DNA of 64,000 nucleotides. Source: Candidatus Latescibacterota bacterium. Its GTDB lineage: Bacteria; Latescibacterota; UBA2968. Numbering within the stretch: position 1 is the stretch's first letter; each line of letters starts with the position of its first letter. The position numbers and the translations under genes are program-made. Positions 1-64,000 of this stretch are shown piece after piece. The notes beneath the pieces are model-generated. The model was given only the letters and a program-made list of their open reading frames with translations. It searched no databases and had not been told where the DNA came from. Where the stretch lies: positions 5,600,001-5,664,000 of the forward strand of contig OZ244960.1 in the NCBI GenBank assembly GCA_965222605.1, written 5' to 3'.

Positions 1-192
1 GAGGTCGAGTTGAGACCAGTTTTTTGCGTGCCGTAATTTCCTTATTTTTCGTCCGGTTACGATCATAAATGAAAAATAAGGAAATTTTTTGTGTTTATTT
101 ATGTGCATAGGCATATATTACGCCTAAAAATATGTATTTATACATATTTAAGAGAAAACTTCACGCGCTTACCCCTTTAGATTGGATACTCC

Positions 193-993
193 ATGAGAAA
201 AATGTACTGGACAGACTTGGGAGCTTCTAAAATTCGGTGTGCAAACTTAGACGGTTCAGATGTCAAAGACCTCGTTGCTACTGGATTGCGTATTCCAAAT
301 AGCATCGCCATAGATGGGGACGAGGGGAAGATGTACTGGACGGACGCTGGGACGTCCAAAATTCAGCGTGCAAACCTGGACGGTTCAGATGTCGAAGACC
401 TCATTACTGTCGATGTGTATCTTCCAGGTGGAATGACGGTGCATGGAAAGAAAAAAAAAATCTATTGGACAGACGCGGCCTGGGGAGAGACCGTGGAGTG
501 CAAAGTACAACGAGCGGACCTGGATGGCTCTCATGTCGAAACCCTCGTTTTCACCGAATTGAGTATTCCTAACGGTATCGTCTTGGATCTGGACATGGGT
601 AAGATATACTGGACAGACTTAACTAAAATTCAACGTGCGAACCTGGATGGCTCTCATGTTGAAACCCTCGTTATCACCGAATTACTGCCATTGGGGATTG
701 CCTTAGACGTGGGTGAAGGGAAGATGTACTGGACGAACTATAAGGGTGCTGGCGTGTCTAAAATTCAACGTGCTAATCTGGATGGTTCAGATGTCGAAGA
801 TCTCGTTACTGTGGGATTGGATCGGCCATCGGGGATTGCTTTAGATGTCGTCAAAGGGAAGATGTACTGGGGGGACTATGACAACTATGGAACGTCTAAA
901 ATTCAACGTGCTAATCTGGATGGTTCAGATGTCGAAGACCTTGTCACTGTGGGATTGGATCGGCCCTCGGGGATTGCCTTATGCTGCTTCTAA
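193..993 (+). CDS. YWTD (LDL-receptor class B) six-bladed beta-propeller protein, eukaryote-like
   Basis: Six repeats of (M/I)YW(T/G)(D/N)...KI(Q/R)RANLDGS.VE.LV...P.GIALD; no signal peptide. Confidence 0.9.
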   Translation: MRKMYWTDLGASKIRCANLDGSDVKDLVATGLRIPNSIAIDGDEGKMYWTDAGTSKIQRANLDGSDVEDLITVDVYLPGGMTVHGKKKKIYWTDAAWGETVECKVQRADLDGSHVETLVFTELSIPNGIVLDLDMGKIYWTDLTKIQRANLDGSHVETLVITELLPLGIALDVGEGKMYWTNYKGAGVSKIQRANLDGSDVEDLVTVGLDRPSGIALDVVKGKMYWGDYDNYGTSKIQRANLDGSDVEDLVTVGLDRPSGIALCCF

Positions 994-1012
994 TATCTCA
1001 CCTTTTCATGGG

Positions 1013-1041
1013 TTGACTTTCGCCTTTGCATGCGCTATATT
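1013..1041 (+). promoter_or_regulatory. sigma70-type promoter for the 1.05-1.30 kb transcript
   Basis: TTGACT (1013-1018), 17 bp spacer, TATATT (1036-1041). Confidence 0.65.
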
Positions 1042-1046
1042 GGAAC

Positions 1047-1297
1047 CACACAAGAAAGGAGGTGGTCGAATGAGTGAAATGACCAGTGGAGGTGGCTGTC
1101 GTTAGGTGCGCCTCTGCCAGGAGCGGGGTATAGCATCTCGAATGGTAGCGCACCTGGCAATCCAAGACAGCCATCGATCGGTTTGTTATCTGCCACATTG
1201 GCGATTTTTTGATAGTCGCGAGGCAGAGACTCCCGTCAGACGATGCGCCGCACGGAGATGGGTCGGTTTTCCGACACCCGACGTGTGGCGCTTTTTT
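1047..1297 (+). ncRNA. candidate structured small RNA carrying an 11-codon ORF (1070-1105, MSEMTSGGGCR)
   Basis: Own promoter, SD AGAAAGGAGGTG (1053-1064), helices 1091-1100/1166-1175, 1101-1111/1148-1158, 1189-1194/1222-1227, terminator 1245-1297. Confidence 0.5.
1245..1297 (+). terminator. intrinsic terminator
   Basis: GCGCCGCACG...CGTGTGGCGC stem with inner GTCGG-TTTT-CCGAC, followed by T6. Confidence 0.7.
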
Positions 1298-1414
1298 GTG
1301 GGCTTTCTAACTTGACAAAATTGGATTATACTGTACCTTCAAAGGCTTAAAGATTTCAGAATCAGGAGAGGAGGTGAGCGAATTGCGCCGTAACCATGCG
1401 GCGCGATTGAAACG

Positions 1415-1846
1415 ATGATGACACCGAGTGCCAAAAAAGGCGATGTTGAACAAACCTGGTATGTCGCCGATGCAGAAGGCAAGGTGCTGGGGCGATTTGC
1501 CAGTGGCGTTGCCAAAATTTTGCGCGGCAAACACAAGCCTTTTTTTACTCCCCATGTTGATACAGGGGATCATGTGGTTATTGTAAATGCCGAAAAGATT
1601 CAGGTGAAGGGCAATAACAAAGCCCAGCAAAAGGTTTATACGAGCTATAGTGGATATCCCGGTGGGCTTAAGAAGCAAACGCTGGAAGACGCGCTGGAAA
1701 AGCGCCCCACGTTTGTACTCGAGCACGCGATTCGGGGCATGTTGCCTCACAACAAATTGGGGCGACAGATGATCAAAAAGGTCCGTATTTACGCCGGACC
1801 AGAGCACCCACACCAGGCTCAGTCACCTGAGCCTATTGATTTATAG
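1415..1846 (+). CDS. rplM: 50S ribosomal protein L13
   Basis: WYVADAEGKVLGR, LRGKHKP.FTPHVDTGD, IRGMLP motifs. Confidence 0.98.
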   Translation: MMTPSAKKGDVEQTWYVADAEGKVLGRFASGVAKILRGKHKPFFTPHVDTGDHVVIVNAEKIQVKGNNKAQQKVYTSYSGYPGGLKKQTLEDALEKRPTFVLEHAIRGMLPHNKLGRQMIKKVRIYAGPEHPHQAQSPEPIDL

Positions 1847-1859
1847 AGGAGGTGATTGT

Positions 1860-2255
1860 TTGGCAGTTGAACCACTGAGTTCTGCTACGGGGCGTCGCAA
1901 AACATCGACAGCGCATGTGAAACTTTTTCCCGGAACGGGGTCGATTGTGATTAATGGGCTTTCCGCGCTCGATTATCTCAAACGGGAGACATTGGTGATG
2001 ATTATCGAACAGCCCTTAGATGTGATCGAGGCCCGAGGGACTTATGATATTGTTGCCAAAGCAAAGGGTGGCGGTTTGACCGGTCAGGCCGGTGCCGTGC
2101 GATTGGGTATTGCGCGCAGTTTGCAGCGCGTGAATACGGGCAATCACAGACCCCTGCGACAGGCGGGCTTGCTCACGCGCGACCCGCGCAAAGTGGAGCG
2201 CAAAAAACCCGGGCAGCCCGGAGCACGCAAAAAATTCCAGTTTTCCAAGCGTTAG
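1860..2255 (+). CDS. rpsI: 30S ribosomal protein S9
   Basis: TGRRKTS, GGGLTGQAGAVRLG, C-terminal QFSKR; TTG start after GGAGGTGA. Confidence 0.97.
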   Translation: MAVEPLSSATGRRKTSTAHVKLFPGTGSIVINGLSALDYLKRETLVMIIEQPLDVIEARGTYDIVAKAKGGGLTGQAGAVRLGIARSLQRVNTGNHRPLRQAGLLTRDPRKVERKKPGQPGARKKFQFSKR

Positions 2256-2277
2256 ACCAGAGTATTTTATCTGGATA

Positions 2278-2400
2278 TCACATGTATCCTGATTGCTTCA
2301 CGGGTGCCAATGAGGCCACATGAACTGCTAATGTAGTTGTACCCCATTCGGCGGTGCGGCAATATGAGGGATGCAGAGGACAAACCCAAAGTACAGGAGG
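2278..2400 (+). promoter_or_regulatory. rpsB leader (t44-like autoregulatory RNA)
   Basis: ~150 nt non-coding leader before rpsB beginning CACATG and ending GCAGAGGACAAACCC, resembling the rpsB-leader 3' signature. Confidence 0.4.
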
Positions 2401-2404
2401 TAAC

Positions 2405-3163
2405 ATGGCTGTTGTTTCTATGAGGCAACTGCTCGAATCTGGGGTTCACTTCGGGCATCAAACCCGGCGGTGGAATCCAAAGATGCAGAAGTACATTTTT
2501 ACAGAACGCAATGGTATTTACATTGTCGATTTGCAAAAGACGCAGGCGCAAATCGAAGCGGCATATCAGGCTGTACGCAAGGCTGCTGAAACAGGTCAGC
2601 CGATTCTTTTTGTCGGCACAAAGAAACAGGCCAAAGACATCATTGTAAATGCCGCTGAACGCTGCGATATGTTTTTTGTCAACAACCGTTGGTTGGGGGG
2701 CATGCTGACGAATTTTCAAACTATTCGGCAGAGCATTCGTCGCCTGGACATGTTGGATAAAATGGCTGGCGATGGCACATATCAGCAGTTGACCAAAAAG
2801 GAAGTGTTGCGTTTGGAACGCGAGCGCGATAAGTTGCAAAAATCCCTGGGCGGGATCCGCAGCATGGGGCGTTTGCCAGCGCTCGTATTTGTCGTGGATA
2901 CCAAAAAGGAAAAAATCGCAGTCGCCGAAGCGCGTCGCCTGGAAATTCCGCTTGTGGCAATTGTCGATACCAACTGCGATCCGGATGAGGTTGACCATCC
3001 GATTCCGGGCAATGATGATGCAATGCGGTCCATTGCGCTGATTACAAATTTAATGGCCGAGGCCGTAATCGAGGGGACAACTGTTCGACAGGAAGAAGAA
3101 GAAGAAGGCCCTGCGCCAGATGCAGGCCCTGAGATTACAGAAATCGATCCCAGCAATAATTGA
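2405..3163 (+). CDS. rpsB: 30S ribosomal protein S2
   Basis: [35 protein letters not shown]. Confidence 0.98.
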
Positions 3164-3179
3164 GGAGATGGAGACTGAA

Positions 3180-3779
3180 ATGGCTATTTCTGCAAAAATG
3201 GTTCAGGAGTTGCGTGCCAGAACCAATGTGGGCATGATGGATTGTAAACGGGCACTCGAAGAGGCCGATGGCGTTATGGATAAGGCTGTTGAGTTGTTGC
3301 GTAAACGGGGTATTGCCAAAGCAGAGATCAGAGCGGGACGTCAGGCCAAAGAGGGGGCGATTGCGTCTTATATCCATGCGGGAAGCCAATTGGGGGTTTT
3401 GCTCGAGATCAATAGCGAGACCGACTTTGTAGCGCGCACCGATGAGTTTCAGACGTTTTCAAAAGATGTGGCTATGCACATCGCCGCCGCTGCACCTCTT
3501 GTGGTAAATCGCGAGGATGTAGATGCCGAAATGCTGGAAAGGGAAAAGAATATTTATCGCGATCAGGCACTCAGCGAAGGCAAACCAGAGCACATCGTGG
3601 ATCGAATTGTAGATGGTCGCATGGAAAAGTACTACCAGGAAGTGGTCTTAATGGAACAGGCTTTTGTCAAAGATCCGGACAAAACCATTCAGGACCTGCA
3701 CTCAGATTTGGTGGCCAAGTGCGGCGAAAATATCACCATTCGCCGATTTGCCCGTTTTGTCCTGGGAGAAGAGAGTTAA
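3180..3779 (+). CDS. tsf: elongation factor Ts (short ~200 aa form)
   Basis: ELRARTNVGMMDCKRAL, EINSETDFVAR. Confidence 0.97.
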   Translation: MAISAKMVQELRARTNVGMMDCKRALEEADGVMDKAVELLRKRGIAKAEIRAGRQAKEGAIASYIHAGSQLGVLLEINSETDFVARTDEFQTFSKDVAMHIAAAAPLVVNREDVDAEMLEREKNIYRDQALSEGKPEHIVDRIVDGRMEKYYQEVVLMEQAFVKDPDKTIQDLHSDLVAKCGENITIRRFARFVLGEES

Positions 3780-3808
3780 GCATCTATAATGCCCAGAGGA
3801 GGTGCGCC

Positions 3809-4366
3809 GTGATTGATGAGATTATGGCTGAAGCGCGAACGGCCATGCAAAAGTCTGTGATAGCCTTGCAAAATGAGATGGCTACAGTACGCACCGGGCG
3901 TGCCAACGCGCATTTGCTGGATCAAATTCGGATTGAGTATTACGGCTCGCAGGTGCCGATCAATCAGGTCGCTACAGTGGGCGTGCCAGAACCGCGTTTG
4001 ATCGCGATTCAACCCTGGGATAAGTCGGCGATTCCACTGATTGAAAAGGCAATTCAGGGATCGAATTTGGGATTGACGCCGGCCAACGATGGCACAATTA
4101 TTCGGTTGCCTATTCCGCAGTTGACAGAAGACCGCAGGCGAGAGTTGGTGCGGGTGGTGAGGCAATATGCTGAGGAAAGCCGCATTTCAATTCGCAATAC
4201 CCGTCGCGACGCCAATGAACTCATCCGCTATGCACAAAAGGAAGGCGAGATTCCGGAAGATGACGCCAGGCGCACAACAGAGCGCGTGCAGGCTTTGACC
4301 GACGAGTTTGTCGCGAAAATTGATGATGTGTTATCAAAAAAAGAAGAAGAAATTATGGAAGTTTGA
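3809..4366 (+). CDS. frr: ribosome recycling factor
   Basis: RTGRAN, IQPWDKS, PQLTEDRRRELV, KEEEIMEV; GTG start after GAGGAGGT. Confidence 0.97.
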   Translation: MIDEIMAEARTAMQKSVIALQNEMATVRTGRANAHLLDQIRIEYYGSQVPINQVATVGVPEPRLIAIQPWDKSAIPLIEKAIQGSNLGLTPANDGTIIRLPIPQLTEDRRRELVRVVRQYAEESRISIRNTRRDANELIRYAQKEGEIPEDDARRTTERVQALTDEFVAKIDDVLSKKEEEIMEV

Positions 4367-4390
4367 CGGGGAACAAGATTTGCTGAATTG

Positions 4391-4422
4391 AAAAGGCCAT
4401 CTCCATTACGAGGTGGCCTTTT
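4391..4422. terminator. bidirectional intrinsic terminator
   Basis: AAAAGGCCATCTC-loop-GAGGTGGCCTTTT between convergent genes. Confidence 0.8.
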
Positions 4423-4455
4423 GATTTTGGAATCTGAATATTGGCATAGCCCTTT

Positions 4456-4971
4456 TTAGTATCTGATCGCATAGATCTCGACAAATTCGCCGTAGTGCCA
4501 GACGTAATACGCCGTGCGATAGTGCGATTTGGATCTGCCTGTTCGGGCGGCGCGTTCAACGGCTTCGGGAGGGTTGACGATTAAGAGTTTGCTGTCGAGA
4601 CGAAAACGAAAGCCCAGATGCGTGACAAAGGGCGCGAAGATCACACTGCCTGTTCGCGCGTCAATAACGGCGAGTTGCTGGCATTCTTCACCGCAAAACC
4701 ACCGCACAATGGTTTGATCGCCCGCAAAATTGGGCCCGATTTTGGCTCCTTGAATCAAGCGGTCTTTGAATCGAATCGCACGCGGATGGCTTACGAGATT
4801 GACGGGACGCGGTTTGTCTTTGTAAATTTGGTATGCGGGAATCGCGTGCTGTTCAAATTCGGGCATTTCAGTCACGGGGCCAGGCGCTTTGGGTAACTCG
4901 AATTCGGGCATACAGGCAAACAACATCAAAAAGAGAACGGGATGGATCGATTTGTATTTTGGCATTCTCAT
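4456..4971 (-). CDS. hypothetical lipoprotein
   Basis: Hydrophobic N-terminus with lipobox-like LFAC; GPNFAG...W.CG..C motif. Confidence 0.65.
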   Translation of the reverse strand: MRMPKYKSIHPVLFLMLFACMPEFELPKAPGPVTEMPEFEQHAIPAYQIYKDKPRPVNLVSHPRAIRFKDRLIQGAKIGPNFAGDQTIVRWFCGEECQQLAVIDARTGSVIFAPFVTHLGFRFRLDSKLLIVNPPEAVERAARTGRSKSHYRTAYYVWHYGEFVEIYAIRY

Positions 4972-5102
4972 GCGTCATTTCTCGGCGATGATAGAAGTCG
5001 CTTATGCTATTAACTACGCACCAAATGGCTTTTTCGTCAAGTCGCGTTATCATTTACCCAACTTGACGACCCCTGATCGGATTGTAGAGTTCAATTTTAT
5101 AT

Positions 5103-5261
5103 GGAAGGCGGTCTGTCATGCACGGCGGCGGCGTATCGGGATTCAACACAGTTTTGTTGCGATTTTTAGATGACGAGGTCTGTATTATTGTATTGAGCAA
5201 TGTGGACCCCGCCCCTGTAAAATCCATTGCGCAACAACTCGCGGCGGTTGTGTTTGCCTGA
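5103..5261 (+). pseudogene. C-terminal remnant of a serine hydrolase / beta-lactamase family gene
   Basis: Manual translation HGGGVSGFNTVLLRFLDDEVCIIVLSN...VFA* matches the HxG...IIVLSN tail of this family; SxxK region absent. Confidence 0.6.
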
Positions 5262-5288
5262 GCAACACCGCTGAGTATCGCGCGTTGC

Positions 5289-5317
5289 TTGACTCCCCAC
5301 TATCCATTGGGTACATT
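5289..5317 (+). promoter_or_regulatory. sigma70-type promoter of aroC
   Basis: TTGACT-17-TACATT. Confidence 0.55.
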
Positions 5318-5354
5318 TGCATGCCATTTATGTCACGATCCAAAGGAGCTTGTT

Positions 5355-6434
5355 ATGAGCAGCACATTTGGCCGCGCGTTTCGCATTACCACATGGGGGG
5401 AATCGCATGGTGGCGGTGTTGGCGTAGTTTTAGATGGGTGCCCGCCCGGTCTGGAGATCAGCGAAGAAGATATTCAAATTGAACTCGACCGCCGCAAACC
5501 GGGCCAGAGTAAAATCACCACACAACGCAAAGAAGAAGACCAGATAGAAATCCACTCGGGTCTTTTTGAGGGCCAAACTCTTGGTACACCCATCTCGATG
5601 ATGGTTTGGAACCAGGATGCGCGTTCTAAAGATTACGAAGAAATACGCACCAAATATCGCCCTTCGCACGCCGATTATACGTATGAACAAAAATACGGCA
5701 TTCGCAACTGGAAAGGGGGGGGCAGAGCCAGTGCACGCGAGACAATCGGCCGCGTTGCTGCAGGTGCGGTTGCGCGCAAATTGCTCAAACGCGATTGCAA
5801 TATCGACATTATCGCTTATGTTCGCCAGGTTCACACCCTGGTTGCCAATGTCGATCCCGTCGCGGTTACTCGCGAGCAGGTCGAGTCGAATATTGCCCGT
5901 GTGCCCGATCTCGAGATTGCTGAGCAAATCATTCGGCGCATTGATGCTGCCCGCAAAGATGGCGATTCTCTCGGTGGCGTGGTCGAGGCCGTCGCCCATC
6001 GGGTGCCTTCTGGCTGGGGTGAACCCATCTTTGACAAACTCGAAGCCGACCTCGCCAAATCCATGCTTTCACTGCCCGCCTGCAAAGGCTTTGAATCCGG
6101 CTCTGGTTTTGGCGGTATCGCGATGACCGGTTCTGCACATAACGATCCATTTTACAACGATGGTAGCGGCATTCACACGCGCACAAATCATTCCGGTGGC
6201 ATTCAGGGCGGTATTTCCAACGGCGAACCCATCGTTATTCGCGCAGCTTTTAAGCCCACTGCCACAATTTTGGCCGAGCAAGAAACCGTCGATATCCACG
6301 GCAATTCCACCACTCTCAAAGGGCGCGGTCGCCACGACCCCTGCGTCTTACCCCGCGCTGTTCCCATTGTCGAAGCGATGATGGCACTCGTTCTTGCAGA
6401 TCACTATTTGCGCCAGCGCGGACAAAAAGGGTGA
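5355..6434 (+). CDS. aroC: chorismate synthase
   Basis: [29 protein letters not shown]. Confidence 0.98.
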
Positions 6435-6437
6435 GAA

Positions 6438-6770
6438 ATGGCTGGTGGTGATTTGACAGATAGCATTGAAATTCTCACAAGAATACAAAGTCAGGCAAGA
6501 GTGCAAAACCTGCGTTTGACATTACATGCACAGCAGGAAATGATAGACGAGAATATTAAAATTGCCGATATTTATCACACCATTCAAACGGGGCGAATTT
6601 TAGAAAATTACCCAGAGCATCAAAGAGGCGCATGTTGCCTCTTGAATGGGGAAGACGAACGAGGTCGAGATATCCATATCGTTTGTACAACGTCGCGGGA
6701 TATCTTGATTATCATAACCGCGTACCTTCCGTTGCCCCCCAAATGGATCACACCGACACAACGAGGTTAA
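6438..6770 (+). CDS. DUF4258 family putative toxin
   Basis: HAQQEM, ILENYP...CLLNG, IHIVC, IITAYLP...W. Confidence 0.75.
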   Translation: MAGGDLTDSIEILTRIQSQARVQNLRLTLHAQQEMIDENIKIADIYHTIQTGRILENYPEHQRGACCLLNGEDERGRDIHIVCTTSRDILIIITAYLPLPPKWITPTQRG

Positions 6771-6775
6771 TCAAT

Positions 6776-7000
6776 ATGAAATGCAGCCTGGAAGGGTGTC
6801 CTGGAGACTATAAAAAAAAAGAAATTCTTCACACAGTGCGCTATCAGGGGCAAGTTGTCGTCATTGACAATATTCCTGCCGAAGTTTGCACCATCTGCGG
6901 CGATGTGCTTCTTAAGCCTGAGACAGTTCAATATATTGAAGAACTTCTCGAGACAAGTTCACAACCTGCCGAAATGGTACCGCTTTATGAATACAAATAA
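6776..7000 (+). CDS. YgiT/MqsA-type zinc-finger putative antitoxin
   Basis: MKC....C ... NIPAEVCTICGD; directly after DUF4258 gene. Confidence 0.8.
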   Translation: MKCSLEGCPGDYKKKEILHTVRYQGQVVVIDNIPAEVCTICGDVLLKPETVQYIEELLETSSQPAEMVPLYEYK

Positions 7001-7009
7001 AATACCAAA

Positions 7010-8656
7010 ATGATCGATTCCCAAATTTTCACCTGTATTAAAAATGCCAACCCCCACACCTATCGCTTTCCGTGGCGTAACTTTACGCATCTCTTAAAAG
7101 ATCGCGCAGAGCATCAGGCAGATAAACCCGCGCTGATTTTTTGCGATTGCGATACGGGCGCACGCACGGTCATTACCTATTCTGAATTTGAACGCCGGAC
7201 CGCCGCGCTTGCGGGTCTGATGCACCGCGAATTTGGCATCCAACGCGGCGACTGTGTCAGCCTTGCCCTGCCCAATTGTGCCGAAATTCCTCTGCTCACC
7301 TTTGCCCTCTTTCGCCTCGGCGCAACTTCTGTTCCTCTTGACATTGCCAAAGATGTTGCCGAGCGCAAGCGCTACAAAATTGAAAATGCTGGGGCCAGGT
7401 TGCTCGTTGTTTTGCCCGAACAGGCAGAAATCCAACGCCGCGCATTACCCGATGTCCAGATTGCGACAACAGAGCAGTTGCTCGCCGCAGATGGATATGA
7501 CGCAGCGGATATCGAGCCTGAGTGGTCCGGTGATCCAGAAGGCGAACAATACACCAACATCGCGCTGTACACATCGGGTACAACAGGCCATCCCAAGGGC
7601 GCGTGCATTACCCGACAAAGCCTCACGTCCAATGCCGATGGCATCATTCGCTGGCTCGGATTTGATGCGCGTGAACGGCTCAACCTCGTTTTACCACTCC
7701 ATCATATCAACTCCACCACGTTCTCGATCACCAGCCTCATGGTGGGGGGGAGCCTTATACTCAACTCGCGCTATAGCGTTTCGGCGTTCTGGCGTGTCAT
7801 ATCGCGGGAGCGGGCGACCTCTGCCAGTATTGTACCGACGATTATGGCCGACCTGCTCGCCCGCGCCGATGACTTTGAGCGCGAGGGCTACGATATATCT
7901 TCGCTGAAAAAAATTATGATCGGCTCGGCACCTGTTCCACCCAATATTGCCTGCCAATTTGTCGATCGCTTTGGCGTTCGTCTCGTTCAAGGATATGGTT
8001 CGACCGAAGTCAGTTTGCGAGTTACTGGCGTACCACCCGATTTACCCGATGACCAGTACCGCGATATACTCGAACAAAATGCCATTGGTGTTGAGCTTGC
8101 CAATAATAACATAAGAATTGATGGCGGAAGAAACGAAGGCGATATTGGTGAAATCCTCGTGCGCGGTCCCGTGGTTGCCAATGGCTACCTCTATCAGCCC
8201 AAAGCCACTGCCGAAGTTTTTTGCAATGGCTGGTTCCACAGTGGCGACATGGGGTATTATCGCGACATTTATAACCATCGTTTCTACTTTATTCACGGTC
8301 GAAAAAAAGAAATCATCATCAAAGGCGGTGTCAATATATCACCCATCGCCGTTGAAAATGCACTGCTCGATGCTTGTCCAGAGCTCGACGCTGTTTATGT
8401 GATTGGTCTTCGCCATGACCGATGGGGGGAAGACGTTTGTGCGGCAGCTATTTTTAAATCTGGGATCAACCAGTCCGAAGTAGCCCGAGATATTCTCAGA
8501 CGCGGACAAAGCGGCCAAATCTCAGGACTGAGTACCTACGAAGCCCCTTCGCGCATTATCCCAATCACGCCTGAAGACCGCCCATTGACCTCTACGGGTA
8601 AAGTTCAGCGCAGTGCCCTGCGCGAGATCATCCAGAATCAAATTGACAACATCTGA
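7010..8656 (+). CDS. class I adenylate-forming enzyme (acyl-CoA synthetase, MenE-like)
   Basis: YTSGTTGHPKG, QGYGSTE, GWFHSGD, TSTGKVQR. Confidence 0.9.
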   Translation: MIDSQIFTCIKNANPHTYRFPWRNFTHLLKDRAEHQADKPALIFCDCDTGARTVITYSEFERRTAALAGLMHREFGIQRGDCVSLALPNCAEIPLLTFALFRLGATSVPLDIAKDVAERKRYKIENAGARLLVVLPEQAEIQRRALPDVQIATTEQLLAADGYDAADIEPEWSGDPEGEQYTNIALYTSGTTGHPKGACITRQSLTSNADGIIRWLGFDARERLNLVLPLHHINSTTFSITSLMVGGSLILNSRYSVSAFWRVISRERATSASIVPTIMADLLARADDFEREGYDISSLKKIMIGSAPVPPNIACQFVDRFGVRLVQGYGSTEVSLRVTGVPPDLPDDQYRDILEQNAIGVELANNNIRIDGGRNEGDIGEILVRGPVVANGYLYQPKATAEVFCNGWFHSGDMGYYRDIYNHRFYFIHGRKKEIIIKGGVNISPIAVENALLDACPELDAVYVIGLRHDRWGEDVCAAAIFKSGINQSEVARDILRRGQSGQISGLSTYEAPSRIIPITPEDRPLTSTGKVQRSALREIIQNQIDNI

Positions 8657-8739
8657 ACTATCTGCTGCGATTGACACAATTTGTCCGATATATTATATAC
8701 CTGCGGTGGGGTGGTGGGGACTGACTATTGGCTGCTGAC

Positions 8740-8770
8740 GTACGGGCGGGTTTCAAACCCGCCCCTTCAC
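8740..8770. repeat. single REP-like palindrome (GTAG-family-like)
   Basis: GTACGGGCGGGTTT-C-AAACCCGCCCCTTC hairpin in intergenic region. Confidence 0.5.
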
Positions 8771-8787
8771 TGACCACTTTTCGGTGA

Positions 8788-9111
8788 TTGATCGTGCGTA
8801 TTCTTCTCCTTCTATTTCGTCTCTTGCGCGTACGCGGCGTTTTCTCAATCATATCCCGACTCCCAAAATACTTGCGTCTTACCTGGCGACTTTTATGGGA
8901 TTCCCGCATACCTTCATTGCCCAAAGTGTTTGTCATTTTAACCGTTTTATACGGTCTTTCTCCCTTTGATATTATCCCAGAGATGATTCTCCCCCATATC
9001 GGATTGGGAGATGACATCGTGCTCGCTATCCTGTCTATTCGCAATTTGATCGCGACCAGTCCGCAGAATATCGTTCAGGAACACGCTCGTAAGATTGCAA
9101 AGAAATCGTGA
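8788..9111 (+). CDS. DUF1232/YkvA family membrane protein
   Basis: YGLSPFDIIPE...GLGDD. Confidence 0.85.
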   Translation: MIVRILLLLFRLLRVRGVFSIISRLPKYLRLTWRLLWDSRIPSLPKVFVILTVLYGLSPFDIIPEMILPHIGLGDDIVLAILSIRNLIATSPQNIVQEHARKIAKKS

Positions 9112-9114
9112 TTT

Positions 9115-10209
9115 ATGACCCGCCTGGATTTCAAAACGCAGATCGCCGCTGATCTCCTGACATGGTATCGCAAATATAAACGCGATTTGCCCTGGCGGCA
9201 GACAGACGACCCCTATCGCATCCTGCTGTCTGAGTTTATGCTCCAGCAAACGCAGGTCGATACTGTTATTCCCTATTACCATCGCTTTCTCGACCGATTT
9301 CCCACGGTTTACGACCTCGCGAATGCCTCACAGGATGATGTCCTCAAAGCCTGGGAAGGGTTGGGCTATTACGCCCGTGCCCGCAATTTGCACAAAGCCG
9401 CGCATTCTATTGCCACGGACTTTGGCGGCACAGTGCCCGATACTTACGACGAACTCAAATCTCTGCCAGGCTTTGGGCCTTATACCACAGCCGCAGTTTT
9501 GAGCATTGCTTATGATCGCGACCATGCCGTACTCGATGGCAATGTCATTCGCGTTGTCACGCGCCTTTTTGATATTGGTGACGACGTCACACAAACCCGC
9601 GTCAAAAACCAACTGTGGAATCTCGCCCAGGCCCTGTTGCCAAAAGGTGAAGCCGGCACCTACAATCAGGCGATTATGGAACTCGGCGCGATGGTCTGCA
9701 CCACTAAAAACCCGGCGTGCCATCAGTGTCCCGTGCAAAAATACTGTGCAGCGTACAGTGCAGGCAATCCGCAGCGTCTGCCCGTCAAAGCTAAAAAGAA
9801 ACCGCGTCCTCATCATACGCTGTGCGCGGGCATTGTGTGGCACAATGACAAAGTGCTCATTACCCAACGCCCGCAAAATGGCTTGCTCGGCGGGCTTTGG
9901 GAATTTCCCGCAGGAACGCAACAGGGTGGGGAATCTCTGCAAGACACATGCAGGCGCGGGATAAGAGAAACAGCAGGTATCGATGTCAAAATCAACGATC
10001 GCTACCGCACCGTCAAACACGCTTTTACGCACTTCAGCATCACCCTGCACACTTTCCAGTGTCATTATGTCAAGGGTAGAGCACGTCCCCTCATGTGTGA
10101 CAATCTCGCATGGGTTGTGCGTGCCGATTTCAACGCTTATGCTTTTTCCCGCACCAGCCGCAAACTCATTGACTATCTACAACAAGATGTCCAACCCGGC
10201 CTTTTTTGA
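9115..10209 (+). CDS. mutY: A/G-specific adenine glycosylase
   Basis: RDLPWR, SEFMLQQT, WEGLGYY, HhH LPGFGPYT, 4Fe-4S C-x6-C-x2-C-x5-C, NUDIX-like C-terminus. Confidence 0.97.
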   Translation: MTRLDFKTQIAADLLTWYRKYKRDLPWRQTDDPYRILLSEFMLQQTQVDTVIPYYHRFLDRFPTVYDLANASQDDVLKAWEGLGYYARARNLHKAAHSIATDFGGTVPDTYDELKSLPGFGPYTTAAVLSIAYDRDHAVLDGNVIRVVTRLFDIGDDVTQTRVKNQLWNLAQALLPKGEAGTYNQAIMELGAMVCTTKNPACHQCPVQKYCAAYSAGNPQRLPVKAKKKPRPHHTLCAGIVWHNDKVLITQRPQNGLLGGLWEFPAGTQQGGESLQDTCRRGIRETAGIDVKINDRYRTVKHAFTHFSITLHTFQCHYVKGRARPLMCDNLAWVVRADFNAYAFSRTSRKLIDYLQQDVQPGLF

Positions 10210-10236
10210 TTTGAACACAGTCTCTGGGAGGGTTTC

Positions 10237-11055
10237 ATGAAACTCGAAAACAAAATCGCGCTCATCACGGGCGCAGGATCGGGCATTGGCAAAGCCATTG
10301 CTCTCGAAATGGGCAGCGCAGGCGCGCATATCGCGGTTAATGATCTCACTGCCGAAACAGCCGAAACCACCGCACACCAGATCGAAGGCCTCGGCCGCGA
10401 AGCCCTCGTCATTCCCGCAGATGTGGCCGACTCGGATCAGGTCGAGAATATGGTTCAGCAGACGCTCAATCGCTTCGGACGCATTGATATTCTGGTCAAT
10501 AATGCCGGTGTGTACATTCCTCAAGAAGGCGGCGTTACAGCCATTACAGACGAAGCGTGGCAGCGCATTCTCGATGTCAATCTCAATGGGCCTTTTTATT
10601 GTAGTCGCGCCGTTGTCAAAGACATGATAGCGCGCAAGCAAGGCGGTAAAATTATCAACATTTCATCTGTTCAGGCCGAAGTCGCGCATTTTGACGCTTC
10701 TGCCTATCAGCCCTCTAAAGCCGCTGTGGTCATGCTCACGCGAACTCTTGCCGTGGAACTCGCCCCTTACAAAATCAATGTCAATGCCATTGGACCGGGA
10801 GCCATTGCATCCGAAGGCATGGGCGCGTCACTTGGTCCTGAAATTATCGAAGCCTACCGCAAACGCATTCCCTGGGGTGCTCGCGGATACACCCGCGATA
10901 TTGGAACTGTTGCCGCCTTTCTCGCTTCGGAAGACGCGCGCTATATCACGGGCCAAATCATCTATGTCGATGGCGGTTATTTGTCTGATAGCACACCGAC
11001 GGAACTAAAATCACAAGATCATCCCGTGCCGCCAGATGATCCGGATCCAAAATAA
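10237..11055 (+). CDS. SDR family oxidoreductase
   Basis: TGAGSGIG, NNAG, YQPSK. Confidence 0.92.
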   Translation: MKLENKIALITGAGSGIGKAIALEMGSAGAHIAVNDLTAETAETTAHQIEGLGREALVIPADVADSDQVENMVQQTLNRFGRIDILVNNAGVYIPQEGGVTAITDEAWQRILDVNLNGPFYCSRAVVKDMIARKQGGKIINISSVQAEVAHFDASAYQPSKAAVVMLTRTLAVELAPYKINVNAIGPGAIASEGMGASLGPEIIEAYRKRIPWGARGYTRDIGTVAAFLASEDARYITGQIIYVDGGYLSDSTPTELKSQDHPVPPDDPDPK

Positions 11056-11056
11056 T

Positions 11057-11803
11057 ATGATTCCAAAAAATCTCACCAATAGAACGGCCATTATCACCGG
11101 TGCCGCGCAGGGTATTGGAAAAGCCATTGCCATACGCCTTGCTGGGGCCGGAGCAACTGTGGCGATTGCCGACCTCAATCCCGACAGAGCACGCGAAACG
11201 GCTCGAGAAATCGGGACAGATGCATTGGCTCTGTCGCTCGATGTTGCAAATGCCGAGAGTGTACAAAATACCGTTGATGAATGTCTCGATATATGGGGGC
11301 GCATCGACATCCTCGTCAACAACGCGGGCATTGTGGGGCGCGATGTACCAGTCAAAGATCTCACGGAAGGGGACTGGGACCAGGTTCTCGATATCAATCT
11401 CAAGGGGACTTTTCTGTGTTCGCGCGCCGTGATTGCGCCTATGTTGAAACAAAAAAAGGGCGCTATAATCTCGGTTGCCTCCATAGCCGGCAAAGAAGGC
11501 AATCCCAGCATGGCACCCTATTCGGTCTCTAAAGCGGGTATTATATGTTTTACCAAAGCCCTGGCCAAGGAGCATCTCGAGGACAATATCCGCGTCAATT
11601 GCGTCTCGCCAGCCTTGATCGAAACGCCACTTTTGGCAGATGTGGAGCCAGAGCAACTCGATTACATGACTTCCAAAATTCCTCTCGGTCGCCTCGGCCA
11701 GCCGGAAGAAGTCGCCGCTGTTGTTCACTTTCTCGCATCCGACGATGCCTCTTTTGTGACCGGGCAGTGTTATGATGTCAGCGGTGGCAGGGCGACGTAT
11801 TGA
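11057..11803 (+). CDS. SDR family oxidoreductase (FabG-like)
   Basis: TGAAQGIG, NNAG, YSVSK. Confidence 0.92.
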   Translation: MIPKNLTNRTAIITGAAQGIGKAIAIRLAGAGATVAIADLNPDRARETAREIGTDALALSLDVANAESVQNTVDECLDIWGRIDILVNNAGIVGRDVPVKDLTEGDWDQVLDINLKGTFLCSRAVIAPMLKQKKGAIISVASIAGKEGNPSMAPYSVSKAGIICFTKALAKEHLEDNIRVNCVSPALIETPLLADVEPEQLDYMTSKIPLGRLGQPEEVAAVVHFLASDDASFVTGQCYDVSGGRATY

Positions 11804-11809
11804 TAGAAT

Positions 11810-11974
11810 TTACCCGAGCGGTCGCGCACTGAATACTTCTCTCAAATAGAGAACGACCCACCCGATAGCTGTCACCGCTATTGCTACGCCCACGGCAATC
11901 AGACACAGCAGCCATCCCGGAGGTCGGGTATCTGGATCGTGATAGGGGTTTCGTCGGGGATCGTCCCAGCGCAT
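11810..11974 (-). CDS. small single-pass membrane protein (54 aa), below ORF-track cutoff
   Basis: MRWDDPRRNPYHDPDTRPPGWLLCLIAVGVAIAVTAIGWVVLYLREVFSARPLG*; AGGA upstream. Confidence 0.55.
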   Translation of the reverse strand: MRWDDPRRNPYHDPDTRPPGWLLCLIAVGVAIAVTAIGWVVLYLREVFSARPLG

Positions 11975-12004
11975 GGTAGAGTCCTGAGTGGTGTATAATT
12001 GCTG

Positions 12005-12163
12005 TTATTGGAAGATATAAAATTCTGCAATGACAGGATCAATGCCGCGCACATAGAGCAATAAGATTATTGCGAGAATAATGAAGATAGCGACGCAGAG
12101 GAGAACAAACCCATTTTTCTGATACCATTTGGGGCGGTGGGGGGGGATATTGGGATCGCTCAT
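12005..12163 (-). CDS. small single-pass membrane protein (52 aa), below ORF-track cutoff
   Basis: MSDPNIPPHRPKWYQKNGFVLLCVAIFIILAIILLLYVRGIDPVIAEFYIFQ*; ATGA overlap with rdgB stop. Confidence 0.6.
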   Translation of the reverse strand: MSDPNIPPHRPKWYQKNGFVLLCVAIFIILAIILLLYVRGIDPVIAEFYIFQ

Positions 12164-12765
12164 GGTATGGATGCGCTGAAAAGGTCGAGAATGAAGGGCA
12201 AGATGGCACGCAGAGCTTGGCCCCGATGGCTGAGGCGATTTTTTTCGTCAGAAGATAGCTCGGCGGAAGTGGCGTTGTGGGTGGAAACGTAAAAGAGCGG
12301 ATCGTAACCAAAGCCATTCACGCCTCGGGGTGTTGTGAGGATGCGGCCATCCCATATAGCCTCGGCGGTTTGTACGCGGCCATCGGGTGTGGCGAGGGCC
12401 ATCGCGCAGCAGAAGTGCGCGGTGCGCTGACTTGCGGGAATTCCGCGCAGGTTTTCGACGAGTTTGTCGTTATTTGCCTTATCCGTGGCATCTTTCCCGG
12501 CGTAACGCGCAGAATACACGCCGGGCGCGCCATTTAAGGCGTCAACCACAAGGCCCGAGTCATCGGCCAAAGCAGGCAAGCCCGTGTATTTTGCAATTTC
12601 ACGGGCTTTTTTTCTGGCATTGGCTTCAAAGGTGTTGCCGTCTTCGATCACTTCGGGCGCGTTGGGAAATGCATCGAGCGATAGTACCTGAATATCAGAG
12701 CCGAGCATGTCCTGGATTTCCCTGCGCTTGCCTTGATTGCGGGTGGCGAGTATGAGGGTAGGCAT
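12160..12765 (-). CDS. rdgB: dITP/XTP pyrophosphatase (Ham1 family)
   Basis: LATRNQGK, ADDSGL, APGVYSAR, GFGYDP, SHRG. Confidence 0.96.
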   Translation of the reverse strand: MPTLILATRNQGKRREIQDMLGSDIQVLSLDAFPNAPEVIEDGNTFEANARKKAREIAKYTGLPALADDSGLVVDALNGAPGVYSARYAGKDATDKANNDKLVENLRGIPASQRTAHFCCAMALATPDGRVQTAEAIWDGRILTTPRGVNGFGYDPLFYVSTHNATSAELSSDEKNRLSHRGQALRAILPFILDLFSASIP

Positions 12766-12776
12766 AGGTTTGACTA

Positions 12777-13493
12777 CTATTGCGCCAAAACATCTTGCTG
12801 GAGTTGAGTGATTTCGGAGATGCCCTTTCGGGCGAGGGCGATCATGTGTTGCATCTGGTCGCAAGTAAAGGGTTTCCCTTCGGCTGTGCCCTGTACCTCG
12901 ACAAAGTTGCCCTGACCGGTCATGACGATATTCATATCGACTTCGGCGGTTGCATCTTCGGCATAACACAAATCGAGCATGGGCGTATTGCCAATGATGC
13001 CCACGCTGACGGCTGCGACGGAATCGCCGAGAGGGTTTTCTGTAATACTATTCTCATTTTTGAGCTTGTCAATCGCATCGACGACTGCAACATAAGCCCC
13101 CGAAATTGAGGCTGTGCGGGTGCCGCCGTCGGCTTGTAACACATCGCAGTCGATCCAGAGGGTGCGCGTGCCGAGTTTTTTGAGGTCGATCACGGCGCGT
13201 AGTGCGCGGCCAATAAGGCGTTGAATTTCCTGGGTTCGGCCTTTGTTACCGCGTGTTTCGCGCTCGCTGCGCGTATGGGTCGAACGGGGCAACATGGCGT
13301 ATTCCGCCGTGATCCAGCCCGTGTTTTTGCCCACGAGAAAATGGGGTACACGGTCTTCAACACTCGCTGTGCATATAACGTGTGTGTCACCCATTTTGAT
13401 CAGTGCCGATCCTTCGGCGTGTTTCATGAATCCGCGTTCAATACTCACGGGACGCAACTGATCGGGGCGGCGTCCATCTATGCGCTGGCTCAT
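12777..13493 (-). CDS. rph: ribonuclease PH
   Basis: [28 protein letters not shown]. Confidence 0.97.
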
Positions 13494-13508
13494 AAATGCT
13501 CCTTGTTC

Positions 13509-14291
13509 TTACCGCGGATCGAACCAGTTTTTTTCGGGGTTGTCCAATTCGCGAAAGTCGTGCCCCGTGACGTGAATAATTTTACACATTTCGAGAAAAC
13601 GAGAATAGATGCGACCCTGCGCGAGGTCTTTCAATTCATCGACTTTCTGATTTGTGGTCACAAAGGTCAGGCGTTGATTGGCATAGCGGGCGTCAATGAG
13701 GTTGTAGAGGATTTCCATTTCCCATTCGGTATTGCGCTGCACGCCAAAGTCGTCGATGACGAGATAGGGAACATTGCTCAACACGTCAATCATGGGCATG
13801 GCCTGCCCATGTGTGTCACTGCTTTCGTCAAATGTGCGTCTGATTTCGTGAAAGCTCTTTGAGAGTGAGATGAATTTGCCGGGTTTTACAAATCGAAAAA
13901 TGAGTTCGTTGAGCAAGATATAGGCAAAATAGGTTTTTCCTCGACCTGGCTCACCCCACAAATAGAAGCCTTCAATCGATTTTTCTGTTTTAGTGAGAAT
14001 TTTATCGTACAATGCCTCAAAATGTTGTTTGAGTAATTTCGCTCCTGGGATGGGCTGCCCATTCTCATACTGCTCCTTAAAGTCTCGTAAGAACTTAAAG
14101 CGAAATCGATCAGGAATGCCCGATTGGCGGATGTATTTGTCAATGTGAATAATCTTCATCCGAAAGGGATAACACGGGCACCAGGTGGGTTCGCCGCTTT
14201 TTGCATCCATGACCATAAAAGGCGACTTGCCGCCGCATCGACAGTGTTCGAGGACTTTTTGAGAAAGTTTGATTTCGCCGTGAAGCCCCAT
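13509..14291 (-). CDS. DnaC/IstB-like AAA+ ATPase with N-terminal Cys cluster (true start may be upstream, ~14366)
   Basis: CRC...CPC, Walker A GEPGRGKT, Walker B LVIDDFG, TTN, RIYSRF...G.DFR. Confidence 0.85.
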   Translation of the reverse strand: MGLHGEIKLSQKVLEHCRCGGKSPFMVMDAKSGEPTWCPCYPFRMKIIHIDKYIRQSGIPDRFRFKFLRDFKEQYENGQPIPGAKLLKQHFEALYDKILTKTEKSIEGFYLWGEPGRGKTYFAYILLNELIFRFVKPGKFISLSKSFHEIRRTFDESSDTHGQAMPMIDVLSNVPYLVIDDFGVQRNTEWEMEILYNLIDARYANQRLTFVTTNQKVDELKDLAQGRIYSRFLEMCKIIHVTGHDFRELDNPEKNWFDPR

Positions 14292-14369
14292 TTTGACATG
14301 GGTGTCGTAGTAATAGCCAGGGTCATTGGAGGGGAGGTCAATGACTATTGTGTGTGCAGATGTGATGAT

Positions 14370-14840
14370 TTACCTCCCACTTTGGATGCGTGTCTTCAGC
14401 GCTTGTTCGACTTCGCGCTGGGCATCTCGGAGGGCAATGTCGCGCCGCTTGTCAAATTGTTTTTTGCCGCGTGCCACGCCGAGTTCGACTTTGGCTTTGC
14501 CGCGTTTGAAATAGAGTTTGAGGGGAATTAATGTGTGGCCTCTTTCGTTGACATATCCCCTCAGGCGATTGATTTCATGGCGATGGAGCAGCAATTTGCG
14601 TTTGCGCTCAGTGTCGTGATTAAACTGGTTGCCCTGTGCATATTCGCTGATATGCGTGTTGTGCAAATAAGCTTCTCCGCCCTCAATACGCGCGTAGCCA
14701 TCTTTCAAATTGGCCCGGCCTTCGCGCAGAGCTTTGACTTCTGTGCCTCGCAATTGCAAGCCGGCTTCATAAGTGCTGAGGATGTGGTAGTCGCGCCGTG
14801 CTTTTCGGTTTTGCGCGATAATTTTGATGTTGTCTGGCAT
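14370..14840 (-). CDS. smpB: SsrA-binding protein
   Basis: [34 protein letters not shown]. Confidence 0.98.
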
Positions 14841-14852
14841 TAGCACCTCCGC

Positions 14853-15683
14853 TTATATATCAGGCTGAAGGATGTGCATGAGATTTTCGAGTTTTTTTGC
14901 GCGGTTTGGGTCGTCCAGGTTTAGATACGTATATCTGAGGTTGTTCATCATGCGAAAGAGTGTGAAGCTGTTGCTGGCTTCAGCAAAAAGATCGTCTGGA
15001 ATTTCTGCACCAATGAGGTCGGTGCATTCATTTGCCGTGAGGATCTGCCCCCGATTGTGCGGGTCAATATAAATATGTTGATCGTTTTGGGTGTATTTGA
15101 CGATGTAGTGCTTGGGTAAGGCAACGCCTGAGATGGATAATTCCAGGCGTTGTGCGAGAATGAGATAGACCGCTGAAAGCGTGATCGGCCAGCCGCGTTT
15201 GCGATCGAGCACGCGGTTGAAATACGTGTCGTCGGGATCATGGCGGGTAGATGCGTGAAACCCTTGCTCGTCAAAGAGATAATGATTGAGCGTGCGAATG
15301 ATGCGAATGGGATGATCGTCGGGAGCAATCCTGGGCGCGAGTTCAAAGGCCATGTATCCCAGGCGCGTTTTGTAAGTACTTTCATCGAGGTCGGGATATC
15401 CGAATCGCGCCAGTGCAAAGACGCCTTCTTCGAGGGCAATATCGCCGTGTTGATCGCGGGTGAGATTGCGAAACCTCATGTCGAGAGAAGGTTCTCTAAA
15501 TCGCCTGAGCACGCGGCTGACTTCTCGGTGTGCGCGTGAGTCATCGGCACAGGCACTGTGGATTTCGCGTGTGGCTTTCTCTCCCAGATCATACAGTTTT
15601 TGGCGCAGGCGATCCGCAATGTCGGGGGAGCAGTCCGATAGAAGCGATACAATGGCGCGGATTTGTTCGGGATGGAGTTTCAT
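14853..15683 (-). CDS. transglutaminase-like / SirB1 family protein
   Basis: VLDRKRGWPITLS, GVALPKH, YIDP, RMMNNL. Confidence 0.8.
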   Translation of the reverse strand: MKLHPEQIRAIVSLLSDCSPDIADRLRQKLYDLGEKATREIHSACADDSRAHREVSRVLRRFREPSLDMRFRNLTRDQHGDIALEEGVFALARFGYPDLDESTYKTRLGYMAFELAPRIAPDDHPIRIIRTLNHYLFDEQGFHASTRHDPDDTYFNRVLDRKRGWPITLSAVYLILAQRLELSISGVALPKHYIVKYTQNDQHIYIDPHNRGQILTANECTDLIGAEIPDDLFAEASNSFTLFRMMNNLRYTYLNLDDPNRAKKLENLMHILQPDI

Positions 15684-17557
15684 ACAGGTGTACCGCGTTT
15701 TTTGATCATGATCATAAGTAGAGCAATATCCGCAGGCGAAATGCCGGGAATGCGAGATGCCTGCCCCAGTGATCGGGGTCTGATGCGGGTGAACTTTTCA
15801 ACAGCTTCATTTCGCAAAGCCGCAATGGCATCATAGTCAAAGTTTTCGGGAATGTGTTTTTTTTCCAAATTGTGAAAGCGTTGCACCTGTTCTTCTTGTC
15901 GGTCGAGATATCCTTCGTATTTGAGTTCAATTTCGACCGATTCACACACATCCTCGGGCAGGGTTTCAGCAGCAGGTGACAATTGTGTGACAATGTCGTA
16001 AGATAATTCTGGGCGCCGCAAAAGTTCGGCGAGTGTCACCGCGCGTTTCAACGGGGAAGAATGCGACGCTTTGAGTGTTGTTTGAACATTGTCAGTTGGG
16101 GTGAGGCGCGTTGATCGCAGCCGTTCGATTTCTTCATCGATTTGTCGTTTGCGTTTGCAAAAGCGGTTATACGCCTCGTTGGAGAGCAGGCCAATTTTTC
16201 GTCCGAGTTCGCATAGACGCAAATCCGCGTTGTCCTGCCGCAAGAGCAGGCGATATTCGGCCAGTGAGGTAAACATGCGATAGGGTTCTTCTGTGCCTTT
16301 GGTCACGAGGTCGTCAATTAGCACGCCGATATAAGCCTGCGAGCGATCCAGGATTATGGGATCGTCGTCCCGGGCTGTTAAGGCGGCGTTGATGCCCGCC
16401 ATAATCCCCTGTCCAGCGGCTTCTTCGTATCCAGTGGTGCCGTTGATTTGCCCCGCAAAAAACAGACCGGCGATGGGTTTGGTTTCCAGGGTGGGATGGA
16501 TTTGCGTTGGAGGCACATAGTCGTATTCGACGGCATAGGCCGGGCGCATGATCTCGGCTCGTTCGAGACCGGGAATGCTGCGTACAACCTCGACCTGCAC
16601 ATCTTCGGGCAGGCTCATCGACAGGCCATTGAGATAGACTTCAAGGGTGTGATACCCTTCGGGCTCGAGGAATATTTGATGCCCTTCTTTGTCGGGAAAA
16701 CGCACAATTTTGTCCTCTACCGAGGGGCAATATCGAGGTCCTACACCCTGGATGCGTCCGCTGTACATGGCCGAGCGATCCAGATTGCTGCGAATAATAT
16801 CGTGCGTTTTTTGCACGGTCATTGTGAGATGACAGCTTAGTTGCTCTTGCTCAATGCAGTCGGTATGGTAGGAAAAGGGGCGGGGATCGGTATCGCCGGG
16901 TTGCTCTTCGCATGTGTCAAAGTCGATGCTGCGCGCATTGACGCGCGGTGGCGTGCCAGTTTTGAGCCGCCCGAGTTCAAAGCCGAGTTGCGAGAGGCCG
17001 TCAGATGCTTTGTCGGCTGCTTGCTCACCTGCGCGACCCGCGCTGTAGGAAAAATCGCCCACATGAATGAGGCCCTTGAGGAAGGTGCCCGTGGTCAGAA
17101 TTACGGTTTTGGTGGCAAAAACCGTTTTGGCTTTGGTGACCACGCCCTCAATGCGTCTATTTTTGACCACGAGATCTTCGAGTAAGCCCTGTTTGACATC
17201 GAGGTATGGCTGGTTTTCGACTATTTCTTTCATGCGAAACTGATATGCTTTTTTATCAGCCTGCGCCCGGGGAGCCTGTACGGCGGGGCCTCTGCGCCGA
17301 TTGAGCATGCGAAATTGCAGCCCCGTATCGTCAATATTGCGAGCCATTTCACCGCCCAGAGCATCAATTTCGCGCACCATATGGCCTTTTGCAATGCCGC
17401 CAATGGCCGGGTTGCACGACATCTGTGCGATGGTGTCGAGGTTCATGGTCAGCAGCAGCGTTTCACAGCCCATGCGCGCTGAGGCCAGTGCGGCTTCTGC
17501 TCCCGCATGTCCACCGCCAACAACAATGACGTCGTATTTTTTATCGTAGGTCCACAT
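15680..17557 (-). CDS. mnmG: tRNA uridine-5-carboxymethylaminomethyl modification enzyme MnmG/GidA
   Basis: GGGHAG, MSCNPAIGG, GPRYCPS, GQINGTTGYEEA. Confidence 0.98.
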   Translation of the reverse strand: MWTYDKKYDVIVVGGGHAGAEAALASARMGCETLLLTMNLDTIAQMSCNPAIGGIAKGHMVREIDALGGEMARNIDDTGLQFRMLNRRRGPAVQAPRAQADKKAYQFRMKEIVENQPYLDVKQGLLEDLVVKNRRIEGVVTKAKTVFATKTVILTTGTFLKGLIHVGDFSYSAGRAGEQAADKASDGLSQLGFELGRLKTGTPPRVNARSIDFDTCEEQPGDTDPRPFSYHTDCIEQEQLSCHLTMTVQKTHDIIRSNLDRSAMYSGRIQGVGPRYCPSVEDKIVRFPDKEGHQIFLEPEGYHTLEVYLNGLSMSLPEDVQVEVVRSIPGLERAEIMRPAYAVEYDYVPPTQIHPTLETKPIAGLFFAGQINGTTGYEEAAGQGIMAGINAALTARDDDPIILDRSQAYIGVLIDDLVTKGTEEPYRMFTSLAEYRLLLRQDNADLRLCELGRKIGLLSNEAYNRFCKRKRQIDEEIERLRSTRLTPTDNVQTTLKASHSSPLKRAVTLAELLRRPELSYDIVTQLSPAAETLPEDVCESVEIELKYEGYLDRQEEQVQRFHNLEKKHIPENFDYDAIAALRNEAVEKFTRIRPRSLGQASRIPGISPADIALLMIMIKKRGTPV

Positions 17558-17585
17558 ATTTGTTTTTATCGCTGATACTCGTCTG

Positions 17586-18602
17586 CTATGCCTGTGTGCC
17601 AATCGCCAGAAGATGATCGTTTTGGGATTCGCTTTGTATTGTTTCAACTTCAAATCCCAGGTCAGCAATCATCTGGTGTGTATCTTTTACATCCAGGCCA
17701 CCTGTGGTCAAATACCCTTCCATAAAGAGTGAGTTAGCCGGGTACAGTGCCAGGGGTTGGAGAGATCGGAGATTTTTTTCTCGACCACCTGCCACGCGAA
17801 TTTCGGTTGATGGGTTGACAAAGCGGAATAGACACAATGCGCGCAGACAATCGTGTGGGGTCAGAGAATTTTGATTCGACAGGGGCGTTCCCGCGATGGG
17901 GTGTAAGAAATTGACGGGAATGGAGTTGACGCCGAGGTCGCGCAAAGACAGGGCCATATCAATGATGTCATCGTGGGTTTCCCCCATGCCGATAATGCCG
18001 CCGCTGCACGTATCCAGGCCCGCTTTTTGGATGTTGTACAGGGTTTTCAGGCGGTCTGCGTAGGTATGTGTGGATACAATATGCGGGGTATGCGCTTTGC
18101 TGGTGTTGAGGTTGTGATTGACGCGATCGACACCGGCGTCTTTTAAGCGCTGTGCTTTTTCGCCCGTCAGCAAGCCCAAACAACAACAGATGTCGATATT
18201 TACTTCCCGTTTGATCTGGCGGACTACACCTGTAATGGCATCAACTTCATTATCAGTGGGCGCGCGTCCGCTCGTAACAATGCAGTAGCGATACGCACCA
18301 TTTTCTTTAGCTTTGCGGGCTGCATCTATCATTTCACGGGCTGGTCGCAGGGGATATTTATCAATCGGTGCATTTGAGACGGCCGATTGCGAGCAATAGG
18401 CGCAGTCTTCGGGACACAAGCCACTTTTGGCATTCATCAGCACATGAATGTGTACTTTGCTCCCAAAATAATGATGGCGCACCTGGTATGCCGCGTGTAG
18501 AAGCGGCAGAATATCGCGATCAGGCGTTTGAAGAACAGCGTGCATTTCTGCGGTTGATAAGTTGGTCCCGGAGAGGGTCTTTTGGGTATAAGAGGTGTAC
18601 AT
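17586..18602 (-). CDS. bioB: biotin synthase
   Basis: Radical SAM CPEDCAYC, NHNLNT, SIPVNFL, AGGRE. Confidence 0.95.
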   Translation of the reverse strand: MYTSYTQKTLSGTNLSTAEMHAVLQTPDRDILPLLHAAYQVRHHYFGSKVHIHVLMNAKSGLCPEDCAYCSQSAVSNAPIDKYPLRPAREMIDAARKAKENGAYRYCIVTSGRAPTDNEVDAITGVVRQIKREVNIDICCCLGLLTGEKAQRLKDAGVDRVNHNLNTSKAHTPHIVSTHTYADRLKTLYNIQKAGLDTCSGGIIGMGETHDDIIDMALSLRDLGVNSIPVNFLHPIAGTPLSNQNSLTPHDCLRALCLFRFVNPSTEIRVAGGREKNLRSLQPLALYPANSLFMEGYLTTGGLDVKDTHQMIADLGFEVETIQSESQNDHLLAIGTQA

Positions 18603-18634
18603 AGTATGTCCTGAATGTCTATACTTTTTTGTGG

Positions 18635-18840
18635 TTATCGATAAAATGCAAGGCCGAGGGCTGCGGTTACAACAATGGCCAGAGCGAGATGAAGATTGAG
18701 AAAATTGATGGCTACAAAAGCAGCGATCGCAGCATTGCGATCGCCAACTTCTTCTTGAATGAGGGGAATCATCGAAGGACCGCCGCCATAAGCAAAACGC
18801 CGACTTTGGTGAAAGAAACAAACAGGTGCCACAGCTTCAT
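18635..18840 (-). pseudogene. chromate transporter (ChrA short-chain) remnant, frameshifted and internally deleted
   Basis: MKLWHLFVSFTKVGV / 1-nt shift / AYGGGPSMIPLIQEEV joined directly to a C-terminal TM segment. Confidence 0.75.
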
Positions 18841-19120
18841 TAAGGTGCTCCTTGTAAGCGTAACAGATTGTTAAACATCAATGTTATGAATAGAATTGCT
18901 TCTTGTGGCGAAGTGGGAATATATCCATTTCACGCTTATGAGACAAGGTAAATCACATCGGGAATAGTCGAAATTGCTAGCTGATTTTACATTGGATTTT
19001 TTGGTCAGATTTTTTACATTTGAGCACGATTTTGTTGTGCGTCAATCTATTTTTGTGTAATTGTGCGGGAAGACGGCGCAATAGAAATGGAATAAGATCT
19101 GGTTTAATCTTTATTTATCG

Positions 19121-19149
19121 TTGACAATTTCGGACCTTTTTCCTATTAT
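19121..19149 (+). promoter_or_regulatory. sigma70-type promoter
   Basis: TTGACA-17-TATTAT. Confidence 0.7.
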
Positions 19150-19180
19150 GCCCGCTCTTTTTTAGCGGCGATTTACTCCC

Positions 19181-19900
19181 ATGTCGGTATTAAAAAAACT
19201 CCAAAAAATCTGCGATCAGAATCCGACGTCCATTTTATTTGCGCGCCTGGCAGATGGGTTGTTGCAGCAAGGAGAGGTCGCACGCGCAATTGAGGTTTGT
19301 CGCCGCGGATTGCGCTATCGACCGTCATATACGGCGGGCCACGTGGTGATGGGCAAGTGCTATCAGGCGACCGGGCATTATGAAGAAGCGCGTCTGGCGT
19401 TTCAAAGGGTATTGCAATTAGATGCCGGTCATCTTGCCGCACGCTGGTATATGGGCAAAATCGCTTTGCAATTGGGCCGTGACGACCTCGCGCTCAAATA
19501 TTTTGAACAGGCTCATGTACGCGATCCATTTAGTCTCGAACTCATAGAGCAGATTCGCAAACTCAAAGGCGAGGCGGTTAAAGAGGAGCAAGACAACGGT
19601 CCTGAGTCTGACGGTCCTGGAGTCGTATCAGAGAGCGAGGCATTTGCTCAGGCTCTCTTAGAGAAAGATGTCGAGGACGATTTAGATGTACTGGTTATGT
19701 CGCTCAAACGCGAACCAAAATCCGGGGGAGAAGCCCCTGTTATTGCAACGATCACGTTGGCCGAGCTTTACGCGAGCCAGGGCCTTATTCAGGAGGCCAT
19801 CGCAATTTTTGAACAGGTGATTGCACGCGAACCCGACAATGAGCATATTATTGCCCGCCTGGATGCGTTGCGGAATCTGCCGGAATCAGAGGGATTATGA
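19181..19900 (+). CDS. tetratricopeptide repeat protein
   Basis: TPR helices, acidic linker, C-terminal TLAELYASQG TPR. Confidence 0.85.
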   Translation: MSVLKKLQKICDQNPTSILFARLADGLLQQGEVARAIEVCRRGLRYRPSYTAGHVVMGKCYQATGHYEEARLAFQRVLQLDAGHLAARWYMGKIALQLGRDDLALKYFEQAHVRDPFSLELIEQIRKLKGEAVKEEQDNGPESDGPGVVSESEAFAQALLEKDVEDDLDVLVMSLKREPKSGGEAPVIATITLAELYASQGLIQEAIAIFEQVIAREPDNEHIIARLDALRNLPESEGL

Positions 19901-20396
19901 ATCAATCCGAAAGTGAGTATGACGGAATTGCGGAGGCCTATAGGGATTCCAAGCAACTCTCATTCCGAAAATATGTGGCACAACTCGATATGGCTGAATC
20001 TGTCGATGTCGTGATGGCGATGTATCTTTTAAATTATGCCGGGACAAAAGAGGAACTTCTCAATTTTGTCCATGTGGCTTATAATAGACTGCGACCGGGG
20101 GGCGATTTATCGGATTCAATGACAATGTCCAGGATGTTCCCAGGGGAACTATCTCCTTCGCCCAATACGGCGATGTTATTTCGTATCAAATGATCAATGA
20201 AGATGGCACGCGGTTTGAGTTTAAGAATTATTTTCTCAAACCAGAAACGTATCAGTGGGCCTTTCAGAAAGCTGGTTTTTCCGATTTTCAATGGATTGGT
20301 GCGTTTATACACCCATCTCAGCAGCACAACCCATTTTGGGATGCTTTTATATCTCATCCCCCACTTATTGGCTTTAGCGCGTCAAAGCAAGGATAA
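19897..20396 (+). pseudogene. class I SAM methyltransferase pseudogene (internal deletions plus frameshift)
   Basis: YDGIAEAY...AMYLLNYA...LRPGG then shift in G-run to RFIGFNDN...YQWAFQKAGF; SAM motif I missing. Confidence 0.7.
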
Positions 20397-20400
20397 TTTT

Positions 20401-20958
20401 ATGGTTTCTACTTCTGACTTTCGCAATGGTATGGTTATTCGCCTGGATGGGCAGCTTTTTTTTATGACTGAGTTTGAGCATTTTAAGCCCGGCAAAGGTG
20501 CTGCGGTCGTGCGCACCAGGCTCAAGGGTGTAAAGTCGGGTGCTGTGATTGACCGCACATTCCGGTCGGGCGACAAAGTAGATGATGTTCGCCTGGAAAA
20601 ACGAAAGAGCCAATACTTATATAAACAAGATACGTTTTACATTTTTATGGATACCCGCACCTACGACCAATACGAAGTGACCACAGAGACTGTGGGCGAT
20701 GCGCAAAAGCTGTTGCAGGAAAATGAGATTGTCGATGTACTGATTGCCGAGGGAAGTGCCCTGGGTGTGGAACTGCCCATTTTTGTGAAATTGAAAGTCG
20801 ATCAAACCGATCCCGGCTTGCGAGGCGATACGGCCACTGGCGGCACAAAGCCCGCGCGCGTAGAGACCGGGGCGACAGTACAGGTTCCGCTATTTGTCGA
20901 GATTGGCGATGTGTTAAAAATTGATACGCGCACCCAATCTTATGTCGAACGGGTTTAG
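20401..20958 (+). CDS. efp: elongation factor P
   Basis: KPGKGAA, PGLRGDT, VPLFV. Confidence 0.97.
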   Translation: MVSTSDFRNGMVIRLDGQLFFMTEFEHFKPGKGAAVVRTRLKGVKSGAVIDRTFRSGDKVDDVRLEKRKSQYLYKQDTFYIFMDTRTYDQYEVTTETVGDAQKLLQENEIVDVLIAEGSALGVELPIFVKLKVDQTDPGLRGDTATGGTKPARVETGATVQVPLFVEIGDVLKIDTRTQSYVERV

Positions 20959-20967
20959 GAGATCATT

Positions 20968-21453
20968 GTGAAAATTTCCAAACAGATAATAGCGAGTGCA
21001 AAAGAACTCATCGATCTGATTGGTGCCGATGATGTGCAGGAAGTTGAGATTGAACGCAAGCTCTTTGGGCGCGGGCGCATTCGCATTGTGCGCGCAAGTA
21101 AGCAAGTCCCCATTTTGCAAACGCTGGCCGCACAACCGGCGTCAGCATCTGCACCTGTTGATGCACTTGAGTCTCCGGCTGAAGATGCAGTAAGTGAAGA
21201 CGATGGCCGCTATCATACTTTGCGATCGCCTATGGTGGGTATGTTTTACCAATCGCCAGACCCCGATGCACCGCCTTATGCAACAGAGGGCGATGAGGTG
21301 ACGAGAGGACAGACCCTGTGCATTATTGAAGCCATGAAAATTATGAATGAAATCGAGTGTGATGTGAATGGTCGTGTGGTGCGCGTACTGGTTGAAAATG
21401 CCGCACCCGTCGAATACAATACGCCCTTGTTTTTAATTGATCCACAAAAGTAG
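20968..21453 (+). CDS. accB: acetyl-CoA carboxylase biotin carboxyl carrier protein
   Basis: SPMVGMFY, EAMKIMNE biotinylation motif. Confidence 0.95.
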   Translation: MKISKQIIASAKELIDLIGADDVQEVEIERKLFGRGRIRIVRASKQVPILQTLAAQPASASAPVDALESPAEDAVSEDDGRYHTLRSPMVGMFYQSPDPDAPPYATEGDEVTRGQTLCIIEAMKIMNEIECDVNGRVVRVLVENAAPVEYNTPLFLIDPQK

Positions 21454-21552
21454 CCGTGACCCTTTCGGGGATGCACGTTCGCTTATTGTCGCTTGCCCTC
21501 CCCCTGCGAATGAGCAGGCCCTATTGACCTTTCCTTTTTTGAGATCATACCC

Positions 21553-22896
21553 TTGTTTGAGAAAGTTCTCATTGCCGACCGCGGCGAGATTGCGCTGCGT
21601 ATTATCCGAGCCTGTAAAGAGTTGGGCCTGAAAACTGTGGCCGTTTACTCCGAAGCGGATAGCAATTCACTGCATGTCGGTATGGCCGATGAAGATGTTT
21701 GTATTGGTCCACCTCCCGGCGAGCAAAGTTATCGAAATATCCCGCGCATTTTAAGTGCTGCTGAAGTGACTAATGCCGATGCGATTCATCCGGGCTATGG
21801 GCCGCTGGCCGAGAATGCCGAGTTTGCCGAAATTTGCGGCACCTGCGGCATTGTTTTTATTGGCCCATCTGCCGAAGCGATACGCAAAATGGGCGATAAG
21901 GCCATTGCAAGAGAGACCATGCAAGAGGCCGGTGTGCCCGTTGCGCCGGGTACAGGGGTTTTGGAGAGCTATGAGGAAGCCCAACAGGCCGCGCGTAGCA
22001 TTGGATACCCCGTGCGTCTCAAGGCCGTGGCAGGCGGAGGCGGACGGGGAATGCGCACTGTGTTTTCAGAGGGCGAGTTGGAACGCGCGTGGCAAATGGC
22101 GCAGGCCGAGGCGCGGGCGGCATTTACGTCGGGTGCGCTCTATTTGGAAAAAGAGATTGTGCAGCCCCGGCATGTTGAGATTCAAGTGTTGGGAGATTTG
22201 GCGGGGAATATTGTGCATTTGGGGGAACGCGAGTGTTCGGTGCAGCGTCGGCACCAAAAGCTCATTGAAGAGTCGCCTTCTCCTGTGGTCGATGACGCCA
22301 TGCGCCAGCGCATGGGAGATGCCGCTATTAAAGGTGCCCTCTCGGTTGGATATGCCAGTGCTGGCACGGTTGAGTTTTTGCTCGACGCTTCCGGTGACTT
22401 TTATTTTTTGGAAATGAACACGCGCATTCAGGTCGAACACCCGGTTACGGAGATGGTGGCAAGACTCGATCTGGTCAAATGGCAGATCCACATCGCAGCC
22501 GGTGCATCTCTTCCAATGTCTCAAGATATGCTTGATTTCAAAGGGCATGCTATTGAGTGTCGGATCAATGCCGAAGACCCCGAGCACAATTTCAGGCCCG
22601 CACCCGGCACAATTACTTCTTTTCACATGCCGGGTGGCCCGGGCATTCGCATTGATTCACATGTATATACGGGATATACCGTTCCCCCTCAGTACGATTC
22701 CCTTTTGGTCAAGCTCATCGGATATGGCGACACGCGCGACGAGGCAATTGCGCGGGTGATACGCGCGCTGGAAGAGTTTGTGATCGAAGGCGTGCCAACG
22801 ACCATTCCCTTTCATCTCCATGCCTTGCAACATGAGGATTTTAGAACAGGACGAGCAACAACAGAATTTGTGAACAAGTTGGGCTATGGGGGTTGA
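21553..22896 (+). CDS. accC: biotin carboxylase
   Basis: [28 protein letters not shown]. Confidence 0.97.
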
Positions 22897-22938
22897 AGCC
22901 CATTCTCACCCATAGGCAAAGGTACAAAGGAGCAGAAA

Positions 22939-23322
22939 ATGTCGGATATTCCAAAAGATTTACTTTTTAATAGCGATCACGACTGGGTTCGAATTGAAGG
23001 TGATACGGGCACATGTGGGATTACGGATTACGCGCAGGGCGAGTTGGGCGATATTGTATTTTTAGAATTGCCAGAGCCTGGCGATTTTGTCGCTCAGGGG
23101 GAGTCTTATGGCATAATTGAGGCGGTCAAGACTGTGTCCGATCTCATTGCACCGGTTTCGGGTGAGGTGGTTGATGTCAATACCCAGTTGACAGATGATG
23201 CTGCTCTGGTCAATGACGAGCCTTATGGTGATGGGTGGATGATTCAAGTGCGTCTTTCAGATCCTTCAGAGACAGAGTTTTTAATGGATGCACATGCCTA
23301 TGCGGGCCTGGTTGATGAGTAA
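22939..23322 (+). CDS. gcvH: glycine cleavage system H protein
   Basis: GITDYAQGELGD, EAVKTVSD lipoyl Lys, PYGDGW. Confidence 0.95.
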   Translation: MSDIPKDLLFNSDHDWVRIEGDTGTCGITDYAQGELGDIVFLELPEPGDFVAQGESYGIIEAVKTVSDLIAPVSGEVVDVNTQLTDDAALVNDEPYGDGWMIQVRLSDPSETEFLMDAHAYAGLVDE

Positions 23323-23370
23323 GAGATGTTGCGCCATTTTGCCCGATCTATAAGAAAGAGGATTTGTGCA

Positions 23371-23493
23371 ATGCGTATTCAAACGGGTGTCAATTCTGAG
23401 TTTGAAGACCAATTGTGGCCTGCTGCCATCAAATTCCAAGGCACCATGGACGTGGCCGAGTACAAGCATGTTGTGCTCGGCTTTATTTTTTAA
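23371..23493 (+). pseudogene. type I restriction-modification HsdM N-terminal remnant
   Basis: Manual translation MRIQTGVNSEFEDQLWPAAIKFQGTMDVAEYKHVVLGFIF* resembles the HsdM LW.AA..LRG.MD..EYK..VLGLIF motif. Confidence 0.7.
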
Positions 23494-23659
23494 TTACATT
23501 TTAGTTTGAGTTTTACACCGAGCGGGGCAATTCTATTCCTGCTGTACTAAAAGAATGGAAAGCTATTTGCCGGTCAGATGATGAATTTGCTGAAATTAGA
23601 AACCAATGGATACGCCAGAATTAGCATGAACGTTTCGATTAGTAGGACAGGAGTTCGCA

Positions 23660-25210
23660 ATGACCCTTCAAACCCTCTTCTCCCAAATCGCTTTGGGAGA
23701 AGACAGTACCCGCCAGTTCAAGGTTGATGTGCGTAATGCCGCATCATTGGCCTCTGAGATGGCGGCGTTTGCCAATTCCAATGGGGGCACAATTTTTATT
23801 GGTGTAGCTGATGACGGTACCACACCGGGGCTTGGTATGGCGGATGTTTCCCGCATCAACCAACTCATCAGCAATGCCGCGAGTCAATTGGTGCGTAGTC
23901 CTTTGATCGTGCAGACAGAGAATGTGGCACTGGACAATGGCTGCCTCGTGATTGTGCTAACTGTGCCCAAGGGTATTGACAAACCCTATTTCGACAATAA
24001 CGGGGTAATCTGGTTGAAGACCGGGGCGGACAAGCGGCGGGTGAATTCGAAAGAAGAACTGCGTCGGCTGTTCCAGATCTCCGCGCAGTTTTATGCAGAT
24101 GAATTACCCACTCAGGCGGGCGTTGACAAATTGGATAAATTGCGTTTTCGCGATTTTTTGCGTGAGGTTCATAATCAAGATTACCCGGATACCTCCGAAG
24201 AAATGGTCCGCCTGCTCCAAAACATGAATCTCGCCACTGAGGATGGATATTTGAATCTGGCGGGCGTACTGATGTTTGCTGAGCAGCCAGAATGGATCAC
24301 ACCGCAGTTCGTCGTAAAAGCCATCCGCTATCCCGGCAATAAAATTCACGTCACAGACTATGTTGATACCGAGGATTTCGCTGGGCCATTGCCCAAGGTC
24401 TTTGATGATACCCTGGCTTTTGTCATGCGTAATTTGCACAAGGTGCAGGCCGGACGCGGCGTAAATGCGCCGGGATTGCCAGAAGTTCCAATAAGTGTGT
24501 TCGAAGAGTTGCTGGTCAATGCTCTGGTGCATCGGGATTATCTGGTAAGCGCGCCGATCCGACTGTTCATTTTCGACAATCGCATTGAAATCATCAGTCC
24601 TGGTCATTTGCCCAACAATCTGACTGTTGAAAAAATCCTATCCGGCAATTCCAATATCCGCAACCCAATTTTGGTTTCTTATGTGGCTAAGGGACTATTG
24701 CCCTATCACGGATTGGGTTCTGGCATCAAACGCGCCCTGGATGCATGGCCGCAGCTCGATTTTGTGGATGACCATGAGGGCAACTTATTTACCGCAACGG
24801 TTCACCGAAAGCCCGTAGAAGAACTGAGATTAGTGGATGCTTTGCCAAAAAGTTCGGAGAAAAGTTCGGAAAAGAATCAAAATTTAGATAAAAGTTCGGA
24901 GAAAAGTTCGGAGAAAAGTTCGGAGAAAAGTTCGGAAAAGAATCAAAATTTAGATAAAAGTTCGGAGAAAAGTTCGGAGAAAAGTTCGGAGAAAAGTTCG
25001 GAGAAAAGTTCGGAGAAAAGTTCGGAGAAAACGGATGTCGAGATTTTGGCCAGACTCACGGAAAACCCCGACATGACGATTGCCAAACTCGCTGAAGCAC
25101 TCAGTGTCACCACGCGCGCTATCGAAAAACAGCTTGCCAAACTACAAGAACAAGACCGCCTACGCCGCGTTGGTCCAGCCAGAGGGGGGCATTGGGAGGT
25201 GCTGAGTTGA
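23660..25210 (+). CDS. AlbA_2/Schlafen-like domain + HATPase_c_4 (RecG C-like) + wHTH protein
   Basis: AFANSNGGTIFIGVADDG, EELLVNALVHRDY, IEIISPG, C-terminal RVGPARGGHW. Confidence 0.85.
   Translation: MTLQTLFSQIALGEDSTRQFKVDVRNAASLASEMAAFANSNGGTIFIGVADDGTTPGLGMADVSRINQLISNAASQLVRSPLIVQTENVALDNGCLVIVLTVPKGIDKPYFDNNGVIWLKTGADKRRVNSKEELRRLFQISAQFYADELPTQAGVDKLDKLRFRDFLREVHNQDYPDTSEEMVRLLQNMNLATEDGYLNLAGVLMFAEQPEWITPQFVVKAIRYPGNKIHVTDYVDTEDFAGPLPKVFDDTLAFVMRNLHKVQAGRGVNAPGLPEVPISVFEELLVNALVHRDYLVSAPIRLFIFDNRIEIISPGHLPNNLTVEKILSGNSNIRNPILVSYVAKGLLPYHGLGSGIKRALDAWPQLDFVDDHEGNLFTATVHRKPVEELRLVDALPKSSEKSSEKNQNLDKSSEKSSEKSSEKSSEKNQNLDKSSEKSSEKSSEKSSEKSSEKSSEKTDVEILARLTENPDMTIAKLAEALSVTTRAIEKQLAKLQEQDRLRRVGPARGGHWEVLS
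24848..25030 (+). repeat. 12-bp coding tandem repeat (AAAAGTTCGGAG = KSSE) in blocks of 2, 4 and 6 separated by KNQNLD
   Basis: Directly visible in DNA and protein. Confidence 0.95.
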
Positions 25211-25515
25211 CCCGCATTATCGAACCGGCAGGCAGTTGCACCGCCCTGTCTTAATGCGAATAACTGATGTTACGCAGTTTATCGGAGCGGTGTACAACTG
25301 TACAGTCGCAGCACAACATCAGTATAGCAGGTCAAATGGTTCATGTCACCACAATATCTTGTATATTCTATTTTTTTTGAATTACAATATATTGCGTTGC
25401 TGTTTAAGAGCAGTGAATAAGGCTTGACACCTTGTAGTCAATGCGATATATCATGAGGATTTATGGTAGAGAGTGGATGGGAGGAGGCTAATCGCTATTT
25501 TTGAGGTGTTTTATC

Positions 25516-26043
25516 ATGCCCGTGACGATGCCCACAGTGCTCAATCAGTCTGTGCTGGTGCTCAATCAGAGTTACGAACCACTGCATGTGTGTTCTGTAC
25601 GCAGGGCTATTGTGCTGGTTTTTCGAGGTCGAGCAGAAGTGGTTGAAGCGTGCGACTCTCGTATCCATACGGTGAGCGATTCATTCCCCGTGCCGAGTGT
25701 GGTGCGTCTGGCCGTATATGTGCGTGTGCCTCTCAAGCCACTCGCCTTGACCAAGCGCAATATCTTAAAACGCGATGGGTTCCAGTGTCAGTATTGTGGT
25801 GTTCGCCGCGGTCCATTTACCATTGATCATGTGGTGCCGAGATCTCATAATGGGCGCAATTCATGGGACAATCTGGTATGCGCCTGTAATCGGTGCAACA
25901 ACCGCAAGGGCGACCATACGCCTGCAGAAGCCGGTTTGTCATTATTGCGCAAGCCGCAGTCTCCCAACCGCGTGACCTTTATTCGACATCATATCGGGGT
26001 GCCAGACCGTCGCTGGCGTCCCTATCTTTTTATGGATGATTAA
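25516..26043 (+). CDS. HNH endonuclease (McrA-like)
   Basis: [36 protein letters not shown]. Confidence 0.92.
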
Positions 26044-26084
26044 AAAGGCTGGGACTGGCGGTTTTTATCAGTCCCCTCAAATGC

Positions 26085-27155
26085 ATGTCTGACAAAAAGC
26101 GAATTTTGACAGGTGATCGGCCCACGGGGCGTTTGCATCTGGGGCACTATGTCGGGTCTTTGAAAAACCGCGTGGCCTTGCAAGATGATTACGAGTGCTA
26201 TTTTTTAGTGGCCGACCTGCACATGTTGACCACGCAGCCCCAAAAAGAATACATCGATGCACTGCGTGAAAATATCTATGAGATGGTATTGGACTATTTG
26301 TCTGTAGGCATAGATCCAAAAAAATCAACCATTTACCTTCAATCAACCATTCACGCTGTGTACGAGATGAATCTGTTTTTTGAGATGCTCGTGACACTGC
26401 CCCGCGTGGCGCGGTTGCCCAGTGTGAAAGATATGGCACGTGCGGCGAATATGACAGATGAGGCAATTCCATTTGGCCTGATTGGGTATCCCGTGCTTCA
26501 AAGTGCCGATATTTTGATGCCGCGCGCACATGTTGTGCCGGTGGGAAAAGACAATGAGGCACACGTTGAAGTGACGCGAGAAATTGCGCGTCGGTTCAAC
26601 GCGTATTACGGCGATGTATTTCCCATTCCCGAACTCCTCATGGGCGATGTGCCTACTCTGGTGGGGACTGATGGACAGGCCAAGATGAGCAAAAGTCTCG
26701 ACAATGCGATTTTTTTGTCTGACGATGAAAAGACGGTAGAAAAAAAAGTGCGCGGTATGTACACAGATCCCAGGCGCGTTCGCGCAGATATTCCGGGCAC
26801 TGTTGAAGGCAATCCCGTATTTGTCTATCACGATGCGTTTAATCCCAATATCGCTGAGGTTGAAGATCTCAAAATCCGCTATCGTCAGGGCTGCGTGGGC
26901 GATGTCGAAGTCAAAGATAAATTGGCCCGCGCGCTCAATGTGTTTCTCGATCCTATCCGCCAACGCCGAGCACATTTTGCGGCGCAGTCGGGTTATATCG
27001 AGCAAGTGATTTACGAAGGTACGCTCAAAACGCAAGTACTTGCACATGAAACGCTTTTGGCCATGAAAAAGGCGATGGGTTTTACCGGCGTATGGAATCG
27101 GATTTCTCGCAAAGCGCGAGATAGGATAAAAAAACAAGAGAAGGAGGCGCGATGA
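26085..27155 (+). CDS. trpS: tryptophan--tRNA ligase
   Basis: [18 protein letters not shown]. Confidence 0.96.
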
Positions 27156-27955
27156 TTGCATCCAATTTAACGGCTCGATTCGATCCGGATGCCGCGCCTT
27201 ATGGCGTAAAGCTCGATTTGTTTGAAGGCCCGCTGGATCTGTTGCTCTTTCTCATTCAAAAAAACGAGATAGATATCTACGATATTCCCATCGCCGATAT
27301 TACGCGGCAATTTTTAGAATACGTCGAGATCATCCAGCGATTAAACTTAGAGGTCGCTGGCGATTTTGTCGTGATGGCCGCCACATTGATGCGTATCAAA
27401 TCGCGCATGTTATTGCCCTCTGATCCAGAGGCTGAGGAGGAAGAAGGAGATCCGCGCGAGGAATTGGTGCGCCGCTTATTGGAATACCAGCAATTCAGAG
27501 AAGTAGCCACGTGGATGGACGATCAGCAGACGGAGTACCGCGATGTTTTTTATCGGGGTGCTTCGATGGATTTGGAAGATATTCGAAAGCAACGCGCGGC
27601 CGAAGCCGGGGAATTTCGTCCCGTGAGCCTGTTCGAATTGCTCCGCGCCTTTAAGCAAGCAATGGATGCTGCACCAAAAGTCGATTTTCACGAGGTGACG
27701 CGGGTCGATGTGACCACAGAGGAGCGCGCCGAATACGTGCTCGATATACTTGAGCGGCGGCATCAGGTTCCATTTAGTGAACTGATTGCCAGTACACATC
27801 GCATTGTTGTTGTGGTGACATTTGTCGCGTTGCTGGAATTGATGAAAGAAGGAAAAGTTCGCGTTCAACAAGCCGATATCGATGGGGAACTCTGGGTTTA
27901 TCGCCGCGATGTTTTAGACACGGCGTCTTTTGAGGAGACCATAACCGATGTCTGA
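27152..27955 (+). CDS. scpA: segregation/condensation protein A
   Basis: [27 protein letters not shown]. Confidence 0.95.
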
Positions 27956-28688
27956 AAGAGATGACGCGCGCGTCGCAAATTTGGCTACCGATGAAGATGC
28001 ACGCAACAAAGGCGTGGTTGAAGCGTTGTTGATTGCAGCCGATGACCCTCTGGGAGCATTGCGCCTGTCATCGGTTTTGGGACAGCATACTGGCGCAAAA
28101 GAAATTCGCGCTTATGTCAATGATCTCAATGAAGAATACGCACAGACGGGGCGCAGTTTCAGGGTTGTCGAAGTCGCGGGTGGCTTTCAATTGGCTGTAC
28201 ACAGCGAATTTGCGCCCTGGATTCGGCAACTGATGCGCGAGAAAGTCGCGCCTCGGCTTTCTCAGGCTTCCCTGGAAACCCTCGCCATTCTGGCTTTTAA
28301 GCAGCCGATTACCAAAGCAGAGGTCGAGCATATTCGCGGTGTGTCTGTCGATGGCGTTTTGCGGCAATTGATGGAAAAAGGGCTGATCCGCATTTCCGGT
28401 CGGTCAGATGCGCCTGGGCGGCCCTTGTTATACGGCACGACACGCGATTTTTTAAAGCATTTTGGCCTCAAGACCCTGTCTGATCTGCCCAGGATTCGCG
28501 AGTTGGAAGAATTGCTCCGAGAAGAGGAGCAACGGGTGGCCGAAGGCAAAGACAGCCCGTTATCGGGCGTGATCAATACTGATGGGGAAAGCGAACGGGA
28601 TACCCATGACAGAGCGCCTGAACCGGTTTCTGGCTCGCGCGGGGGTGGCTTCGCGGCGGGCGAGCGAGCGGTTGATTCAAACGGGTAG
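27948..28688 (+). CDS. scpB: SMC-Scp complex subunit ScpB
   Basis: LETLAILAFKQPIT, PGRPLLYGTT..FL..FGL. Confidence 0.95.
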   Translation: MSERDDARVANLATDEDARNKGVVEALLIAADDPLGALRLSSVLGQHTGAKEIRAYVNDLNEEYAQTGRSFRVVEVAGGFQLAVHSEFAPWIRQLMREKVAPRLSQASLETLAILAFKQPITKAEVEHIRGVSVDGVLRQLMEKGLIRISGRSDAPGRPLLYGTTRDFLKHFGLKTLSDLPRIRELEELLREEEQRVAEGKDSPLSGVINTDGESERDTHDRAPEPVSGSRGGGFAAGERAVDSNG

Positions 28689-29340
28689 CGTTAAAATAAA
28701 TGGCGCTGTTGTGACACATCCGGGGACGCGATTAAACCCGCGTAGCGATCGGGTATGTGTCAATGGCCAGGCGATCCAATCGGTTGATCGACAAACTTAT
28801 ATTTTATTACACAAACCCCCGGGATATCTGGTATCGGCGCGCGACCCGCATCATGCCCAAACAATTTACAAATTGTTGCGCGGCATTGATGCTCGGGTTT
28901 TTCCCGTCGGACGGCTCGATCTGGATACGCGAGGGGTTTTGTTGTTGATGGATGATGGCGATTTGGCATTTCGGTTGACCCATCCGCGGTATGGCGTAAA
29001 AAAAGTCTATTGCGCCTGGGTGAGCGGGCATCCCGGTGAGGCGGTATTGACAGGACTGCGAGAGGGAATGAAGCTCAGCGATGGCGTCACTGCCCCTGCA
29101 CATATTCGGGTAATGTGCGCAAGAGGTGGGGACACAGAGTTGGAATTGGTGCTTCACGAGGGGCGGAAAAGACAAGTGAAGCGAATGTGCGAAGCAGCAG
29201 GACATCGGGTGCAATCTTTGACACGCACGCATTTTGCCGGTCTCACAACGCGACATCTCAAGTTAGGCCAATGGCGGCATCTGACACAAGTAGAAGTAAA
29301 GAGGCTTCGGGAACTGGTCGGGCTGAACCATGAACAATGA
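28606..29340 (+). CDS. rluB: RsuA/RluB-family pseudouridine synthase
   Basis: S4 domain, HKPPG, VGRLD, EGRKRQVKRM. Confidence 0.85.
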   Translation: MTERLNRFLARAGVASRRASERLIQTGSVKINGAVVTHPGTRLNPRSDRVCVNGQAIQSVDRQTYILLHKPPGYLVSARDPHHAQTIYKLLRGIDARVFPVGRLDLDTRGVLLLMDDGDLAFRLTHPRYGVKKVYCAWVSGHPGEAVLTGLREGMKLSDGVTAPAHIRVMCARGGDTELELVLHEGRKRQVKRMCEAAGHRVQSLTRTHFAGLTTRHLKLGQWRHLTQVEVKRLRELVGLNHEQ

Positions 29341-30031
29341 GCAATTTATGCGCGAAAATGGGATTGTCGTTGCGATTGATGGCCCGGCAGGTGCCGGCAA
29401 GAGCACGACTGCGCGGCTTGTTGCAAAGCAAATGAGGTACCTCTATCTGGATACCGGGGCCATGTATCGCGCTGTGGGCCTGGCAGCTTTGCAACAGGGC
29501 GTTGATCCCGATGATGCCGATGACGTGACTGAATTGTGTAGCTCGCTCAATATCGCATTTGAAACGCGAGAAGGACAGTTGCAAACCCTGCTTAATGAAA
29601 AAAATATATCCGGTGCGATTCGCTCATCTGAAATTTCGCAGGCTGCGTCTCGCGTAGCTGTCCATCCGGGGGTGCGCGATGTGCTCATTGAATTACAGCG
29701 GGCCATGGGACGGGATGGAGGTATTGTTTTAGAGGGTCGAGACACTGGTACTGCTATTTTTCCAGATGCGGAATTGAAAATTTTTCTCGTTGCCGATCCC
29801 GCCGAACGCGCGCGGCGACGGCTCAGAGACCTCGAAAAAAGGGGCGAATCCGCCAAATTTGAGTCGCTGTTGGACGAAATTCGCATTCGGGATATCCGCG
29901 ACCGGGAGACGCAGTTACGGCGCGGCGCGTGGCCCGCACCTGATGCCGTATGTATAGATACCACGGAATTGTCAATAGCAGAACAAGTAGATCGGATTGT
30001 GGCACTTGCCCATCAGCAAAATAGGGCGTGA
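29330..30031 (+). CDS. cmk: cytidylate kinase
   Basis: IDGPAGAGKST, DTGAMYR, EGRDTG. Confidence 0.95.
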   Translation: MNNEQFMRENGIVVAIDGPAGAGKSTTARLVAKQMRYLYLDTGAMYRAVGLAALQQGVDPDDADDVTELCSSLNIAFETREGQLQTLLNEKNISGAIRSSEISQAASRVAVHPGVRDVLIELQRAMGRDGGIVLEGRDTGTAIFPDAELKIFLVADPAERARRRLRDLEKRGESAKFESLLDEIRIRDIRDRETQLRRGAWPAPDAVCIDTTELSIAEQVDRIVALAHQQNRA

Positions 30032-30696
30032 ATGATAAATGGATGATATCGATGACATTTTATCGCTTTTGTTGGTGGCTGGCCTACGGGCTGGCCGTTG
30101 TTCTCTTTCGGTTACGGGTCGAAGGTCGGCGTCATATACCCCAGTCGGGTGCTTTAATTTTCGCTGCTAATCATTGTTCTTACGTCGATCCCATTATTAT
30201 TGGAGTTGCGGCAGGACGCGAACTTTGGTATCTTGCTAAGGCTGAACTATTTCCTATTCCGTTGCTGGGAAAGTTGATTCACAGGTTGCACGCGATGCCC
30301 GTTGATAGAAGCCGTGGAGACCGCAGCGCATTTTTGGCCTGGACAAAAACTTTGCAGGCAGGTAATCCCGTGCTCATCTTTCCAGAAGGCACGCGCAATA
30401 AGTGCCCCGGTTTCCTGCGCCCCCGAGCAGGGGTTGGCATGCTGGTTTATCGCACTCAGGCACCTGTGATACCCGTATATCTTTCGGGCACAGTCAATAT
30501 CTGGAAAACGATGGTTGGGTTGGAGCGGTTGCAGGTGCGGTTTGGCGAGCCCATTTTTAGTTGTCCAGAACAATTGTCCGATAGGCGACGCGACGCCTAC
30601 AATTTTATTACTCATGAGGTGATGCGTCATCTCGCGGTTCTCAAGCGAATGCGGCGGAAAGCCGGCACGGTCGCACCCGCTTCCCACAATGGTTAA
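30028..30696 (+). CDS. plsC: lysophospholipid acyltransferase (PlsC-like)
   Basis: NHCSYVD, FPEGTR. Confidence 0.88.
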   Translation: MNDKWMISMTFYRFCWWLAYGLAVVLFRLRVEGRRHIPQSGALIFAANHCSYVDPIIIGVAAGRELWYLAKAELFPIPLLGKLIHRLHAMPVDRSRGDRSAFLAWTKTLQAGNPVLIFPEGTRNKCPGFLRPRAGVGMLVYRTQAPVIPVYLSGTVNIWKTMVGLERLQVRFGEPIFSCPEQLSDRRRDAYNFITHEVMRHLAVLKRMRRKAGTVAPASHNG

Positions 30697-30787
30697 CGAT
30701 AAGGTGTCGGCAGGGTTTGAGCGACGTTGTTCGTCGTTCTTTTTTAATGTTTTGCGCGATTTTTTAGCGTGAAAGGAATTATTTAGT

Positions 30788-32587
30788 ATGGCCGTTAATA
30801 CCCTTCCCAAACCCACCCCTGAAGAAGCACTGGCCGCGCTGGATGAAAGCGAATATAGCGAGGCAGAATTTAATGAAATGATGGAGCTCTACGAGGAGAC
30901 GTTAGAGACCATTAAGCAGGGCGAAATTGTTATGGGCACTGTGAGGTCCATCCACGACGGAATCGTAGTGGTAGATATTGGTTTCAAGTCTGAAGGCGCG
31001 ATTCCTCTCTCTGAGTTTGGCGATCCGCCAGCTATAGAAGAAGGCGATGAAATCGAGGTTTTTTTAGAGAGCATTGAGGATCAAGAAGGCCAGGTGGTGC
31101 TGTCCAAGACCAAAGCTGACTTTATGCGTGTGTGGGATCGCATTAAGGACGCGTATGACAGTGATCAGATTGTTGAGGGGCGTTTGATGAGGCGAATCAA
31201 GGGTGGCATTGTGGTCGATCTTTTCGGCGTCGATGCTTTCTTGCCAGGCTCTCAAATTGACATCAAACAGGTCAAAAATTTTGATCAATTTCTCGGCAAT
31301 GTGTACCCGTTTCGTATTATCAAGCTCAACAAGAATCGCCGAAATATTGTCATTTCTCGCCGTGTCGTTCTCGAAGAAGAACGCTCCAGGCTGCGCAAAC
31401 AGATTCTCGCCACATTGGAAGTGGGGCAAGTGCGTCAGGGGTCGGTCAAAAATATCACCGATTTTGGCGCATTTATCGATCTGGGCGGCTTAGACGGGTT
31501 GTTGCATATTACGGATATTGCCTGGGGGCGCGTTGGACATCCATCAGAAGTCTTGTCCATCGGTGAAGAAGTAGAAGTTAAGGTGCTCAATTACGATGAA
31601 AAACGCGAGCGTATTTCGCTGGGTATGAAGCAATTACAAGACCATCCCTGGAAAGGTGTCGAGGAAAAATATCCGGTTGATAGCAAGGTGATAGGCAAAG
31701 TTGTCAGCATTACGGATTATGGGGCTTTTGTCGAGTTGGAGCAGGGTGTCGAAGGGTTGGTACACATTTCTGAAATGTCGTGGACGCAGCATATTCGCCA
31801 TCCTTCCAAGCTGGTCTCCATCAGCGATGAAGTTGAGGTTATGGTCCTGCGGGTTGATCAGGAAGGTCAAAAAATTTCTTTGGGTCTCAAGCAGGTGCAG
31901 CCCGATCCCTGGGAAGATCTCGACCAAAAATATCCCTCAGGAACACCTCTTCGAGGCACTGTGCGCAATTTGACCAATTTTGGGGCCTTTGTCGAAATCG
32001 AAGAGGGGATCGACGGGCTGGTGCATATTTCCGACATGTCCTGGACCAAGCGCATTCGCCATCCAAGCGAAGTAATAAAAAAGGGCCAGGAATTGGATAT
32101 TGTCGTGCTCAATATCGACAAAGAGCGGCGGCGCATCTCGTTGGGGCACAAACAGACCATTGAAAATCCCTGGGCGAAACTGGCTGTTACCTATGCGGTG
32201 GGCAATGCCGTAGAAGGTACTATTTCGCGTATTCTCGAACGCGGGGTGGTCGTTGACCTCGAAGGCCATGTAGAGGGATTTGTGCCGGTCTCCCAACTGG
32301 GTATTGACGATCTTCAACGTCCCGATGAATATTTTGAAGAAGGCGATGGGATGCCGCTGAAAGTCGTGGAGTTTGACGAAGATCAAAAGAAAATTGTATT
32401 GAGCGTGCGAGAGCGTTTGCGCGATGCCGATCAAGATGAAATCGACGCTTTTCAAGCTGCACATCCTCGCCGCGCAGAAGTGGAAGCAGAAGCGGAGGTA
32501 GAAGTGGAAGCAGAAGCTGAGGTGGAAGAAGCAGTGGAAGCAGAAGCGGAAGTAGAGGAAAAAGCACAGAGCAGCAAAGAGGAATAA
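30788..32587 (+). CDS. rpsA: 30S ribosomal protein S1
   Basis: Six S1 repeats (FGAF..GLVHIS), acidic AEVE-repeat tail. Confidence 0.97.
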   Translation: MAVNTLPKPTPEEALAALDESEYSEAEFNEMMELYEETLETIKQGEIVMGTVRSIHDGIVVVDIGFKSEGAIPLSEFGDPPAIEEGDEIEVFLESIEDQEGQVVLSKTKADFMRVWDRIKDAYDSDQIVEGRLMRRIKGGIVVDLFGVDAFLPGSQIDIKQVKNFDQFLGNVYPFRIIKLNKNRRNIVISRRVVLEEERSRLRKQILATLEVGQVRQGSVKNITDFGAFIDLGGLDGLLHITDIAWGRVGHPSEVLSIGEEVEVKVLNYDEKRERISLGMKQLQDHPWKGVEEKYPVDSKVIGKVVSITDYGAFVELEQGVEGLVHISEMSWTQHIRHPSKLVSISDEVEVMVLRVDQEGQKISLGLKQVQPDPWEDLDQKYPSGTPLRGTVRNLTNFGAFVEIEEGIDGLVHISDMSWTKRIRHPSEVIKKGQELDIVVLNIDKERRRISLGHKQTIENPWAKLAVTYAVGNAVEGTISRILERGVVVDLEGHVEGFVPVSQLGIDDLQRPDEYFEEGDGMPLKVVEFDEDQKKIVLSVRERLRDADQDEIDAFQAAHPRRAEVEAEAEVEVEAEAEVEEAVEAEAEVEEKAQSSKEE

Positions 32588-32667
32588 GATTGCTCAGATG
32601 TGTCAGGAGGTACAAAGCGTTGGGGCATATCGTCTCAACGCTTTGTTTTTTCAAATGGCTGGGTTTC

Positions 32668-34023
32668 ATGCGAGATCAAAAGACAGTTGCGTTTTATACG
32701 CTTGGTTGTAAGCTCAATACCTACGACACACAGTGGTATGCCGAGCAGTTTGTGGCGCAGGGGTATCGCGAGGTACCGTTTGGCGAGTTGGCAGATGTTA
32801 CTGTCGTCAATACCTGCACTGTGACAGGTCAAGGGGACGCGCAGTCGCGCAAGGCATTGCGCAAAGCGCATCGGATTTCGCCCACAGGTACCGTGGTCGC
32901 GGTGGGGTGTTATGCACAAACCGATCCCGATGCCCTATCTGCAATGCCCGAAGTCGATCTGGTGGTCGGAACAGTAGAGCGGACGCAACTTCTCGACCTG
33001 GTAAATAATACCTGTTCTTTGGGGCGCACATTTGTGACGCGCAGTCGCACAGCTGATTTTCAGGATATGGATATTTACAATTTTGGCGGGCGCGCTCGGG
33101 CTTTTGTCAAAATTCAGGAAGGGTGTAACGAATTTTGCTCGTTTTGCATTATTCCGTTTGCGCGTGGGCGCAGTCGCAGTCGGACAATTGAGAGTACCTT
33201 GTCGCAGGTTGAAAAGTTGGTGGCAGCAGGCTATAGAGAGGTGGTGCTGACGGGGGTACATATTGGCGATTACGGCGTGGATTTGGAGGAGCGCGACTTG
33301 TTGCAGGTGCTGGAGGCTATTGAGCGGGTTAACGGATTAGAACGCTTTCGCGTGAGTTCAATTGAAGCGACTTATGTGACCGATGCCATGATCGATTTTT
33401 TTGCGTCGAGCCAGAAGTTTTGCAGGCATTTGCATATTCCATTGCAAAGCGGTGACAATGGTGTGTTGAAGGCGATGCGCCGTCCCTATACGCGGGGGCA
33501 GTATATTGCGCTGATTGAAAAACTCGCAGATCGGATTCCCGATGTGGGCATTGGCGGCGATGTGATGGTGGGGTTCCCCGGCGAGTCGGATGAGGCATTT
33601 CAAAATACGCGCGATTTGATTGCCAATTATCCCATGACGTATTTGCACGTATTTCCGTATTCGCCGCGCGGCAAAACGCCTGCAGCGCGCCTGCAAAACC
33701 AGGTTGATCCACGGGTGAAAAAGCAACGCGGCGCAATACTTCGCAAATTGGGACAGCAACAGGTGGCGGCATTTCAAGCGCGGTTTATTGGGCGCACATT
33801 GCCCGTGCTTTTTGAAAACCGCCGCAATGGACAGCTTTTACAGGGGTTGACCGATAATTATATCCGCGTGGTTGCACCAGCCCCAGATGCCGCGTGCGAA
33901 CAGATTGTCGATGTGCGCTTGCAGCGGGCTGAAGACGATGTGGTCGTCGGAGAATTGGCGGGTTTTGAGCGCGAAATAGTGCAGCATCACGCGCGGGAAT
34001 TATTACAAGTGCAAAGTGCATAA
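32668..34023 (+). CDS. mtaB: tRNA t6A37 methylthiotransferase
   Basis: TLGCKLN, NTCTVT, GCNEFCSFC, GLTDNY. Confidence 0.9.
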   Translation: MRDQKTVAFYTLGCKLNTYDTQWYAEQFVAQGYREVPFGELADVTVVNTCTVTGQGDAQSRKALRKAHRISPTGTVVAVGCYAQTDPDALSAMPEVDLVVGTVERTQLLDLVNNTCSLGRTFVTRSRTADFQDMDIYNFGGRARAFVKIQEGCNEFCSFCIIPFARGRSRSRTIESTLSQVEKLVAAGYREVVLTGVHIGDYGVDLEERDLLQVLEAIERVNGLERFRVSSIEATYVTDAMIDFFASSQKFCRHLHIPLQSGDNGVLKAMRRPYTRGQYIALIEKLADRIPDVGIGGDVMVGFPGESDEAFQNTRDLIANYPMTYLHVFPYSPRGKTPAARLQNQVDPRVKKQRGAILRKLGQQQVAAFQARFIGRTLPVLFENRRNGQLLQGLTDNYIRVVAPAPDAACEQIVDVRLQRAEDDVVVGELAGFEREIVQHHARELLQVQSA

Positions 34024-34042
34024 CGCGAAATTTGGACATGAC

Positions 34043-34077
34043 AGGCCGATTCCAAAGGGAATTGGCCTTTTTTTTTT
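34043..34077 (+). terminator. intrinsic terminator
   Basis: AGGCCGATTCC-loop-GGAATTGGCCT followed by T-run. Confidence 0.85.
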
Positions 34078-34166
34078 CGAAATTCTGAGTATATTCCCGA
34101 TGAGAAAGAATTTTTGTATTTGTTAAAGGCGATTATTGCGATCTAACAAAACAAAGGAGTGAGGTT

Positions 34167-34733
34167 ATGTCTTTTGACACAGGTGCTTATGGCAATGTTT
34201 TTGCGGGATTGATTTCCGAGAAGCGGTTGAATCCACTGGATGGCGGCGAAGAGAATACCGCGGCGAAAAGCGCACTCGACGCGCTGACTGTGGCGTCTGC
34301 ATTTGCCGGCAAAACAGTGGTGGATGAAGATATGGCACGGGTCTGTATTTCTGGTATGTTGTTGTATCACAACTTTTTAGATACGTCTCACACCATCAGT
34401 CAGGGTATTCACACAGCGACAGGAAGTTATTGGCACGGCATCATGCATCGCCGCGAACCCGATTTTTCCAATTCAAAATACTGGTTTGGCAAAGTGGGCA
34501 ACCACGCCATTTTTGATGATTTGTGCAAGGCGGCGGCCAGCATTGCAGGTGGCGTTTCCGGCGCGCCAGAGTTTTTGACGACGCAAGCACATTGGGATGC
34601 AGGTGCCTATGTCGATCTGTGTGCCGATGCTCTTGAAGGGCGTTCTGCACACGATGCGCTTTGCCGCGAAATCCAATTGCGCGAGTGGGAGTTGTTGTTT
34701 GATTATTCGTATCGAAAAGCGGTAGGGGAATGA
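34167..34733 (+). CDS. conserved hypothetical protein
   Basis: SD AAGGAG; SHTISQ, YWHGIMHRREPD..NSKYW, EWELLF motifs. Confidence 0.75.
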   Translation: MSFDTGAYGNVFAGLISEKRLNPLDGGEENTAAKSALDALTVASAFAGKTVVDEDMARVCISGMLLYHNFLDTSHTISQGIHTATGSYWHGIMHRREPDFSNSKYWFGKVGNHAIFDDLCKAAASIAGGVSGAPEFLTTQAHWDAGAYVDLCADALEGRSAHDALCREIQLREWELLFDYSYRKAVGE

Positions 34734-34753
34734 GAAGCCTTTAGAGGATTGGG

Positions 34754-37378
34754 ATGGCGACACACACAACACCAGCGATGGAGCAATACGCGCGTTTTAA
34801 GGAGCAGCATCCGGATGCGATTTTGCTATTTCGGATGGGCGATTTTTACGAGATGTTTTACGATGATGCCGTTGTTGCATCTCAGCTTTTGGGTTTGACA
34901 TTGACATCGCGCAACAATGGGCGTGCAGATCGCATCCCACTGGCAGGTGTTCCGTATCACGCGCTGGATACCTATCTCGCAAGACTCATCAGAGCCGGAA
35001 AAAAGGTGGCGATTTGCGAGCAGATGGAGCCGCCGCAAAAGGGCAAAAAAGTGGTGCGCCGAGAGGTGGTGCAGGTTGTATCGCCGGGAACGGTAATGTC
35101 CGATGATTTGCTCGATCAGAAGCGCAATAATTACCTCGTGGGCATTTTTGTTTCTGACGATCAATTGGGCATGGCAACAGCGGATTTATCAACGGGAATG
35201 TTCCGGGCATCGGAACGCGCGGCTGATGATTTATGGGAGATATTGGAGCGCGTGGCTCCCGCAGAGGTGCTGGCACCTGAGTCGTGGGCCAAAGACAACG
35301 AAGCCGAGTTTGAAGCGCGGATGCCGGATGCATTGCTCACGCATATAGAAGATTGGCATTTTGGACAGCATTATGCGTACGATGCGCTAAAGGAACATTT
35401 CAAGGTGGCGTCTCTCAAGGGCTTCGGATGCGATGATCTCACCGTTGGGATATGCGCCGCGGGTGGGGTGCTGTGTTATTTGCGCGAAAATCAGAAGGGA
35501 GCCGTATCCCACATTACGCGATTGGCGCGCGAACACACCGGGTCAGTTATGGAACTGGATCTGGTGACACAGCGCAATTTGGAACTGGTTACTACTATTC
35601 AAGAGGGACGGCGCGAGGGCACGCTATTTGGGGTTTTAGATCAGACGTGTACGCCTCAGGGCGCGCGAACGCTGCGTACATGGTTATCACAGCCACTTGT
35701 GGATGTCCGCCGCATTGAAGCGCGCTTAGATGCAGTGCAAGCATTTGTCGAATCCGCGTCGCATCGGGATGAGGCGCGCGAAGCCCTGCGCCGCGTTGGA
35801 GACCTGGAGCGGTTGATGTCCCGAATTTGTTGCAATCGGGCAAATCCGCGCGAGCTTGTGGCTCTTCGGCGGTCTTTAGAAGCGGTTGTTCCCCTCCGAG
35901 AAACCCTGCGTGAATTTCGCGCGGATTTGCTGGCGCGGGCGCGCGATCAGGGTATGCCCGACCTGACAGAGTTGATTGATTTGATCGCTCGCACGCTTGA
36001 AGATGATCCACCCGTTCAGATTAGCGATGGCGGATATATCAGAGCGGGCTATCACAAAGAACTGGATGAATTGCGGGAAATCGCCTCGGGCGGGCGCAAT
36101 TGGGTTGCCAATTTGCAGGCAGATGAACGCGAGAAAACGGGTATCGCGTCGTTGAAGGTGGGGTATAATAAGGCATTTGGATATTATATTGAGGTCACCA
36201 AGGCCAATCAGGATAAGGTGCCCGCGTATTTTGTGCGCAAGCAAACACTGGTCAATGCCGAGCGATATATCACGCCTGAGTTAAAGGATTGGGAGGCGAA
36301 AATTTTGGGCGCTGATGAGCGGGCCAAAGATCTCGAACGCGATTTGTTTGCCGCGTTGCGCGAAGAGGTGGCCGGTTGGGTGGAACCCGTGCAGCGCACG
36401 GCACTATCCGTGGCAACGGTAGATGTGCTGGGTACTTTGGCCGAGGTGGCGTCCTCCAATGATTATGTGCGTCCTCAGGTGGATGATAGCGTGCGTATTG
36501 ATGTGAAAGAAGGCCGACATCCCGCGGTTGAACAGTTGCTTCCGGGCGGTAATTTTGTGCCCAATGATTTGACGACTGATGGCGAAAACGATCAAATTCT
36601 GCTGATTACCGGTCCAAATATGTCGGGGAAATCGACGATTTTGCGCCAGACCGGGTTGATTGTGCTTTTGGCACAGGTCGGCAGTTTTGTACCGGCGCGC
36701 GAAGCGCGTATTGGGATGGTGGATCGCATTTTTACACGGGTGGGTGCATCCGATAATCTGGCGCGGGGCGAGAGTACGTTTTTGGTGGAGATGAATGAGG
36801 CGGCGAATATTTTGAATAATGCGACGCCGAAAAGTCTGGTGCTTTTGGACGAAATTGGACGCGGGACGAGTACGTTTGACGGGCTGAGCATTGCGTGGGC
36901 AATGACGGAGTATTTGCACAATGCCGAACAGATTCAGCCGCGGACGTTGTTTGCGACGCATTATCACGAGTTGACAGAATTGGAGGATTTGCTGCCGCGG
37001 GTGGTGAATTACAGCGTTGCCGTGCGCGAGTCGGGCGATACCATCGCGTTTTTGCATAAATTGGTGCCGGGCGGGTGCGATCACAGCTACGGTATTGAGG
37101 TGGCGCGCCTGGCCGGGATGCCAGCAGAGATGATTGCGCGTGCAAAGGAGATTTTGACTCGACTGGAGCAAAACGATCTGTCGGTGGGATCAAAACCCCA
37201 ACCCGATCGCGTGAAGGAGAACGGGCAGATGCCTCTGTTTGCGCCAGCAGCAGAAGTAAAGGTTGAAACGAAAGATCACCCGATGCTGTCTGAGTTGCGC
37301 GATTTAGACATCGCCCATCTCACGCCGGTTGAGGCGCTGGTAAAATTGGATGCGTGGAAGCGGGCGTTGGAAGAATGA
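34754..37378 (+). CDS. mutS: DNA mismatch repair protein MutS
   Basis: GDFYEMF, TGPNMSGKST, DEIGRGTST, ATHYHEL, SYGIEVA. Confidence 0.98.
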   Translation: MATHTTPAMEQYARFKEQHPDAILLFRMGDFYEMFYDDAVVASQLLGLTLTSRNNGRADRIPLAGVPYHALDTYLARLIRAGKKVAICEQMEPPQKGKKVVRREVVQVVSPGTVMSDDLLDQKRNNYLVGIFVSDDQLGMATADLSTGMFRASERAADDLWEILERVAPAEVLAPESWAKDNEAEFEARMPDALLTHIEDWHFGQHYAYDALKEHFKVASLKGFGCDDLTVGICAAGGVLCYLRENQKGAVSHITRLAREHTGSVMELDLVTQRNLELVTTIQEGRREGTLFGVLDQTCTPQGARTLRTWLSQPLVDVRRIEARLDAVQAFVESASHRDEAREALRRVGDLERLMSRICCNRANPRELVALRRSLEAVVPLRETLREFRADLLARARDQGMPDLTELIDLIARTLEDDPPVQISDGGYIRAGYHKELDELREIASGGRNWVANLQADEREKTGIASLKVGYNKAFGYYIEVTKANQDKVPAYFVRKQTLVNAERYITPELKDWEAKILGADERAKDLERDLFAALREEVAGWVEPVQRTALSVATVDVLGTLAEVASSNDYVRPQVDDSVRIDVKEGRHPAVEQLLPGGNFVPNDLTTDGENDQILLITGPNMSGKSTILRQTGLIVLLAQVGSFVPAREARIGMVDRIFTRVGASDNLARGESTFLVEMNEAANILNNATPKSLVLLDEIGRGTSTFDGLSIAWAMTEYLHNAEQIQPRTLFATHYHELTELEDLLPRVVNYSVAVRESGDTIAFLHKLVPGGCDHSYGIEVARLAGMPAEMIARAKEILTRLEQNDLSVGSKPQPDRVKENGQMPLFAPAAEVKVETKDHPMLSELRDLDIAHLTPVEALVKLDAWKRALEE
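37314..37370 (+). repeat. mutS 3'-end direct repeat, copy 1 (partner 41929-41985)
   Basis: 53/57 identical by manual alignment; weaker similarity extends back to ~37286. Confidence 0.9.
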
Positions 37379-37394
37379 TTTGGAGATAGATGAA

Positions 37395-37763
37395 ATGGTA
37401 ACCGTTGATTTGCGGAAGGAAGCAAGACAGATTCTCGATGGGCTTTCCGATGAGAGTTTGGAGGTGGTAGTCAAGTTGCTGAGTTCTCTCAAAGATCGAG
37501 AGTGTCCCAAACGGACTGATCTGTTGTCAATCTATCCGTGGGTGCGTTACCTATCCGATGCGGAATGCAACGAATTTTTCGAGGAACTCTCAAATGCCGC
37601 AAAGGACAATGGTACAGGTGTTGATGAAGTGGTCAACGCCTGGCGGGAGACAGCAGAAATTCTCGCCGCCCCTGACACAATGGCCGACATTGCCGAATCA
37701 GAAAAACAACTCGCAAATGGTGAGGGGGTTTCTTGGGACAGGGTGAAGCAAAACGCAATATAG
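37395..37763 (+). CDS. hypothetical protein, antitoxin-like
   Basis: SD GGAG; PWVRYLS..E..EF, AWRETAEILA, GEGVSW typical of Phd/YefM-like C-termini. Confidence 0.55.
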   Translation: MVTVDLRKEARQILDGLSDESLEVVVKLLSSLKDRECPKRTDLLSIYPWVRYLSDAECNEFFEELSNAAKDNGTGVDEVVNAWRETAEILAAPDTMADIAESEKQLANGEGVSWDRVKQNAI

Positions 37764-37804
37764 GCTTTTTTGACCATCTTTTAGTATTGTGATTCGAGAA
37801 ATAA

Positions 37805-40800
37805 ATGGCAGAGCATCAGGAAGAAAAACAAGTCCTAACAGCAGATCCCAAGCGTCAAGCAAATGACGCGCTAAGGGGATACGTCTATCAAATCTGGCAC
37901 AGTGTGCATGCTTGGATCAGCCTTGATGAAGATGAAATCCTCTATCTGGAAGGAGCGGAAGACTTTGACCAGGTATCAGATGACACTGCTACGGCAGTGC
38001 AAGTCAAAGACACGCAACACAAGATTACGCTCAGATCTCAGGAAGTGAATGACGCGATTAGTCACTATTGGGATTTGCAAGCCAATCATCCTGATCTGAG
38101 TGTGAAATTTCGTTTTCTCACCCGATCTAAGATTGGTGCGGAACGAGGTAATCCATTTGGAAAAGGACAGATGGGTCTTCATGTATGGAGCCATTGTTCG
38201 AGTGATGAAGCAGCTATCACAAAAATCTCCAAATTTTTACAAAATGAAGGGAAAATATCAAAGGAAGTAGATGATTTTCTGAAAAATTCGACACCTCAAG
38301 AAATTTATGAACGTCTCATTGAACCTATTTCTTGGGAGACAGATAGTAAAGAAGCCAGTTTTGTTGAGAAATCCATAAGTGATAAACTGATTCTTCATGG
38401 TCATCAATACGGAATCCCACCATCTGCTGCCAGCAAAGTTGTTGATCATCTTATCAAAGAAGCCTTGCTGGTCGCAACACAAAAGGAAAAACGCGAGCTT
38501 ACCCTAGTGCGTTTTCTCGAAATTTTTGAGGAGAAAACAACTCAAAGGGTTCCAATTCAGCATTTACAGGCACTACAAATGCAGACCACAATGGCGGATT
38601 CCTTTAGAGCATTATCCATGGGGGGTTCGTCTGATATTACTATTCAATCTCAGTCTCGCATACTAACGACTATCCCACCCCTTTATCCCGATGTTACTCC
38701 AAGAAAAGATTTGCTCACAAGCATCCAGGCTCAACTCCAATCAGAGGGTATAGCTGTAATCCAGGGAGGATCGGGAAGAGGGAAGACCACACTCGCAAAC
38801 TTGACCGCAAGTGCTCTAAGCGGTTCATGGTTTTGGTTGAATTTCCCTAATAGTGATTCATCACAGAATGTCCAACTTTTACAGCAACTTGCTATTGCAG
38901 TAAGTAATCAATCCTCACCGGTCAACATCGTCCTTGATGACCTGAACTTACAACCTCAAGAGTTGCGGCAGTATGAAGAAATTTTGGGTGTCATCGTTTA
39001 TAGGGTAAGGGAACGTGGTGCAAAATTGTTGATCACAAGCCAAAATAAGCTACCCAATAATCTCATCCGTCGCCTCGGTATACCACAGTCTGTATCCATC
39101 CATGTTCCTGACTTTACCATATCCGAAATTGAGCAATTTGCACAACAATTGGGATGCCCCCCTGATCGCGCAAATCCTTCGGCAAAATTGATTCAATTCC
39201 ATACCGGAGGGCATCCGAGACTGGTACACGCTCGACTCGATCAATTAAGAGAGACAGACTGGCAGCAATATAAAAACGAAAGTATCTTGCAAACACCTCC
39301 AGAAGTGATAGAAGAGCGTGAAGAAGCGCGACAATTGCTTATAGACTTGCCAGAAGATCAGCGAGAATTTCTCTATAGGCTTAGTTTGCTATCTACCGCA
39401 TTTAGGAAAGATTATGCACACAACATTGGCGAGATACCAGAATCCATACCCTATCCAGGTGATGTTTTTAGCCAACTGGTCGGTCCTTGGATAGATCCAG
39501 TAAATGAAACATACTACACAATCTCCCCTTTGTTGGATAACGCGGCCAAGCAGGTTTGGTCGGAAAGCAAGATAAATGACCTCCACACCCAGATTGCAAA
39601 TGCAGTCCTCAAAGCAACGGATCTAACCACAATAGAAGCGCGGGCTGTTCTCGTACATAGTATGCAAGGACAGAACCAAAAAGGTCTTACTGCTATTCTT
39701 CAGGCATTGCTTGCCACGCCAGAGAGCAAGTGGTACCAACTTAGCCAAGAATTCTCATGGTTGATACACGTCAAAATCGACCCCTCTAAAAAATTATTTA
39801 TTGGGGACGCCTTTATAAATCATCTATTTCGGTCATTGCAATATCGCATTGCGGTTGAGGTGGAACCTGAGTTTGCGCCGAAGATACTTGAAATTTGGGA
39901 TAAAGAAATCCAGCCATACGAGCCGCATAAGTCATATCTGCTGTGTCGCCTAACGCTGGCGACACAGGCATTGGTGTATTGTCAAGTGCCACTATCAGTA
40001 AAACAGATGGTAGGCTATCTCAAAGAAATTATTGATATAAAAGACTATGATAAAGAGGTACAAGAAATATATGGTAACTTTGAGGGACAATTAGAAGAAC
40101 CTGGAACTGATAAAGCCAATTTTTTGAGCACCTTATTTAGCTTTATCTTGGCGCGCCCTCCTATCTATGCTCCAGACCTCAGCGACCTTATTGATGCACT
40201 GGATGAGATTCAACCTAACCATAGGGCTTTATTATTAGCTAATTTCGAGAATGACGGCACTGATTCTCGGATTTTGGTTGATGGTATCTGGGTGGGGGAA
40301 TCAGGCCTTAAGCAGCCCAATTGGACAAGATGCCTTCAAGTATATGACAAACTAATTGAAAGAACCATCGATTGGGGCTATCCTCATATTGCTGCGACAG
40401 TTGCAAGACGTAAAGCCATCATCCATAATGAATACTTGCACGACCCGGATACTGCCTATAAAGTTCTTCAAGATATGGAAACAACAGTGGGGATATCATC
40501 AGTAATAGAAGAAGGACGGGCTGCAGTCTATTTTTATCATAACCATTACAAAGAAGCACTCAATATTTACGAGCGTATTCTCTCGGAATGGGACCCATCT
40601 TCAAAAAAGTTAGGCTTGTTACCTTCAAATTGGTGTCGTCAAGCTGCTATCTGTGCTGCTCATTTGGGTAATTGGGAAAAAGCGGCTACCTTCTTTGAAG
40701 ATGGGGCAAAAAGAGCTAAAGAGAATTATGGCACTGAACAATATATTGGTTTATATGCAGATGCGGGATTCGCGCAGTTTAAGGCAGGCAATGTCCGGGA

Positions 40801-41881
40801 TAGTCTGAATTTGTTGAGTGTGGCACTACAAGAATTTGATATGCTTCCTCAAGATGATACAGATGTTGGATATTTTACATTAAAAAAACTTTTAGGATAT
40901 TCAATAACCTGGTTGGCACAACAAAATAAAAAGAATAAAATCAAATCAGAAGAACCTCCACCAGGCTTCTGCAGTGATCCTGCCAGGTCTGACGAAATTA
41001 TGAACTACCCAAATTTTCCTATACAATATGCGTGGCTTCATTTAGCTCAAGTAGAGTATCAATTCAATTTAGGAATGACAATTTTTGAGCAGGCATTACA
41101 GGTTATAGACCAAAATGTATATCCAGTATTAAGATCGTCCCTTGTTTTCCTCAAAGCACAGCAGGACTTTAGAAACAAGACCTTTGATGAACTTCCACAA
41201 CGTATGTGTCAATTAGCGGATGCATATGTCTCAGCACAGAAGCATGAACAAAGTGGAAAAGGAATAGAAGAAAAGGGAGTTTATGTTGTATCTACCGCTG
41301 AGTTATCCAATTTCGCCTCTGTCGAGAACATCATTGATATGCTGGTAGCAGCCCTTCTTGTTCAACTGTCAACAAATAGAGATACGAATGAGATTTTGTC
41401 TATATGGCATGCGAACTCGTCAGAGTTACCTGTACAAAAAAATATGACTATTGCTCTTGATCTGATTGAATCAATGTTATTTGGAGAAGAGAAGAATGCT
41501 CTGGCAGTAATGAGAACAAAAGAAGCCAAAAAAGAAGATCGAATTATAGCATCATTAAAAATAATTCATAATACGAAAATAGATCCACAACATCTTTTTT
41601 CTGCTCACACACTTATTACGACTTCTCTCATTGATCAAAGCTGGGGCGAGTATATTGTGACAGATTTAGCAGAACTCCTTTCGAAACAATGGCTAAAAAA
41701 AATAGAATTTCAAGCAATCTTAAATATGCCTATGATTACAGTGCCTCAGATAGAGCAAGCCTGCAACAGTAGTGAGGCTGGAAAGAAAAAAATCGGTCAA
41801 ATTTTACTCGCGGCACATCAAGCTGTCTCAGTCCAATTATCTCCTGATATTTTACAGCAGTTTCGCAGTTGGGTAGAATGA
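37805..41881 (+). CDS. Avs/NLR-like defence protein: Cap4/DUF4297-type nuclease + STAND NTPase + TPR sensor
   Basis: ALRGYVYQ...EGAEDFD...AVQVK, Walker A GGSGRGKTT, Walker B IVLDD, GGHP, helical TPR-like C-terminus; AT-rich. Confidence 0.8.
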   Translation: MAEHQEEKQVLTADPKRQANDALRGYVYQIWHSVHAWISLDEDEILYLEGAEDFDQVSDDTATAVQVKDTQHKITLRSQEVNDAISHYWDLQANHPDLSVKFRFLTRSKIGAERGNPFGKGQMGLHVWSHCSSDEAAITKISKFLQNEGKISKEVDDFLKNSTPQEIYERLIEPISWETDSKEASFVEKSISDKLILHGHQYGIPPSAASKVVDHLIKEALLVATQKEKRELTLVRFLEIFEEKTTQRVPIQHLQALQMQTTMADSFRALSMGGSSDITIQSQSRILTTIPPLYPDVTPRKDLLTSIQAQLQSEGIAVIQGGSGRGKTTLANLTASALSGSWFWLNFPNSDSSQNVQLLQQLAIAVSNQSSPVNIVLDDLNLQPQELRQYEEILGVIVYRVRERGAKLLITSQNKLPNNLIRRLGIPQSVSIHVPDFTISEIEQFAQQLGCPPDRANPSAKLIQFHTGGHPRLVHARLDQLRETDWQQYKNESILQTPPEVIEEREEARQLLIDLPEDQREFLYRLSLLSTAFRKDYAHNIGEIPESIPYPGDVFSQLVGPWIDPVNETYYTISPLLDNAAKQVWSESKINDLHTQIANAVLKATDLTTIEARAVLVHSMQGQNQKGLTAILQALLATPESKWYQLSQEFSWLIHVKIDPSKKLFIGDAFINHLFRSLQYRIAVEVEPEFAPKILEIWDKEIQPYEPHKSYLLCRLTLATQALVYCQVPLSVKQMVGYLKEIIDIKDYDKEVQEIYGNFEGQLEEPGTDKANFLSTLFSFILARPPIYAPDLSDLIDALDEIQPNHRALLLANFENDGTDSRILVDGIWVGESGLKQPNWTRCLQVYDKLIERTIDWGYPHIAATVARRKAIIHNEYLHDPDTAYKVLQDMETTVGISSVIEEGRAAVYFYHNHYKEALNIYERILSEWDPSSKKLGLLPSNWCRQAAICAAHLGNWEKAATFFEDGAKRAKENYGTEQYIGLYADAGFAQFKAGNVRDSLNLLSVALQEFDMLPQDDTDVGYFTLKKLLGYSITWLAQQNKKNKIKSEEPPPGFCSDPARSDEIMNYPNFPIQYAWLHLAQVEYQFNLGMTIFEQALQVIDQNVYPVLRSSLVFLKAQQDFRNKTFDELPQRMCQLADAYVSAQKHEQSGKGIEEKGVYVVSTAELSNFASVENIIDMLVAALLVQLSTNRDTNEILSIWHANSSELPVQKNMTIALDLIESMLFGEEKNALAVMRTKEAKKEDRIIASLKIIHNTKIDPQHLFSAHTLITTSLIDQSWGEYIVTDLAELLSKQWLKKIEFQAILNMPMITVPQIEQACNSSEAGKKKIGQILLAAHQAVSVQLSPDILQQFRSWVE

Positions 41882-41900
41882 ATATCCTGTTATTAAATCG

Positions 41901-41990
41901 GCTGTCTGAATCAGATGATTTAGACTAACCCATCTCACGCCAGTTGAAGCGCTGGTAAAATTAGATGCGTGGAAGCAGGCGTTGGCATAG
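41901..41990 (+). repeat. mutS 3'-end direct repeat, copy 2 (displaced former mutS terminus with own TAG)
   Basis: Encodes HLTPVEALVKLDAWKQALA* versus mutS HLTPVEALVKLDAWKRALEE*. Confidence 0.9.
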
Positions 41991-42037
41991 GACTCTTAAC
42001 ATGGCTCTTGAAACGGTGTGAGAATGGAGGAAAAATT

Positions 42038-42940
42038 ATGGAAGAGATAGCTTTGCCAAAGTTGCGCGTGAGTAGAAAAGAAGCAAATAATAAAATAAAA
42101 GCGCAAATTGAGAAAGGGGAATTGCTCTGTAACCGGCAGATATGTTCAGAAGAAGAATTGGAGAATGTAGGTATAGCAGCCAACCATTGGTCAAGATACA
42201 ACAGAGATCTCTTAATAAAGCTATTTGATAACTTATCGATAGACGATGAATACAAAAATTTCCATTACTATAGATTGAGTCATCAAGATATAGCGAACCT
42301 GATGTTGGATGGGGTTCCCATACCAGATTTTCAAGATCAAGTAAGTGAATACCAAAGAGATATGACAGATAGCATCAATAGTCTAAAGGGAATCTGTTAC
42401 CGACTTGAATTATTCGATGAAGTATTAGACAATGTCCCTTACACCTTGGCCAATAAAGGGTTTTCAGACAATCCCACTCGCACCTTCGGTGACCATGTCT
42501 TCATCGTGCATGGACATGACGAGGCCGCCAAACATGCCATCGCTAGATTCGTGGAGAAGTTTAACTTAAAGGCTACCATACTTGATGAGCAAGCAAGTAA
42601 AGGCCAAACGGTTATTGATAAGTTTGAAGAAAATGCAGACAATGTGGGGTTTGCAATCGTCTTACTGACGCCTGACGATGTTGGCGCACCAAAAGATCAA
42701 ATAGATGAACCTAAACCTCGAGCACGTCAGAACGTTATATTAGAACTCGGCTATTTTTTGTGTGGATTAGGGCGTGAGCGTGTATGTGTTCTTTACAAAA
42801 AAGGAGTTGAACTACCTTCAGATATTCAGGGTATAGTCTATGTACCCATGAATAATCCCAATGAATGGCAACTGAAATTAGCTACAGAAATGAAGCAGGC
42901 AGGATTACCGATTGATCTGAACAAACTTATAGAGGCATAA
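42038..42940 (+). CDS. TIR-like nucleotide-binding domain protein (Cap12/Pycsar-type TIR)
   Basis: VFIVHGHD, FAIVLLTPDD, RARQNVILELG, ELPSD; SD GGAGG. Confidence 0.88.
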   Translation: MEEIALPKLRVSRKEANNKIKAQIEKGELLCNRQICSEEELENVGIAANHWSRYNRDLLIKLFDNLSIDDEYKNFHYYRLSHQDIANLMLDGVPIPDFQDQVSEYQRDMTDSINSLKGICYRLELFDEVLDNVPYTLANKGFSDNPTRTFGDHVFIVHGHDEAAKHAIARFVEKFNLKATILDEQASKGQTVIDKFEENADNVGFAIVLLTPDDVGAPKDQIDEPKPRARQNVILELGYFLCGLGRERVCVLYKKGVELPSDIQGIVYVPMNNPNEWQLKLATEMKQAGLPIDLNKLIEA

Positions 42941-42971
42941 AAAAAGGCCGATGTATATCGGCCTTTTTTTT
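42939..42971. terminator. bidirectional intrinsic terminator at the centre of the hotspot
   Basis: A7-GGCCGAT-gtat-ATCGGCC-T8. Confidence 0.9.
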
Positions 42972-42973
42972 CA

Positions 42974-43165
42974 CTATTCATTGCTGATCCCGTGTTCCTC
43001 GAGCCAGGCTTTGAGGGGCGCATCTTCGGGAGTGGGGGAGGTGTAGCCGCAACCGCCGGAATAGCTGACGCCGAGGAGTTGTTTTTGTATGGGCGTGCAG
43101 CGGTCGAGATAGTGTTCTACCTGCATGTCGTCGCGGGGGCGAAGCCAGCGGTAGGAGTAGCCGTA
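42974..43165 (-). repeat. 192-bp copy of the 3' end of the phytanoyl-CoA dioxygenase gene (partner 45823-46014)
   Basis: 63 codons + TAG in frame, 14 substitutions by manual alignment, 11 synonymous. Confidence 0.95.
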
Positions 43166-43180
43166 TCATGTACGCCAGGC

Positions 43181-43403
43181 TTATGGTATTGTCAATGTGA
43201 TGTCATAGTCGTTTAGAGCGTTCCAAAAATCGGCGTGTTGAGTCAATGGCCTGACTGCCAGCGTATCCAATTTATCGAACGCCCGATCAAAAATGGCGCA
43301 GCACCAATGTCCCGTAAATCGTGAGTGATACAGAAATCCACGGAATCCGAAACGTGCGAATCTGTGCTTCAATACGCCCTATGAGGTTGACATAGCTGGC
43401 CAT
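43181..43403 (-). pseudogene. RES-domain toxin remnant (large internal deletion)
   Basis: ATG at the antitoxin stop gives MASYVNLIGRIEAQIRTFRIP, joined out of frame to GFLYHSRFTGHWCCAIFDRA (RES C-terminal Y.SR motif). Confidence 0.7.
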
Positions 43404-43846
43404 CATCCAAAGTCACCCTGGAGGTATCCTTTGGCGGCAGCCTTAACACGGGCGACTTCTCCTTTGTGAAGAAGGGCAAGCGGTTCCGCTCCATCAAGCG
43501 CGTCGTTTGGTGCTGTAAGCCAATACCACATTTCATAGGCGTCATCGAATAGCTTGGTAATACGATCAAGCCTTTTGATAGGCTGTCCATGTTTGTCGAA
43601 TTGTCCAGCAGGAAAAACATACTCGTGCTTGGCATTTTCCCATCCGACTATATGTCCTTTCTTCAGCCAGTCGTGAACAACCTGGTGGTGATTGAGACCA
43701 GCGAGGGCGACAAGTTGAGAGGAAGTTAGCAGGTCTTCCATCTCTTCCATCTCTTGGGTATTTGCCTCGATCAATGCGTTCGCCTGTTGCTCGTCAATTA
43801 GACATGGTTTGGCACCCTCAATAGTTTCTATATTTTGCGTATTCAT
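43403..43846 (-). CDS. Xre/MbcA/ParS-type antitoxin
   Basis: YVFPAGQF, WYWLTAPNDALDGAEPLALL, A..YLQGDF; upstream TTGACA-16-TATATT. Confidence 0.8.
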   Translation of the reverse strand: MNTQNIETIEGAKPCLIDEQQANALIEANTQEMEEMEDLLTSSQLVALAGLNHHQVVHDWLKKGHIVGWENAKHEYVFPAGQFDKHGQPIKRLDRITKLFDDAYEMWYWLTAPNDALDGAEPLALLHKGEVARVKAAAKGYLQGDFG

Positions 43847-44142
43847 TTTCGATTCTCCGGTCATTGTGTGCTTATTCCACAACTTCCCGGCACATGGGAA
43901 ATATAGCCCCTTTTGGATGTCTGTCAACGCTTGACGCGCAGCATGGGCTGATTCACTTTTCGCCTTCGGGTGACAAAAATGACGACACCATATGCGCCGA
44001 GATGCACGATAATATCTACTTTGCACATTATGAATACGAAACAAGATGACAGGGATGTATGAGGCGACCCGTCAACGTCTTTTTGAGCCTTTTTTCACGA
44101 CAAAGGACGCCGACCGCGAAATCGTGTCTTTATTTTCACCTC

Positions 44143-45699
44143 TCACGCAGACATGATCTCAAAGGTCGTTATATTGCGGGTATCCTTGCTGAACTCTACG
44201 GCGATCAGGTGGATCGGCTGATCCAGACTCCGATATTTGTCCGCATAGCCTTTCTGTCTCAGTTGCGCCATCGCAGTCCCTTCCGGTGCCAATTCCACCA
44301 CCTTAAACTCGAACAGATACACATTACCGTTGAAACGAATTGCCATGTCCAGACGCCCCTGGCTGCTGCTGTCCTCTACAACGATGTCCAATCCCACCGA
44401 TGCGAAGTAGGAGTAGAAAACGCTGGCGTAGTAGCCTTCGTAGTTCGCTATGTCGTTGTTCGTGTGCCACTGGTAGGGAATGCTGGCGAAGAATGCTTTG
44501 AATAGACCCTCCAGACTCGCAAAATCATTGACCAGAAGCAGGTCATACAGACGGGCGCGGTGCTCCGCGCGCTGTGATGGGTCGCCAGTCAGATGATTCA
44601 ACAAGCTCCTATTCAGGCTCTGGCGCACTTCTCGATTCGGATAGGATAGCCGATAGTACATCTCTCCACCGCGCGGTTCGGTATGGTGGATGGTTAGATA
44701 CCCGGTCTGGAACAGCAGGGCTTCGGTGGCGATGTGGTCAACATCAAAAGCCGACAGCAAATCATCACTGCCCAGCATGTTGTCCAGAGCCAGCGCACCG
44801 ACCCCGCGCGATAGTAGCGTCTCGATCAGAAATGTCGGCGTACCTGTCTCGAACCAGTAGGCTTCGAAGCTGTGCCTTCTGAACAGCAAGAGGATGTCGA
44901 AGGGGTTATAGACCTTCTCCTGTCCCCGCCAGCTATAGCCGTTGTACCAGTGCCTTATCTCGTCCCTATCCAGACCCGGCAGTTCTGGCGCAAATACCGT
45001 GTCGAGGTCCTCCTCGGTGTAGCCGCAGATGGCGGAATATTGTGGGTCAATGGTGATGTCGGTGAGGTTGTTGAGGCCAGAGAAAAGATGCACCTTGGAG
45101 AACTTACTGACACCAGTGAGGAATGCGAACTTAATATGAGCATCGCTATCCTTGATGGTCGCGTATAGACCGCGCAGAAAGTCGCGGTTGGCGCACGCGG
45201 TCTCCGGTACTTCCAGAGCATCCAGAATCGGCTTATCGTATTCATCCACAAGCACGACAACACGCTGCTCGCCCTGCCGATGCAATACCCGGATCAGATC
45301 GCCAAAGCACTCCGGTGCAGTATCGTAACGCGGCGCAATCCCGGCTTCTTCTGCTATCGTGAGCAGTTGCGTCATCACATTCGTATGCAGATAGGACGCT
45401 TCTTTGAAATTGCCGCTACCAAAGCTCAAGCGCACAACGGGATAGCGAACCTGCCAGTCCCAGTGGTCGTGGATATGAAGCCCTTCGAACAGCGGTTCAT
45501 TGCCCTCAAACAGTTCCTTCAACGTGTCCAGAAACAGGCTTTTGCCAAAGCGACGTGGACGCGATAAAAAATAGTGCGAGCCCTCGTCCATCAGTCGCCG
45601 CATGTGGGCAGTTTTATCGACATAGTAGCAGTTTTCCTCCCGAATTTTTCGGAAGGTCTGAATGCCAATAGGCAACTTGCGTCTGTCTGATATGCCCAT
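44143..45699 (-). CDS. AAA-ATPase-like domain + PD-(D/E)XK nuclease protein
   Basis: LPIGIQTF, SRPRRFGKS, VDEYDKP, TGVSKF, GRLDM...FEFK. Confidence 0.92.
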   Translation of the reverse strand: MGISDRRKLPIGIQTFRKIREENCYYVDKTAHMRRLMDEGSHYFLSRPRRFGKSLFLDTLKELFEGNEPLFEGLHIHDHWDWQVRYPVVRLSFGSGNFKEASYLHTNVMTQLLTIAEEAGIAPRYDTAPECFGDLIRVLHRQGEQRVVVLVDEYDKPILDALEVPETACANRDFLRGLYATIKDSDAHIKFAFLTGVSKFSKVHLFSGLNNLTDITIDPQYSAICGYTEEDLDTVFAPELPGLDRDEIRHWYNGYSWRGQEKVYNPFDILLLFRRHSFEAYWFETGTPTFLIETLLSRGVGALALDNMLGSDDLLSAFDVDHIATEALLFQTGYLTIHHTEPRGGEMYYRLSYPNREVRQSLNRSLLNHLTGDPSQRAEHRARLYDLLLVNDFASLEGLFKAFFASIPYQWHTNNDIANYEGYYASVFYSYFASVGLDIVVEDSSSQGRLDMAIRFNGNVYLFEFKVVELAPEGTAMAQLRQKGYADKYRSLDQPIHLIAVEFSKDTRNITTFEIMSA

Positions 45700-45822
45700 C
45701 TCTCATCTCCAGATTTTGATGCCAGTACGGTCGCCCTGCTCGATACAGTATTATACCGATTTCGCTATCTATTTGGAAGTCAAAACTTTTCATTATGGAT
45801 TTTGTTGCATGTCTAATACTGA

Positions 45823-46668
45823 CTATTCACTACTGATCCCGTGTTCTTCGAGCCAGGCTTTGAGGGGCGCATCTTTGGGAGTGGGGGAGGTGTAGCCGCG
45901 GCCGCCAGAGTAGCTGACGCCGAGGAGTTGTTTTTGGATGGGCGTGCAGCGGTCGAGGTAGTGTTCAACTTGCATGTCGTCGCGGGGGCGAAGCCAGCGA
46001 TAAGAGTAGCCGTAGAAGAGGACGCGGCGCGGTTCCTTCCAGTAGTTGGTACTGGCCGAGTGCCATATTCGGCGGTCAAAAAATACGGCTGATCCAGGTG
46101 GCACGAGCACTGGGGTAGCATCTTTGTGCGGCGCGTTGCGATCTTCTCCTGGAAATGTGTTTTGCGTTTGGCTTTTGGGAAGGACGTAGAAATTGCCGCG
46201 GCCCTGTTCAGTCGTATCGGTGAGAAAAAAGCCGATTTTGAGGGAGATCCTGGGACGCGGGTTCATGTCAAAATCTTGATTGATGCGGCCGCTGTCCTGG
46301 TGAAAGCCGAGGCCAGGTCCGTCTTTTTCGAATGTTTTGTGCGGTTCTGCAGGGGGTGTTACGGTCATGTGGGTATGGTAGAGTTGGATGTGCCAGCCCA
46401 GGATGCCCCACACTTTGGGAAATGTTTTGTACCAGTCGAGCAAGGGCAAGAAGCGGTCGTCCTTGCCAATGAAGTCGTAGTGGTTGATGCGCGCTGTGGC
46501 ACTTTTGTCCATCCGAGCGCGTTCTTCTTTATCTACGCGATCCACTGCAACGACAAGATCGCGGACCATGTCGGGTGGCAGGGCGTCTGGAACGATGAAA
46601 TAGCCATCCCGTTTGAATTTGCGCGCTTCTTCTTCTGTTAGACAATAATCGAGACATTTGGGGTGCAT
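45823..46668 (-). CDS. phytanoyl-CoA dioxygenase family (2OG-Fe(II)) protein
   Basis: FKRDGYF, FHQD (HxD), IWHS distal His, PRR. Confidence 0.88.
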   Translation of the reverse strand: MHPKCLDYCLTEEEARKFKRDGYFIVPDALPPDMVRDLVVAVDRVDKEERARMDKSATARINHYDFIGKDDRFLPLLDWYKTFPKVWGILGWHIQLYHTHMTVTPPAEPHKTFEKDGPGLGFHQDSGRINQDFDMNPRPRISLKIGFFLTDTTEQGRGNFYVLPKSQTQNTFPGEDRNAPHKDATPVLVPPGSAVFFDRRIWHSASTNYWKEPRRVLFYGYSYRWLRPRDDMQVEHYLDRCTPIQKQLLGVSYSGGRGYTSPTPKDAPLKAWLEEHGISSE

Positions 46669-46707
46669 TGTCTGGCTCCTTTTGAGATTGGGGCGAAAGA
46701 CATAGTC

Positions 46708-47169
46708 TCACGCGTTGGTTTTATAGCGTCGCGTCAGTACATACCGATCTTCTGTGGCGCGATAATAACCCCGCACAAAGTGTCGTTCACAAAATCCCCA
46801 TTTTTCGTACAGGGAAATAGCATTTTCATTTTCGGGATCTACTGTCAAAAAACAATCCACACCGATTTGATCGCACGCGGCCAAAATTGCATCGAACAAA
46901 GCGGAACCTATGCCTTTGCCGCGAAAGGGATGATCCACAAATACTTTGTGCAAACAATATAGCCTGTCTGTTGCCGTGGGAAATGCCAGCACAGCACCGA
47001 TCAGTTTCTCGCGCTCCCATGCACAAAATACCAGCGCGTGCTCTGTCCACAATCGCCAGACGTGTTCTCCATCGGGTATATACTCAGAATTTCGGTTTTG
47101 TGCCCATGCTTCGCGATCTAATTTTGCGATCTCCAAAAAATCGCGCGTTTTAGCACGTTGGATATACAT
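46708..47169 (-). CDS. GNAT family N-acetyltransferase
   Basis: VDHPFRGKGIG, NAISLYEKWGF. Confidence 0.88.
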   Translation of the reverse strand: MYIQRAKTRDFLEIAKLDREAWAQNRNSEYIPDGEHVWRLWTEHALVFCAWEREKLIGAVLAFPTATDRLYCLHKVFVDHPFRGKGIGSALFDAILAACDQIGVDCFLTVDPENENAISLYEKWGFCERHFVRGYYRATEDRYVLTRRYKTNA

Positions 47170-47286
47170 TCCAAATATCCTTGTGAATAGCGGAGAGCTT
47201 TCCATTTATGATCCGTGTAGATATGTCGAAATGTTTGATGTGCGTCAAGTCATTTCCTATGTCTTGTGGAAGATCTTTCAAAAGCA

Positions 47287-47314
47287 TTGACATTCTCAGT
47301 GCAAGTCCTATCTT
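47287..47314 (+). promoter_or_regulatory. sigma70-type promoter
   Basis: TTGACA-16-TATCTT. Confidence 0.6.
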
Positions 47315-47320
47315 CAGAAG

Positions 47321-47406
47321 CGGTCGGCAACTGCAAGTTCATCCACTTTCAGCTTTTGGCCCTTTGTTTTGCTGACCGATAGCGGCTGAGAGCTACTAAT
47401 CGGGAG
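47321..47406 (+). promoter_or_regulatory. candidate pseudoknot / switchable 5' leader
   Basis: Interleaved stems 47321-47330/47369-47378 and 47351-47361/47384-47394 just upstream of SD GGGAG. Confidence 0.4.
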
Positions 47407-47412
47407 ATAAAA

Positions 47413-48174
47413 ATGAAGTTGGGTATTGTCACGTATCAAATCGCCGCTGACTGGGATGTTTCTACTATTATTGAAAACTGTGCCAAACTCGGTTATGGTG
47501 GTGCTGAACTGCGTACCACGCATGCTCACGGCGTTGAATCAGATCTTTCGGCGGAGCAACGGCAAGATATCCGCAAACAATTTGAAGATGGCGGTGTCGA
47601 AATCGCGGGTTTGGGCTCGGCCTTTGAATATCATTCGGATGATCCCGGCGTTGTGCGCGAAAATATCGATGGGACAATTGAATACGCCAAACTCGCCGCC
47701 GATCTGGGTTGTCCAGGCGTTAAGGTGCGGCCCAATGGCCTGCAAACCGACAAGGGCATCTCGGTGGATCAAACACTCGAACAAATTGGCAAATCAGTGC
47801 GTGAATGCGCGATTGCGGCCGCTGATCTGGGGGTGCAAATCCGGGTGGAAGTACACGGGCGAGAAACGCAAAAACCCGCGTATATGCGTACCATTATGGA
47901 TTGGGCAGATCACGATAATGCCTATGTGTGCTGGAATTCGAATTTGGGCGAGGTTGAAGATGGTTCTATCAAAGCCAATTTTGACCTGCTCAGACACAAA
48001 ATAGGTCTGGTACACATCACCGAATTGTGCAATCCGGCTTATCCCTGGAGCGAACTCTTTTCTCTCCTCAATGCCGAAGGCTATGCGGGATATACGCTGG
48101 CCGAAATTCCCGGTAGTACAGATGCCGAGCGTCTGCTTCAATATTACAAAGCGTTATGGGAAGCGTATCAGTAG
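47413..48174 (+). CDS. sugar phosphate isomerase/epimerase (xylose isomerase-like TIM barrel)
   Basis: GYGGAELR, VEVHG, VHITE, LAE. Confidence 0.85.
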   Translation: MKLGIVTYQIAADWDVSTIIENCAKLGYGGAELRTTHAHGVESDLSAEQRQDIRKQFEDGGVEIAGLGSAFEYHSDDPGVVRENIDGTIEYAKLAADLGCPGVKVRPNGLQTDKGISVDQTLEQIGKSVRECAIAAADLGVQIRVEVHGRETQKPAYMRTIMDWADHDNAYVCWNSNLGEVEDGSIKANFDLLRHKIGLVHITELCNPAYPWSELFSLLNAEGYAGYTLAEIPGSTDAERLLQYYKALWEAYQ

Positions 48175-48233
48175 GTAGGCCTCGCTCCGTCGCCCGGCCC
48201 AAGGGGTTGGGACTGACAACTAACAACTGATAC

Positions 48234-48917
48234 ATGAGCGTACAAAAAGAAATTTACGCCCTCAAACGCGAACTCGCCGCGCGTTATCAACTCGGCGAAG
48301 AACACCACAATATTTGCGGGCGCAAAATAGGTGTGACCTGTGTTGAAGATGCCGAAGCACTCTTTGACAAACTGGGGATGGCCGATCCCGATAGCGTTGA
48401 AGTGCGAGATGAACGCATGCCGTATTGGGCAACGCTTTGGGATTCTGCTCTTATTTTATCCGATGTTCTGCTCTCGGATAACTTGATCGCGCCGGGCGAG
48501 TCCGTACTTGAACTCGGCTGTGGATTGGGCCTTGTGTCATCTATTGCCTGTCTCAAACGCGCGCGTGTCACTGCCACCGATTATCAGCCCAATGCACTCA
48601 AGTTCGCGCGACTCAACGGATTGCAAATTGCCGGCGTCGCGCCCAGGACAATGCTCATCGACTGGCGTTCCCCGCCTCAAGATCTATGCTATACCACCTT
48701 GTTGGGCGCAGACCTCGTGTACGAACTGCGCTTTTTCGATCCCCTCATCGCCACATTCGACGCCCTTCTCGTACCGGGAGGGCGCGTTTTATTTTCTGAA
48801 CCCAATCGCGTCGTAGGCAGATCTTTCTTTGATCGTCTCCACGATGCGGGCTGGGCGTTTTCCACTATAACCGAGCGGGAAGGCGCGACAGTGTATGAGA
48901 TCGTGAGATGTGATTAA
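48234..48917 (+). CDS. class I SAM methyltransferase (Methyltransf_16-like)
   Basis: PYWATLW, VLELGCGLG, ATDY, GADLVYE. Confidence 0.85.
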   Translation: MSVQKEIYALKRELAARYQLGEEHHNICGRKIGVTCVEDAEALFDKLGMADPDSVEVRDERMPYWATLWDSALILSDVLLSDNLIAPGESVLELGCGLGLVSSIACLKRARVTATDYQPNALKFARLNGLQIAGVAPRTMLIDWRSPPQDLCYTTLLGADLVYELRFFDPLIATFDALLVPGGRVLFSEPNRVVGRSFFDRLHDAGWAFSTITEREGATVYEIVRCD

Positions 48918-49804
48918 AACACATCCAGCGCTGCTGCTTCGATTTCTTTCCGCAATGCCTTCTCTTCTTCCTCATCGAGAGGACGTGTTGGTTTGATGGG
49001 GTTGCCGCACTCAATTCCCTGCCAGCGCAATACGGCGCGCACGCTGCCGTGTCCACCGTATTTTTGACAAATCCTAATCAGCTCATTTACGTTTGCTTGC
49101 AGTGCGCGGGCCGTATCTAAATCGCACTTGTTCATCGCTTCGTAGATGCCGACAAAATGCGAGGGCATCACATTGTAAAACGTGCCAATACCTCCCTGAG
49201 CACCTATTGCAATGCCCGATAGGGCCACTTCGTCATGTCCGTTAAAAATATGCGGTTTATGCGACCCATTGAGGAGACGTTCCATTAAGAACAAGTTGAA
49301 ATTTGTGAACTTAATACCCACCACGCCTTTAAGTGCGAGCATCTGGCTGATTTGTTCAAACGAATACTCCTGATGCGTGACCACGGGAATATAATACACG
49401 AAGACCGGCAAATTTGCCGCCGAACTCAACGCGCTGTAATACGCCAATATATCGTCAAACCGATACCCCTGGACATAAGGCGGCAAACTCGAAATGCCAT
49501 CGGCCCCTGCATCTGCGGCGTGTTTGGCGAGTTCAACCGCATCGCGCTCAGAGGGCGCGCCAACGTGTACCACCACCCGTCCACGCCCTTTTGATGCTTT
49601 GACGGCGACCTCTGTGGCCAATTTGCGTTCGGCCATTGTCATCAAATAGCCTTCGCCCGTGTTGCCGGCTACATATACGCCATGTGACCCCTGTTCGTAA
49701 ATACGCGCCATGAGTTTTTCGTAAGCTGAGACGCTGAATGCACCCGCCCCATCTCTGGGGCTGACCAGTGCAGGATACATGCCCTTGAAACCGTCGAGTA
49801 TCAC
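48914..49804 (-). CDS. DHDPS/N-acetylneuraminate lyase family aldolase
   Basis: GNTGE, YYIP, Schiff-base GIKFT, GHDE, GGIGTFYN. Confidence 0.88.
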   Translation of the reverse strand: MILDGFKGMYPALVSPRDGAGAFSVSAYEKLMARIYEQGSHGVYVAGNTGEGYLMTMAERKLATEVAVKASKGRGRVVVHVGAPSERDAVELAKHAADAGADGISSLPPYVQGYRFDDILAYYSALSSAANLPVFVYYIPVVTHQEYSFEQISQMLALKGVVGIKFTNFNLFLMERLLNGSHKPHIFNGHDEVALSGIAIGAQGGIGTFYNVMPSHFVGIYEAMNKCDLDTARALQANVNELIRICQKYGGHGSVRAVLRWQGIECGNPIKPTRPLDEEEEKALRKEIEAAALDVF

Positions 49805-50808
49805 AGGGCGCCTCCTGTTTTTTCGTAAAGGGCGCGGGCTAATGATTCGATTTCTGTGCGTTCAACCAATGTCTCTACGAGATGTTGCGGCAAACCCGAT
49901 GTCCCGCGATACAAACCGCTCAATGTGCCGGCAACGGCTGCAAATGTATCTACATCTCCACCCGTGTGTAGCGCGCGTTCGACCGTGGGGATAAATTCTC
50001 CTTCTGCGCGCAAAAATGCCTCTAAAGCCACGACAACTGTGGCCTGGGCTTCGCTCGGGATGGCATTTTCTCGCACCGCTTCGGGCATTTGTACCATGGC
50101 CGCCCACGCATCTTCTTCGTTCATTGTCAGCAATGTCCGCACCTGTGCGATCAACTCGCCTGTGGATTCGCAAATCGGTCTGGCCGACCACTCGGCCACG
50201 TCCAGGACTTCATTCCCATCCAGGGGGCGATGTGTTACCAGATGCCCCACCACATGGGCCATTGCGACCGCAGGTGCAACTGCGCGAGGATCCTGGTGTG
50301 TCACATGGCTCGCTGTAATTGCATCTTCCCGGATATTTTCACCGGTTGCCCAGTTCCACAAGCCCACTGGCGCGATTTTCATGACCGCCCCGTTGGAGGG
50401 GTGGTCTTTTGATGCGGCTTCGGACCACGCCAAACCACGATCAAGGCGTTCCAGAGTTTCTCGAAAAGCCCTGCCATACATACGCAGGATTCCCTCACGC
50501 CACAGCGCCAAAAACCGATTGCTCAGGTCTTCGGGATCGATCTTTTCACACGCTATAATTGACTCAATCAGGATGAGGGTCTGCTGTGTATCGTCTGTAT
50601 ATTCTCCTGCTGGCCGGGTCAACACGCCTTCCCGATTGATCCGACCTCGATAGTGGTCTGTCAATCCTTCTACCGCTAAAATTCGCTCCCGGGGCCATCC
50701 CTCACAAAAACAGCCCAGAGCATCGCCTATTGCGCCGCCCAATAGCGCGCCTACAAACAAATCCTCAACCTCGACATCTTCCAGCTCGTCTTCCCAATAA
50801 TCAGCCAT
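49801..50808 (-). CDS. ADP-ribosylglycohydrolase family protein
   Basis: GAIGDALG, YTDDT, NGAVM, GGDVDT. Confidence 0.9.
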   Translation of the reverse strand: MADYWEDELEDVEVEDLFVGALLGGAIGDALGCFCEGWPRERILAVEGLTDHYRGRINREGVLTRPAGEYTDDTQQTLILIESIIACEKIDPEDLSNRFLALWREGILRMYGRAFRETLERLDRGLAWSEAASKDHPSNGAVMKIAPVGLWNWATGENIREDAITASHVTHQDPRAVAPAVAMAHVVGHLVTHRPLDGNEVLDVAEWSARPICESTGELIAQVRTLLTMNEEDAWAAMVQMPEAVRENAIPSEAQATVVVALEAFLRAEGEFIPTVERALHTGGDVDTFAAVAGTLSGLYRGTSGLPQHLVETLVERTEIESLARALYEKTGGAL

Positions 50809-50857
50809 AACTCAAATCCTCAAGTTTAATCGGGGTAAAAATATCGGACAAGAGCCT

Positions 50858-51856
50858 CTATTGCGCATCTACGATATTGCGAAATGCCCGAATGTGATCG
50901 GGCGTTGTGCCGCAACATCCGCCAATCAAAAATCCGCCGGCGTCCAACAAGTCTTTGACGTGTTGCGCCATGTCTTCTGGCCCTTGTGAATACGACGCCT
51001 GTTTGGTGACTTTGTCCAGGGTGGGCAAGCCCGCATTGGGATAGGCCATCAAACGCTTGTTTTCAATGTCGCGATCCACAAGTGCTTTTTGCATCTGCTT
51101 TGTGCCCTCAATTGCATAGGGCATGCCCGTATGATCTGTATTGCGCGTTTCGGCACCGCAGTTCAGGCCCAAAAGTTGCACATTATCGAGCAGATCATCG
51201 CCATCTGAAAATTCACCACTTGCCAAAATATCCAGCACATCGCCGGGCGAAAAGCCCCAGTCCGTTCGATAAATCAATTCACCCGTTTTGCGATCCTTTG
51301 TGAATTTATACGTCATATTCACGGCGATGGGCAAGCCCGTCTGCCGCGCAATATCAACGGCGATTGCCGCTTCTTTGGCGGAAAACTGCGTCTCTATGAC
51401 AAAAAAATCGACACCGCTTTTGACCATGGTAGAGATCACGCGCTCGTGGGCTGATCGCACATCTATATTGGGAATGCCAAAATCCGTATCGCCGGCATCG
51501 GCTTCAATAGCGCCGGGGGATGGGCCGATGGAACCGCCCACATAAACATCCTTCCCACTTTCTTCAATGGCTTGCCGCGCGTGTTGGACGGCTAATTCTG
51601 TCAATTTTTCGGCATCATCTACATCGGCATCGGCCATCTCGAGATGTAATGGAGATACCACAAATGTGTTCGTGCCAATGGCATTTGCACCCGCATCGAT
51701 ATACGCGCGATGCACTGCCACCACCTCGTTGAGATGCGATAGATTGGCGATGGAACTGTTTGCCAGATTCACCCCATGTTCAAATAATTGAGATCCAAAC
51801 CCGCCGTCGTATACCATAGGTTGGTCATCTGTGAGGCGTTCTGCAAAAGATTTCAT
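50858..51856 (-). CDS. stand-alone homocysteine S-methyltransferase domain protein
   Basis: DGGFGS, GSIGP, Zn ligands LNCG and GGCCGTTPDHI, YPNAGLP. Confidence 0.9.
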   Translation of the reverse strand: MKSFAERLTDDQPMVYDGGFGSQLFEHGVNLANSSIANLSHLNEVVAVHRAYIDAGANAIGTNTFVVSPLHLEMADADVDDAEKLTELAVQHARQAIEESGKDVYVGGSIGPSPGAIEADAGDTDFGIPNIDVRSAHERVISTMVKSGVDFFVIETQFSAKEAAIAVDIARQTGLPIAVNMTYKFTKDRKTGELIYRTDWGFSPGDVLDILASGEFSDGDDLLDNVQLLGLNCGAETRNTDHTGMPYAIEGTKQMQKALVDRDIENKRLMAYPNAGLPTLDKVTKQASYSQGPEDMAQHVKDLLDAGGFLIGGCCGTTPDHIRAFRNIVDAQ

Positions 51857-53781
51857 ACCGTCATCCTCTTAAACTGACACCCTTCGACAAATGCGTCAAA
51901 AAAGTCTGGCTTTGTCTCCAGTTCCACATGCTCAATTCGCTTCACCAGACGTTCTAACTCATCGCGTCGTTTTCGCGAGAGCAATACTTCTCTTGCGCCC
52001 AATATCGCGGCATTTCCCACCTTTTCAATACGCTCTTGCGGCACGGGTGCGAGAAAACCGATATCAATCGCATTTTGCACATTTACGTAATTGGCGAAAC
52101 CACCGGATAGATAGAGTCGATGGATCTGGTCGGGGGCAATGCCAAATTCGCGCATGACAATCAATTGTCCACAATAATTTGCGGCCTTGGCTTGAGCCAG
52201 ATTGCTCGCATCTTCGCGCGATAGCGCAATGCCGTGTTCGGGCACCACCATCATTTCAAATTGCTTGCGGTTGGCAAATACGCCCTTTTCTGTCATCATA
52301 TCATGCCGCCGAAGCTCGGCCAACAAATCGATCAGACCCGAGCCGCACAACCCCTGGGGCGCGCCGCCGCCAATTACGCGGTAATTGAACTGACCATTTT
52401 CCCACACAACTGATTCAATCGCCCCATCTTGCCCGGGCATGCCACAGGCGATGCCGCCGCCTTCAAATGCCGGTCCCGCCGGACAAGATGCTGCGATCAA
52501 CCGATCTCGATTGCCCACCACGACCTCGGTATTGGTGCCCACATCGACAAGCATAAATACTTCGTCCTGGTCACCCATTTCTACGGCCAGCATATCCGCT
52601 GCGACATCGCCGCCCACATGGCTTGCAATAAGGGGCATGCCATATACCCGCGCTTTGGGATTTGCTCGAATGCCCAACCGCCTGCTGCTTTCATAAAGGG
52701 CGGTTGTTTTTCGATCTCCGGCCAGATATTCGTGTTCTATTTGAGATTTATAGGGCTTTTGCCCAATACTCTGCACATTGAGTCTGAAAAACATATCTCG
52801 CATGGTGGCATTGCCAGCTATGACAATTTCGTAAATTTCTTGCCGCACAAAATTCAATTTTTCACAGAGTAGCAGGATCTCGTGGTTGATCGCATTCACC
52901 AGTGCCTTCCACAGCTCATTTGGATATTCGCCGTCATAAGAAATGCGATACATTATATCGCTGCCGCCAAAGCGCTGGGGATTTTCATAAGATGCAATCG
53001 CAATACTCTCACCAGATTCCAGATCTACGAGATCCATCACAATTGTGGTGGTGCCCACATCAATTGCCAGCCCATAGATGTGTCCCCGAAACCGATCGAT
53101 GTCTTCCCCGTCGTAGAGCACCCGATCTCCATCGCGCGTGACCACGGGATTGAGATCAATTTTTTTTTCCTGGCTCAAGGCCAAAATTTGAGGCGCGCGG
53201 CGCAGGGGCACAAATTCAACTTCCGCGTCCAAATCCACGACTTCGGCCTGACAGGCCAACCGGTAATTGTCTTTTAAGAAGGCTTCAGCCTCGGTTTTGG
53301 GGCACAGGGCTTCTTCGCCTTTTGCAATTTCTACCACGCATTCATGGCATATCCCCGACCGGAAACACGATGTTGGAACCCGAACAGATAGATCGTCGGC
53401 ATAATCAAAGATCGTCTTTCGCCCTTCGAGTTGCTGCACCTGGCCGATGTGTGTAATTGTGCCCGTCCCCTTTTTTCTGCGACGCTTTTTTTGTGTTTTG
53501 AGCGTGGTCTTCATCTCTTGATAGGCATTTGGCTCTGTTTCCCAGGCCGTGCGATAGTCGAGGTTGTCATTGCTGGCACATTGAAAAAGCGCCCGACCGG
53601 GCGCTGGTTTTCGCTGAAATTTACATCCAAATTTGGCGGTGCATTCGTTGTCTTTATTTTTGTAGGGACAGCGCATTTGCGCCTGTTCGTCGGCATGCTG
53701 GACAATATCTGAAAAAATTTCAGACATGCGATCCAGCCGCTTTTGATAGGCTTCTCGATCTATTTTTTCTTTCTCACGCAT
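51853..53781 (-). CDS. ASKHA/RACo-type corrinoid reductive activator with 2Fe-2S domain and extra Cys-rich N-terminus
   Basis: CFRSGICHEC...RLAC, DVGTTT, NPQ..GSD, GPAFEG, GLCGSG, VGNAA. Confidence 0.9.
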   Translation of the reverse strand: MREKEKIDREAYQKRLDRMSEIFSDIVQHADEQAQMRCPYKNKDNECTAKFGCKFQRKPAPGRALFQCASNDNLDYRTAWETEPNAYQEMKTTLKTQKKRRRKKGTGTITHIGQVQQLEGRKTIFDYADDLSVRVPTSCFRSGICHECVVEIAKGEEALCPKTEAEAFLKDNYRLACQAEVVDLDAEVEFVPLRRAPQILALSQEKKIDLNPVVTRDGDRVLYDGEDIDRFRGHIYGLAIDVGTTTIVMDLVDLESGESIAIASYENPQRFGGSDIMYRISYDGEYPNELWKALVNAINHEILLLCEKLNFVRQEIYEIVIAGNATMRDMFFRLNVQSIGQKPYKSQIEHEYLAGDRKTTALYESSRRLGIRANPKARVYGMPLIASHVGGDVAADMLAVEMGDQDEVFMLVDVGTNTEVVVGNRDRLIAASCPAGPAFEGGGIACGMPGQDGAIESVVWENGQFNYRVIGGGAPQGLCGSGLIDLLAELRRHDMMTEKGVFANRKQFEMMVVPEHGIALSREDASNLAQAKAANYCGQLIVMREFGIAPDQIHRLYLSGGFANYVNVQNAIDIGFLAPVPQERIEKVGNAAILGAREVLLSRKRRDELERLVKRIEHVELETKPDFFDAFVEGCQFKRMTV

Positions 53782-54535
53782 TCTCCGCCTCCCACTCCTG
53801 CAACAATTGTACAGCCAATTCCACGCAGTCCAGGGCGTTTTCACCGTATCCATCTGCACCCATATCGTCTGCAAATTCCTGTGTCACAGGGGCGCCGCCC
53901 ACCATAATTTTTACATCGTCCCGCAAATCTTCGTCAATAAATGCCTCAATTGTCTTACCCATATTCGGCATTGTCGTGGTTAAAAGTGCCGACATGCCCA
54001 GCAAATTGGCTTCGTGTTCTTCGACTGCTTCGATAAATTCGTCTTCGGATGTATCCACGCCGAGGTCGTGTACGACAAACCCGGCACCGCGCAACATCAT
54101 GATACACAAATTTTTGCCAATATCGTGCAAATCGCCTTTCACCGTGCCCATAATGACCGTACCTGCCGGCTTGACACCCGAAGCCGATAAAATGGGTTCA
54201 ATATGCGCCATCCCCGCTTTCATTGCCCGAGCGCACGCGAGGACTTCGGGTACAAAAATAAAATTCTCTCGAAATTTAATCCCCACAATGCCCATGCCGG
54301 CGATCAAGCCATCGTCCATAATTTCCAATGCTTCCACGCCTGCATTCAGGGCATCACGCGTCAATTGATCGACATCGTGATGCGCGCCATCAATCAATGA
54401 GGCGGCAATCGTCTGCATCTCAGAACTCGCCTGTGAGAACAAATCGATATTGCGTTGGATCTCATTGGGACGTTCCAGAAATTCTACTATTTCCTCTTTG
54501 ATAAACTCATTTTGAATATCGGATAATTCAGCCAT
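53774..54535 (-). CDS. corrinoid (B12-binding) protein
   Basis: FVPEVL, GDLHDIGKN (DxHxxG), SALLTTT, GGAPV. Confidence 0.95.
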   Translation of the reverse strand: MAELSDIQNEFIKEEIVEFLERPNEIQRNIDLFSQASSEMQTIAASLIDGAHHDVDQLTRDALNAGVEALEIMDDGLIAGMGIVGIKFRENFIFVPEVLACARAMKAGMAHIEPILSASGVKPAGTVIMGTVKGDLHDIGKNLCIMMLRGAGFVVHDLGVDTSEDEFIEAVEEHEANLLGMSALLTTTMPNMGKTIEAFIDEDLRDDVKIMVGGAPVTQEFADDMGADGYGENALDCVELAVQLLQEWEAENA

Positions 54536-55580
54536 GAACTCTCTTTTCCTCCGCATGCCAGTCCACGATTGCGTTTGGGATTTCTTTCAAATTTTCGATT
54601 GATGTCTGCAACGGAATTGCGCATTCAGGCCCGATCAGATTCACACCGGCGTCCAGGTTTTTATATACTTCTTCTCTTACGGTTTCCGGCTCTTTTGAAA
54701 ATAGCGTTTCCGGATTGTTGATGTTGCCGACCAGCGCAATCCGCTCCTTTATGATGTCAATTGACTCATTGGGATCGTTTTTGGAATCGTAGTGGAATGC
54801 TGCCATGCCCGTTTGCGCGATGTATTCCATCCGATCAACTGTGCGCCCGCATATATGCAAAATCAGTGGAATGGGGATGCGGTCGGCAAACTCGATGTGC
54901 AATTCGCGCAAATACCGGTCGTAATAATCACCGCTGACCAGATCACCCGTTGCGTGATCGGGCAAGGTCAAGGCGTCGGCACCTGCTTCAATTTGCGCCA
55001 CACCAAATTCGACGGTTACTTCTTTCAATTTGTCCAGAATCTGCCGCGTGTGATCCGGGTCGTCTAATGACAGCAGTAAGAAATCCTCCACGCCAAAACA
55101 GTGATAGGCCAGAGACCAGGGACCCATTGTTTTGCCGATAATCGCCACTTCGTCGCCGTATTCTTTTCGCAATAGGCCAATTGCGTCCCGCACGCATTTT
55201 GTATCGGGATGGGTCAATAAGTTTGATGGGATTTTAATATCATCTGCTGTGCTCCAGATCGGTTCTTTCATCTTTACTGTGGGCCAGTTGTCTTTCTGCT
55301 CCCACTGGATTTTGCATCCCAATGCCGACGATTCCTGGATAATCGTAAATACCGGCATAATCGTGTCAAATCCCAGTTCGGTATAACCCGTTGCGGCCAG
55401 CCGCGCCATGAGTTCTGGCTCGCGATTGGCGTGCGGAAATGGCGCATCTACCAGGTCCATTAATTCCACGGTTGCAACCGAGGTCGGGTTGCAGGTCGGT
55501 GTGCGATCTACAGGTGCCCGATTGAGTGCCGCCAATACGCGGTCGCGCGGTTTCATTGGTTTTATTGTCTGGTCGTGCAT
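54528..55580 (-). CDS. MtaA/CmuA-family methyltransferase (UroD fold)
   Basis: PRDRVLAAL, GPWSLA, LHICG, GPECAIP Zn ligands. Confidence 0.9.
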   Translation of the reverse strand: MHDQTIKPMKPRDRVLAALNRAPVDRTPTCNPTSVATVELMDLVDAPFPHANREPELMARLAATGYTELGFDTIMPVFTIIQESSALGCKIQWEQKDNWPTVKMKEPIWSTADDIKIPSNLLTHPDTKCVRDAIGLLRKEYGDEVAIIGKTMGPWSLAYHCFGVEDFLLLSLDDPDHTRQILDKLKEVTVEFGVAQIEAGADALTLPDHATGDLVSGDYYDRYLRELHIEFADRIPIPLILHICGRTVDRMEYIAQTGMAAFHYDSKNDPNESIDIIKERIALVGNINNPETLFSKEPETVREEVYKNLDAGVNLIGPECAIPLQTSIENLKEIPNAIVDWHAEEKRVHG

Positions 55581-55623
55581 ATTGGGACTCCAAAAAAGGT
55601 GAGACGTGAGAGGCGGAAATCGT

Positions 55624-56253
55624 TTAATTTTGCGCGCTTGGAGCAGCGAGCACGCCTCGACTGGCAGCCTGTTCCAATTCTCTTAAAACGGATCGCACAT
55701 TGGGGGCGCGTACGATAAGAACGCCTATCAGGGCATCGTGTGCAATACCGCAATCAAAGCATACCTGATCTTTTTTTAATTGTTCCAATTCGCCCAGTTT
55801 TGCAAGCCCTCCGGCCACCAGTCGAATGCGCCGGTCTGCGCCTTTTTCATCGCTGTCAGCCGTGATTGTGTACACGCCATCAGATTGTGCCGTTGCCGAA
55901 ATGTGCAATCCCGATTTTTTGTCCAAAATGGTTAATGGACGCATAGATACATCGTCATCCATGCCGAGTTTGCACGATTCTAAAAATAGCCGCTTCACAG
56001 ATAGCAGGTGTGTTGATCCACACGGAAAACGCAGCAATCCCTCGCCTGTGTCTTCCATTCCTCCTAAAACTCGCATCGCATGATTTACGGATTCAATCCG
56101 CGCTTGCGCGCCATCTATCTGGCTATATGTGTGAACGCGAAAAGTCGTACCCTGCGCGTTTTCTTGCCGATATAGCCCAATTGTGATGTCGTGAAAATGG
56201 GTATCCATCGGCACCAATTCTATTCGCCGACCAAGATCTAAAGTCTGTCCCAT
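55624..56253 (-). CDS. hypothetical protein with two FxCGxxH motifs
   Basis: FPCGSTH and FDCGIAH; SD AAGGA; precedes MtaA gene. Confidence 0.75.
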   Translation of the reverse strand: MGQTLDLGRRIELVPMDTHFHDITIGLYRQENAQGTTFRVHTYSQIDGAQARIESVNHAMRVLGGMEDTGEGLLRFPCGSTHLLSVKRLFLESCKLGMDDDVSMRPLTILDKKSGLHISATAQSDGVYTITADSDEKGADRRIRLVAGGLAKLGELEQLKKDQVCFDCGIAHDALIGVLIVRAPNVRSVLRELEQAASRGVLAAPSAQN

Positions 56254-56292
56254 GAGAATCCTTTCAGAGGTGAGACGGGGTAGGGGGGCGTC

Positions 56293-57156
56293 TTACCTAT
56301 CAAGCACATATCGGCACACTGCTTTGGCAAAGCCTTCGTTTTCAATATGATCAGTTTGCAAAATATCTTCCCCGGCCACTGCTTGACGGGTTGCTGCGTC
56401 TGCATTGTGCATCAACACACCGGTTCTGGCTGCGCGCAACATGGGCAGATCATTATTGCCGTCGCCCACAGCCATCACTTCATCAAGGCTGCTGCCAATA
56501 TGGTTGGCTATCGCTGTGAGTGCTGCGCCTTTGTTCACATTTGGGTGCATGATTTCGATGCGACCTGCCACAGCCCAGGCCATGTAAATTTGATCGCCGA
56601 ATATATTTTTTAATTCATCAACTGTCTCATCGGCATGCCCGGGTTGGGGCAAGAGCATTATTTTTGGGGGCGCGGCCAGTTCTTTTGCGCGTATTCGTTG
56701 CGCCAGATCGGAATCGACTTCGTAAACCATATTGGTCATTGCGGCAACCTCGCGGCTCATTTTTGTCGTGCGGTCGGTGATATAAACTTCGCAGGCCCCC
56801 TCGCTATTTATGTCACAGCGGCAATATACAAAATTCATGAGCCGGTCATCGGCATATTGGATCAGTGATAAGAATATATCATCGGGCAAACGCTGTTCGT
56901 GCATGAGTTGGCGTGTGCCATTCGTTTTGGGTGCGAAAACCATCGCGCCATTATAACATCCGGCGTAGAGCGCGTCGGCCACGCTGGGGTTGCTCAGAAA
57001 CGGGATTTGATTGCGCTCAAAGTTGCGCCCACTCATCGACGCTACAGCTACGCCACGGTCCAACAATTCGCAAATCGCCGCCATCGAAGCATCCGATGGG
57101 GTGTTGTTGTGATTTAATATGGTTCCATCCAGGTCAAAGGCTACGAGTTTGACCAC
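56293..57156 (-). CDS. Cof-type HAD-IIB hydrolase
   Basis: FDLDGT, SGR, NKG, GDGNNDLPM; GTG start after AGGAG. Confidence 0.9.
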   Translation of the reverse strand: MVKLVAFDLDGTILNHNNTPSDASMAAICELLDRGVAVASMSGRNFERNQIPFLSNPSVADALYAGCYNGAMVFAPKTNGTRQLMHEQRLPDDIFLSLIQYADDRLMNFVYCRCDINSEGACEVYITDRTTKMSREVAAMTNMVYEVDSDLAQRIRAKELAAPPKIMLLPQPGHADETVDELKNIFGDQIYMAWAVAGRIEIMHPNVNKGAALTAIANHIGSSLDEVMAVGDGNNDLPMLRAARTGVLMHNADAATRQAVAGEDILQTDHIENEGFAKAVCRYVLDR

Positions 57157-57181
57157 ACGGGTTCTCCTCATTGGGGTGAAT

Positions 57182-58219
57182 TTAATCAATCAAAGGCAAC
57201 CGAACGGTTCCGCCTCGCTCTGTTGATCGGTGAACCGCTTCGGTAAATTCCATATATTTCATGCCTTCGTAAAAGCTGGTATCGCCCTGAGGCCCACCTT
57301 TGATGGCATTGATAAAGTCGGCTTCCACTGTCCATTCGGCGGCTTCATCTTCGGGGATGGGAATTTCTTGCAGGCGCCGATCGCCTGTTTTTGCACCGAG
57401 GATTTGCGTTCCCATGTCGTAGATCAATGTGCCTTCGTTGCCATAAGCTTCAACGACGGAGCTTCCGCCAAATTGGGCGACACCCGAAAACAGAAATGCC
57501 GCACGCGCGCCATTTTCCATTTTGCCTATGACATGCGCCATATCAGGTGTTTCAACTGGTCCATCGCCAGACCCATCGGGTAGAGATCGCTCTCTGGTAA
57601 AAATCTCAGTTTCAGCCGTTATGGTTGACATATAGCCAAATACGCGCGCGACGCGCTCGACGGTAATGCCCATTCCCAGGATATTCAGGCCCGAATATCG
57701 TCTGACCTGTCGCCAGTGTAACGGTTCGTCAACATCCCAATATTGCCCGCCCAGATCGCGGACATAAACGTGGAAAATATCGCCCAAATATCCTTCATCT
57801 ATGAGCCGCCGCAAAAAACGTCCGCCCTTCCACGGGGGTGCCGGACAAATTTGGGTCACGAGATTTGATTCTCGACTTCTGGCATACATCAGTCGGGCTT
57901 CTCGCAAGTTCATCGCCATGCGCGCCTGTACAAAGGTGTGTTTGCCCGCGTCTAAGGATGCGAGGACAAATTCACAGTGTTTGTAAGGCCATGTGCCGAT
58001 CATTACCGCGTCGATATCGTCCCGGTCCAACAATGCCTGTGAGTCTGTCATGGCCTCGGCTGATAGGCCCTGTTCGGCTATTACCTTTTCACCGCTTTCT
58101 ATACTGCGGTTGCATATTGCCACGACTTCGGCATCGTCAATTTTTGCCAATCCCGGAAAATGCCTACTCCGAAAAATACCGCCTGCACCAATAATACCAA
58201 TGCGAATTTTATCTGCCAT
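57182..58219 (-). CDS. Gfo/Idh/MocA family oxidoreductase
   Basis: IGIIGAG, IDAVMIGTWPYKH, AGKH. Confidence 0.9.
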   Translation of the reverse strand: MADKIRIGIIGAGGIFRSRHFPGLAKIDDAEVVAICNRSIESGEKVIAEQGLSAEAMTDSQALLDRDDIDAVMIGTWPYKHCEFVLASLDAGKHTFVQARMAMNLREARLMYARSRESNLVTQICPAPPWKGGRFLRRLIDEGYLGDIFHVYVRDLGGQYWDVDEPLHWRQVRRYSGLNILGMGITVERVARVFGYMSTITAETEIFTRERSLPDGSGDGPVETPDMAHVIGKMENGARAAFLFSGVAQFGGSSVVEAYGNEGTLIYDMGTQILGAKTGDRRLQEIPIPEDEAAEWTVEADFINAIKGGPQGDTSFYEGMKYMEFTEAVHRSTERGGTVRLPLID

Positions 58220-58352
58220 TTTTTACCTCACTATGTTGTCGTTGTTCTTCTCTCCAATGTTCAGGGGTTGCAGAAACTGCAACGCAAAAGCGAATGTATC
58301 ACAGTTTTTGTCAATTGGCAAACGAATCGGTCACGGATGCGTCTGCCACCCC

Positions 58353-59552
58353 TCATACAAATAGACTCTGCGAATAACGGTATGCGATGCAGCTGGTTCC
58401 CCACTCTTTATGAGCCACATCCATGAGCGTATATGCTGTGGTCACAATGGTACCATCCTCAAAACATACGGTGCTGGGATACCCGCAGTCCGAATGGTAG
58501 GCCGTATCGCTGATGATGTATTCGCGATTTATATCAAAGGTGTTTCCTCCATCGTGACTCACTACAGCGCGAACCCCGAAGGGATATGCGCGATATCCGT
58601 ATGTAATGAGCACTTTTCCATTTGGCAGAGCCACAATGCTGCCGGGTGAAGCCCCTTGAGTCTGCGCTTCGGGGATGGTCTTTTCCCAATGGGTCCAGGT
58701 TTTTCCTCCGTCAAAAGAGTAGGCAAATTGATTTGGTTGGTCGTTGAATCTGACATAAGCGAGCCAGTGCTTTTCATCCAGAGATAGAAATCCCGTTTCG
58801 CTTCCACCGGATTTCACAAGGGTTGATTTCTTCCAGGTCTTGCCGTTGTCAAATGACCAGTACAAATAGCTCATCCGCTCTGGCAATTCGGGATTCTCGT
58901 CATATGCCTCTTTCGTGTAGTATCCCCGTGCGCTGAACACAAGAGCCCCGTTTGAGACCTGTCGCATCTGCCCATGGGGGTGCAGCCGGAGATCTTTTTC
59001 GGGAAACGCCAGAGACACCGGCTCTGACCATGTTTTTCCTTCATCCTCTGAGCGAATCACTTCGATTGATTTAAAGGGATCCCGTGTTGAGATACGCCCT
59101 TTCACGTCAATTTCGCCCATGACGCCATAGGCAAGCACCAGGTGCCCGTTCTTTGCCTGTCCAAGCGCCGGGTTTCGCAAATCTAAATTTCGTTCGGGAT
59201 CTCCCCGCACAACCGTCTGATAATCCGTCCAGGTCCTGCCTTTATCCGATGAAAAGGAAAGACTGATTTCACCTCCACTACCGGCATGACACGAACCGGT
59301 TCTCGATGCGCAGCATAGCTTTCCGTCCGCCATCAACAAAAGTACGGGAAAAAATCCGCCCCCTCTGGCAAAAGGTTCTGGAAAGGTGCGCACACTCCCA
59401 TAGTCTTTTCTCAAGGGATCGTCTTTGCATTCGGGGAACCGCAGGAAATGTTCATCGGATGTCCTCCCTTCACGCAATGTTGGCCAACGCGTGCCCGTAG
59501 CAATCACGGGGACCTCTTCTATATGATCGACCAAAGAGACGACTTCAAACAT
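58353..59552 (-). CDS. BNR/Asp-box (sialidase-like) beta-propeller protein
   Basis: Five Asp-boxes SSDKGRTW, SEDEGKTW, SFDNGKTW, SFDGGKTW, SHDGGNTF; DCGYPS. Confidence 0.85.
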   Translation of the reverse strand: MFEVVSLVDHIEEVPVIATGTRWPTLREGRTSDEHFLRFPECKDDPLRKDYGSVRTFPEPFARGGGFFPVLLLMADGKLCCASRTGSCHAGSGGEISLSFSSDKGRTWTDYQTVVRGDPERNLDLRNPALGQAKNGHLVLAYGVMGEIDVKGRISTRDPFKSIEVIRSEDEGKTWSEPVSLAFPEKDLRLHPHGQMRQVSNGALVFSARGYYTKEAYDENPELPERMSYLYWSFDNGKTWKKSTLVKSGGSETGFLSLDEKHWLAYVRFNDQPNQFAYSFDGGKTWTHWEKTIPEAQTQGASPGSIVALPNGKVLITYGYRAYPFGVRAVVSHDGGNTFDINREYIISDTAYHSDCGYPSTVCFEDGTIVTTAYTLMDVAHKEWGTSCIAYRYSQSLFV

Positions 59553-60546
59553 CGTCTTTCTCCTGAGCCTGGTTCGGTTCCCTTTCCCATGGCGCACGCA
59601 ACGTCGGCCTCTCAGTCAGGAATTCCAGCCCCGCGCGCAGCGACCCATTCGCGTTGAACCACGCGTGGAAGCCCTGCCCATCAATGCCGTTGCCGTCATA
59701 GCGGTCGCGACGGGTAGAACTCGCCTTGCCTTCCCGCATGCCCCAGCCCATCCAGCCGTGGCCCGATTCTTCCATCATCTGGATGGTCCAGCGGGCACAA
59801 TCTGCGCGCTTTGCATCGTCAAGGCAGCCTGGAATGGTCTCGTTGGAGAGCATTGGCTTTTTATGACGCTGCTGAACGGCGGCACATACTGCCAACATCT
59901 CGCGCTGTTGCTCGGGCGTGCGCCCGTAGGGGTGACAGCACAGCACATCGCAGAGCGGCGCGAGTCGGTCCATTTGCTCCTCGATTTGCAGTACGCCAAT
60001 GGTGATTGGCTGCTGCGCTCCGCACGCGCGCACTGTCTCGGCCACCCGCGCCAGCCACTCGATTTCTTTGGCGTTGGAATCGGCATCCAGACGCGGGTAT
60101 TGAGGTTCATTGCAGAGGTCCCAGACGAGGACGCGCTCGTCATTGGCAAGAGGCGCGACCAGATCGCGAACATAGGCCAGCTTTGGGCTCCAATTCCTGT
60201 GCAGATCTTCAATATAGGTCCCGCCGTAGTCGTAGGTGTGGTTGTGCCACCGGTTGAACAGGCATGGCATGGTCCGCATGCCAAGTTCATCGATGGCCGC
60301 CACAGCATCCATGAACGACGCGTGGACAGCGTCCGGGTCTGCCATCCATGCTGTGAACTCGATCCACAGACGGATGCAATTGGCGTGCGTCTGGTTTGCA
60401 AGCGCGGCCTCTTCGCGGAATCGGTCCGGGCAATAGTCCCACCAGGCCTGCTCAATGCGGGCGCCCCAGGAGGGTATGATGTTGAATCCGCGGAGCCAGG
60501 CGTAGTCCTGGTAGTGATGGAGCCTCACATTTGCTGGTTCTGCCAT
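59545..60546 (-). CDS. glycoside hydrolase clan GH-A (GH5-like)
   Basis: RGFN, NCIRLW, WDLCNEP acid/base, HPY, NET nucleophile region. Confidence 0.8.
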   Translation of the reverse strand: MAEPANVRLHHYQDYAWLRGFNIIPSWGARIEQAWWDYCPDRFREEAALANQTHANCIRLWIEFTAWMADPDAVHASFMDAVAAIDELGMRTMPCLFNRWHNHTYDYGGTYIEDLHRNWSPKLAYVRDLVAPLANDERVLVWDLCNEPQYPRLDADSNAKEIEWLARVAETVRACGAQQPITIGVLQIEEQMDRLAPLCDVLCCHPYGRTPEQQREMLAVCAAVQQRHKKPMLSNETIPGCLDDAKRADCARWTIQMMEESGHGWMGWGMREGKASSTRRDRYDGNGIDGQGFHAWFNANGSLRAGLEFLTERPTLRAPWEREPNQAQEKDDV

Positions 60547-60599
60547 TGCTTCCATCCTTTTGGTGTCATGTCGAACTGGTGATTAGGCCACAAATCCAT

Positions 60600-60770
60600 G
60601 TCGTCGTCGGCGGATCCTGCTAACTGTAGCATCCAAAGCACCTCATTGCGATGATACCAACGCGTCTGACCCGCATGCACCTCTTCCTCGGTAACTTGGT
60701 CACCGTCATGGACCTCGTACCGACGTTCCTGCATCTGGATCTGTTCAACTTTAACCTCTATAGATTCCAT
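60600..60770 (-). pseudogene. C-terminal fragment of a probable methyltransferase
   Basis: EQIQMQERRYEV...EEEVH...RWYHRNEVLWMLQLAG without N-terminal domain. Confidence 0.4.
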
Positions 60771-60777
60771 AAAGCCT

Positions 60778-61273
60778 TTAATCATTTCTGTTTTCGCTTT
60801 TCGCCAAACTGGCACAAACCAGTTCTTTATCATTTCGGGCGAACACATGTTTATAGGCAAATGCAGGATGCGCCCACGTGACACCACCTCTGCGGTTCAA
60901 CTGGTCGCGCGTCGGTTCGATCAGTTTCGCGCGACTGATGATATTCAGCCCGTCCGGCGAAAGCGTTAATCAGGAGTTCGCCGCGCTCATTGAACATCCA
61001 GACCTTATCGCCATTTTTGATAAAATGGATGTTGCTCCAGCGCGCTTTCGGAACCGCGGTGAGGTCTTCCCAAATCCGCTCGCCACCCTGTGTAATCACA
61101 ATTGGAGCTGAGTAAGATGCGTTGTCTTCAAGGGCTTTCCATTTTTCGGCTCCGGTTTCGCTCCAAACACCGTCCCGGTGCGGTCCCCGCCACTGCGGCC
61201 ATTCATCGGCCAAAACCGAAGAGATGGGGAAAAGCACAGCGAGCAGCATTAGTTTCAATTGGATTCGGTTCAT
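60778..61273 (-). pseudogene. PQQ-binding-like beta-propeller gene collapsed by multiple deletions plus frameshift
   Basis: Signal peptide + DEWPQWRGP.RDG, then YSAP, FNERGEL, then shifted frame ...TWAHPAFA.KHVFARND..LVCASL*; ~165 codons versus ~400+ usual. Confidence 0.75.
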
Positions 61274-61301
61274 GGTTAATCATGTCCTTTTCATCGCCAT
61301 C

Positions 61302-62762
61302 TCACGATTTTTGCACGACAAATTCCGGCCGTGGAATCATGCGTTCCGGATTCCGTTCGTAACCTCGTTTCCACAACTCCTTCACAAGCCTTCCACTTTT
61401 AGCCAGCTCTTCGCGAAGCGCCTGCTGGTCCGCCTTTGCCCTCTGATCAATCGCTTCCGGGCAGCACACCTGGTATAGAATTCGCCGAAGCCGAGCCAGT
61501 TTCTGAGACGCATCGGGATGCTCCGCAAGATCTTGCATCTCCAAAGGATCCTCTGCAAGGTCAAACAACATCGGTCGTTCCCCAACGCACTCCACATATT
61601 TATCTGAACCCGATCGAAGAGCAAAAGCGCTTCCTGGAAGGCCCGGCCCATGGAATTCACTGATAGCGAATTCGGGAAGCGCCGCACCCGGCTCGCCCCT
61701 CAAGGATCCCAGCAAGGATGTCCCCCGCATGTGTGTTGGCGAAGGCAACTCCAGGGCTTCCGAGAATGTCTGGAAAAGATCGAAATGTGAAACAGGTGCA
61801 GGCTCGGACCCTCCTGACTCTATGCCGGGTACAGCCACGATCATGGGTACGCGAATTGAATCCTCATACATCGATCCCATTCCGGAATTGTGATGTGCCC
61901 CCATGCTGCCACCGTGATCCGAAGCATAGGCGACCAGCGTCGAATCCCAGAGATTCTCGGTGTCTATGGCTTTGAGCACGCGCCCCACGTTGCGATCTGC
62001 CATCTCACAGATGCCGTGGTAGCCTACCAGACCACGGCGCAACTCCTCGGGTGTGCAGAGATCGCTGCACGTGTAACGAACAAAATCCCGGTGGAAGGGG
62101 TGCAGTCGAGAAACGGGTTCCGAATAGCGCTCGTCCAGGTCTTCGGTTCGCACCAGCGGATCGTAGTAATCCCACAGCTCCTGCGGCGGATTCCATCCGG
62201 GATGGGGCTGTTTGATATTCACGATCAGGACCCAGGGGCGATCTTGTGGGCGTTCATTCATCAGCCACTGTACCGCTTCTTCCGCGACCTGCGCGTCGTG
62301 CTGGTGTTCCCCGCTCCCACTTGCAGGACCCGCTTCCCGCAATCGATGCAGGTGATGGTATCGGGGTTGTACACGGCCCTCTTCGAACAGCGTATGTATG
62401 TCCAGACTCTCCCGTGTCTTGGCCAGACGAATGTCTTCCACTCCAGCATCACTGCCTGGTTTGTAATCAAGCTTGCCAATAGTCGTAAGCATGACGCCAT
62501 TTTCTGCAAAGTAATGCCCCCAGCCTCTGGGCACTCCTGAATAGGGAAACGCATTGTCCCAGGTGGAGATCTCGTGAACATACCGTCCCGCCATCATCGC
62601 TCCCCGCGAAGGCGCGCACAGAGGACTCGGGCAATAGGCACTGTCGAATCTCTTGCCTCGCCTGGCGAGAGCATCGATGTGAGGAGTACGGGTAATGGAA
62701 CTACCGTAACAGCCGGAAAACTCAGGGTTGTGCCGATCGGTCATGATATAAACAACATTCAT
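61302..62762 (-). CDS. sulfatase (choline-sulfatase-like)
   Basis: TDRH, FGly motif CAPSR, GKLD, SDHG, RVPMI, LFDL..DP.E. Confidence 0.92.
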   Translation of the reverse strand: MNVVYIMTDRHNPEFSGCYGSSITRTPHIDALARRGKRFDSAYCPSPLCAPSRGAMMAGRYVHEISTWDNAFPYSGVPRGWGHYFAENGVMLTTIGKLDYKPGSDAGVEDIRLAKTRESLDIHTLFEEGRVQPRYHHLHRLREAGPASGSGEHQHDAQVAEEAVQWLMNERPQDRPWVLIVNIKQPHPGWNPPQELWDYYDPLVRTEDLDERYSEPVSRLHPFHRDFVRYTCSDLCTPEELRRGLVGYHGICEMADRNVGRVLKAIDTENLWDSTLVAYASDHGGSMGAHHNSGMGSMYEDSIRVPMIVAVPGIESGGSEPAPVSHFDLFQTFSEALELPSPTHMRGTSLLGSLRGEPGAALPEFAISEFHGPGLPGSAFALRSGSDKYVECVGERPMLFDLAEDPLEMQDLAEHPDASQKLARLRRILYQVCCPEAIDQRAKADQQALREELAKSGRLVKELWKRGYERNPERMIPRPEFVVQKS

Positions 62763-62777
62763 CGAAGTCACCTCATC

Positions 62778-63656
62778 TTAAGCCGTTGGAACATATCCCA
62801 GCTGATCGTTATATGCCACAGCTTCGGGGAAGGCCTCGTGAAGGTGGTCAAGAACCATATCAATCTTACACCTGCACAAAGAGCTGGGATAGGGCATCTC
62901 GCCGGTACGCCGGAAAAATGCCCCGTTCTTTTCGTGAAAATCACCCCGCCGGTCCATGAACTGACCCCAGTGTCCCATCGTGTATCGCATATCTGTCCTT
63001 CTATCAGCGCTCTGAATCCAGGCCTCGGTAAACAGCATTTGAAACCGTGGCGCCGAATTCAACCAGCTGCCGCATCGAACCACTTTTACTTCCGGCCGAC
63101 GTACTTGCGAATCTCTGAGCAGCCTGATTAGCGATGCCGCAAACTGCACGTGCATATCACTGAGGGGAGATTTTGGCTGGTAAACGTTGGCAATATGAAG
63201 GCTCAACGAGTCCTCGTGCTTGTAGTCATAATTCCAACATTCGTGTGAACGATCGCCAGGTCCGGGCTGTTCATTACCCAACTTGCGAATGCGCGCTTCC
63301 ATAAGTGGCCAGAGGATCGCAAGTCCCCTGGTCTCCACGGATTCACTATCATTACCATACTTGTCGAAGATTTCTCCCAACTTTCCTACAATGACGTTCC
63401 ATTCGGGATCTTCGTCTCCCGCTGCCGGATGGTGGTTGCCGTCGTAGAGTGAGGTATTCCGGTACAGATTGACTCGCACGTTAACGGTATCTTCCAGGTC
63501 TCCAAGGTTTTCCTGCAGCCGTTTGTTCGCGTACCAAAGGCTCAACCGGGTGAATTCCTGAACATAATGCACACGAATCGGATCCAGATCGGACATTGAT
63601 TTTACCCCCGTTGTTCGTATTGAGTTAATCTTTTCCTCTGCCGGATTTTGTGCCAA
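62778..63656 (-). CDS. hypothetical protein
   Basis: Long ORF in operon orientation; LHIAN, CGSWLN, WGQF motifs. Confidence 0.65.
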   Translation of the reverse strand: MAQNPAEEKINSIRTTGVKSMSDLDPIRVHYVQEFTRLSLWYANKRLQENLGDLEDTVNVRVNLYRNTSLYDGNHHPAAGDEDPEWNVIVGKLGEIFDKYGNDSESVETRGLAILWPLMEARIRKLGNEQPGPGDRSHECWNYDYKHEDSLSLHIANVYQPKSPLSDMHVQFAASLIRLLRDSQVRRPEVKVVRCGSWLNSAPRFQMLFTEAWIQSADRRTDMRYTMGHWGQFMDRRGDFHEKNGAFFRRTGEMPYPSSLCRCKIDMVLDHLHEAFPEAVAYNDQLGYVPTA

Positions 63657-64000
63657 AATCCTGCCAGCCCCAATCCAGATGGATTCGGGGTATGGAAAAC
63701 TCGTAATACCAGCGAATACTCACGGGTTCGTGTTGAGGTTCCAGGTATGCATAAAAAAGAGCAGATCGGCCCGTCACTTCATCCAGCATCCCTGCAGGCG
63801 TGAGTTCCGACAACAGGCCCGGATCCTCTTCCACTTCCAGGTAACGCAGCAAATCGTTTGTATGGTTTTCGGCGCCGCTGGAACTCACCTGAACGGGTGT
63901 CTCATGTTCATTCCACCATGGCAAGTCCGCTGCTGGTTGAGATTCTCCGTCTGCCGCCTTTGCCCAGATCGGTGTACTCCAGGCAAACTCTCCATCGTTC
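63625..64000 (-). CDS. C-terminal part of a gene running off the window (DUF3604-like)
   Basis: Frame open to window edge; DGEFAWSTPIW motif. Confidence 0.55.
   Translation of the reverse strand, partial: NDGEFAWSTPIWAKAADGESQPAADLPWWNEHETPVQVSSSGAENHTNDLLRYLEVEEDPGLLSELTPAGMLDEVTGRSALFYAYLEPQHEPVSIRWYYEFSIPRIHLDWGWQDFGTKSGRGKD

Follow-up and report, generated by a model that had tools for sequence, protein, structure and literature searches.

How do two convergent core genes come to be followed by second copies of their own 3′ ends, each lying beyond a block of accessory genes, with no integrase in sight? The question arises from a window of 64,000 nucleotides (the whole stretch of DNA analyzed) from an uncultured sponge-associated Latescibacterota bacterium; the runs that contain part of this stretch include sponge metagenomes. 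The locus is a recombination hotspot between the core genes mutS (plus strand) and a PhyH-family dioxygenase gene (minus strand) in an uncultured genus of the Latescibacterota (Table 1). Its most probable origin, in our judgment, is single-crossover homologous insertion-duplication of foreign DNA carrying a core-gene end, where only the gene-preserving events survive. Both resident genes are conserved: the MutS protein is 91 to 96% identical across 14 relatives, and the dioxygenase protein shows 93 to 97% identity in 16 further genomes of this genus and 81 to 83% in another three.

Table 1. Features of the mutS-dioxygenase locus (positions in the window)
Feature	Positions	Strand	Evidence or remark
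mutS, full length, 874 aa	34754..37378	+	Pfam MutS_I to MutS_V, E 1e-19 to 1e-82
mutS end A, last ~94 nt of the gene	37285-37378	+	
Small DUF6247-like ORF, antitoxin position	37395..37763	+	Pfam DUF6247 E 0.001, below cutoff
Avs-like protein, 1358 aa	37805..41881	+	PADLOC LmuA 1.2e-9, DUF4297 1.2e-7
Orphan mutS 3′ end (end B)	41901..41990	+	TAG stop at 41988-41990
TIR-domain protein	42038..42940	+	Pfam CAP12-PCTIR_TIR 3.4e-40; PADLOC PDC-S35 2.9e-71
Bidirectional intrinsic terminator hairpin, A- and T-tracts	42939..42970	.	-18.1 and -18.6 kcal/mol
Orphan dioxygenase 3′ end (end B), 63 codons + TAG	42973..43165	-	plus-strand CTA 42974-42976
Possible RES toxin C-terminal remnant	43184..43378	-	Pfam RES E 0.042, 14.3 bits, below cutoff
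Xre/MbcA/ParS-type antitoxin gene	43403..43864	-	Pfam Xre_MbcA_ParS_C 2e-4, weak, below cutoff
AAA-ATPase_like + PDDEXK_9 (PD-(D/E)XK), 518 aa, single-gene cassette	44143..45699	-	Pfam 5.8e-62, 1.1e-20
Dioxygenase end A, last 192 nt of the gene		-	attached to the full-length gene
PhyH-family dioxygenase, full length, 281 aa	45823..46668	-	Pfam PhyH 4.5e-13

The initial annotation had reported that both convergent genes possess a second in-frame C-terminus, with its stop codon, on the far side of defense-type cargo, and that the differences between the copies are mostly synonymous. The repeats and a reading of the sequence bear this out. The dioxygenase ends form a direct repeat of 193 nt (42973-43165 versus 45822-46014; 93% identity) and differ at 11 synonymous and 3 nonsynonymous positions. 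The mutS ends share a 57-nt repeat (37314-37370 versus 41929-41985; 93%), which extends over a further 25 nt at 76% (37285-37309 versus 41901-41925) with a 1-nt indel. The orphan mutS end carries this indel and a TAA within its 5′ part and is in frame to the TAG at its end; it aligns with the mutS ends of 14 relatives at 81 to 90%, and its stop-proximal part matches the mutS end of species L024, where a TIR cassette directly follows the genuine gene. Chance falls far short of explaining repeats this long and this similar, and independent genomes show the arrangement again.

The bidirectional terminator proposed to separate the two stacks was confirmed by folding, the hairpin having low energy on both strands (z of -7.3 and -5.8). 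Together with dioxygenase end B, it aligns at 87.5 to 89% with the whole of the empty sites in L016 and L023, which identifies end B as the displaced original end and the terminator as the ancestral intergenic core. On the mutS side, the TIR protein is a candidate single-gene defense of the PDC-S35 type, and the Avs-like protein combines an LmuA/Cap4-like nuclease N-terminus, a P-loop NTPase, and a TPR C-terminus (Pfam matches to TPR, AAA_22, and nSTAND3 are weak). The Avs-like cassette and the mutS tail that follows it are also present in L028 at 84% identity. The DUF6247-like ORF has no toxin partner in the window and is ~90% homologous to an ORF that precedes ParE in three relatives (L018, L020, and L021). 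On the dioxygenase side, the possible RES remnant covers profile positions 114 to 144 of 157, a weak match, and a strong promoter-like site (43927-43900; 11/12 matches) lies before the Xre gene. The initial annotation had further suggested that promoterless cargo would come under the transcription of the host gene, which is a hypothetical arrangement. Accessory cassettes at the locus comprise toxin-antitoxin pairs, a TIR protein, an Avs-like NTPase, and an ATPase-nuclease, and in other species also restriction-modification genes, ankyrin proteins, and IS elements. The description of the cargo as defense type is too narrow, since it extends to ankyrin proteins, IS elements, and metabolic genes.

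A misjoin of two strain haplotypes in what may be a metagenome assembly is an explanation to which we attach almost no probability. The relatives are Candidatus Latescibacterota MAGs by title, the estimated contamination of the present genome is 5.4%, and contigs from the same sample include a minor form (depth 10) in which the terminator is joined directly to the dioxygenase end. However, the same architecture, with other cargo and other boundaries, is present in eight other species, in both short-read and single-contig assemblies. The cargo genes between the copies are intact, and independent contigs from two runs span the passage from mutS end A to the cargo (36900-37461) and that from the end of the Avs gene through mutS end B to the TIR gene (40553-42522), with no difference in either place.

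Comparison of the locus across 15 species of the genus revealed that the locus is empty in two (59 and 53 nt, stop-hairpin-stop), occupied without tail copies in four, and furnished with one to three orphan tails, on one or both sides, in nine; cargo and boundaries vary. The four occupied loci without tails indicate that insertion without duplication, or later loss of a tail, also occurs, a point against insertion-duplication. Dioxygenase-tail copies number 12 in eight loci, with a maximum of three stacked in L013, and mutS-tail copies are found in five loci. A given cassette can adjoin the gene itself in one species and an orphan tail in a second. The ATPase-nuclease cassette, which occupies the locus in 4 of the 15 species, follows the attached end in L022 and orphan ends (B1) in L013 and L018, and the TIR cassette follows the attached end in L024 and orphan ends in the window (end B) and L015 (B1). 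In addition, the MutS C-terminus varies with the adjoining cassette (ALEE, ALIQESQHGS, or ALAEDS before the stop). The empty sites, the triple stack, the changing attachment of cassettes, and the variable C-terminus all support the earlier proposal of stepwise insertions that replace the gene end and push older cargo outward.

Resident and orphan ends differ by 92 synonymous (Sd) and 45 nonsynonymous (Nd) changes, with a pS of 0.226, a pN of 0.032, and a ratio of 0.14, close to that of orthologous ends between species (pS, 0.208; pN, 0.026; ratio, 0.12). Each end must therefore have evolved in a working gene of a separate lineage before the two were brought together, and the duplicated ends are of foreign, functional origin; that both copies had evolved as working gene ends was already the view of the initial annotation. 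A frameshift or internal stop is present in 4 of 11 orphan copies. These ratios count against a scenario without transfer, in which an old array, or internal end duplications, in the ancestor of the genus would have been followed by differential loss. Such a history predicts a pN/pS near 1 for long nonfunctional orphan ends. It also sits poorly with the intact stop-hairpin-stop in the empty sites of two species and with identical cargo-end/truncated-tail junctions (common to L018 B1 and L028 B1 and to L029 B1 and L015 B1) that precede differing downstream content. Deletions are nonetheless clear, as in the internal deletion of L028 B1 and the loci without tails, and cassettes common to several species are only 83 to 86% identical, versus about 91% for the flanking core genes. 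We consider this scenario very improbable. The greater divergence of the shared cassettes also counts against insertion-duplication, and no recent transfer was caught. A linkage between tail and cassette had likewise been predicted; over the terminal 102 nt of the dioxygenase tails, the mean within-class distance was 0.083 versus 0.087 between classes (permutation p of about 0.08), and this nonsignificant result is counted against insertion-duplication as well.

To what extent the duplication of gene ends reaches beyond this locus was seen in a scan of this one genome, for which ORFs were called crudely and in which paralogues add some noise. It returned 33 cases, each of at least 40 nt, in which only the tail of a gene is repeated downstream of that gene; examples are gatB, glgB, PPDK, and a beta-lactamase-family gene, where the cargo is of the restriction-modification or toxin-antitoxin kind. 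Under strict filters, the layouts that preserve the gene prevailed, with 14 tails duplicated downstream and 11 heads upstream versus four cases of each of the other two layouts, which counts for insertion-duplication. Heads being duplicated about as often as tails, and boundaries being variable, the pattern suggests ordinary homologous recombination with selection for intact genes rather than an att-like site, and the idea that gene tails serve as special attachment sites was not upheld.

The search for recombinases at the locus was negative. Pfam identified no integrase or transposase in 37379-45822, none of 94 cargo ORFs from 12 occupied relatives matched Phage_integrase, Resolvase, or Recombinase, and tblastn with eight tyrosine-recombinase ORFs of the host genome found no match in 15 loci. 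The host genome as a whole contains 10 Phage_integrase matches, about 7 of them in long tyrosine-recombinase ORFs, and no match to the Resolvase family. The absence of integrase and transposase genes reported earlier is thus supported, but the accompanying statement that no terminal inverted repeat is visible must be amended: a 25-nt inverted repeat (24/25 complementary; 34078-34102 and 47070-47094) flanks a wider region, outside the cargo and with one arm within a GNAT gene.

Could these arrays be decayed integrative (cis-mobilizable) elements, which entered through a tyrosine recombinase that targeted the mutS or dioxygenase 3′ end and that later disappeared or operates in trans from elsewhere in the genome? 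Partial copies of a target gene with no integrase close by are conventionally read in this way (PMC3119063). The long tyrosine-recombinase ORFs could act in trans, a point counted against insertion-duplication, and recombinase genes or fragments adjoin four of the eight ATPase-nuclease gene copies elsewhere in the genome. Further, cassettes start no more than about 6 nt from the stop codon of the dioxygenase gene, and a 32-nt tail repeat, below the 40-nt filter of the scan, has a recombinase gene directly adjacent (gene 2738755-2739483), so the classical integrase pattern exists in this genome too. Yet the dioxygenase orphan tails have nine start positions (about 265, 220, 192, 186, 177, 155, 144, 104, and 58 nt from the stop) where site-specific crossover would give one, which counts for homologous recombination. 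The repeats, as long as 265 nt at the locus and 424 nt in other places, are gene-like from end to end, and cassettes of 0.5 to 0.7 kb between long repeats leave no space for an integrase. At least 14 to 33 target gene ends stand against about 7 recombinases. The 33 tail-duplication intervals enclose none of the 10 Phage_integrase matches. With heads duplicated too and no recombinase or tblastn remnant in the cargo, we regard decayed elements as an unlikely source of the arrays.

For five or more different cassettes, the start lies no further than about 6 nt from the dioxygenase stop, unrelated cassettes also have insertion points 6 nt before the mutS stop, and two of the L013 tails have a nearly identical boundary. 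This clustering hints at a positional preference beyond plain homologous recombination. It would suit a dedicated but unrecognized enzyme system that produces the cassettes and inserts them at gene ends, for example the ATPase-nuclease acting in trans, which would make the arrays a true integrase-free analogue of integrons. The ATPase-nuclease gene has eight full copies in the genome, and their homology stops almost exactly at the ORF limits; this, the recurrence of the gene at the hotspot, and the frequency of end duplication in this genome are in keeping with such a system. However, the gene is absent from most of the tail-duplication loci examined, inspection by eye reveals no conserved motif at the variable distal junctions, duplicated heads are as frequent as duplicated tails, and homologous recombination with one illegitimate join per cassette suffices. 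A dedicated enzyme therefore seems to us distinctly improbable.

Under insertion-duplication, cassettes would be added singly, directly after the host gene, each by a single crossover of the Campbell type between the 3′ end of the host gene and a homologous 3′ end beside cargo on incoming DNA of a related lineage, most simply a circularized fragment. The product would run from gene body through a (partly foreign) end, new cargo, truncated old end, and older cargo to the terminator. Repeated rounds would leave cassettes stacked in order to either side of the terminator that both genes share, the most recent one beside the gene, and recombination between tails could also remove cassettes. Only anchors that include the gene end keep the gene intact, and tails are thus duplicated downstream and heads upstream. 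A circular intermediate, RecA dependence, the way in which the DNA entered, and the sequence in which the events took place are all inferred. The presence of recA, comEC, and dprA in the genome is permissive only. No circular or excised form was seen in the runs holding the locus, which are assembled contigs and cannot show rare molecules; this counts against insertion-duplication.

Several known systems share features with these arrays. Tandem accretion at 3′ ends is exemplified by ICESt1-type elements at fda and by the ssrA islands of Dehalococcoides. In such accretion, entry of integrative elements and CIMEs at a repeat holding the gene end builds ordered tandem arrays with inner units that lack integrases (PMC5704250; PMC3146451), all of which is matched here. 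Unlike that process, which requires a site-specific integrase and a fixed core, the 13 occupied loci contain no integrase gene or remnant and display nine repeat boundaries, long gene-like repeats, many target genes, and duplicated heads. The orphan rhs-CT/rhsI and cdiA-CT/cdiI modules are likewise displaced 3′ fragments, homologous to the main gene and stacked downstream with linked cargo, a fragment being orphan in one strain and part of the main gene in another, and homologous recombination between main gene and orphan has been shown (PMC3967940). Their payload, however, is the variable gene end itself (toxin tip and immunity gene), whereas here unrelated genes follow the stop codon of conserved housekeeping gene ends. 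In Campbell insertion-duplication and transformation-triggered duplications, a single or unequal homologous exchange similarly leaves direct repeats around new DNA, and genes stay intact when the homologous segment holds the gene end. Insertion-duplication is a laboratory tool and a source of large merodiploids; to our knowledge, it has not been recognized as a recurrent natural route to ordered cassette arrays, and a narrow literature search found no description of such array building.

The integron-like stacking suggested by the initial annotation, whose interpretation as a whole is partly supported, holds for topology, not mechanism. As in integrons, the arrays are ordered in one orientation from a fixed entry point, with small, mostly one- or two-gene cassettes, the newest proximal and toxin-antitoxin cassettes common. 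Unlike integrons, they have no IntI, their repeats are copies of coding sequence and not attC hairpins, and any common promoter would be hypothetical. Collectively, these results suggest that defense and toxin-antitoxin genes accumulate cassette by cassette at gene ends, apparently without a dedicated integrase, and that with every insertion the host gene acquires a new end while the old end stays behind as an orphan.

The initial annotation had described defense-type cargo stacked between duplicated 3' ends of two convergent host genes, and this layout proved correct in every element that could be tested, with the RES remnant being weak. In the window, mutS and the PhyH-family dioxygenase gene are separated by an interval of 8.4 kb (the hotspot), within which each gene has a second, displaced ("orphan") copy of its resident end. 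Both duplications were confirmed, the dioxygenase end being repeated over 193 nt at 93% identity and the mutS end over 57 nt at 93% plus 25 nt at 76% identity. The hairpin between the two cargo blocks was identified by folding and is not listed by a consensus terminator scan, and a promoter scan of the locus returned 20 sites against 15.1 ± 3.7 in shuffled sequences, so the cargo may or may not have promoters. The 1358-aa cargo protein, called Avs-like in the initial annotation, has a LmuA/Cap4-like N-terminus (1.2e-9) and TPR matches; its AAA_22 and nSTAND3 NTPase matches all fall below cut-offs, and no PADLOC Avs model matches it. A 25-nt inverted repeat (24 of 25 positions complementary) brackets a 188-aa ORF, mutS, the hotspot, the dioxygenase gene, and the start of a GNAT gene. 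One of its arms encodes the residues RNSEYIPD of the GNAT protein and the other is intergenic, upstream of the 188-aa ORF; both arms are kept in relatives wherever the available flank is long enough, with both visible in 6 of 16 loci and the GNAT arm in 14 of 16.

Features of the mutS-dioxygenase locus and of other genes in the window
Feature	Position	Strand	Remarks
Inverted repeat	34078-34102 / 47070-47094		
mutS	34754-37378	+	all five MutS domains; converges with dioxygenase gene
Small DUF6247-like ORF	37395-37763		
1358-aa protein	37805-41881		LmuA/Cap4-like N-terminus, weak P-loop matches, TPRs
Orphan mutS end	41901-41990		stop codon TAG
TIR protein	42038-42940		PDC-S35 type
Bidirectional hairpin terminator (predicted)	42939-42970		folds at -18.1 and -18.6 kcal/mol; equalled by no shuffle
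Orphan dioxygenase end	42973-43165	-	
RES remnant			between orphan dioxygenase end and antitoxin gene; weak, E 0.042
Xre/MbcA/ParS-type antitoxin gene			between RES remnant and ATPase-nuclease gene
AAA-ATPase_like/PDDEXK_9 (ATPase-nuclease) gene	44143-45699	-	
PhyH-family dioxygenase gene	45823-46668	-	PhyH domain; converges with mutS
Gene with duplicated head	57182-58219	-	duplicated segment 58103-58220
Gene with duplicated head	59545-60555	-	duplicated segment 60371-60561

It is extremely improbable that the duplicated ends are an artifact of assembly. Contigs assembled independently from two runs, probably of the source sample, span two junctions without any difference: the resident mutS end into cargo (36900-37461), and the end of the Avs-like gene through the orphan mutS end into the TIR gene (40553-42522). 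The contig support covers these two junctions, the listed pieces including none across 43165/43166, and a stronger argument is that the architecture recurs in the assemblies of eight other species with other cargo and other boundaries. The comparison drew on assembled contigs of four runs, which cannot reveal circles or rare excision. Contigs of another sample have a form without both cargo blocks, with joints (X23 and X24) that skip 5192 and 2849 nt, the latter being the exact spacing of the two dioxygenase ends, and a joint of depth 10 (X22) likewise represents a form without cargo. These contigs show that an unoccupied form circulates and do not specify the organism; the joints were rejected as evidence of excision because they may belong to other species of the genus. 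One joint of depth 2 from another sample runs backwards from 41891 to 37272 and is most simply read as a relative whose orphan mutS tail matches the resident end better.

The relatives were genomes titled MAGs of Candidatus Latescibacterota. We fetched the locus from 17 genomes of the genus, 14 of which have both genes within 20 kb, and these together with the window gave 15 loci. The comparison does not include L025 to L027, whose dioxygenase is 81 to 83% identical and whose fetched 20 kb contain no mutS. Genomes G006 and G012, where the gene lies at a contig edge, and G010, which lacks a close orthologue, were not retrieved. Orphan tails are present in nine of the 15 loci: 12 dioxygenase-tail copies in eight loci, including three in L013 and two each in L018 and L021, and mutS-tail copies in five. 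Four loci (L014, L020, L022, and L024) are occupied without a detectable tail copy, and two (L016 and L023) are empty, with the stop codons 59 and 53 nt apart and the interval formed by the hairpin terminator. The orphan dioxygenase end of the window plus the terminator aligns to the whole empty site at 87.5 to 89% identity, which indicates that this is the original gene end in its original context, the cargo lying between it and the gene. At L016 and L023, the start of the DUF6247-type cassette, ATG included, is matched by the approximately 19 nt that follow the mutS stop, so the empty sites may be deletion derivatives of an occupied site rather than pristine. The cargo in L018, L021, and L029 includes large ankyrin-repeat proteins (592 to 829 aa); eukaryote-like proteins of this kind are typical of sponge symbionts.

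When all resident and orphan ends are aligned, homology between copies extends about 3 nt past the stop codon, beyond which each copy has its own cassette. The ATPase-nuclease cassette follows the attached dioxygenase end in L022, whereas in L013 and L018 it follows orphan ends. Likewise, the TIR cassette adjoins the genuine mutS in L024 and an orphan mutS end both in the window and in L015. The MutS C-terminus varies with the adjoining cassette: it ends in ALEE next to the DUF6247-type cassette and in the empty sites, in ALIQESQHGS next to the MNT/HEPN cassette, and in ALAEDS next to the TIR cassette, which indicates that incoming DNA replaces the host-gene end. The proposed growth by end replacement holds. 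The boundaries are variable; measured from the stop, the orphan dioxygenase tails have nine different starting points (58 to 265 nt), and repeat lengths at the locus range from 34 to 265 nt. The junction between cargo end and truncated tail is common to L018 and L028, and to L029 and L015, despite different downstream content. A 60-nt stretch shared by L029 and L015 before their mutS-tail copies was considered as a repeat element and rejected, as it is absent elsewhere in the genome and from the other loci.

The substitution pattern bears on how the copies arose. Orphan and resident dioxygenase ends of the same genome (11 tails, a 38-nt piece of an L018 tail being excluded) differ by 92 synonymous and 45 non-synonymous substitutions (pS, 0.226; pN, 0.032; ratio, 0.14), and resident ends of different species give nearly the same values (pS, 0.208; pN, 0.026; ratio, 0.12). 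Divergence between copies within one genome thus equals that between orthologues from different species, and the signature of constraint is the same, which indicates that each copy evolved as a functional gene end in a separate lineage before the two were joined. This pattern speaks against an internal duplication of the gene end and against an ancient array that is merely decaying. Frameshifts or internal stops are found in four of the 11 orphan copies, as expected after displacement.

The initial annotation had also claimed that no integrase is visible, and this absence holds. Among the 94 cargo ORFs of 60 aa or longer from the 12 occupied relatives, there is no match to Phage_integrase, Resolvase, or Recombinase, the window cargo ORFs contain no Phage_integrase match and no recombinase, and a tblastn search with the eight tyrosine-recombinase ORFs of the genome found no match in the 15 loci. 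Ordinary IS transposases occur in the cargo of three loci. The genome as a whole has 10 Phage_integrase hits, about seven of them in long ORFs and none near the locus, the nearest PF00589 hits being over 160 kb distant; Resolvase hits are absent from it.

A scan of the whole genome (crude calls, 5,240 ORFs) searched the 30-kb neighborhood of every ORF of 450 nt or more for copies of its final and initial 150 nt. It found 33 genes with a tail-only duplicate (at least 40 nt) downstream on the same strand, and no Phage_integrase hit inside these 33 intervals. Examples include gatB (53-nt repeat at 10.1 kb; type III restriction-modification and PIN cargo), a 281-aa gene (90 nt, 11.3 kb; type I restriction-modification with nested ATPases), a beta-lactamase-family gene (206 nt, 0.7 kb; BrnT/CopG pair), PPDK (81 nt, 1.9 kb; AAA_22 protein), glgB (141 nt, 11.7 kb; mixed cargo), and another PhyH gene (424 nt, 4.9 kb; ABC transporters and IS605 OrfB). 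A gene at 2738755-2739483 has a shorter, 32-nt tail repeat with an adjoining recombinase gene, which indicates that classical integrase islands are present in the genome too.

The unfiltered counts were 33 for tails downstream, 25 for heads only upstream, 15 for tails upstream, and 19 for heads downstream, without strong tail specificity, and the idea of tails as special sites was rejected. Under a strict filter (at least 50 nt, at least 85% identity, within 15 kb, no more than three genome-wide hits), the respective counts were 14, 11, 4, and 4. Gene-preserving layouts predominate, and heads are affected as much as tails; the suggestion that protein-gene tails serve as dedicated attachment sites fails on this point, upstream head duplications being about as frequent (11 versus 14). 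The heads of two minus-strand genes near the end of the window have copies outside it, 20.8 kb (88%) and 13.3 kb (94%) away, respectively.

Three other arrangements were observed in the genome (contig G000:C1). At 3455952-3474713 and 1259189-1277704, genes of 5,895 and 3,822 nt are followed by eight and seven copies of their own 3' parts (200 to 800 nt, 73 to 96% identical), and these arrays look like orphan arrays of the polymorphic-toxin type. At 6300915-6306006 (L114), a second convergent pair has crossed tail copies around an AAA_21 (AbiEii-like) ATPase cassette, the tail copy of the minus-strand gene adjoining the plus-strand gene and vice versa; this is the layout expected if a circle with both gene ends had integrated by one crossover. 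The ATPase-nuclease gene has eight full copies in the genome with 72 to 78% protein identity, the others being at 159216, 162128, 1098807, 1927142, 2779192, 4116182, and 5466327. We sought element ends in the flanks of all eight and found none, as DNA homology ends 0 to 90 nt from the ORF ends. One copy lies inside an ABC-transporter operon, and four of the eight adjoin tyrosine-recombinase genes or fragments; the gene behaves like a gene-sized mobile unit.

A dedicated and active system of integrase-free cassette capture is an unlikely explanation. It would require a trans-acting enzyme that cuts or recombines just after core-gene stop codons and inserts circles with a gene-end copy, one candidate being the multicopy AAA-ATPase/PD-(D/E)XK protein. 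If it were true, sponge-associated Latescibacterota would have an integron-like platform spread over the whole genome, into which cassettes could enter at dozens of points.

A single homologous exchange at a core-gene end would explain the data, and we consider it somewhat the more probable course of events. The partners would be the core-gene end and a homologous end beside foreign genes on a circular molecule, or those of an equivalent unequal exchange, and the product would run from the gene through its chimeric end, the new cargo, an illegitimate junction, and a truncated chimeric end to the old downstream DNA. The variable boundary would lie wherever the captured fragment began, while the conserved cargo/tail junction and the gene-end variant would each travel with their cassette. 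Stacking would leave the newest cassette next to the gene, and cassettes could be lost through tail-to-tail recombination. Each cassette would need one illegitimate join, made once, after which homology would suffice; homologous exchange would also account for both the equal involvement of heads and the lack of integrases. The circle, RecA dependence, entry route, and timing are inferred steps, and the recA, comEC, and dprA genes present in the genome are permissive only.

Several observations do not fit neatly with this single exchange. Unrelated cassettes start no more than about 6 nt past the dioxygenase stop, and the boundaries of two L013 tails nearly coincide; together, these suggest some positional preference or selection, e.g., for transcription together with the host gene upstream of the terminator. 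Over the last 102 nt, dioxygenase-tail sequence was not significantly linked to cassette class, contrary to prediction (P of about 0.08; short sequences). Cassettes common to several species have diverged further than the core genes, meaning that no recent transfer was captured, and the four occupied loci without tails also fit poorly. Overall, the duplicated ends are confirmed and their interpretation is partly supported.

Among known systems, integrons have an IntI-type tyrosine recombinase beside the array, while no Phage_integrase match was found in the window or among the 94 cargo ORFs of relatives. Integron boundaries are attC sites; the boundaries here are in-frame mutS and dioxygenase coding copies and not imperfect palindromes. 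In form, the closest family is that of integrative elements and CIMEs, their decayed derivatives, which accrete in tandem at a target-gene end (PMC5704250). Such site-specific accretion uses one fixed crossover core, in contrast to the nine start positions among 12 dioxygenase tails. It also uses a cognate integrase; none was found in the 15 loci, and the approximately seven long tyrosine-recombinase ORFs elsewhere in the genome could act in trans. Closest in logic are the orphan rhs-CT and cdiA-CT modules, in which, according to sections of PMC3967940, displaced gene ends and linked cargo stack downstream, orphan in one strain and attached in another. Both arrays share displaced 3' fragments homologous to the main gene that are orphan in one genome and attached in another. 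In Rhs/CDI systems, however, the main gene encodes a polymorphic toxin whose C-terminal tip varies and which is linked to an immunity gene, whereas the host genes here are mutS and a PhyH dioxygenase, and in those systems the gene end itself is the payload, unlike here. The chemistry proposed here is that of insertion-duplication or transformation-triggered duplication (PMC3784515, in part), where direct repeats of arbitrary length and ends flank the insert; such repeats were found here at 34 to 265 nt, and at up to 424 nt elsewhere in the genome, for tails and heads. Insertion-duplication would also make both repeats donor/recipient chimeras with a variable switch point; the first orphan tails of L018 and L028, short sequences compared by eye, are near-identical over the first ∼37 nt and diverged thereafter. 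Partial target-gene copies without an integrase are usually dismissed as remnants, to judge from portions of PMC3119063. A narrow keyword search of the literature did not uncover any account of cassettes that stack without an integrase at the ends of housekeeping protein genes.

Many defense-gene hotspots carry no mobility genes, which raises the question of how they gain genes. The locus is a concrete record of such events, in which displaced host-gene ends give the order, the boundaries, and the divergence of the donors. The pattern is searchable in any genome by simple self-alignment of gene tails and heads, so its generality is directly testable. If such arrays are built by single-crossover homologous recombination at core-gene ends, orphan ends without an integrase need not be decayed prophages or integrative plasmids, and related species could exchange defense and toxin-antitoxin genes on the strength of one-sided homology. 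Altered C-termini in housekeeping proteins such as MutS would then be a by-product.

Follow-up and report, generated by a model that had tools for sequence, protein, structure and literature searches.

The nearest known system to the operon described here is the split methionine synthase hub of roseobacters, assembled from MtgBCDE and RamA (PMC12478193, PMC5764234; these papers, like PMC10418091, PMC13222342 and 10.1101/548461 below, are cited for the excerpts of them that were available). In Ruegeria pomeroyi the hub consists of MtgB, MtgC, MtgD and MtgE together with MetF2, a RamA-like activase and a DUF1638 protein (PMC12478193), and Phaeobacter inhibens has a three-part MetH (PMC5764234). 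Work on MtsA and MtpA shows that enzymes with the URO-D fold are able to transfer the methyl group of a thioether to Co(I) (10.1101/548461). Type 1 mlp clusters, which are defined by at least Mlp2 and Mlp3 and belong to obligate anaerobes, have been proposed to function in methyl-S or methyl-Se metabolism (PMC10418091, Kountz and Balskus). The excerpt of the same paper describes URO-D superfamily members with a His-Cys-Cys zinc site as S/Se-methyltransferases, and assigns carboxylate ligands to the O-demethylases.

Gene order and neighbourhood of the operon

The operon lies in the genome of an uncultured marine, sponge-associated bacterium, of which a stretch of 64,000 nucleotides (the window) was analyzed. 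All five open reading frames were verified on the minus strand between 50858 and 56253, and their domain profiles agreed with the gene content that an earlier note had read from the letters alone. They encode unk209 (55624..56253, 209 aa), which falls outside any known family; a zinc methyltransferase of the MtaA/CmuA family with the URO-D fold (54528..55580, 350 aa, PF01208); a corrinoid (B12) carrier protein (53774..54535, 253 aa from ATG 54535, PF02310 and PF02607); an ATP-dependent reductive activase of the RACo/RamA type (51853..53781, 642 aa from ATG 53781); and a stand-alone homocysteine S-methyltransferase of the MetH module 1 or MtgE type (50858..51856, 332 aa, PF02574). A gap of 43 nt separates unk209 from the MtaA-like gene, and the last four genes overlap by exactly 8, 8 and 4 nt, as previously read, when the starts supported by ribosome-binding sites (ATG 54535 for the corrinoid protein, ATG 53781 for the RACo-type activase) are used; that of the corrinoid protein is preceded by GGAGGA. 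The absence of folate-side parts from the cluster also held on a wider scale, and no Pterin_bind, Met_synt_B12, MTTB or MtaB domain was found in the 17 ORFs scanned from 45.8 to 63.7 kb.

The earlier note had ended the operon at the homocysteine methyltransferase gene, a boundary that probably has to be given up. An ADP-ribosylglycohydrolase-family gene (49801-50808, minus strand) starts 49 nt after it and is overlapped by 4 nt by a DHDPS/N-acetylneuraminate-lyase-like (NanA-like) gene (48914-49804, minus strand), and the transcription unit probably continues past the homocysteine methyltransferase gene. On the other side, genes for a GFO/IDH/MocA oxidoreductase (57182-58219) and a HAD-IIB Cof-type phosphatase (56293-57189), both on the minus strand with an 8-nt overlap, end 39 nt upstream of unk209; they are possibly co-transcribed with the operon. 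All four neighbors were assigned with Pfam and NCBIfam profiles. The upstream two occur together in 27/80 related loci, and the downstream two, retained in close relatives only, in 16/80 (ADP-ribosylglycohydrolase) and 13/80 (NanA-like), all among loci L009-L025. A sulfatase, a GH5-like gene and a BNR/sialidase-like gene make up the wider surroundings. Neighbors differ by lineage: in Poribacteria they include epimerases, PhyH and a GntR regulator, and in other lineages genes of the PIG-L and GNAT families.

Catalytic parts and the paired small protein

The methyltransferase matched PF01208 (216.6 bits, E 6e-64) and scored above the cut-offs of the TIGR01463 MtaA/CmuA model (244.5 bits, cut-off 235.4) and of PRK06252 (261.4 bits, cut-off 244). 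It fell below those of the coenzyme M methyltransferase equivalogs, and was thereby rejected as MtaA proper (NF040654, 236.2 against 400) and as MtbA proper (NF041608, 201.4 against 600). Its nearest solved structure is Methanosarcina mazei MtaA (4ay7, E 3e-49), with which the H-x-C and the distal Cys align, and the zinc ligands H242, C244 and C320 are invariant among 22 sequences with a mean column identity of 87%. This invariant His-Cys-Cys site speaks against a corrinoid O-demethylase MT I of the MtvB/OdmB/VdmB type, by a criterion (carboxylate ligands or no zinc site) taken from the excerpt of PMC10418091. Such a site makes a thioether or selenoether the probable donor, and we propose that the enzyme acts as the donor-side methyltransferase (MT I). 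Set against the donors previously listed (methyl sulfide, halomethane or O-methyl sugar), an S- or Se-methyl compound is thus favored and an O-methyl sugar is disfavored (PMC10418091).

The corrinoid protein joins a B12-binding_2 cap (PF02607) to a B12-binding domain (PF02310), with the DxHxxG motif as DLHDIG at 135-140, H137 present in 66/66 sequences, and an SxL...GG motif; it did not reach the cut-off of any NCBIfam model (NF047996, for instance, gave 201.2 against 370). The activase contains an N-terminal 2Fe-2S ferredoxin domain (Fer2), Raco_middle and RACo_C_ter (PF14574, 236.9 bits; PF17651, 140.6 bits; PF00111, 31.1 bits), plus another four-Cys motif, and lies below the cut-offs of the AcsV and RamA models. 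Among 52 sequences conservation is 100% at C139, C145, C148 and C177 and 98% at C38, C47, C53 and C68; for the cysteines of the 2Fe-2S domain it is 100%. The homocysteine methyltransferase matched PF02574 S-methyl_trans (E 1e-49), is 25% identical to the MetH module of the same genome, and has three cysteines only, C233, C314 and C315, which are 98-100% conserved among 41 sequences. We propose that it is the acceptor-side methyltransferase, with these residues as a putative Cys3 zinc site.

No Pfam or NCBIfam profile matched unk209 at E<=0.01, in keeping with its earlier description as an unknown protein; its homologs number 763 at E<=1e-3, with 272 representative clusters. The protein is an internal tandem duplication with an F-x-C-G-x-x-H motif in each half: the half-versus-half alignment score was 54, against 24.7+/-4.4 for shuffled sequences, and 0/500 shuffles scored as high. 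In an alignment of 30 sequences, C78, H82, C94, C168 and H172 do not vary, and neither does the C-terminal tail. An AF2 model (pLDDT 86.8) gave no Foldseek match at E<=1e-3, and VIA-align reached a Z of 7.3 at best. The MtaA-like gene lies directly 3' of unk209 in 80/80 loci of a survey seeded with unk209, and in the reverse survey the two occurred in the same genomes (124/168 and 125/168). Unk209 is a constant partner of the MtaA-like methyltransferase and not an incidental neighbor, and the two proteins may associate physically. No description of this pair was found in the literature searched; the available excerpts of the roseobacter papers do not mention it, and the name 'MtaA' occurs 0 times in that of PMC12478193.

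Genome content, distribution and selection

The genome is closed in a single contig and 98.7% complete. It encodes a canonical full-length MetH (1973 bits, cut-off 1497) and MetF, and since both are present, the module would be an accessory route and not the methionine synthase of the cell, which qualifies the split methionine synthase of the earlier note. That note had also allowed for a pterin-binding subunit elsewhere as the required donor. PF00809 matches across the genome comprised only MetH and dihydropteroate synthase; neither a stand-alone pterin-binding methyltransferase (PF00809) nor a PF02007 gene was found, and an MtgD-like query from a relative hit nothing but the corresponding part of MetH (31% identity). 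MtrH, the MttB family (PF06253), DUF1638 (PF07796) and MetF2 were likewise absent from the genome. The activase gene is its sole RACo_C_ter gene. Only two proteins, MetH and the corrinoid protein of the operon, combine a cap with a B12 domain, and only two URO-D genes are present, a 422-bit match that we read as hemE and the MtaA-like gene. Because of this genome content, the two methyltransferases of the operon are the only enzymes able to reach its corrinoid protein. The genome carries a COX1 gene, and the bacterium respires aerobically. Anaerobe-type parts in such an organism had been presented as a surprise, one that loses its force in light of the aerobic roseobacters, in which RamA-like activases and separate corrinoid proteins are at work (PMC5764234, PMC12478193).

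Within the family of the bacterium (30 genomes plus its own, n=31), unk209 was found in 30/31 genomes, the MtaA-like enzyme in 29/31, the homocysteine methyltransferase in 31/31, MetH in 29/31 and an MtgD-like folate methyltransferase in 0/31, counts that refer to related, non-independent genomes, many of them incomplete MAGs. The sister families f2, f3 and f4 have MtgD in 20/22, 3/3 and 57/76 of their genomes, and in sister families and Poribacteria the module also holds the MtgD-like methyltransferase and a MetF/MetV fusion. Judged by gene content, the operon is a pared-down version of a more widespread module, which in the sister families includes a folate branch. In some Poribacteria the MtaA-like pair is located far from the other parts of the module. 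Within the lineage, up to 7 pairwise comparisons per gene gave dN/dS values of 0.039-0.192 across the five genes; all five are thus under purifying selection, which speaks for a module in use and not one in decay. RNA libraries from three studies contain contigs that match the operon of relatives with 90-99% identity, and one spans 55463-58214; as assembled contigs, they cannot prove transcription.

A proposed folate-free methyl relay and its alternatives

We consider that the five genes have about an even chance of forming a corrinoid relay that lacks a folate branch and carries methyl groups from a small methylated compound, through the corrinoid, to homocysteine. The RACo-type activase would convert the corrinoid from inactive Co(II) to Co(I), at the expense of ATP and with an electron supplied by its 2Fe-2S domain. 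The MtaA-like enzyme, working with unk209, would then move the methyl group of the donor onto Co(I), giving CH3-Co(III). The donor would most likely be a methyl thioether or thiol (methanethiol, dimethylsulfide, methylmercaptopropionate) or a methyl selenide. The homocysteine methyltransferase, activating homocysteine at its Cys3 zinc site, would then take the methyl group to yield methionine and Co(I). We infer which way the methyl group flows, what the donor is and that homocysteine is the acceptor. For thioethers, the methanogen literature places both half-reactions near equilibrium, and the direction is therefore not fixed by sequence alone. Some observations speak against the relay: the nearest methanogen relatives (MtaA, MtbA) are acceptor-side and not donor-side enzymes, the cell can already make methionine with MetH and MetF, which puts the physiological gain of the module in doubt, and the sugar-related neighbors point away from sulfur compounds.

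Flow could run in reverse, with the MtaA-like enzyme on the acceptor side passing the methyl group of the methyl-corrinoid to a thiol, sulfide or selenide, either as a detoxification step or in the synthesis of a methylthio compound. The closest characterized relatives are indeed methylcobamide:CoM methyltransferases, the ClMlp2 assay ran in the methylating direction (PMC10418091), and the MtgD-like CH3-folate methyltransferase and MetF/MetV fusion of the sister families and Poribacteria could load the corrinoid. However, a folate-side loader occurs in 0/31 genomes of the family of this bacterium, leaving methionine as the sole methyl source, by way of the PF02574 enzyme running backwards. Methionine is a poor methyl donor, and SAM-dependent enzymes normally perform such methylations. 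The module is nonetheless kept under purifying selection, and we regard reverse flow as unlikely. Some Poribacteria with a dispersed MtaA-like pair, and the dispersed genes on which the roseobacter hub runs (PMC5764234, PMC12478193), would fit an ordinary split MetH that receives its folate module in trans, for instance from MetH or from an unrecognized family, with the MtaA-like pair as a side branch. Such a reading is most improbable given a closed, 98.7%-complete genome lacking a stand-alone PF00809 or PF02007 gene, an MtgD-like query that reaches only the covalently built-in module of MetH, and the lack of an MtgD-like subunit across the whole family of this bacterium.

Two further readings concern the donor. 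The sulfatase, GH5-like, BNR/sialidase-like, GFO/IDH/MocA, HAD-IIB sugar-phosphatase-type and NanA-like genes around the operon, with the GFO and HAD genes recurring beside the module in 27 of the 80 loci, are consistent with an oxygen-free demethylase whose substrate, an O-methylated sugar or a compound resembling sialic acid, would be released from glycans of the sponge host or of algae, with homocysteine as the methyl sink. Co(I) attack on alkyl methyl ethers is poor, which counts against such substrates. The neighbor genes also change completely from lineage to lineage, and the zinc site is not the carboxylate type of O-demethylases (PMC10418091), making this reading distinctly unlikely. 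A CmuA-like dehalogenase of methyl halides (CH3Cl, CH3Br, CH3I) feeding methionine would agree with the TIGR01463 match, with the reported closeness of MtgC-type corrinoid proteins to CmuA (PMC12478193), and with the ready reaction of Co(I) with methyl halides (PMC13222342). We judge it very unlikely, since both the fused architecture of CmuA and its pterin partner CmuB are missing, and the haloalkane enzyme CdmB is zinc-free with a hydrophobic cavity (PMC13222342), whereas thiolate-type ligands are invariant here.

Returning to the folate-free relay, we suggest tentatively, as a possibility that we hold to be less than probable, that the MtaA-like enzyme and unk209 together constitute a new two-subunit methylthiol/methylselenide:corrinoid methyltransferase feeding a folate-independent, B12-dependent route to methionine. 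If so, methylated sulfur compounds (methanethiol, DMS, MMPA) would directly feed methionine in aerobic sponge symbionts and in other uncultured marine bacteria, across hundreds of species genomes, and methionine would be tied directly to organosulfur cycling in the sea.

Compared with known systems, the operon shares with chloromethane CmuAB and CdmBCA a donor-side enzyme of the URO-D superfamily and a corrinoid carrier (PMC13222342). However, CmuA carries its corrinoid domain in the same polypeptide and the genes here are separate, CmuB and CdmA hand the methyl group to folate, and CdmB lacks zinc (PMC13222342); a CmuA chloromethane dehalogenase was rejected for the unfused genes and the lack of a stand-alone pterin methyltransferase. 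Assignment as a type 1 mlp cluster was rejected as well, because at least two paralogs are required and the operon has a single MtaA-like gene (PMC10418091); it differs further in its PF02574 enzyme and unk209 partner. With methanogen MtaA, MtbA, MtsA and MtpA it has in common the URO-D fold, a zinc site of the H-x-C...C type and a match at the level of the subfamily, but it belongs to an aerobically respiring bacterium, the enzyme is always paired with unk209, and the proposed acceptor is homocysteine. Among the features of a split methionine synthase, the Cys3 of the PF02574 enzyme was found, and MtgD, an MttB-family MtgB and DUF1638 were not. Both the operon and the roseobacter hub (PMC12478193, PMC5764234) have a separate corrinoid protein and a separate PF02574 enzyme, replace the reactivation domain of MetH with a ferredoxin-containing RACo/RamA-type activase, and use one carrier with several methyltransferases in aerobically respiring bacteria. 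In contrast to that hub, the operon does without the MtgD pterin module, MttB-family MtgB, MetF2 and DUF1638, coexists with a canonical MetH, and relies for its donor side on an MtaA-like URO-D enzyme paired with unk209.

Gene content and conserved residues of the module

ORF calls on the window returned all five minus-strand open reading frames that the earlier note had described, and the overlaps of 8, 8 and 4 nt that it had reported are confirmed when start codons with good ribosome-binding sites are used. Pfam and NCBIfam scans gave a family name to four of the five proteins, the exception being unk209, the 209-aa product of the first gene (56253..55624, minus strand), which matched neither collection. 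The second gene (55580..54528, minus strand) encodes a 350-aa methyltransferase of the URO-D fold that exceeded the cut-offs of TIGR01463 (MtaA/CmuA; 244.5 bits, cut-off 235.4) and PRK06252 (261.4 bits, cut-off 244), and reached neither the MtaA nor the MtbA equivalog cut-off in NCBIfam; we call it MtaA-like, and refer to it together with unk209 as the pair. There follow, on the same strand, a corrinoid protein with a B12-binding cap and a B12-binding domain, a RACo-type activase (51853-53781) with Fer2, Raco_middle and RACo_C_ter domains, and lastly a homocysteine S-methyltransferase (PF02574).

The catalytic motifs expected for the four named proteins were all present and are kept among relatives. 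The methyltransferase has H242-x-C244...C320, the corrinoid protein DxHxxG, the activase its 2Fe-2S cysteines, and the homocysteine methyltransferase C233, C314 and C315, which are the sole cysteines in it. The activase also carries a second, N-terminal four-cysteine motif (C38, C47, C53 and C68, within residues 38-68) that precedes the usual 2Fe-2S domain, is 98% conserved in 52 relatives, and may form a second metal site. A promoter scan found 17 promoter-like sites, compared with 14.1+/-3.7 in shuffled sequences, and a terminator scan revealed no convincing intergenic terminator, so that the operon limits are provisional. Searches of plasmid sequences at the DNA and protein levels found no match.

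Contigs assembled from metatranscriptome libraries in three studies matched the operon at 90-99% identity. One run, carrying the label sponge metagenome, yielded short contigs (1-6 differences) over unk209, the methyltransferase and the corrinoid protein; from two others came single contigs spanning 52715-56095, 48900-52922 and 55463-58214. By the tool's own caveats, assembled contigs from RNA libraries prove neither transcription nor a single transcript, and the matches weakly support expression of the operon in relatives. Operon parts left uncovered in single runs are no sign of silence.

Elsewhere in the window, the stretch 37805-42940 (plus strand) encodes a 1358-aa open reading frame with no Pfam match at E<=1e-5 and, directly after it, a 323-aa protein whose TIR domain is of the CAP12/Pycsar-effector type (PF10137, E 4e-40). 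An AAA-ATPase/PD-(D/E)XK protein lies downstream (44143-45699, minus strand), and this region may be a defence island. At 193-993 (plus strand) is a 266-aa protein with four repeats of the LDL-receptor class B (YWTD) type (E 2e-51), a domain type that is commoner in animals.

The unk209 family and its association with the methyltransferase

A large protein collection contained 763 homologues of unk209 at E<=1e-3, and 272 representative clusters were found as well; the homologues are about 210 aa long nearly throughout, and none contains a Pfam domain. Relatives are encoded at 343 places in a set of one genome per species (185,579 species). The best 80 of these 343 loci, which we studied, comprise by the taxon labels of their records 32 from Latescibacterota, 32 from Poribacteria, 3 from Gemmatimonadota, 2 from Verrucomicrobiota, 1 from Acidobacteriota and 10 unclassified.

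AlphaFold2 gives a confident model of unk209 (pLDDT 86.8), which finds no convincing match among solved folds. Foldseek returned nothing from the PDB at E<=1e-3, the protein Atlas gave no usable match, and the best hit of a wide VIA-align search was the KipI-like domain of urea carboxylase (Z 7.3 over 88 residues). HIT-like, ACT-like and BMC-like folds scored Z 4-6, within the tool's stated background, and were rejected. When aligned to each other, the two halves of unk209 scored 54, compared with 24.7+/-4.4 in shuffles, none of 500 of which scored as high, indicating from sequence that the halves are homologous. Each half ends in an F-x-C-G-x-x-H motif whose Cys and His are invariant, as is C94, and these residues could form a metal site. 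The ten C-terminal residues are conserved, yet disordered in the model, suggesting that they may serve as a docking tail.

The MtaA-like gene directly followed unk209 in all 80 loci (tblastn, hits below 50% query coverage left out). By ORF clustering, 65 of them have the corrinoid protein, 62 the activase and 40 the homocysteine methyltransferase, within fetched flanks that reach 8 kb to each side and in some cases stop at contig ends. Five genomes were followed further: three had the homocysteine methyltransferase 1.8-2.9 kb past the fetched flank, one had it 1.2 Mb away, and the last had only a fragment. About a dozen Poribacteria loci have the pair with neither corrinoid protein nor activase nearby, an arrangement that, as far as gene order can indicate, links unk209 with the methyltransferase and not with cofactor repair. 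A search for longer homologues, which gives weak evidence, found no fusion proteins. One candidate, P0203 (345 aa), joins residues 12-146 of unk209 to the start of a URO-D protein, and was read as a gene-call or frameshift artefact; long open frames in genomes G164, G169 and G171 were attributed to base composition and were likewise rejected, the methyltransferase starting there as a separate ORF. With no described fold or function and relatives at so many places, the family offers biochemists a well-defined target.

Conservation of the MtaA-like protein is unusually high, with 75-97% identity to the window protein and a mean column identity of 87% (22 of 55 eligible sequences). Its tree (78 rows, those with fewer than 320 aligned residues left out) largely tracks taxon labels, Poribacteria forming one side of a branch and the Latescibacterota label requiring at least 4 changes; 10 rows carry no group, and MAG labels are perhaps unreliable. 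A fuller Poribacteria locus carries, in this sequence, a divergent GntR regulator, unk209, the MtaA-like gene, an HNH insertion, the corrinoid protein, the activase, an unknown 227-aa protein, a PhyH gene, a MetF/MetV fusion, an MtgD-like (folate-side, pterin-binding) methyltransferase, a small PF13769 protein, an Ldh_2 gene, the homocysteine methyltransferase and an enolase-superfamily gene. Of the 80 loci, 14 had an MtgD-like and 15 a MetF/MetV-like gene inside the fetched flanks.

Several loci carry additional genes. In 23/80 loci, a PF13769 ('Virulence factor') protein of ~93 aa comes right after either the homocysteine methyltransferase or the MtgD-like gene (loci L026, L027, L037-L041, L046, L064-L086 and L098:10150-10431); it is absent from the window's genome. 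Two insertions into the module of some relatives look mobile: at L034:9751-10533 an HNH endonuclease gene separates the methyltransferase from the corrinoid protein, and at L022:8518-9876 a gene for a DNA N6/N4 methylase lies between unk209 and the methyltransferase.

Retention of the module without a folate branch

We surveyed 168 genomes of the phylum, including the window's own, which is left out of the family tallies. The gene for unk209 was found in 125 and that for the MtaA-like enzyme in 124 of them, counts that reflect one or a few evolutionary events because related genomes are not independent. The tallies of the two genes are equal in every family except f1, the window's own, and among the rows listed they differ only at the 82%-complete genome G067. 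By family, unk209 occurred in 29/30 genomes of f1, 22/22 of f2, 3/3 of f3 and 68/76 of f4, and was absent from the other surveyed families, bar two weak matches in f9. The MtgD-like methyltransferase occurred in 0/30, 20/22, 3/3 and 57/76 genomes of these four families, and the activation domain of MetH, the canonical full-length methionine synthase, in 28/30, 6/22, 2/3 and 25/76, respectively. In one genus of 31 genomes, unk209 was present in all 31, MtgD in 30 and MetH in none. The window's own genome has MetH and lacks an MtgD-like gene.

An orthologue of the homocysteine methyltransferase was present in 31/31 f1 genomes, own genome included, and its spacing to the MtaA-like gene did not vary. 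Pairwise dN/dS values of the five module genes in the window's lineage were 0.039-0.192 (seven partner loci compared; two unk209 comparisons saturated). These results show that f1 has no detectable folate branch and possesses canonical MetH, yet has kept the pair, carrier, activase and homocysteine enzyme intact, so that the simplest function left for the module would be to move methyl groups between homocysteine and whatever compound the MtaA-like enzyme acts on. The family can be regarded as a natural experiment, in which the module is kept under purifying selection without a detectable folate branch, which would single out the donor-to-homocysteine route as the function under selection.

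The window's genome is a single 6.34-Mb contig, 98.7% complete with 5.4% contamination by the tool's figures, and encodes a haem-copper oxidase. The earlier note had read the module as a split methionine synthase fed directly by a small methyl donor, a reading that holds in part. A pterin-binding subunit elsewhere in the genome was searched for with negative results, as far as the searches reach: besides MetH, dihydropteroate synthase is the only PF00809 protein. However, canonical MetH (full-length, 1973 bits against an equivalog cut-off of 1497) and MetF are also present. MetE, which the note had proposed to look for, is represented only by a short homologue below cut-offs, a 358-aa "core" methionine-synthase homologue (G000:C1:4996793-4997869, outside the window; PRK04326 134.8 bits vs 406) that reached no NCBIfam cut-off and adjoins a polysaccharide chain-length-determinant-like gene. 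Profile searches of the genome found no MtrH, MttB or DUF1638. The module's RACo gene is the only one; the B12 cap domain occurs in two proteins only, MetH and the module's corrinoid protein; and the URO-D family has two genes only, the module methyltransferase and a 422-bit match that we read as hemE. Against the matching MetH modules, the corrinoid protein shows only 29% identity and the homocysteine methyltransferase only 25%, values indicative of old paralogues rather than a recent split. A third PF02574-like gene (372 aa) has directly downstream an N-methyl-L-tryptophan/sarcosine-oxidase-like gene (280 bits, cut-off 257); this pair (G000:C1:672814-675121, outside the window) may be linked to betaine or N-methyl amino acids.

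Methyl donor and relation to known systems

Methionine is a poor methyl donor and thiols are normally methylated by SAM-dependent enzymes, so that we favour homocysteine as the methyl acceptor and the substrate of the MtaA-like enzyme as the source. In the URO-D superfamily, S- and Se-methyltransferases are reported to have His-Cys-Cys zinc ligands and O-demethylases carboxylates (Kountz and Balskus, PMC10418091), and the haloalkane enzyme CdmB is without zinc (PMC13222342). Because His-Cys-Cys is invariant here, analogy with these enzymes points to a methyl thioether, methanethiol or methyl selenide as the probable donor. An O-methyl sugar is kept alive as a donor by the sugar-related neighbours of the module (sulfatase, GH5-like, BNR, GFO, HAD and NanA-like genes), although these are not conserved beyond the window's lineage. 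If the thioether or methanethiol reading is true, methyl groups of abundant marine sulfur metabolites could reach methionine and SAM directly, past folate. In animal-associated and open-ocean bacteria, methanethiol, DMS or MMPA would gain a further fate, and sponge symbionts would have an added B12-demanding trait.

Our full-text search, which covered the main text of papers in non-subscription journals, found no paper on an MtaA-like enzyme combined with MtgC/MtgE-type parts, on the 209-aa family or on the pair. The nearest described systems come from Ruegeria pomeroyi, with its MtgBCDE/MetF2/RamA/DUF1638 hub, and from Phaeobacter inhibens, with a three-part MetH (PMC12478193; PMC5764234). 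Their carrier, homocysteine module and activase are of the same kind as in the window's module. The window's module has no folate module, MttB-type donor enzyme or DUF1638, and its donor side is the MtaA-like pair instead. The window contributes a family in which the folate branch is missing throughout, with canonical MetH present and the module under purifying selection.
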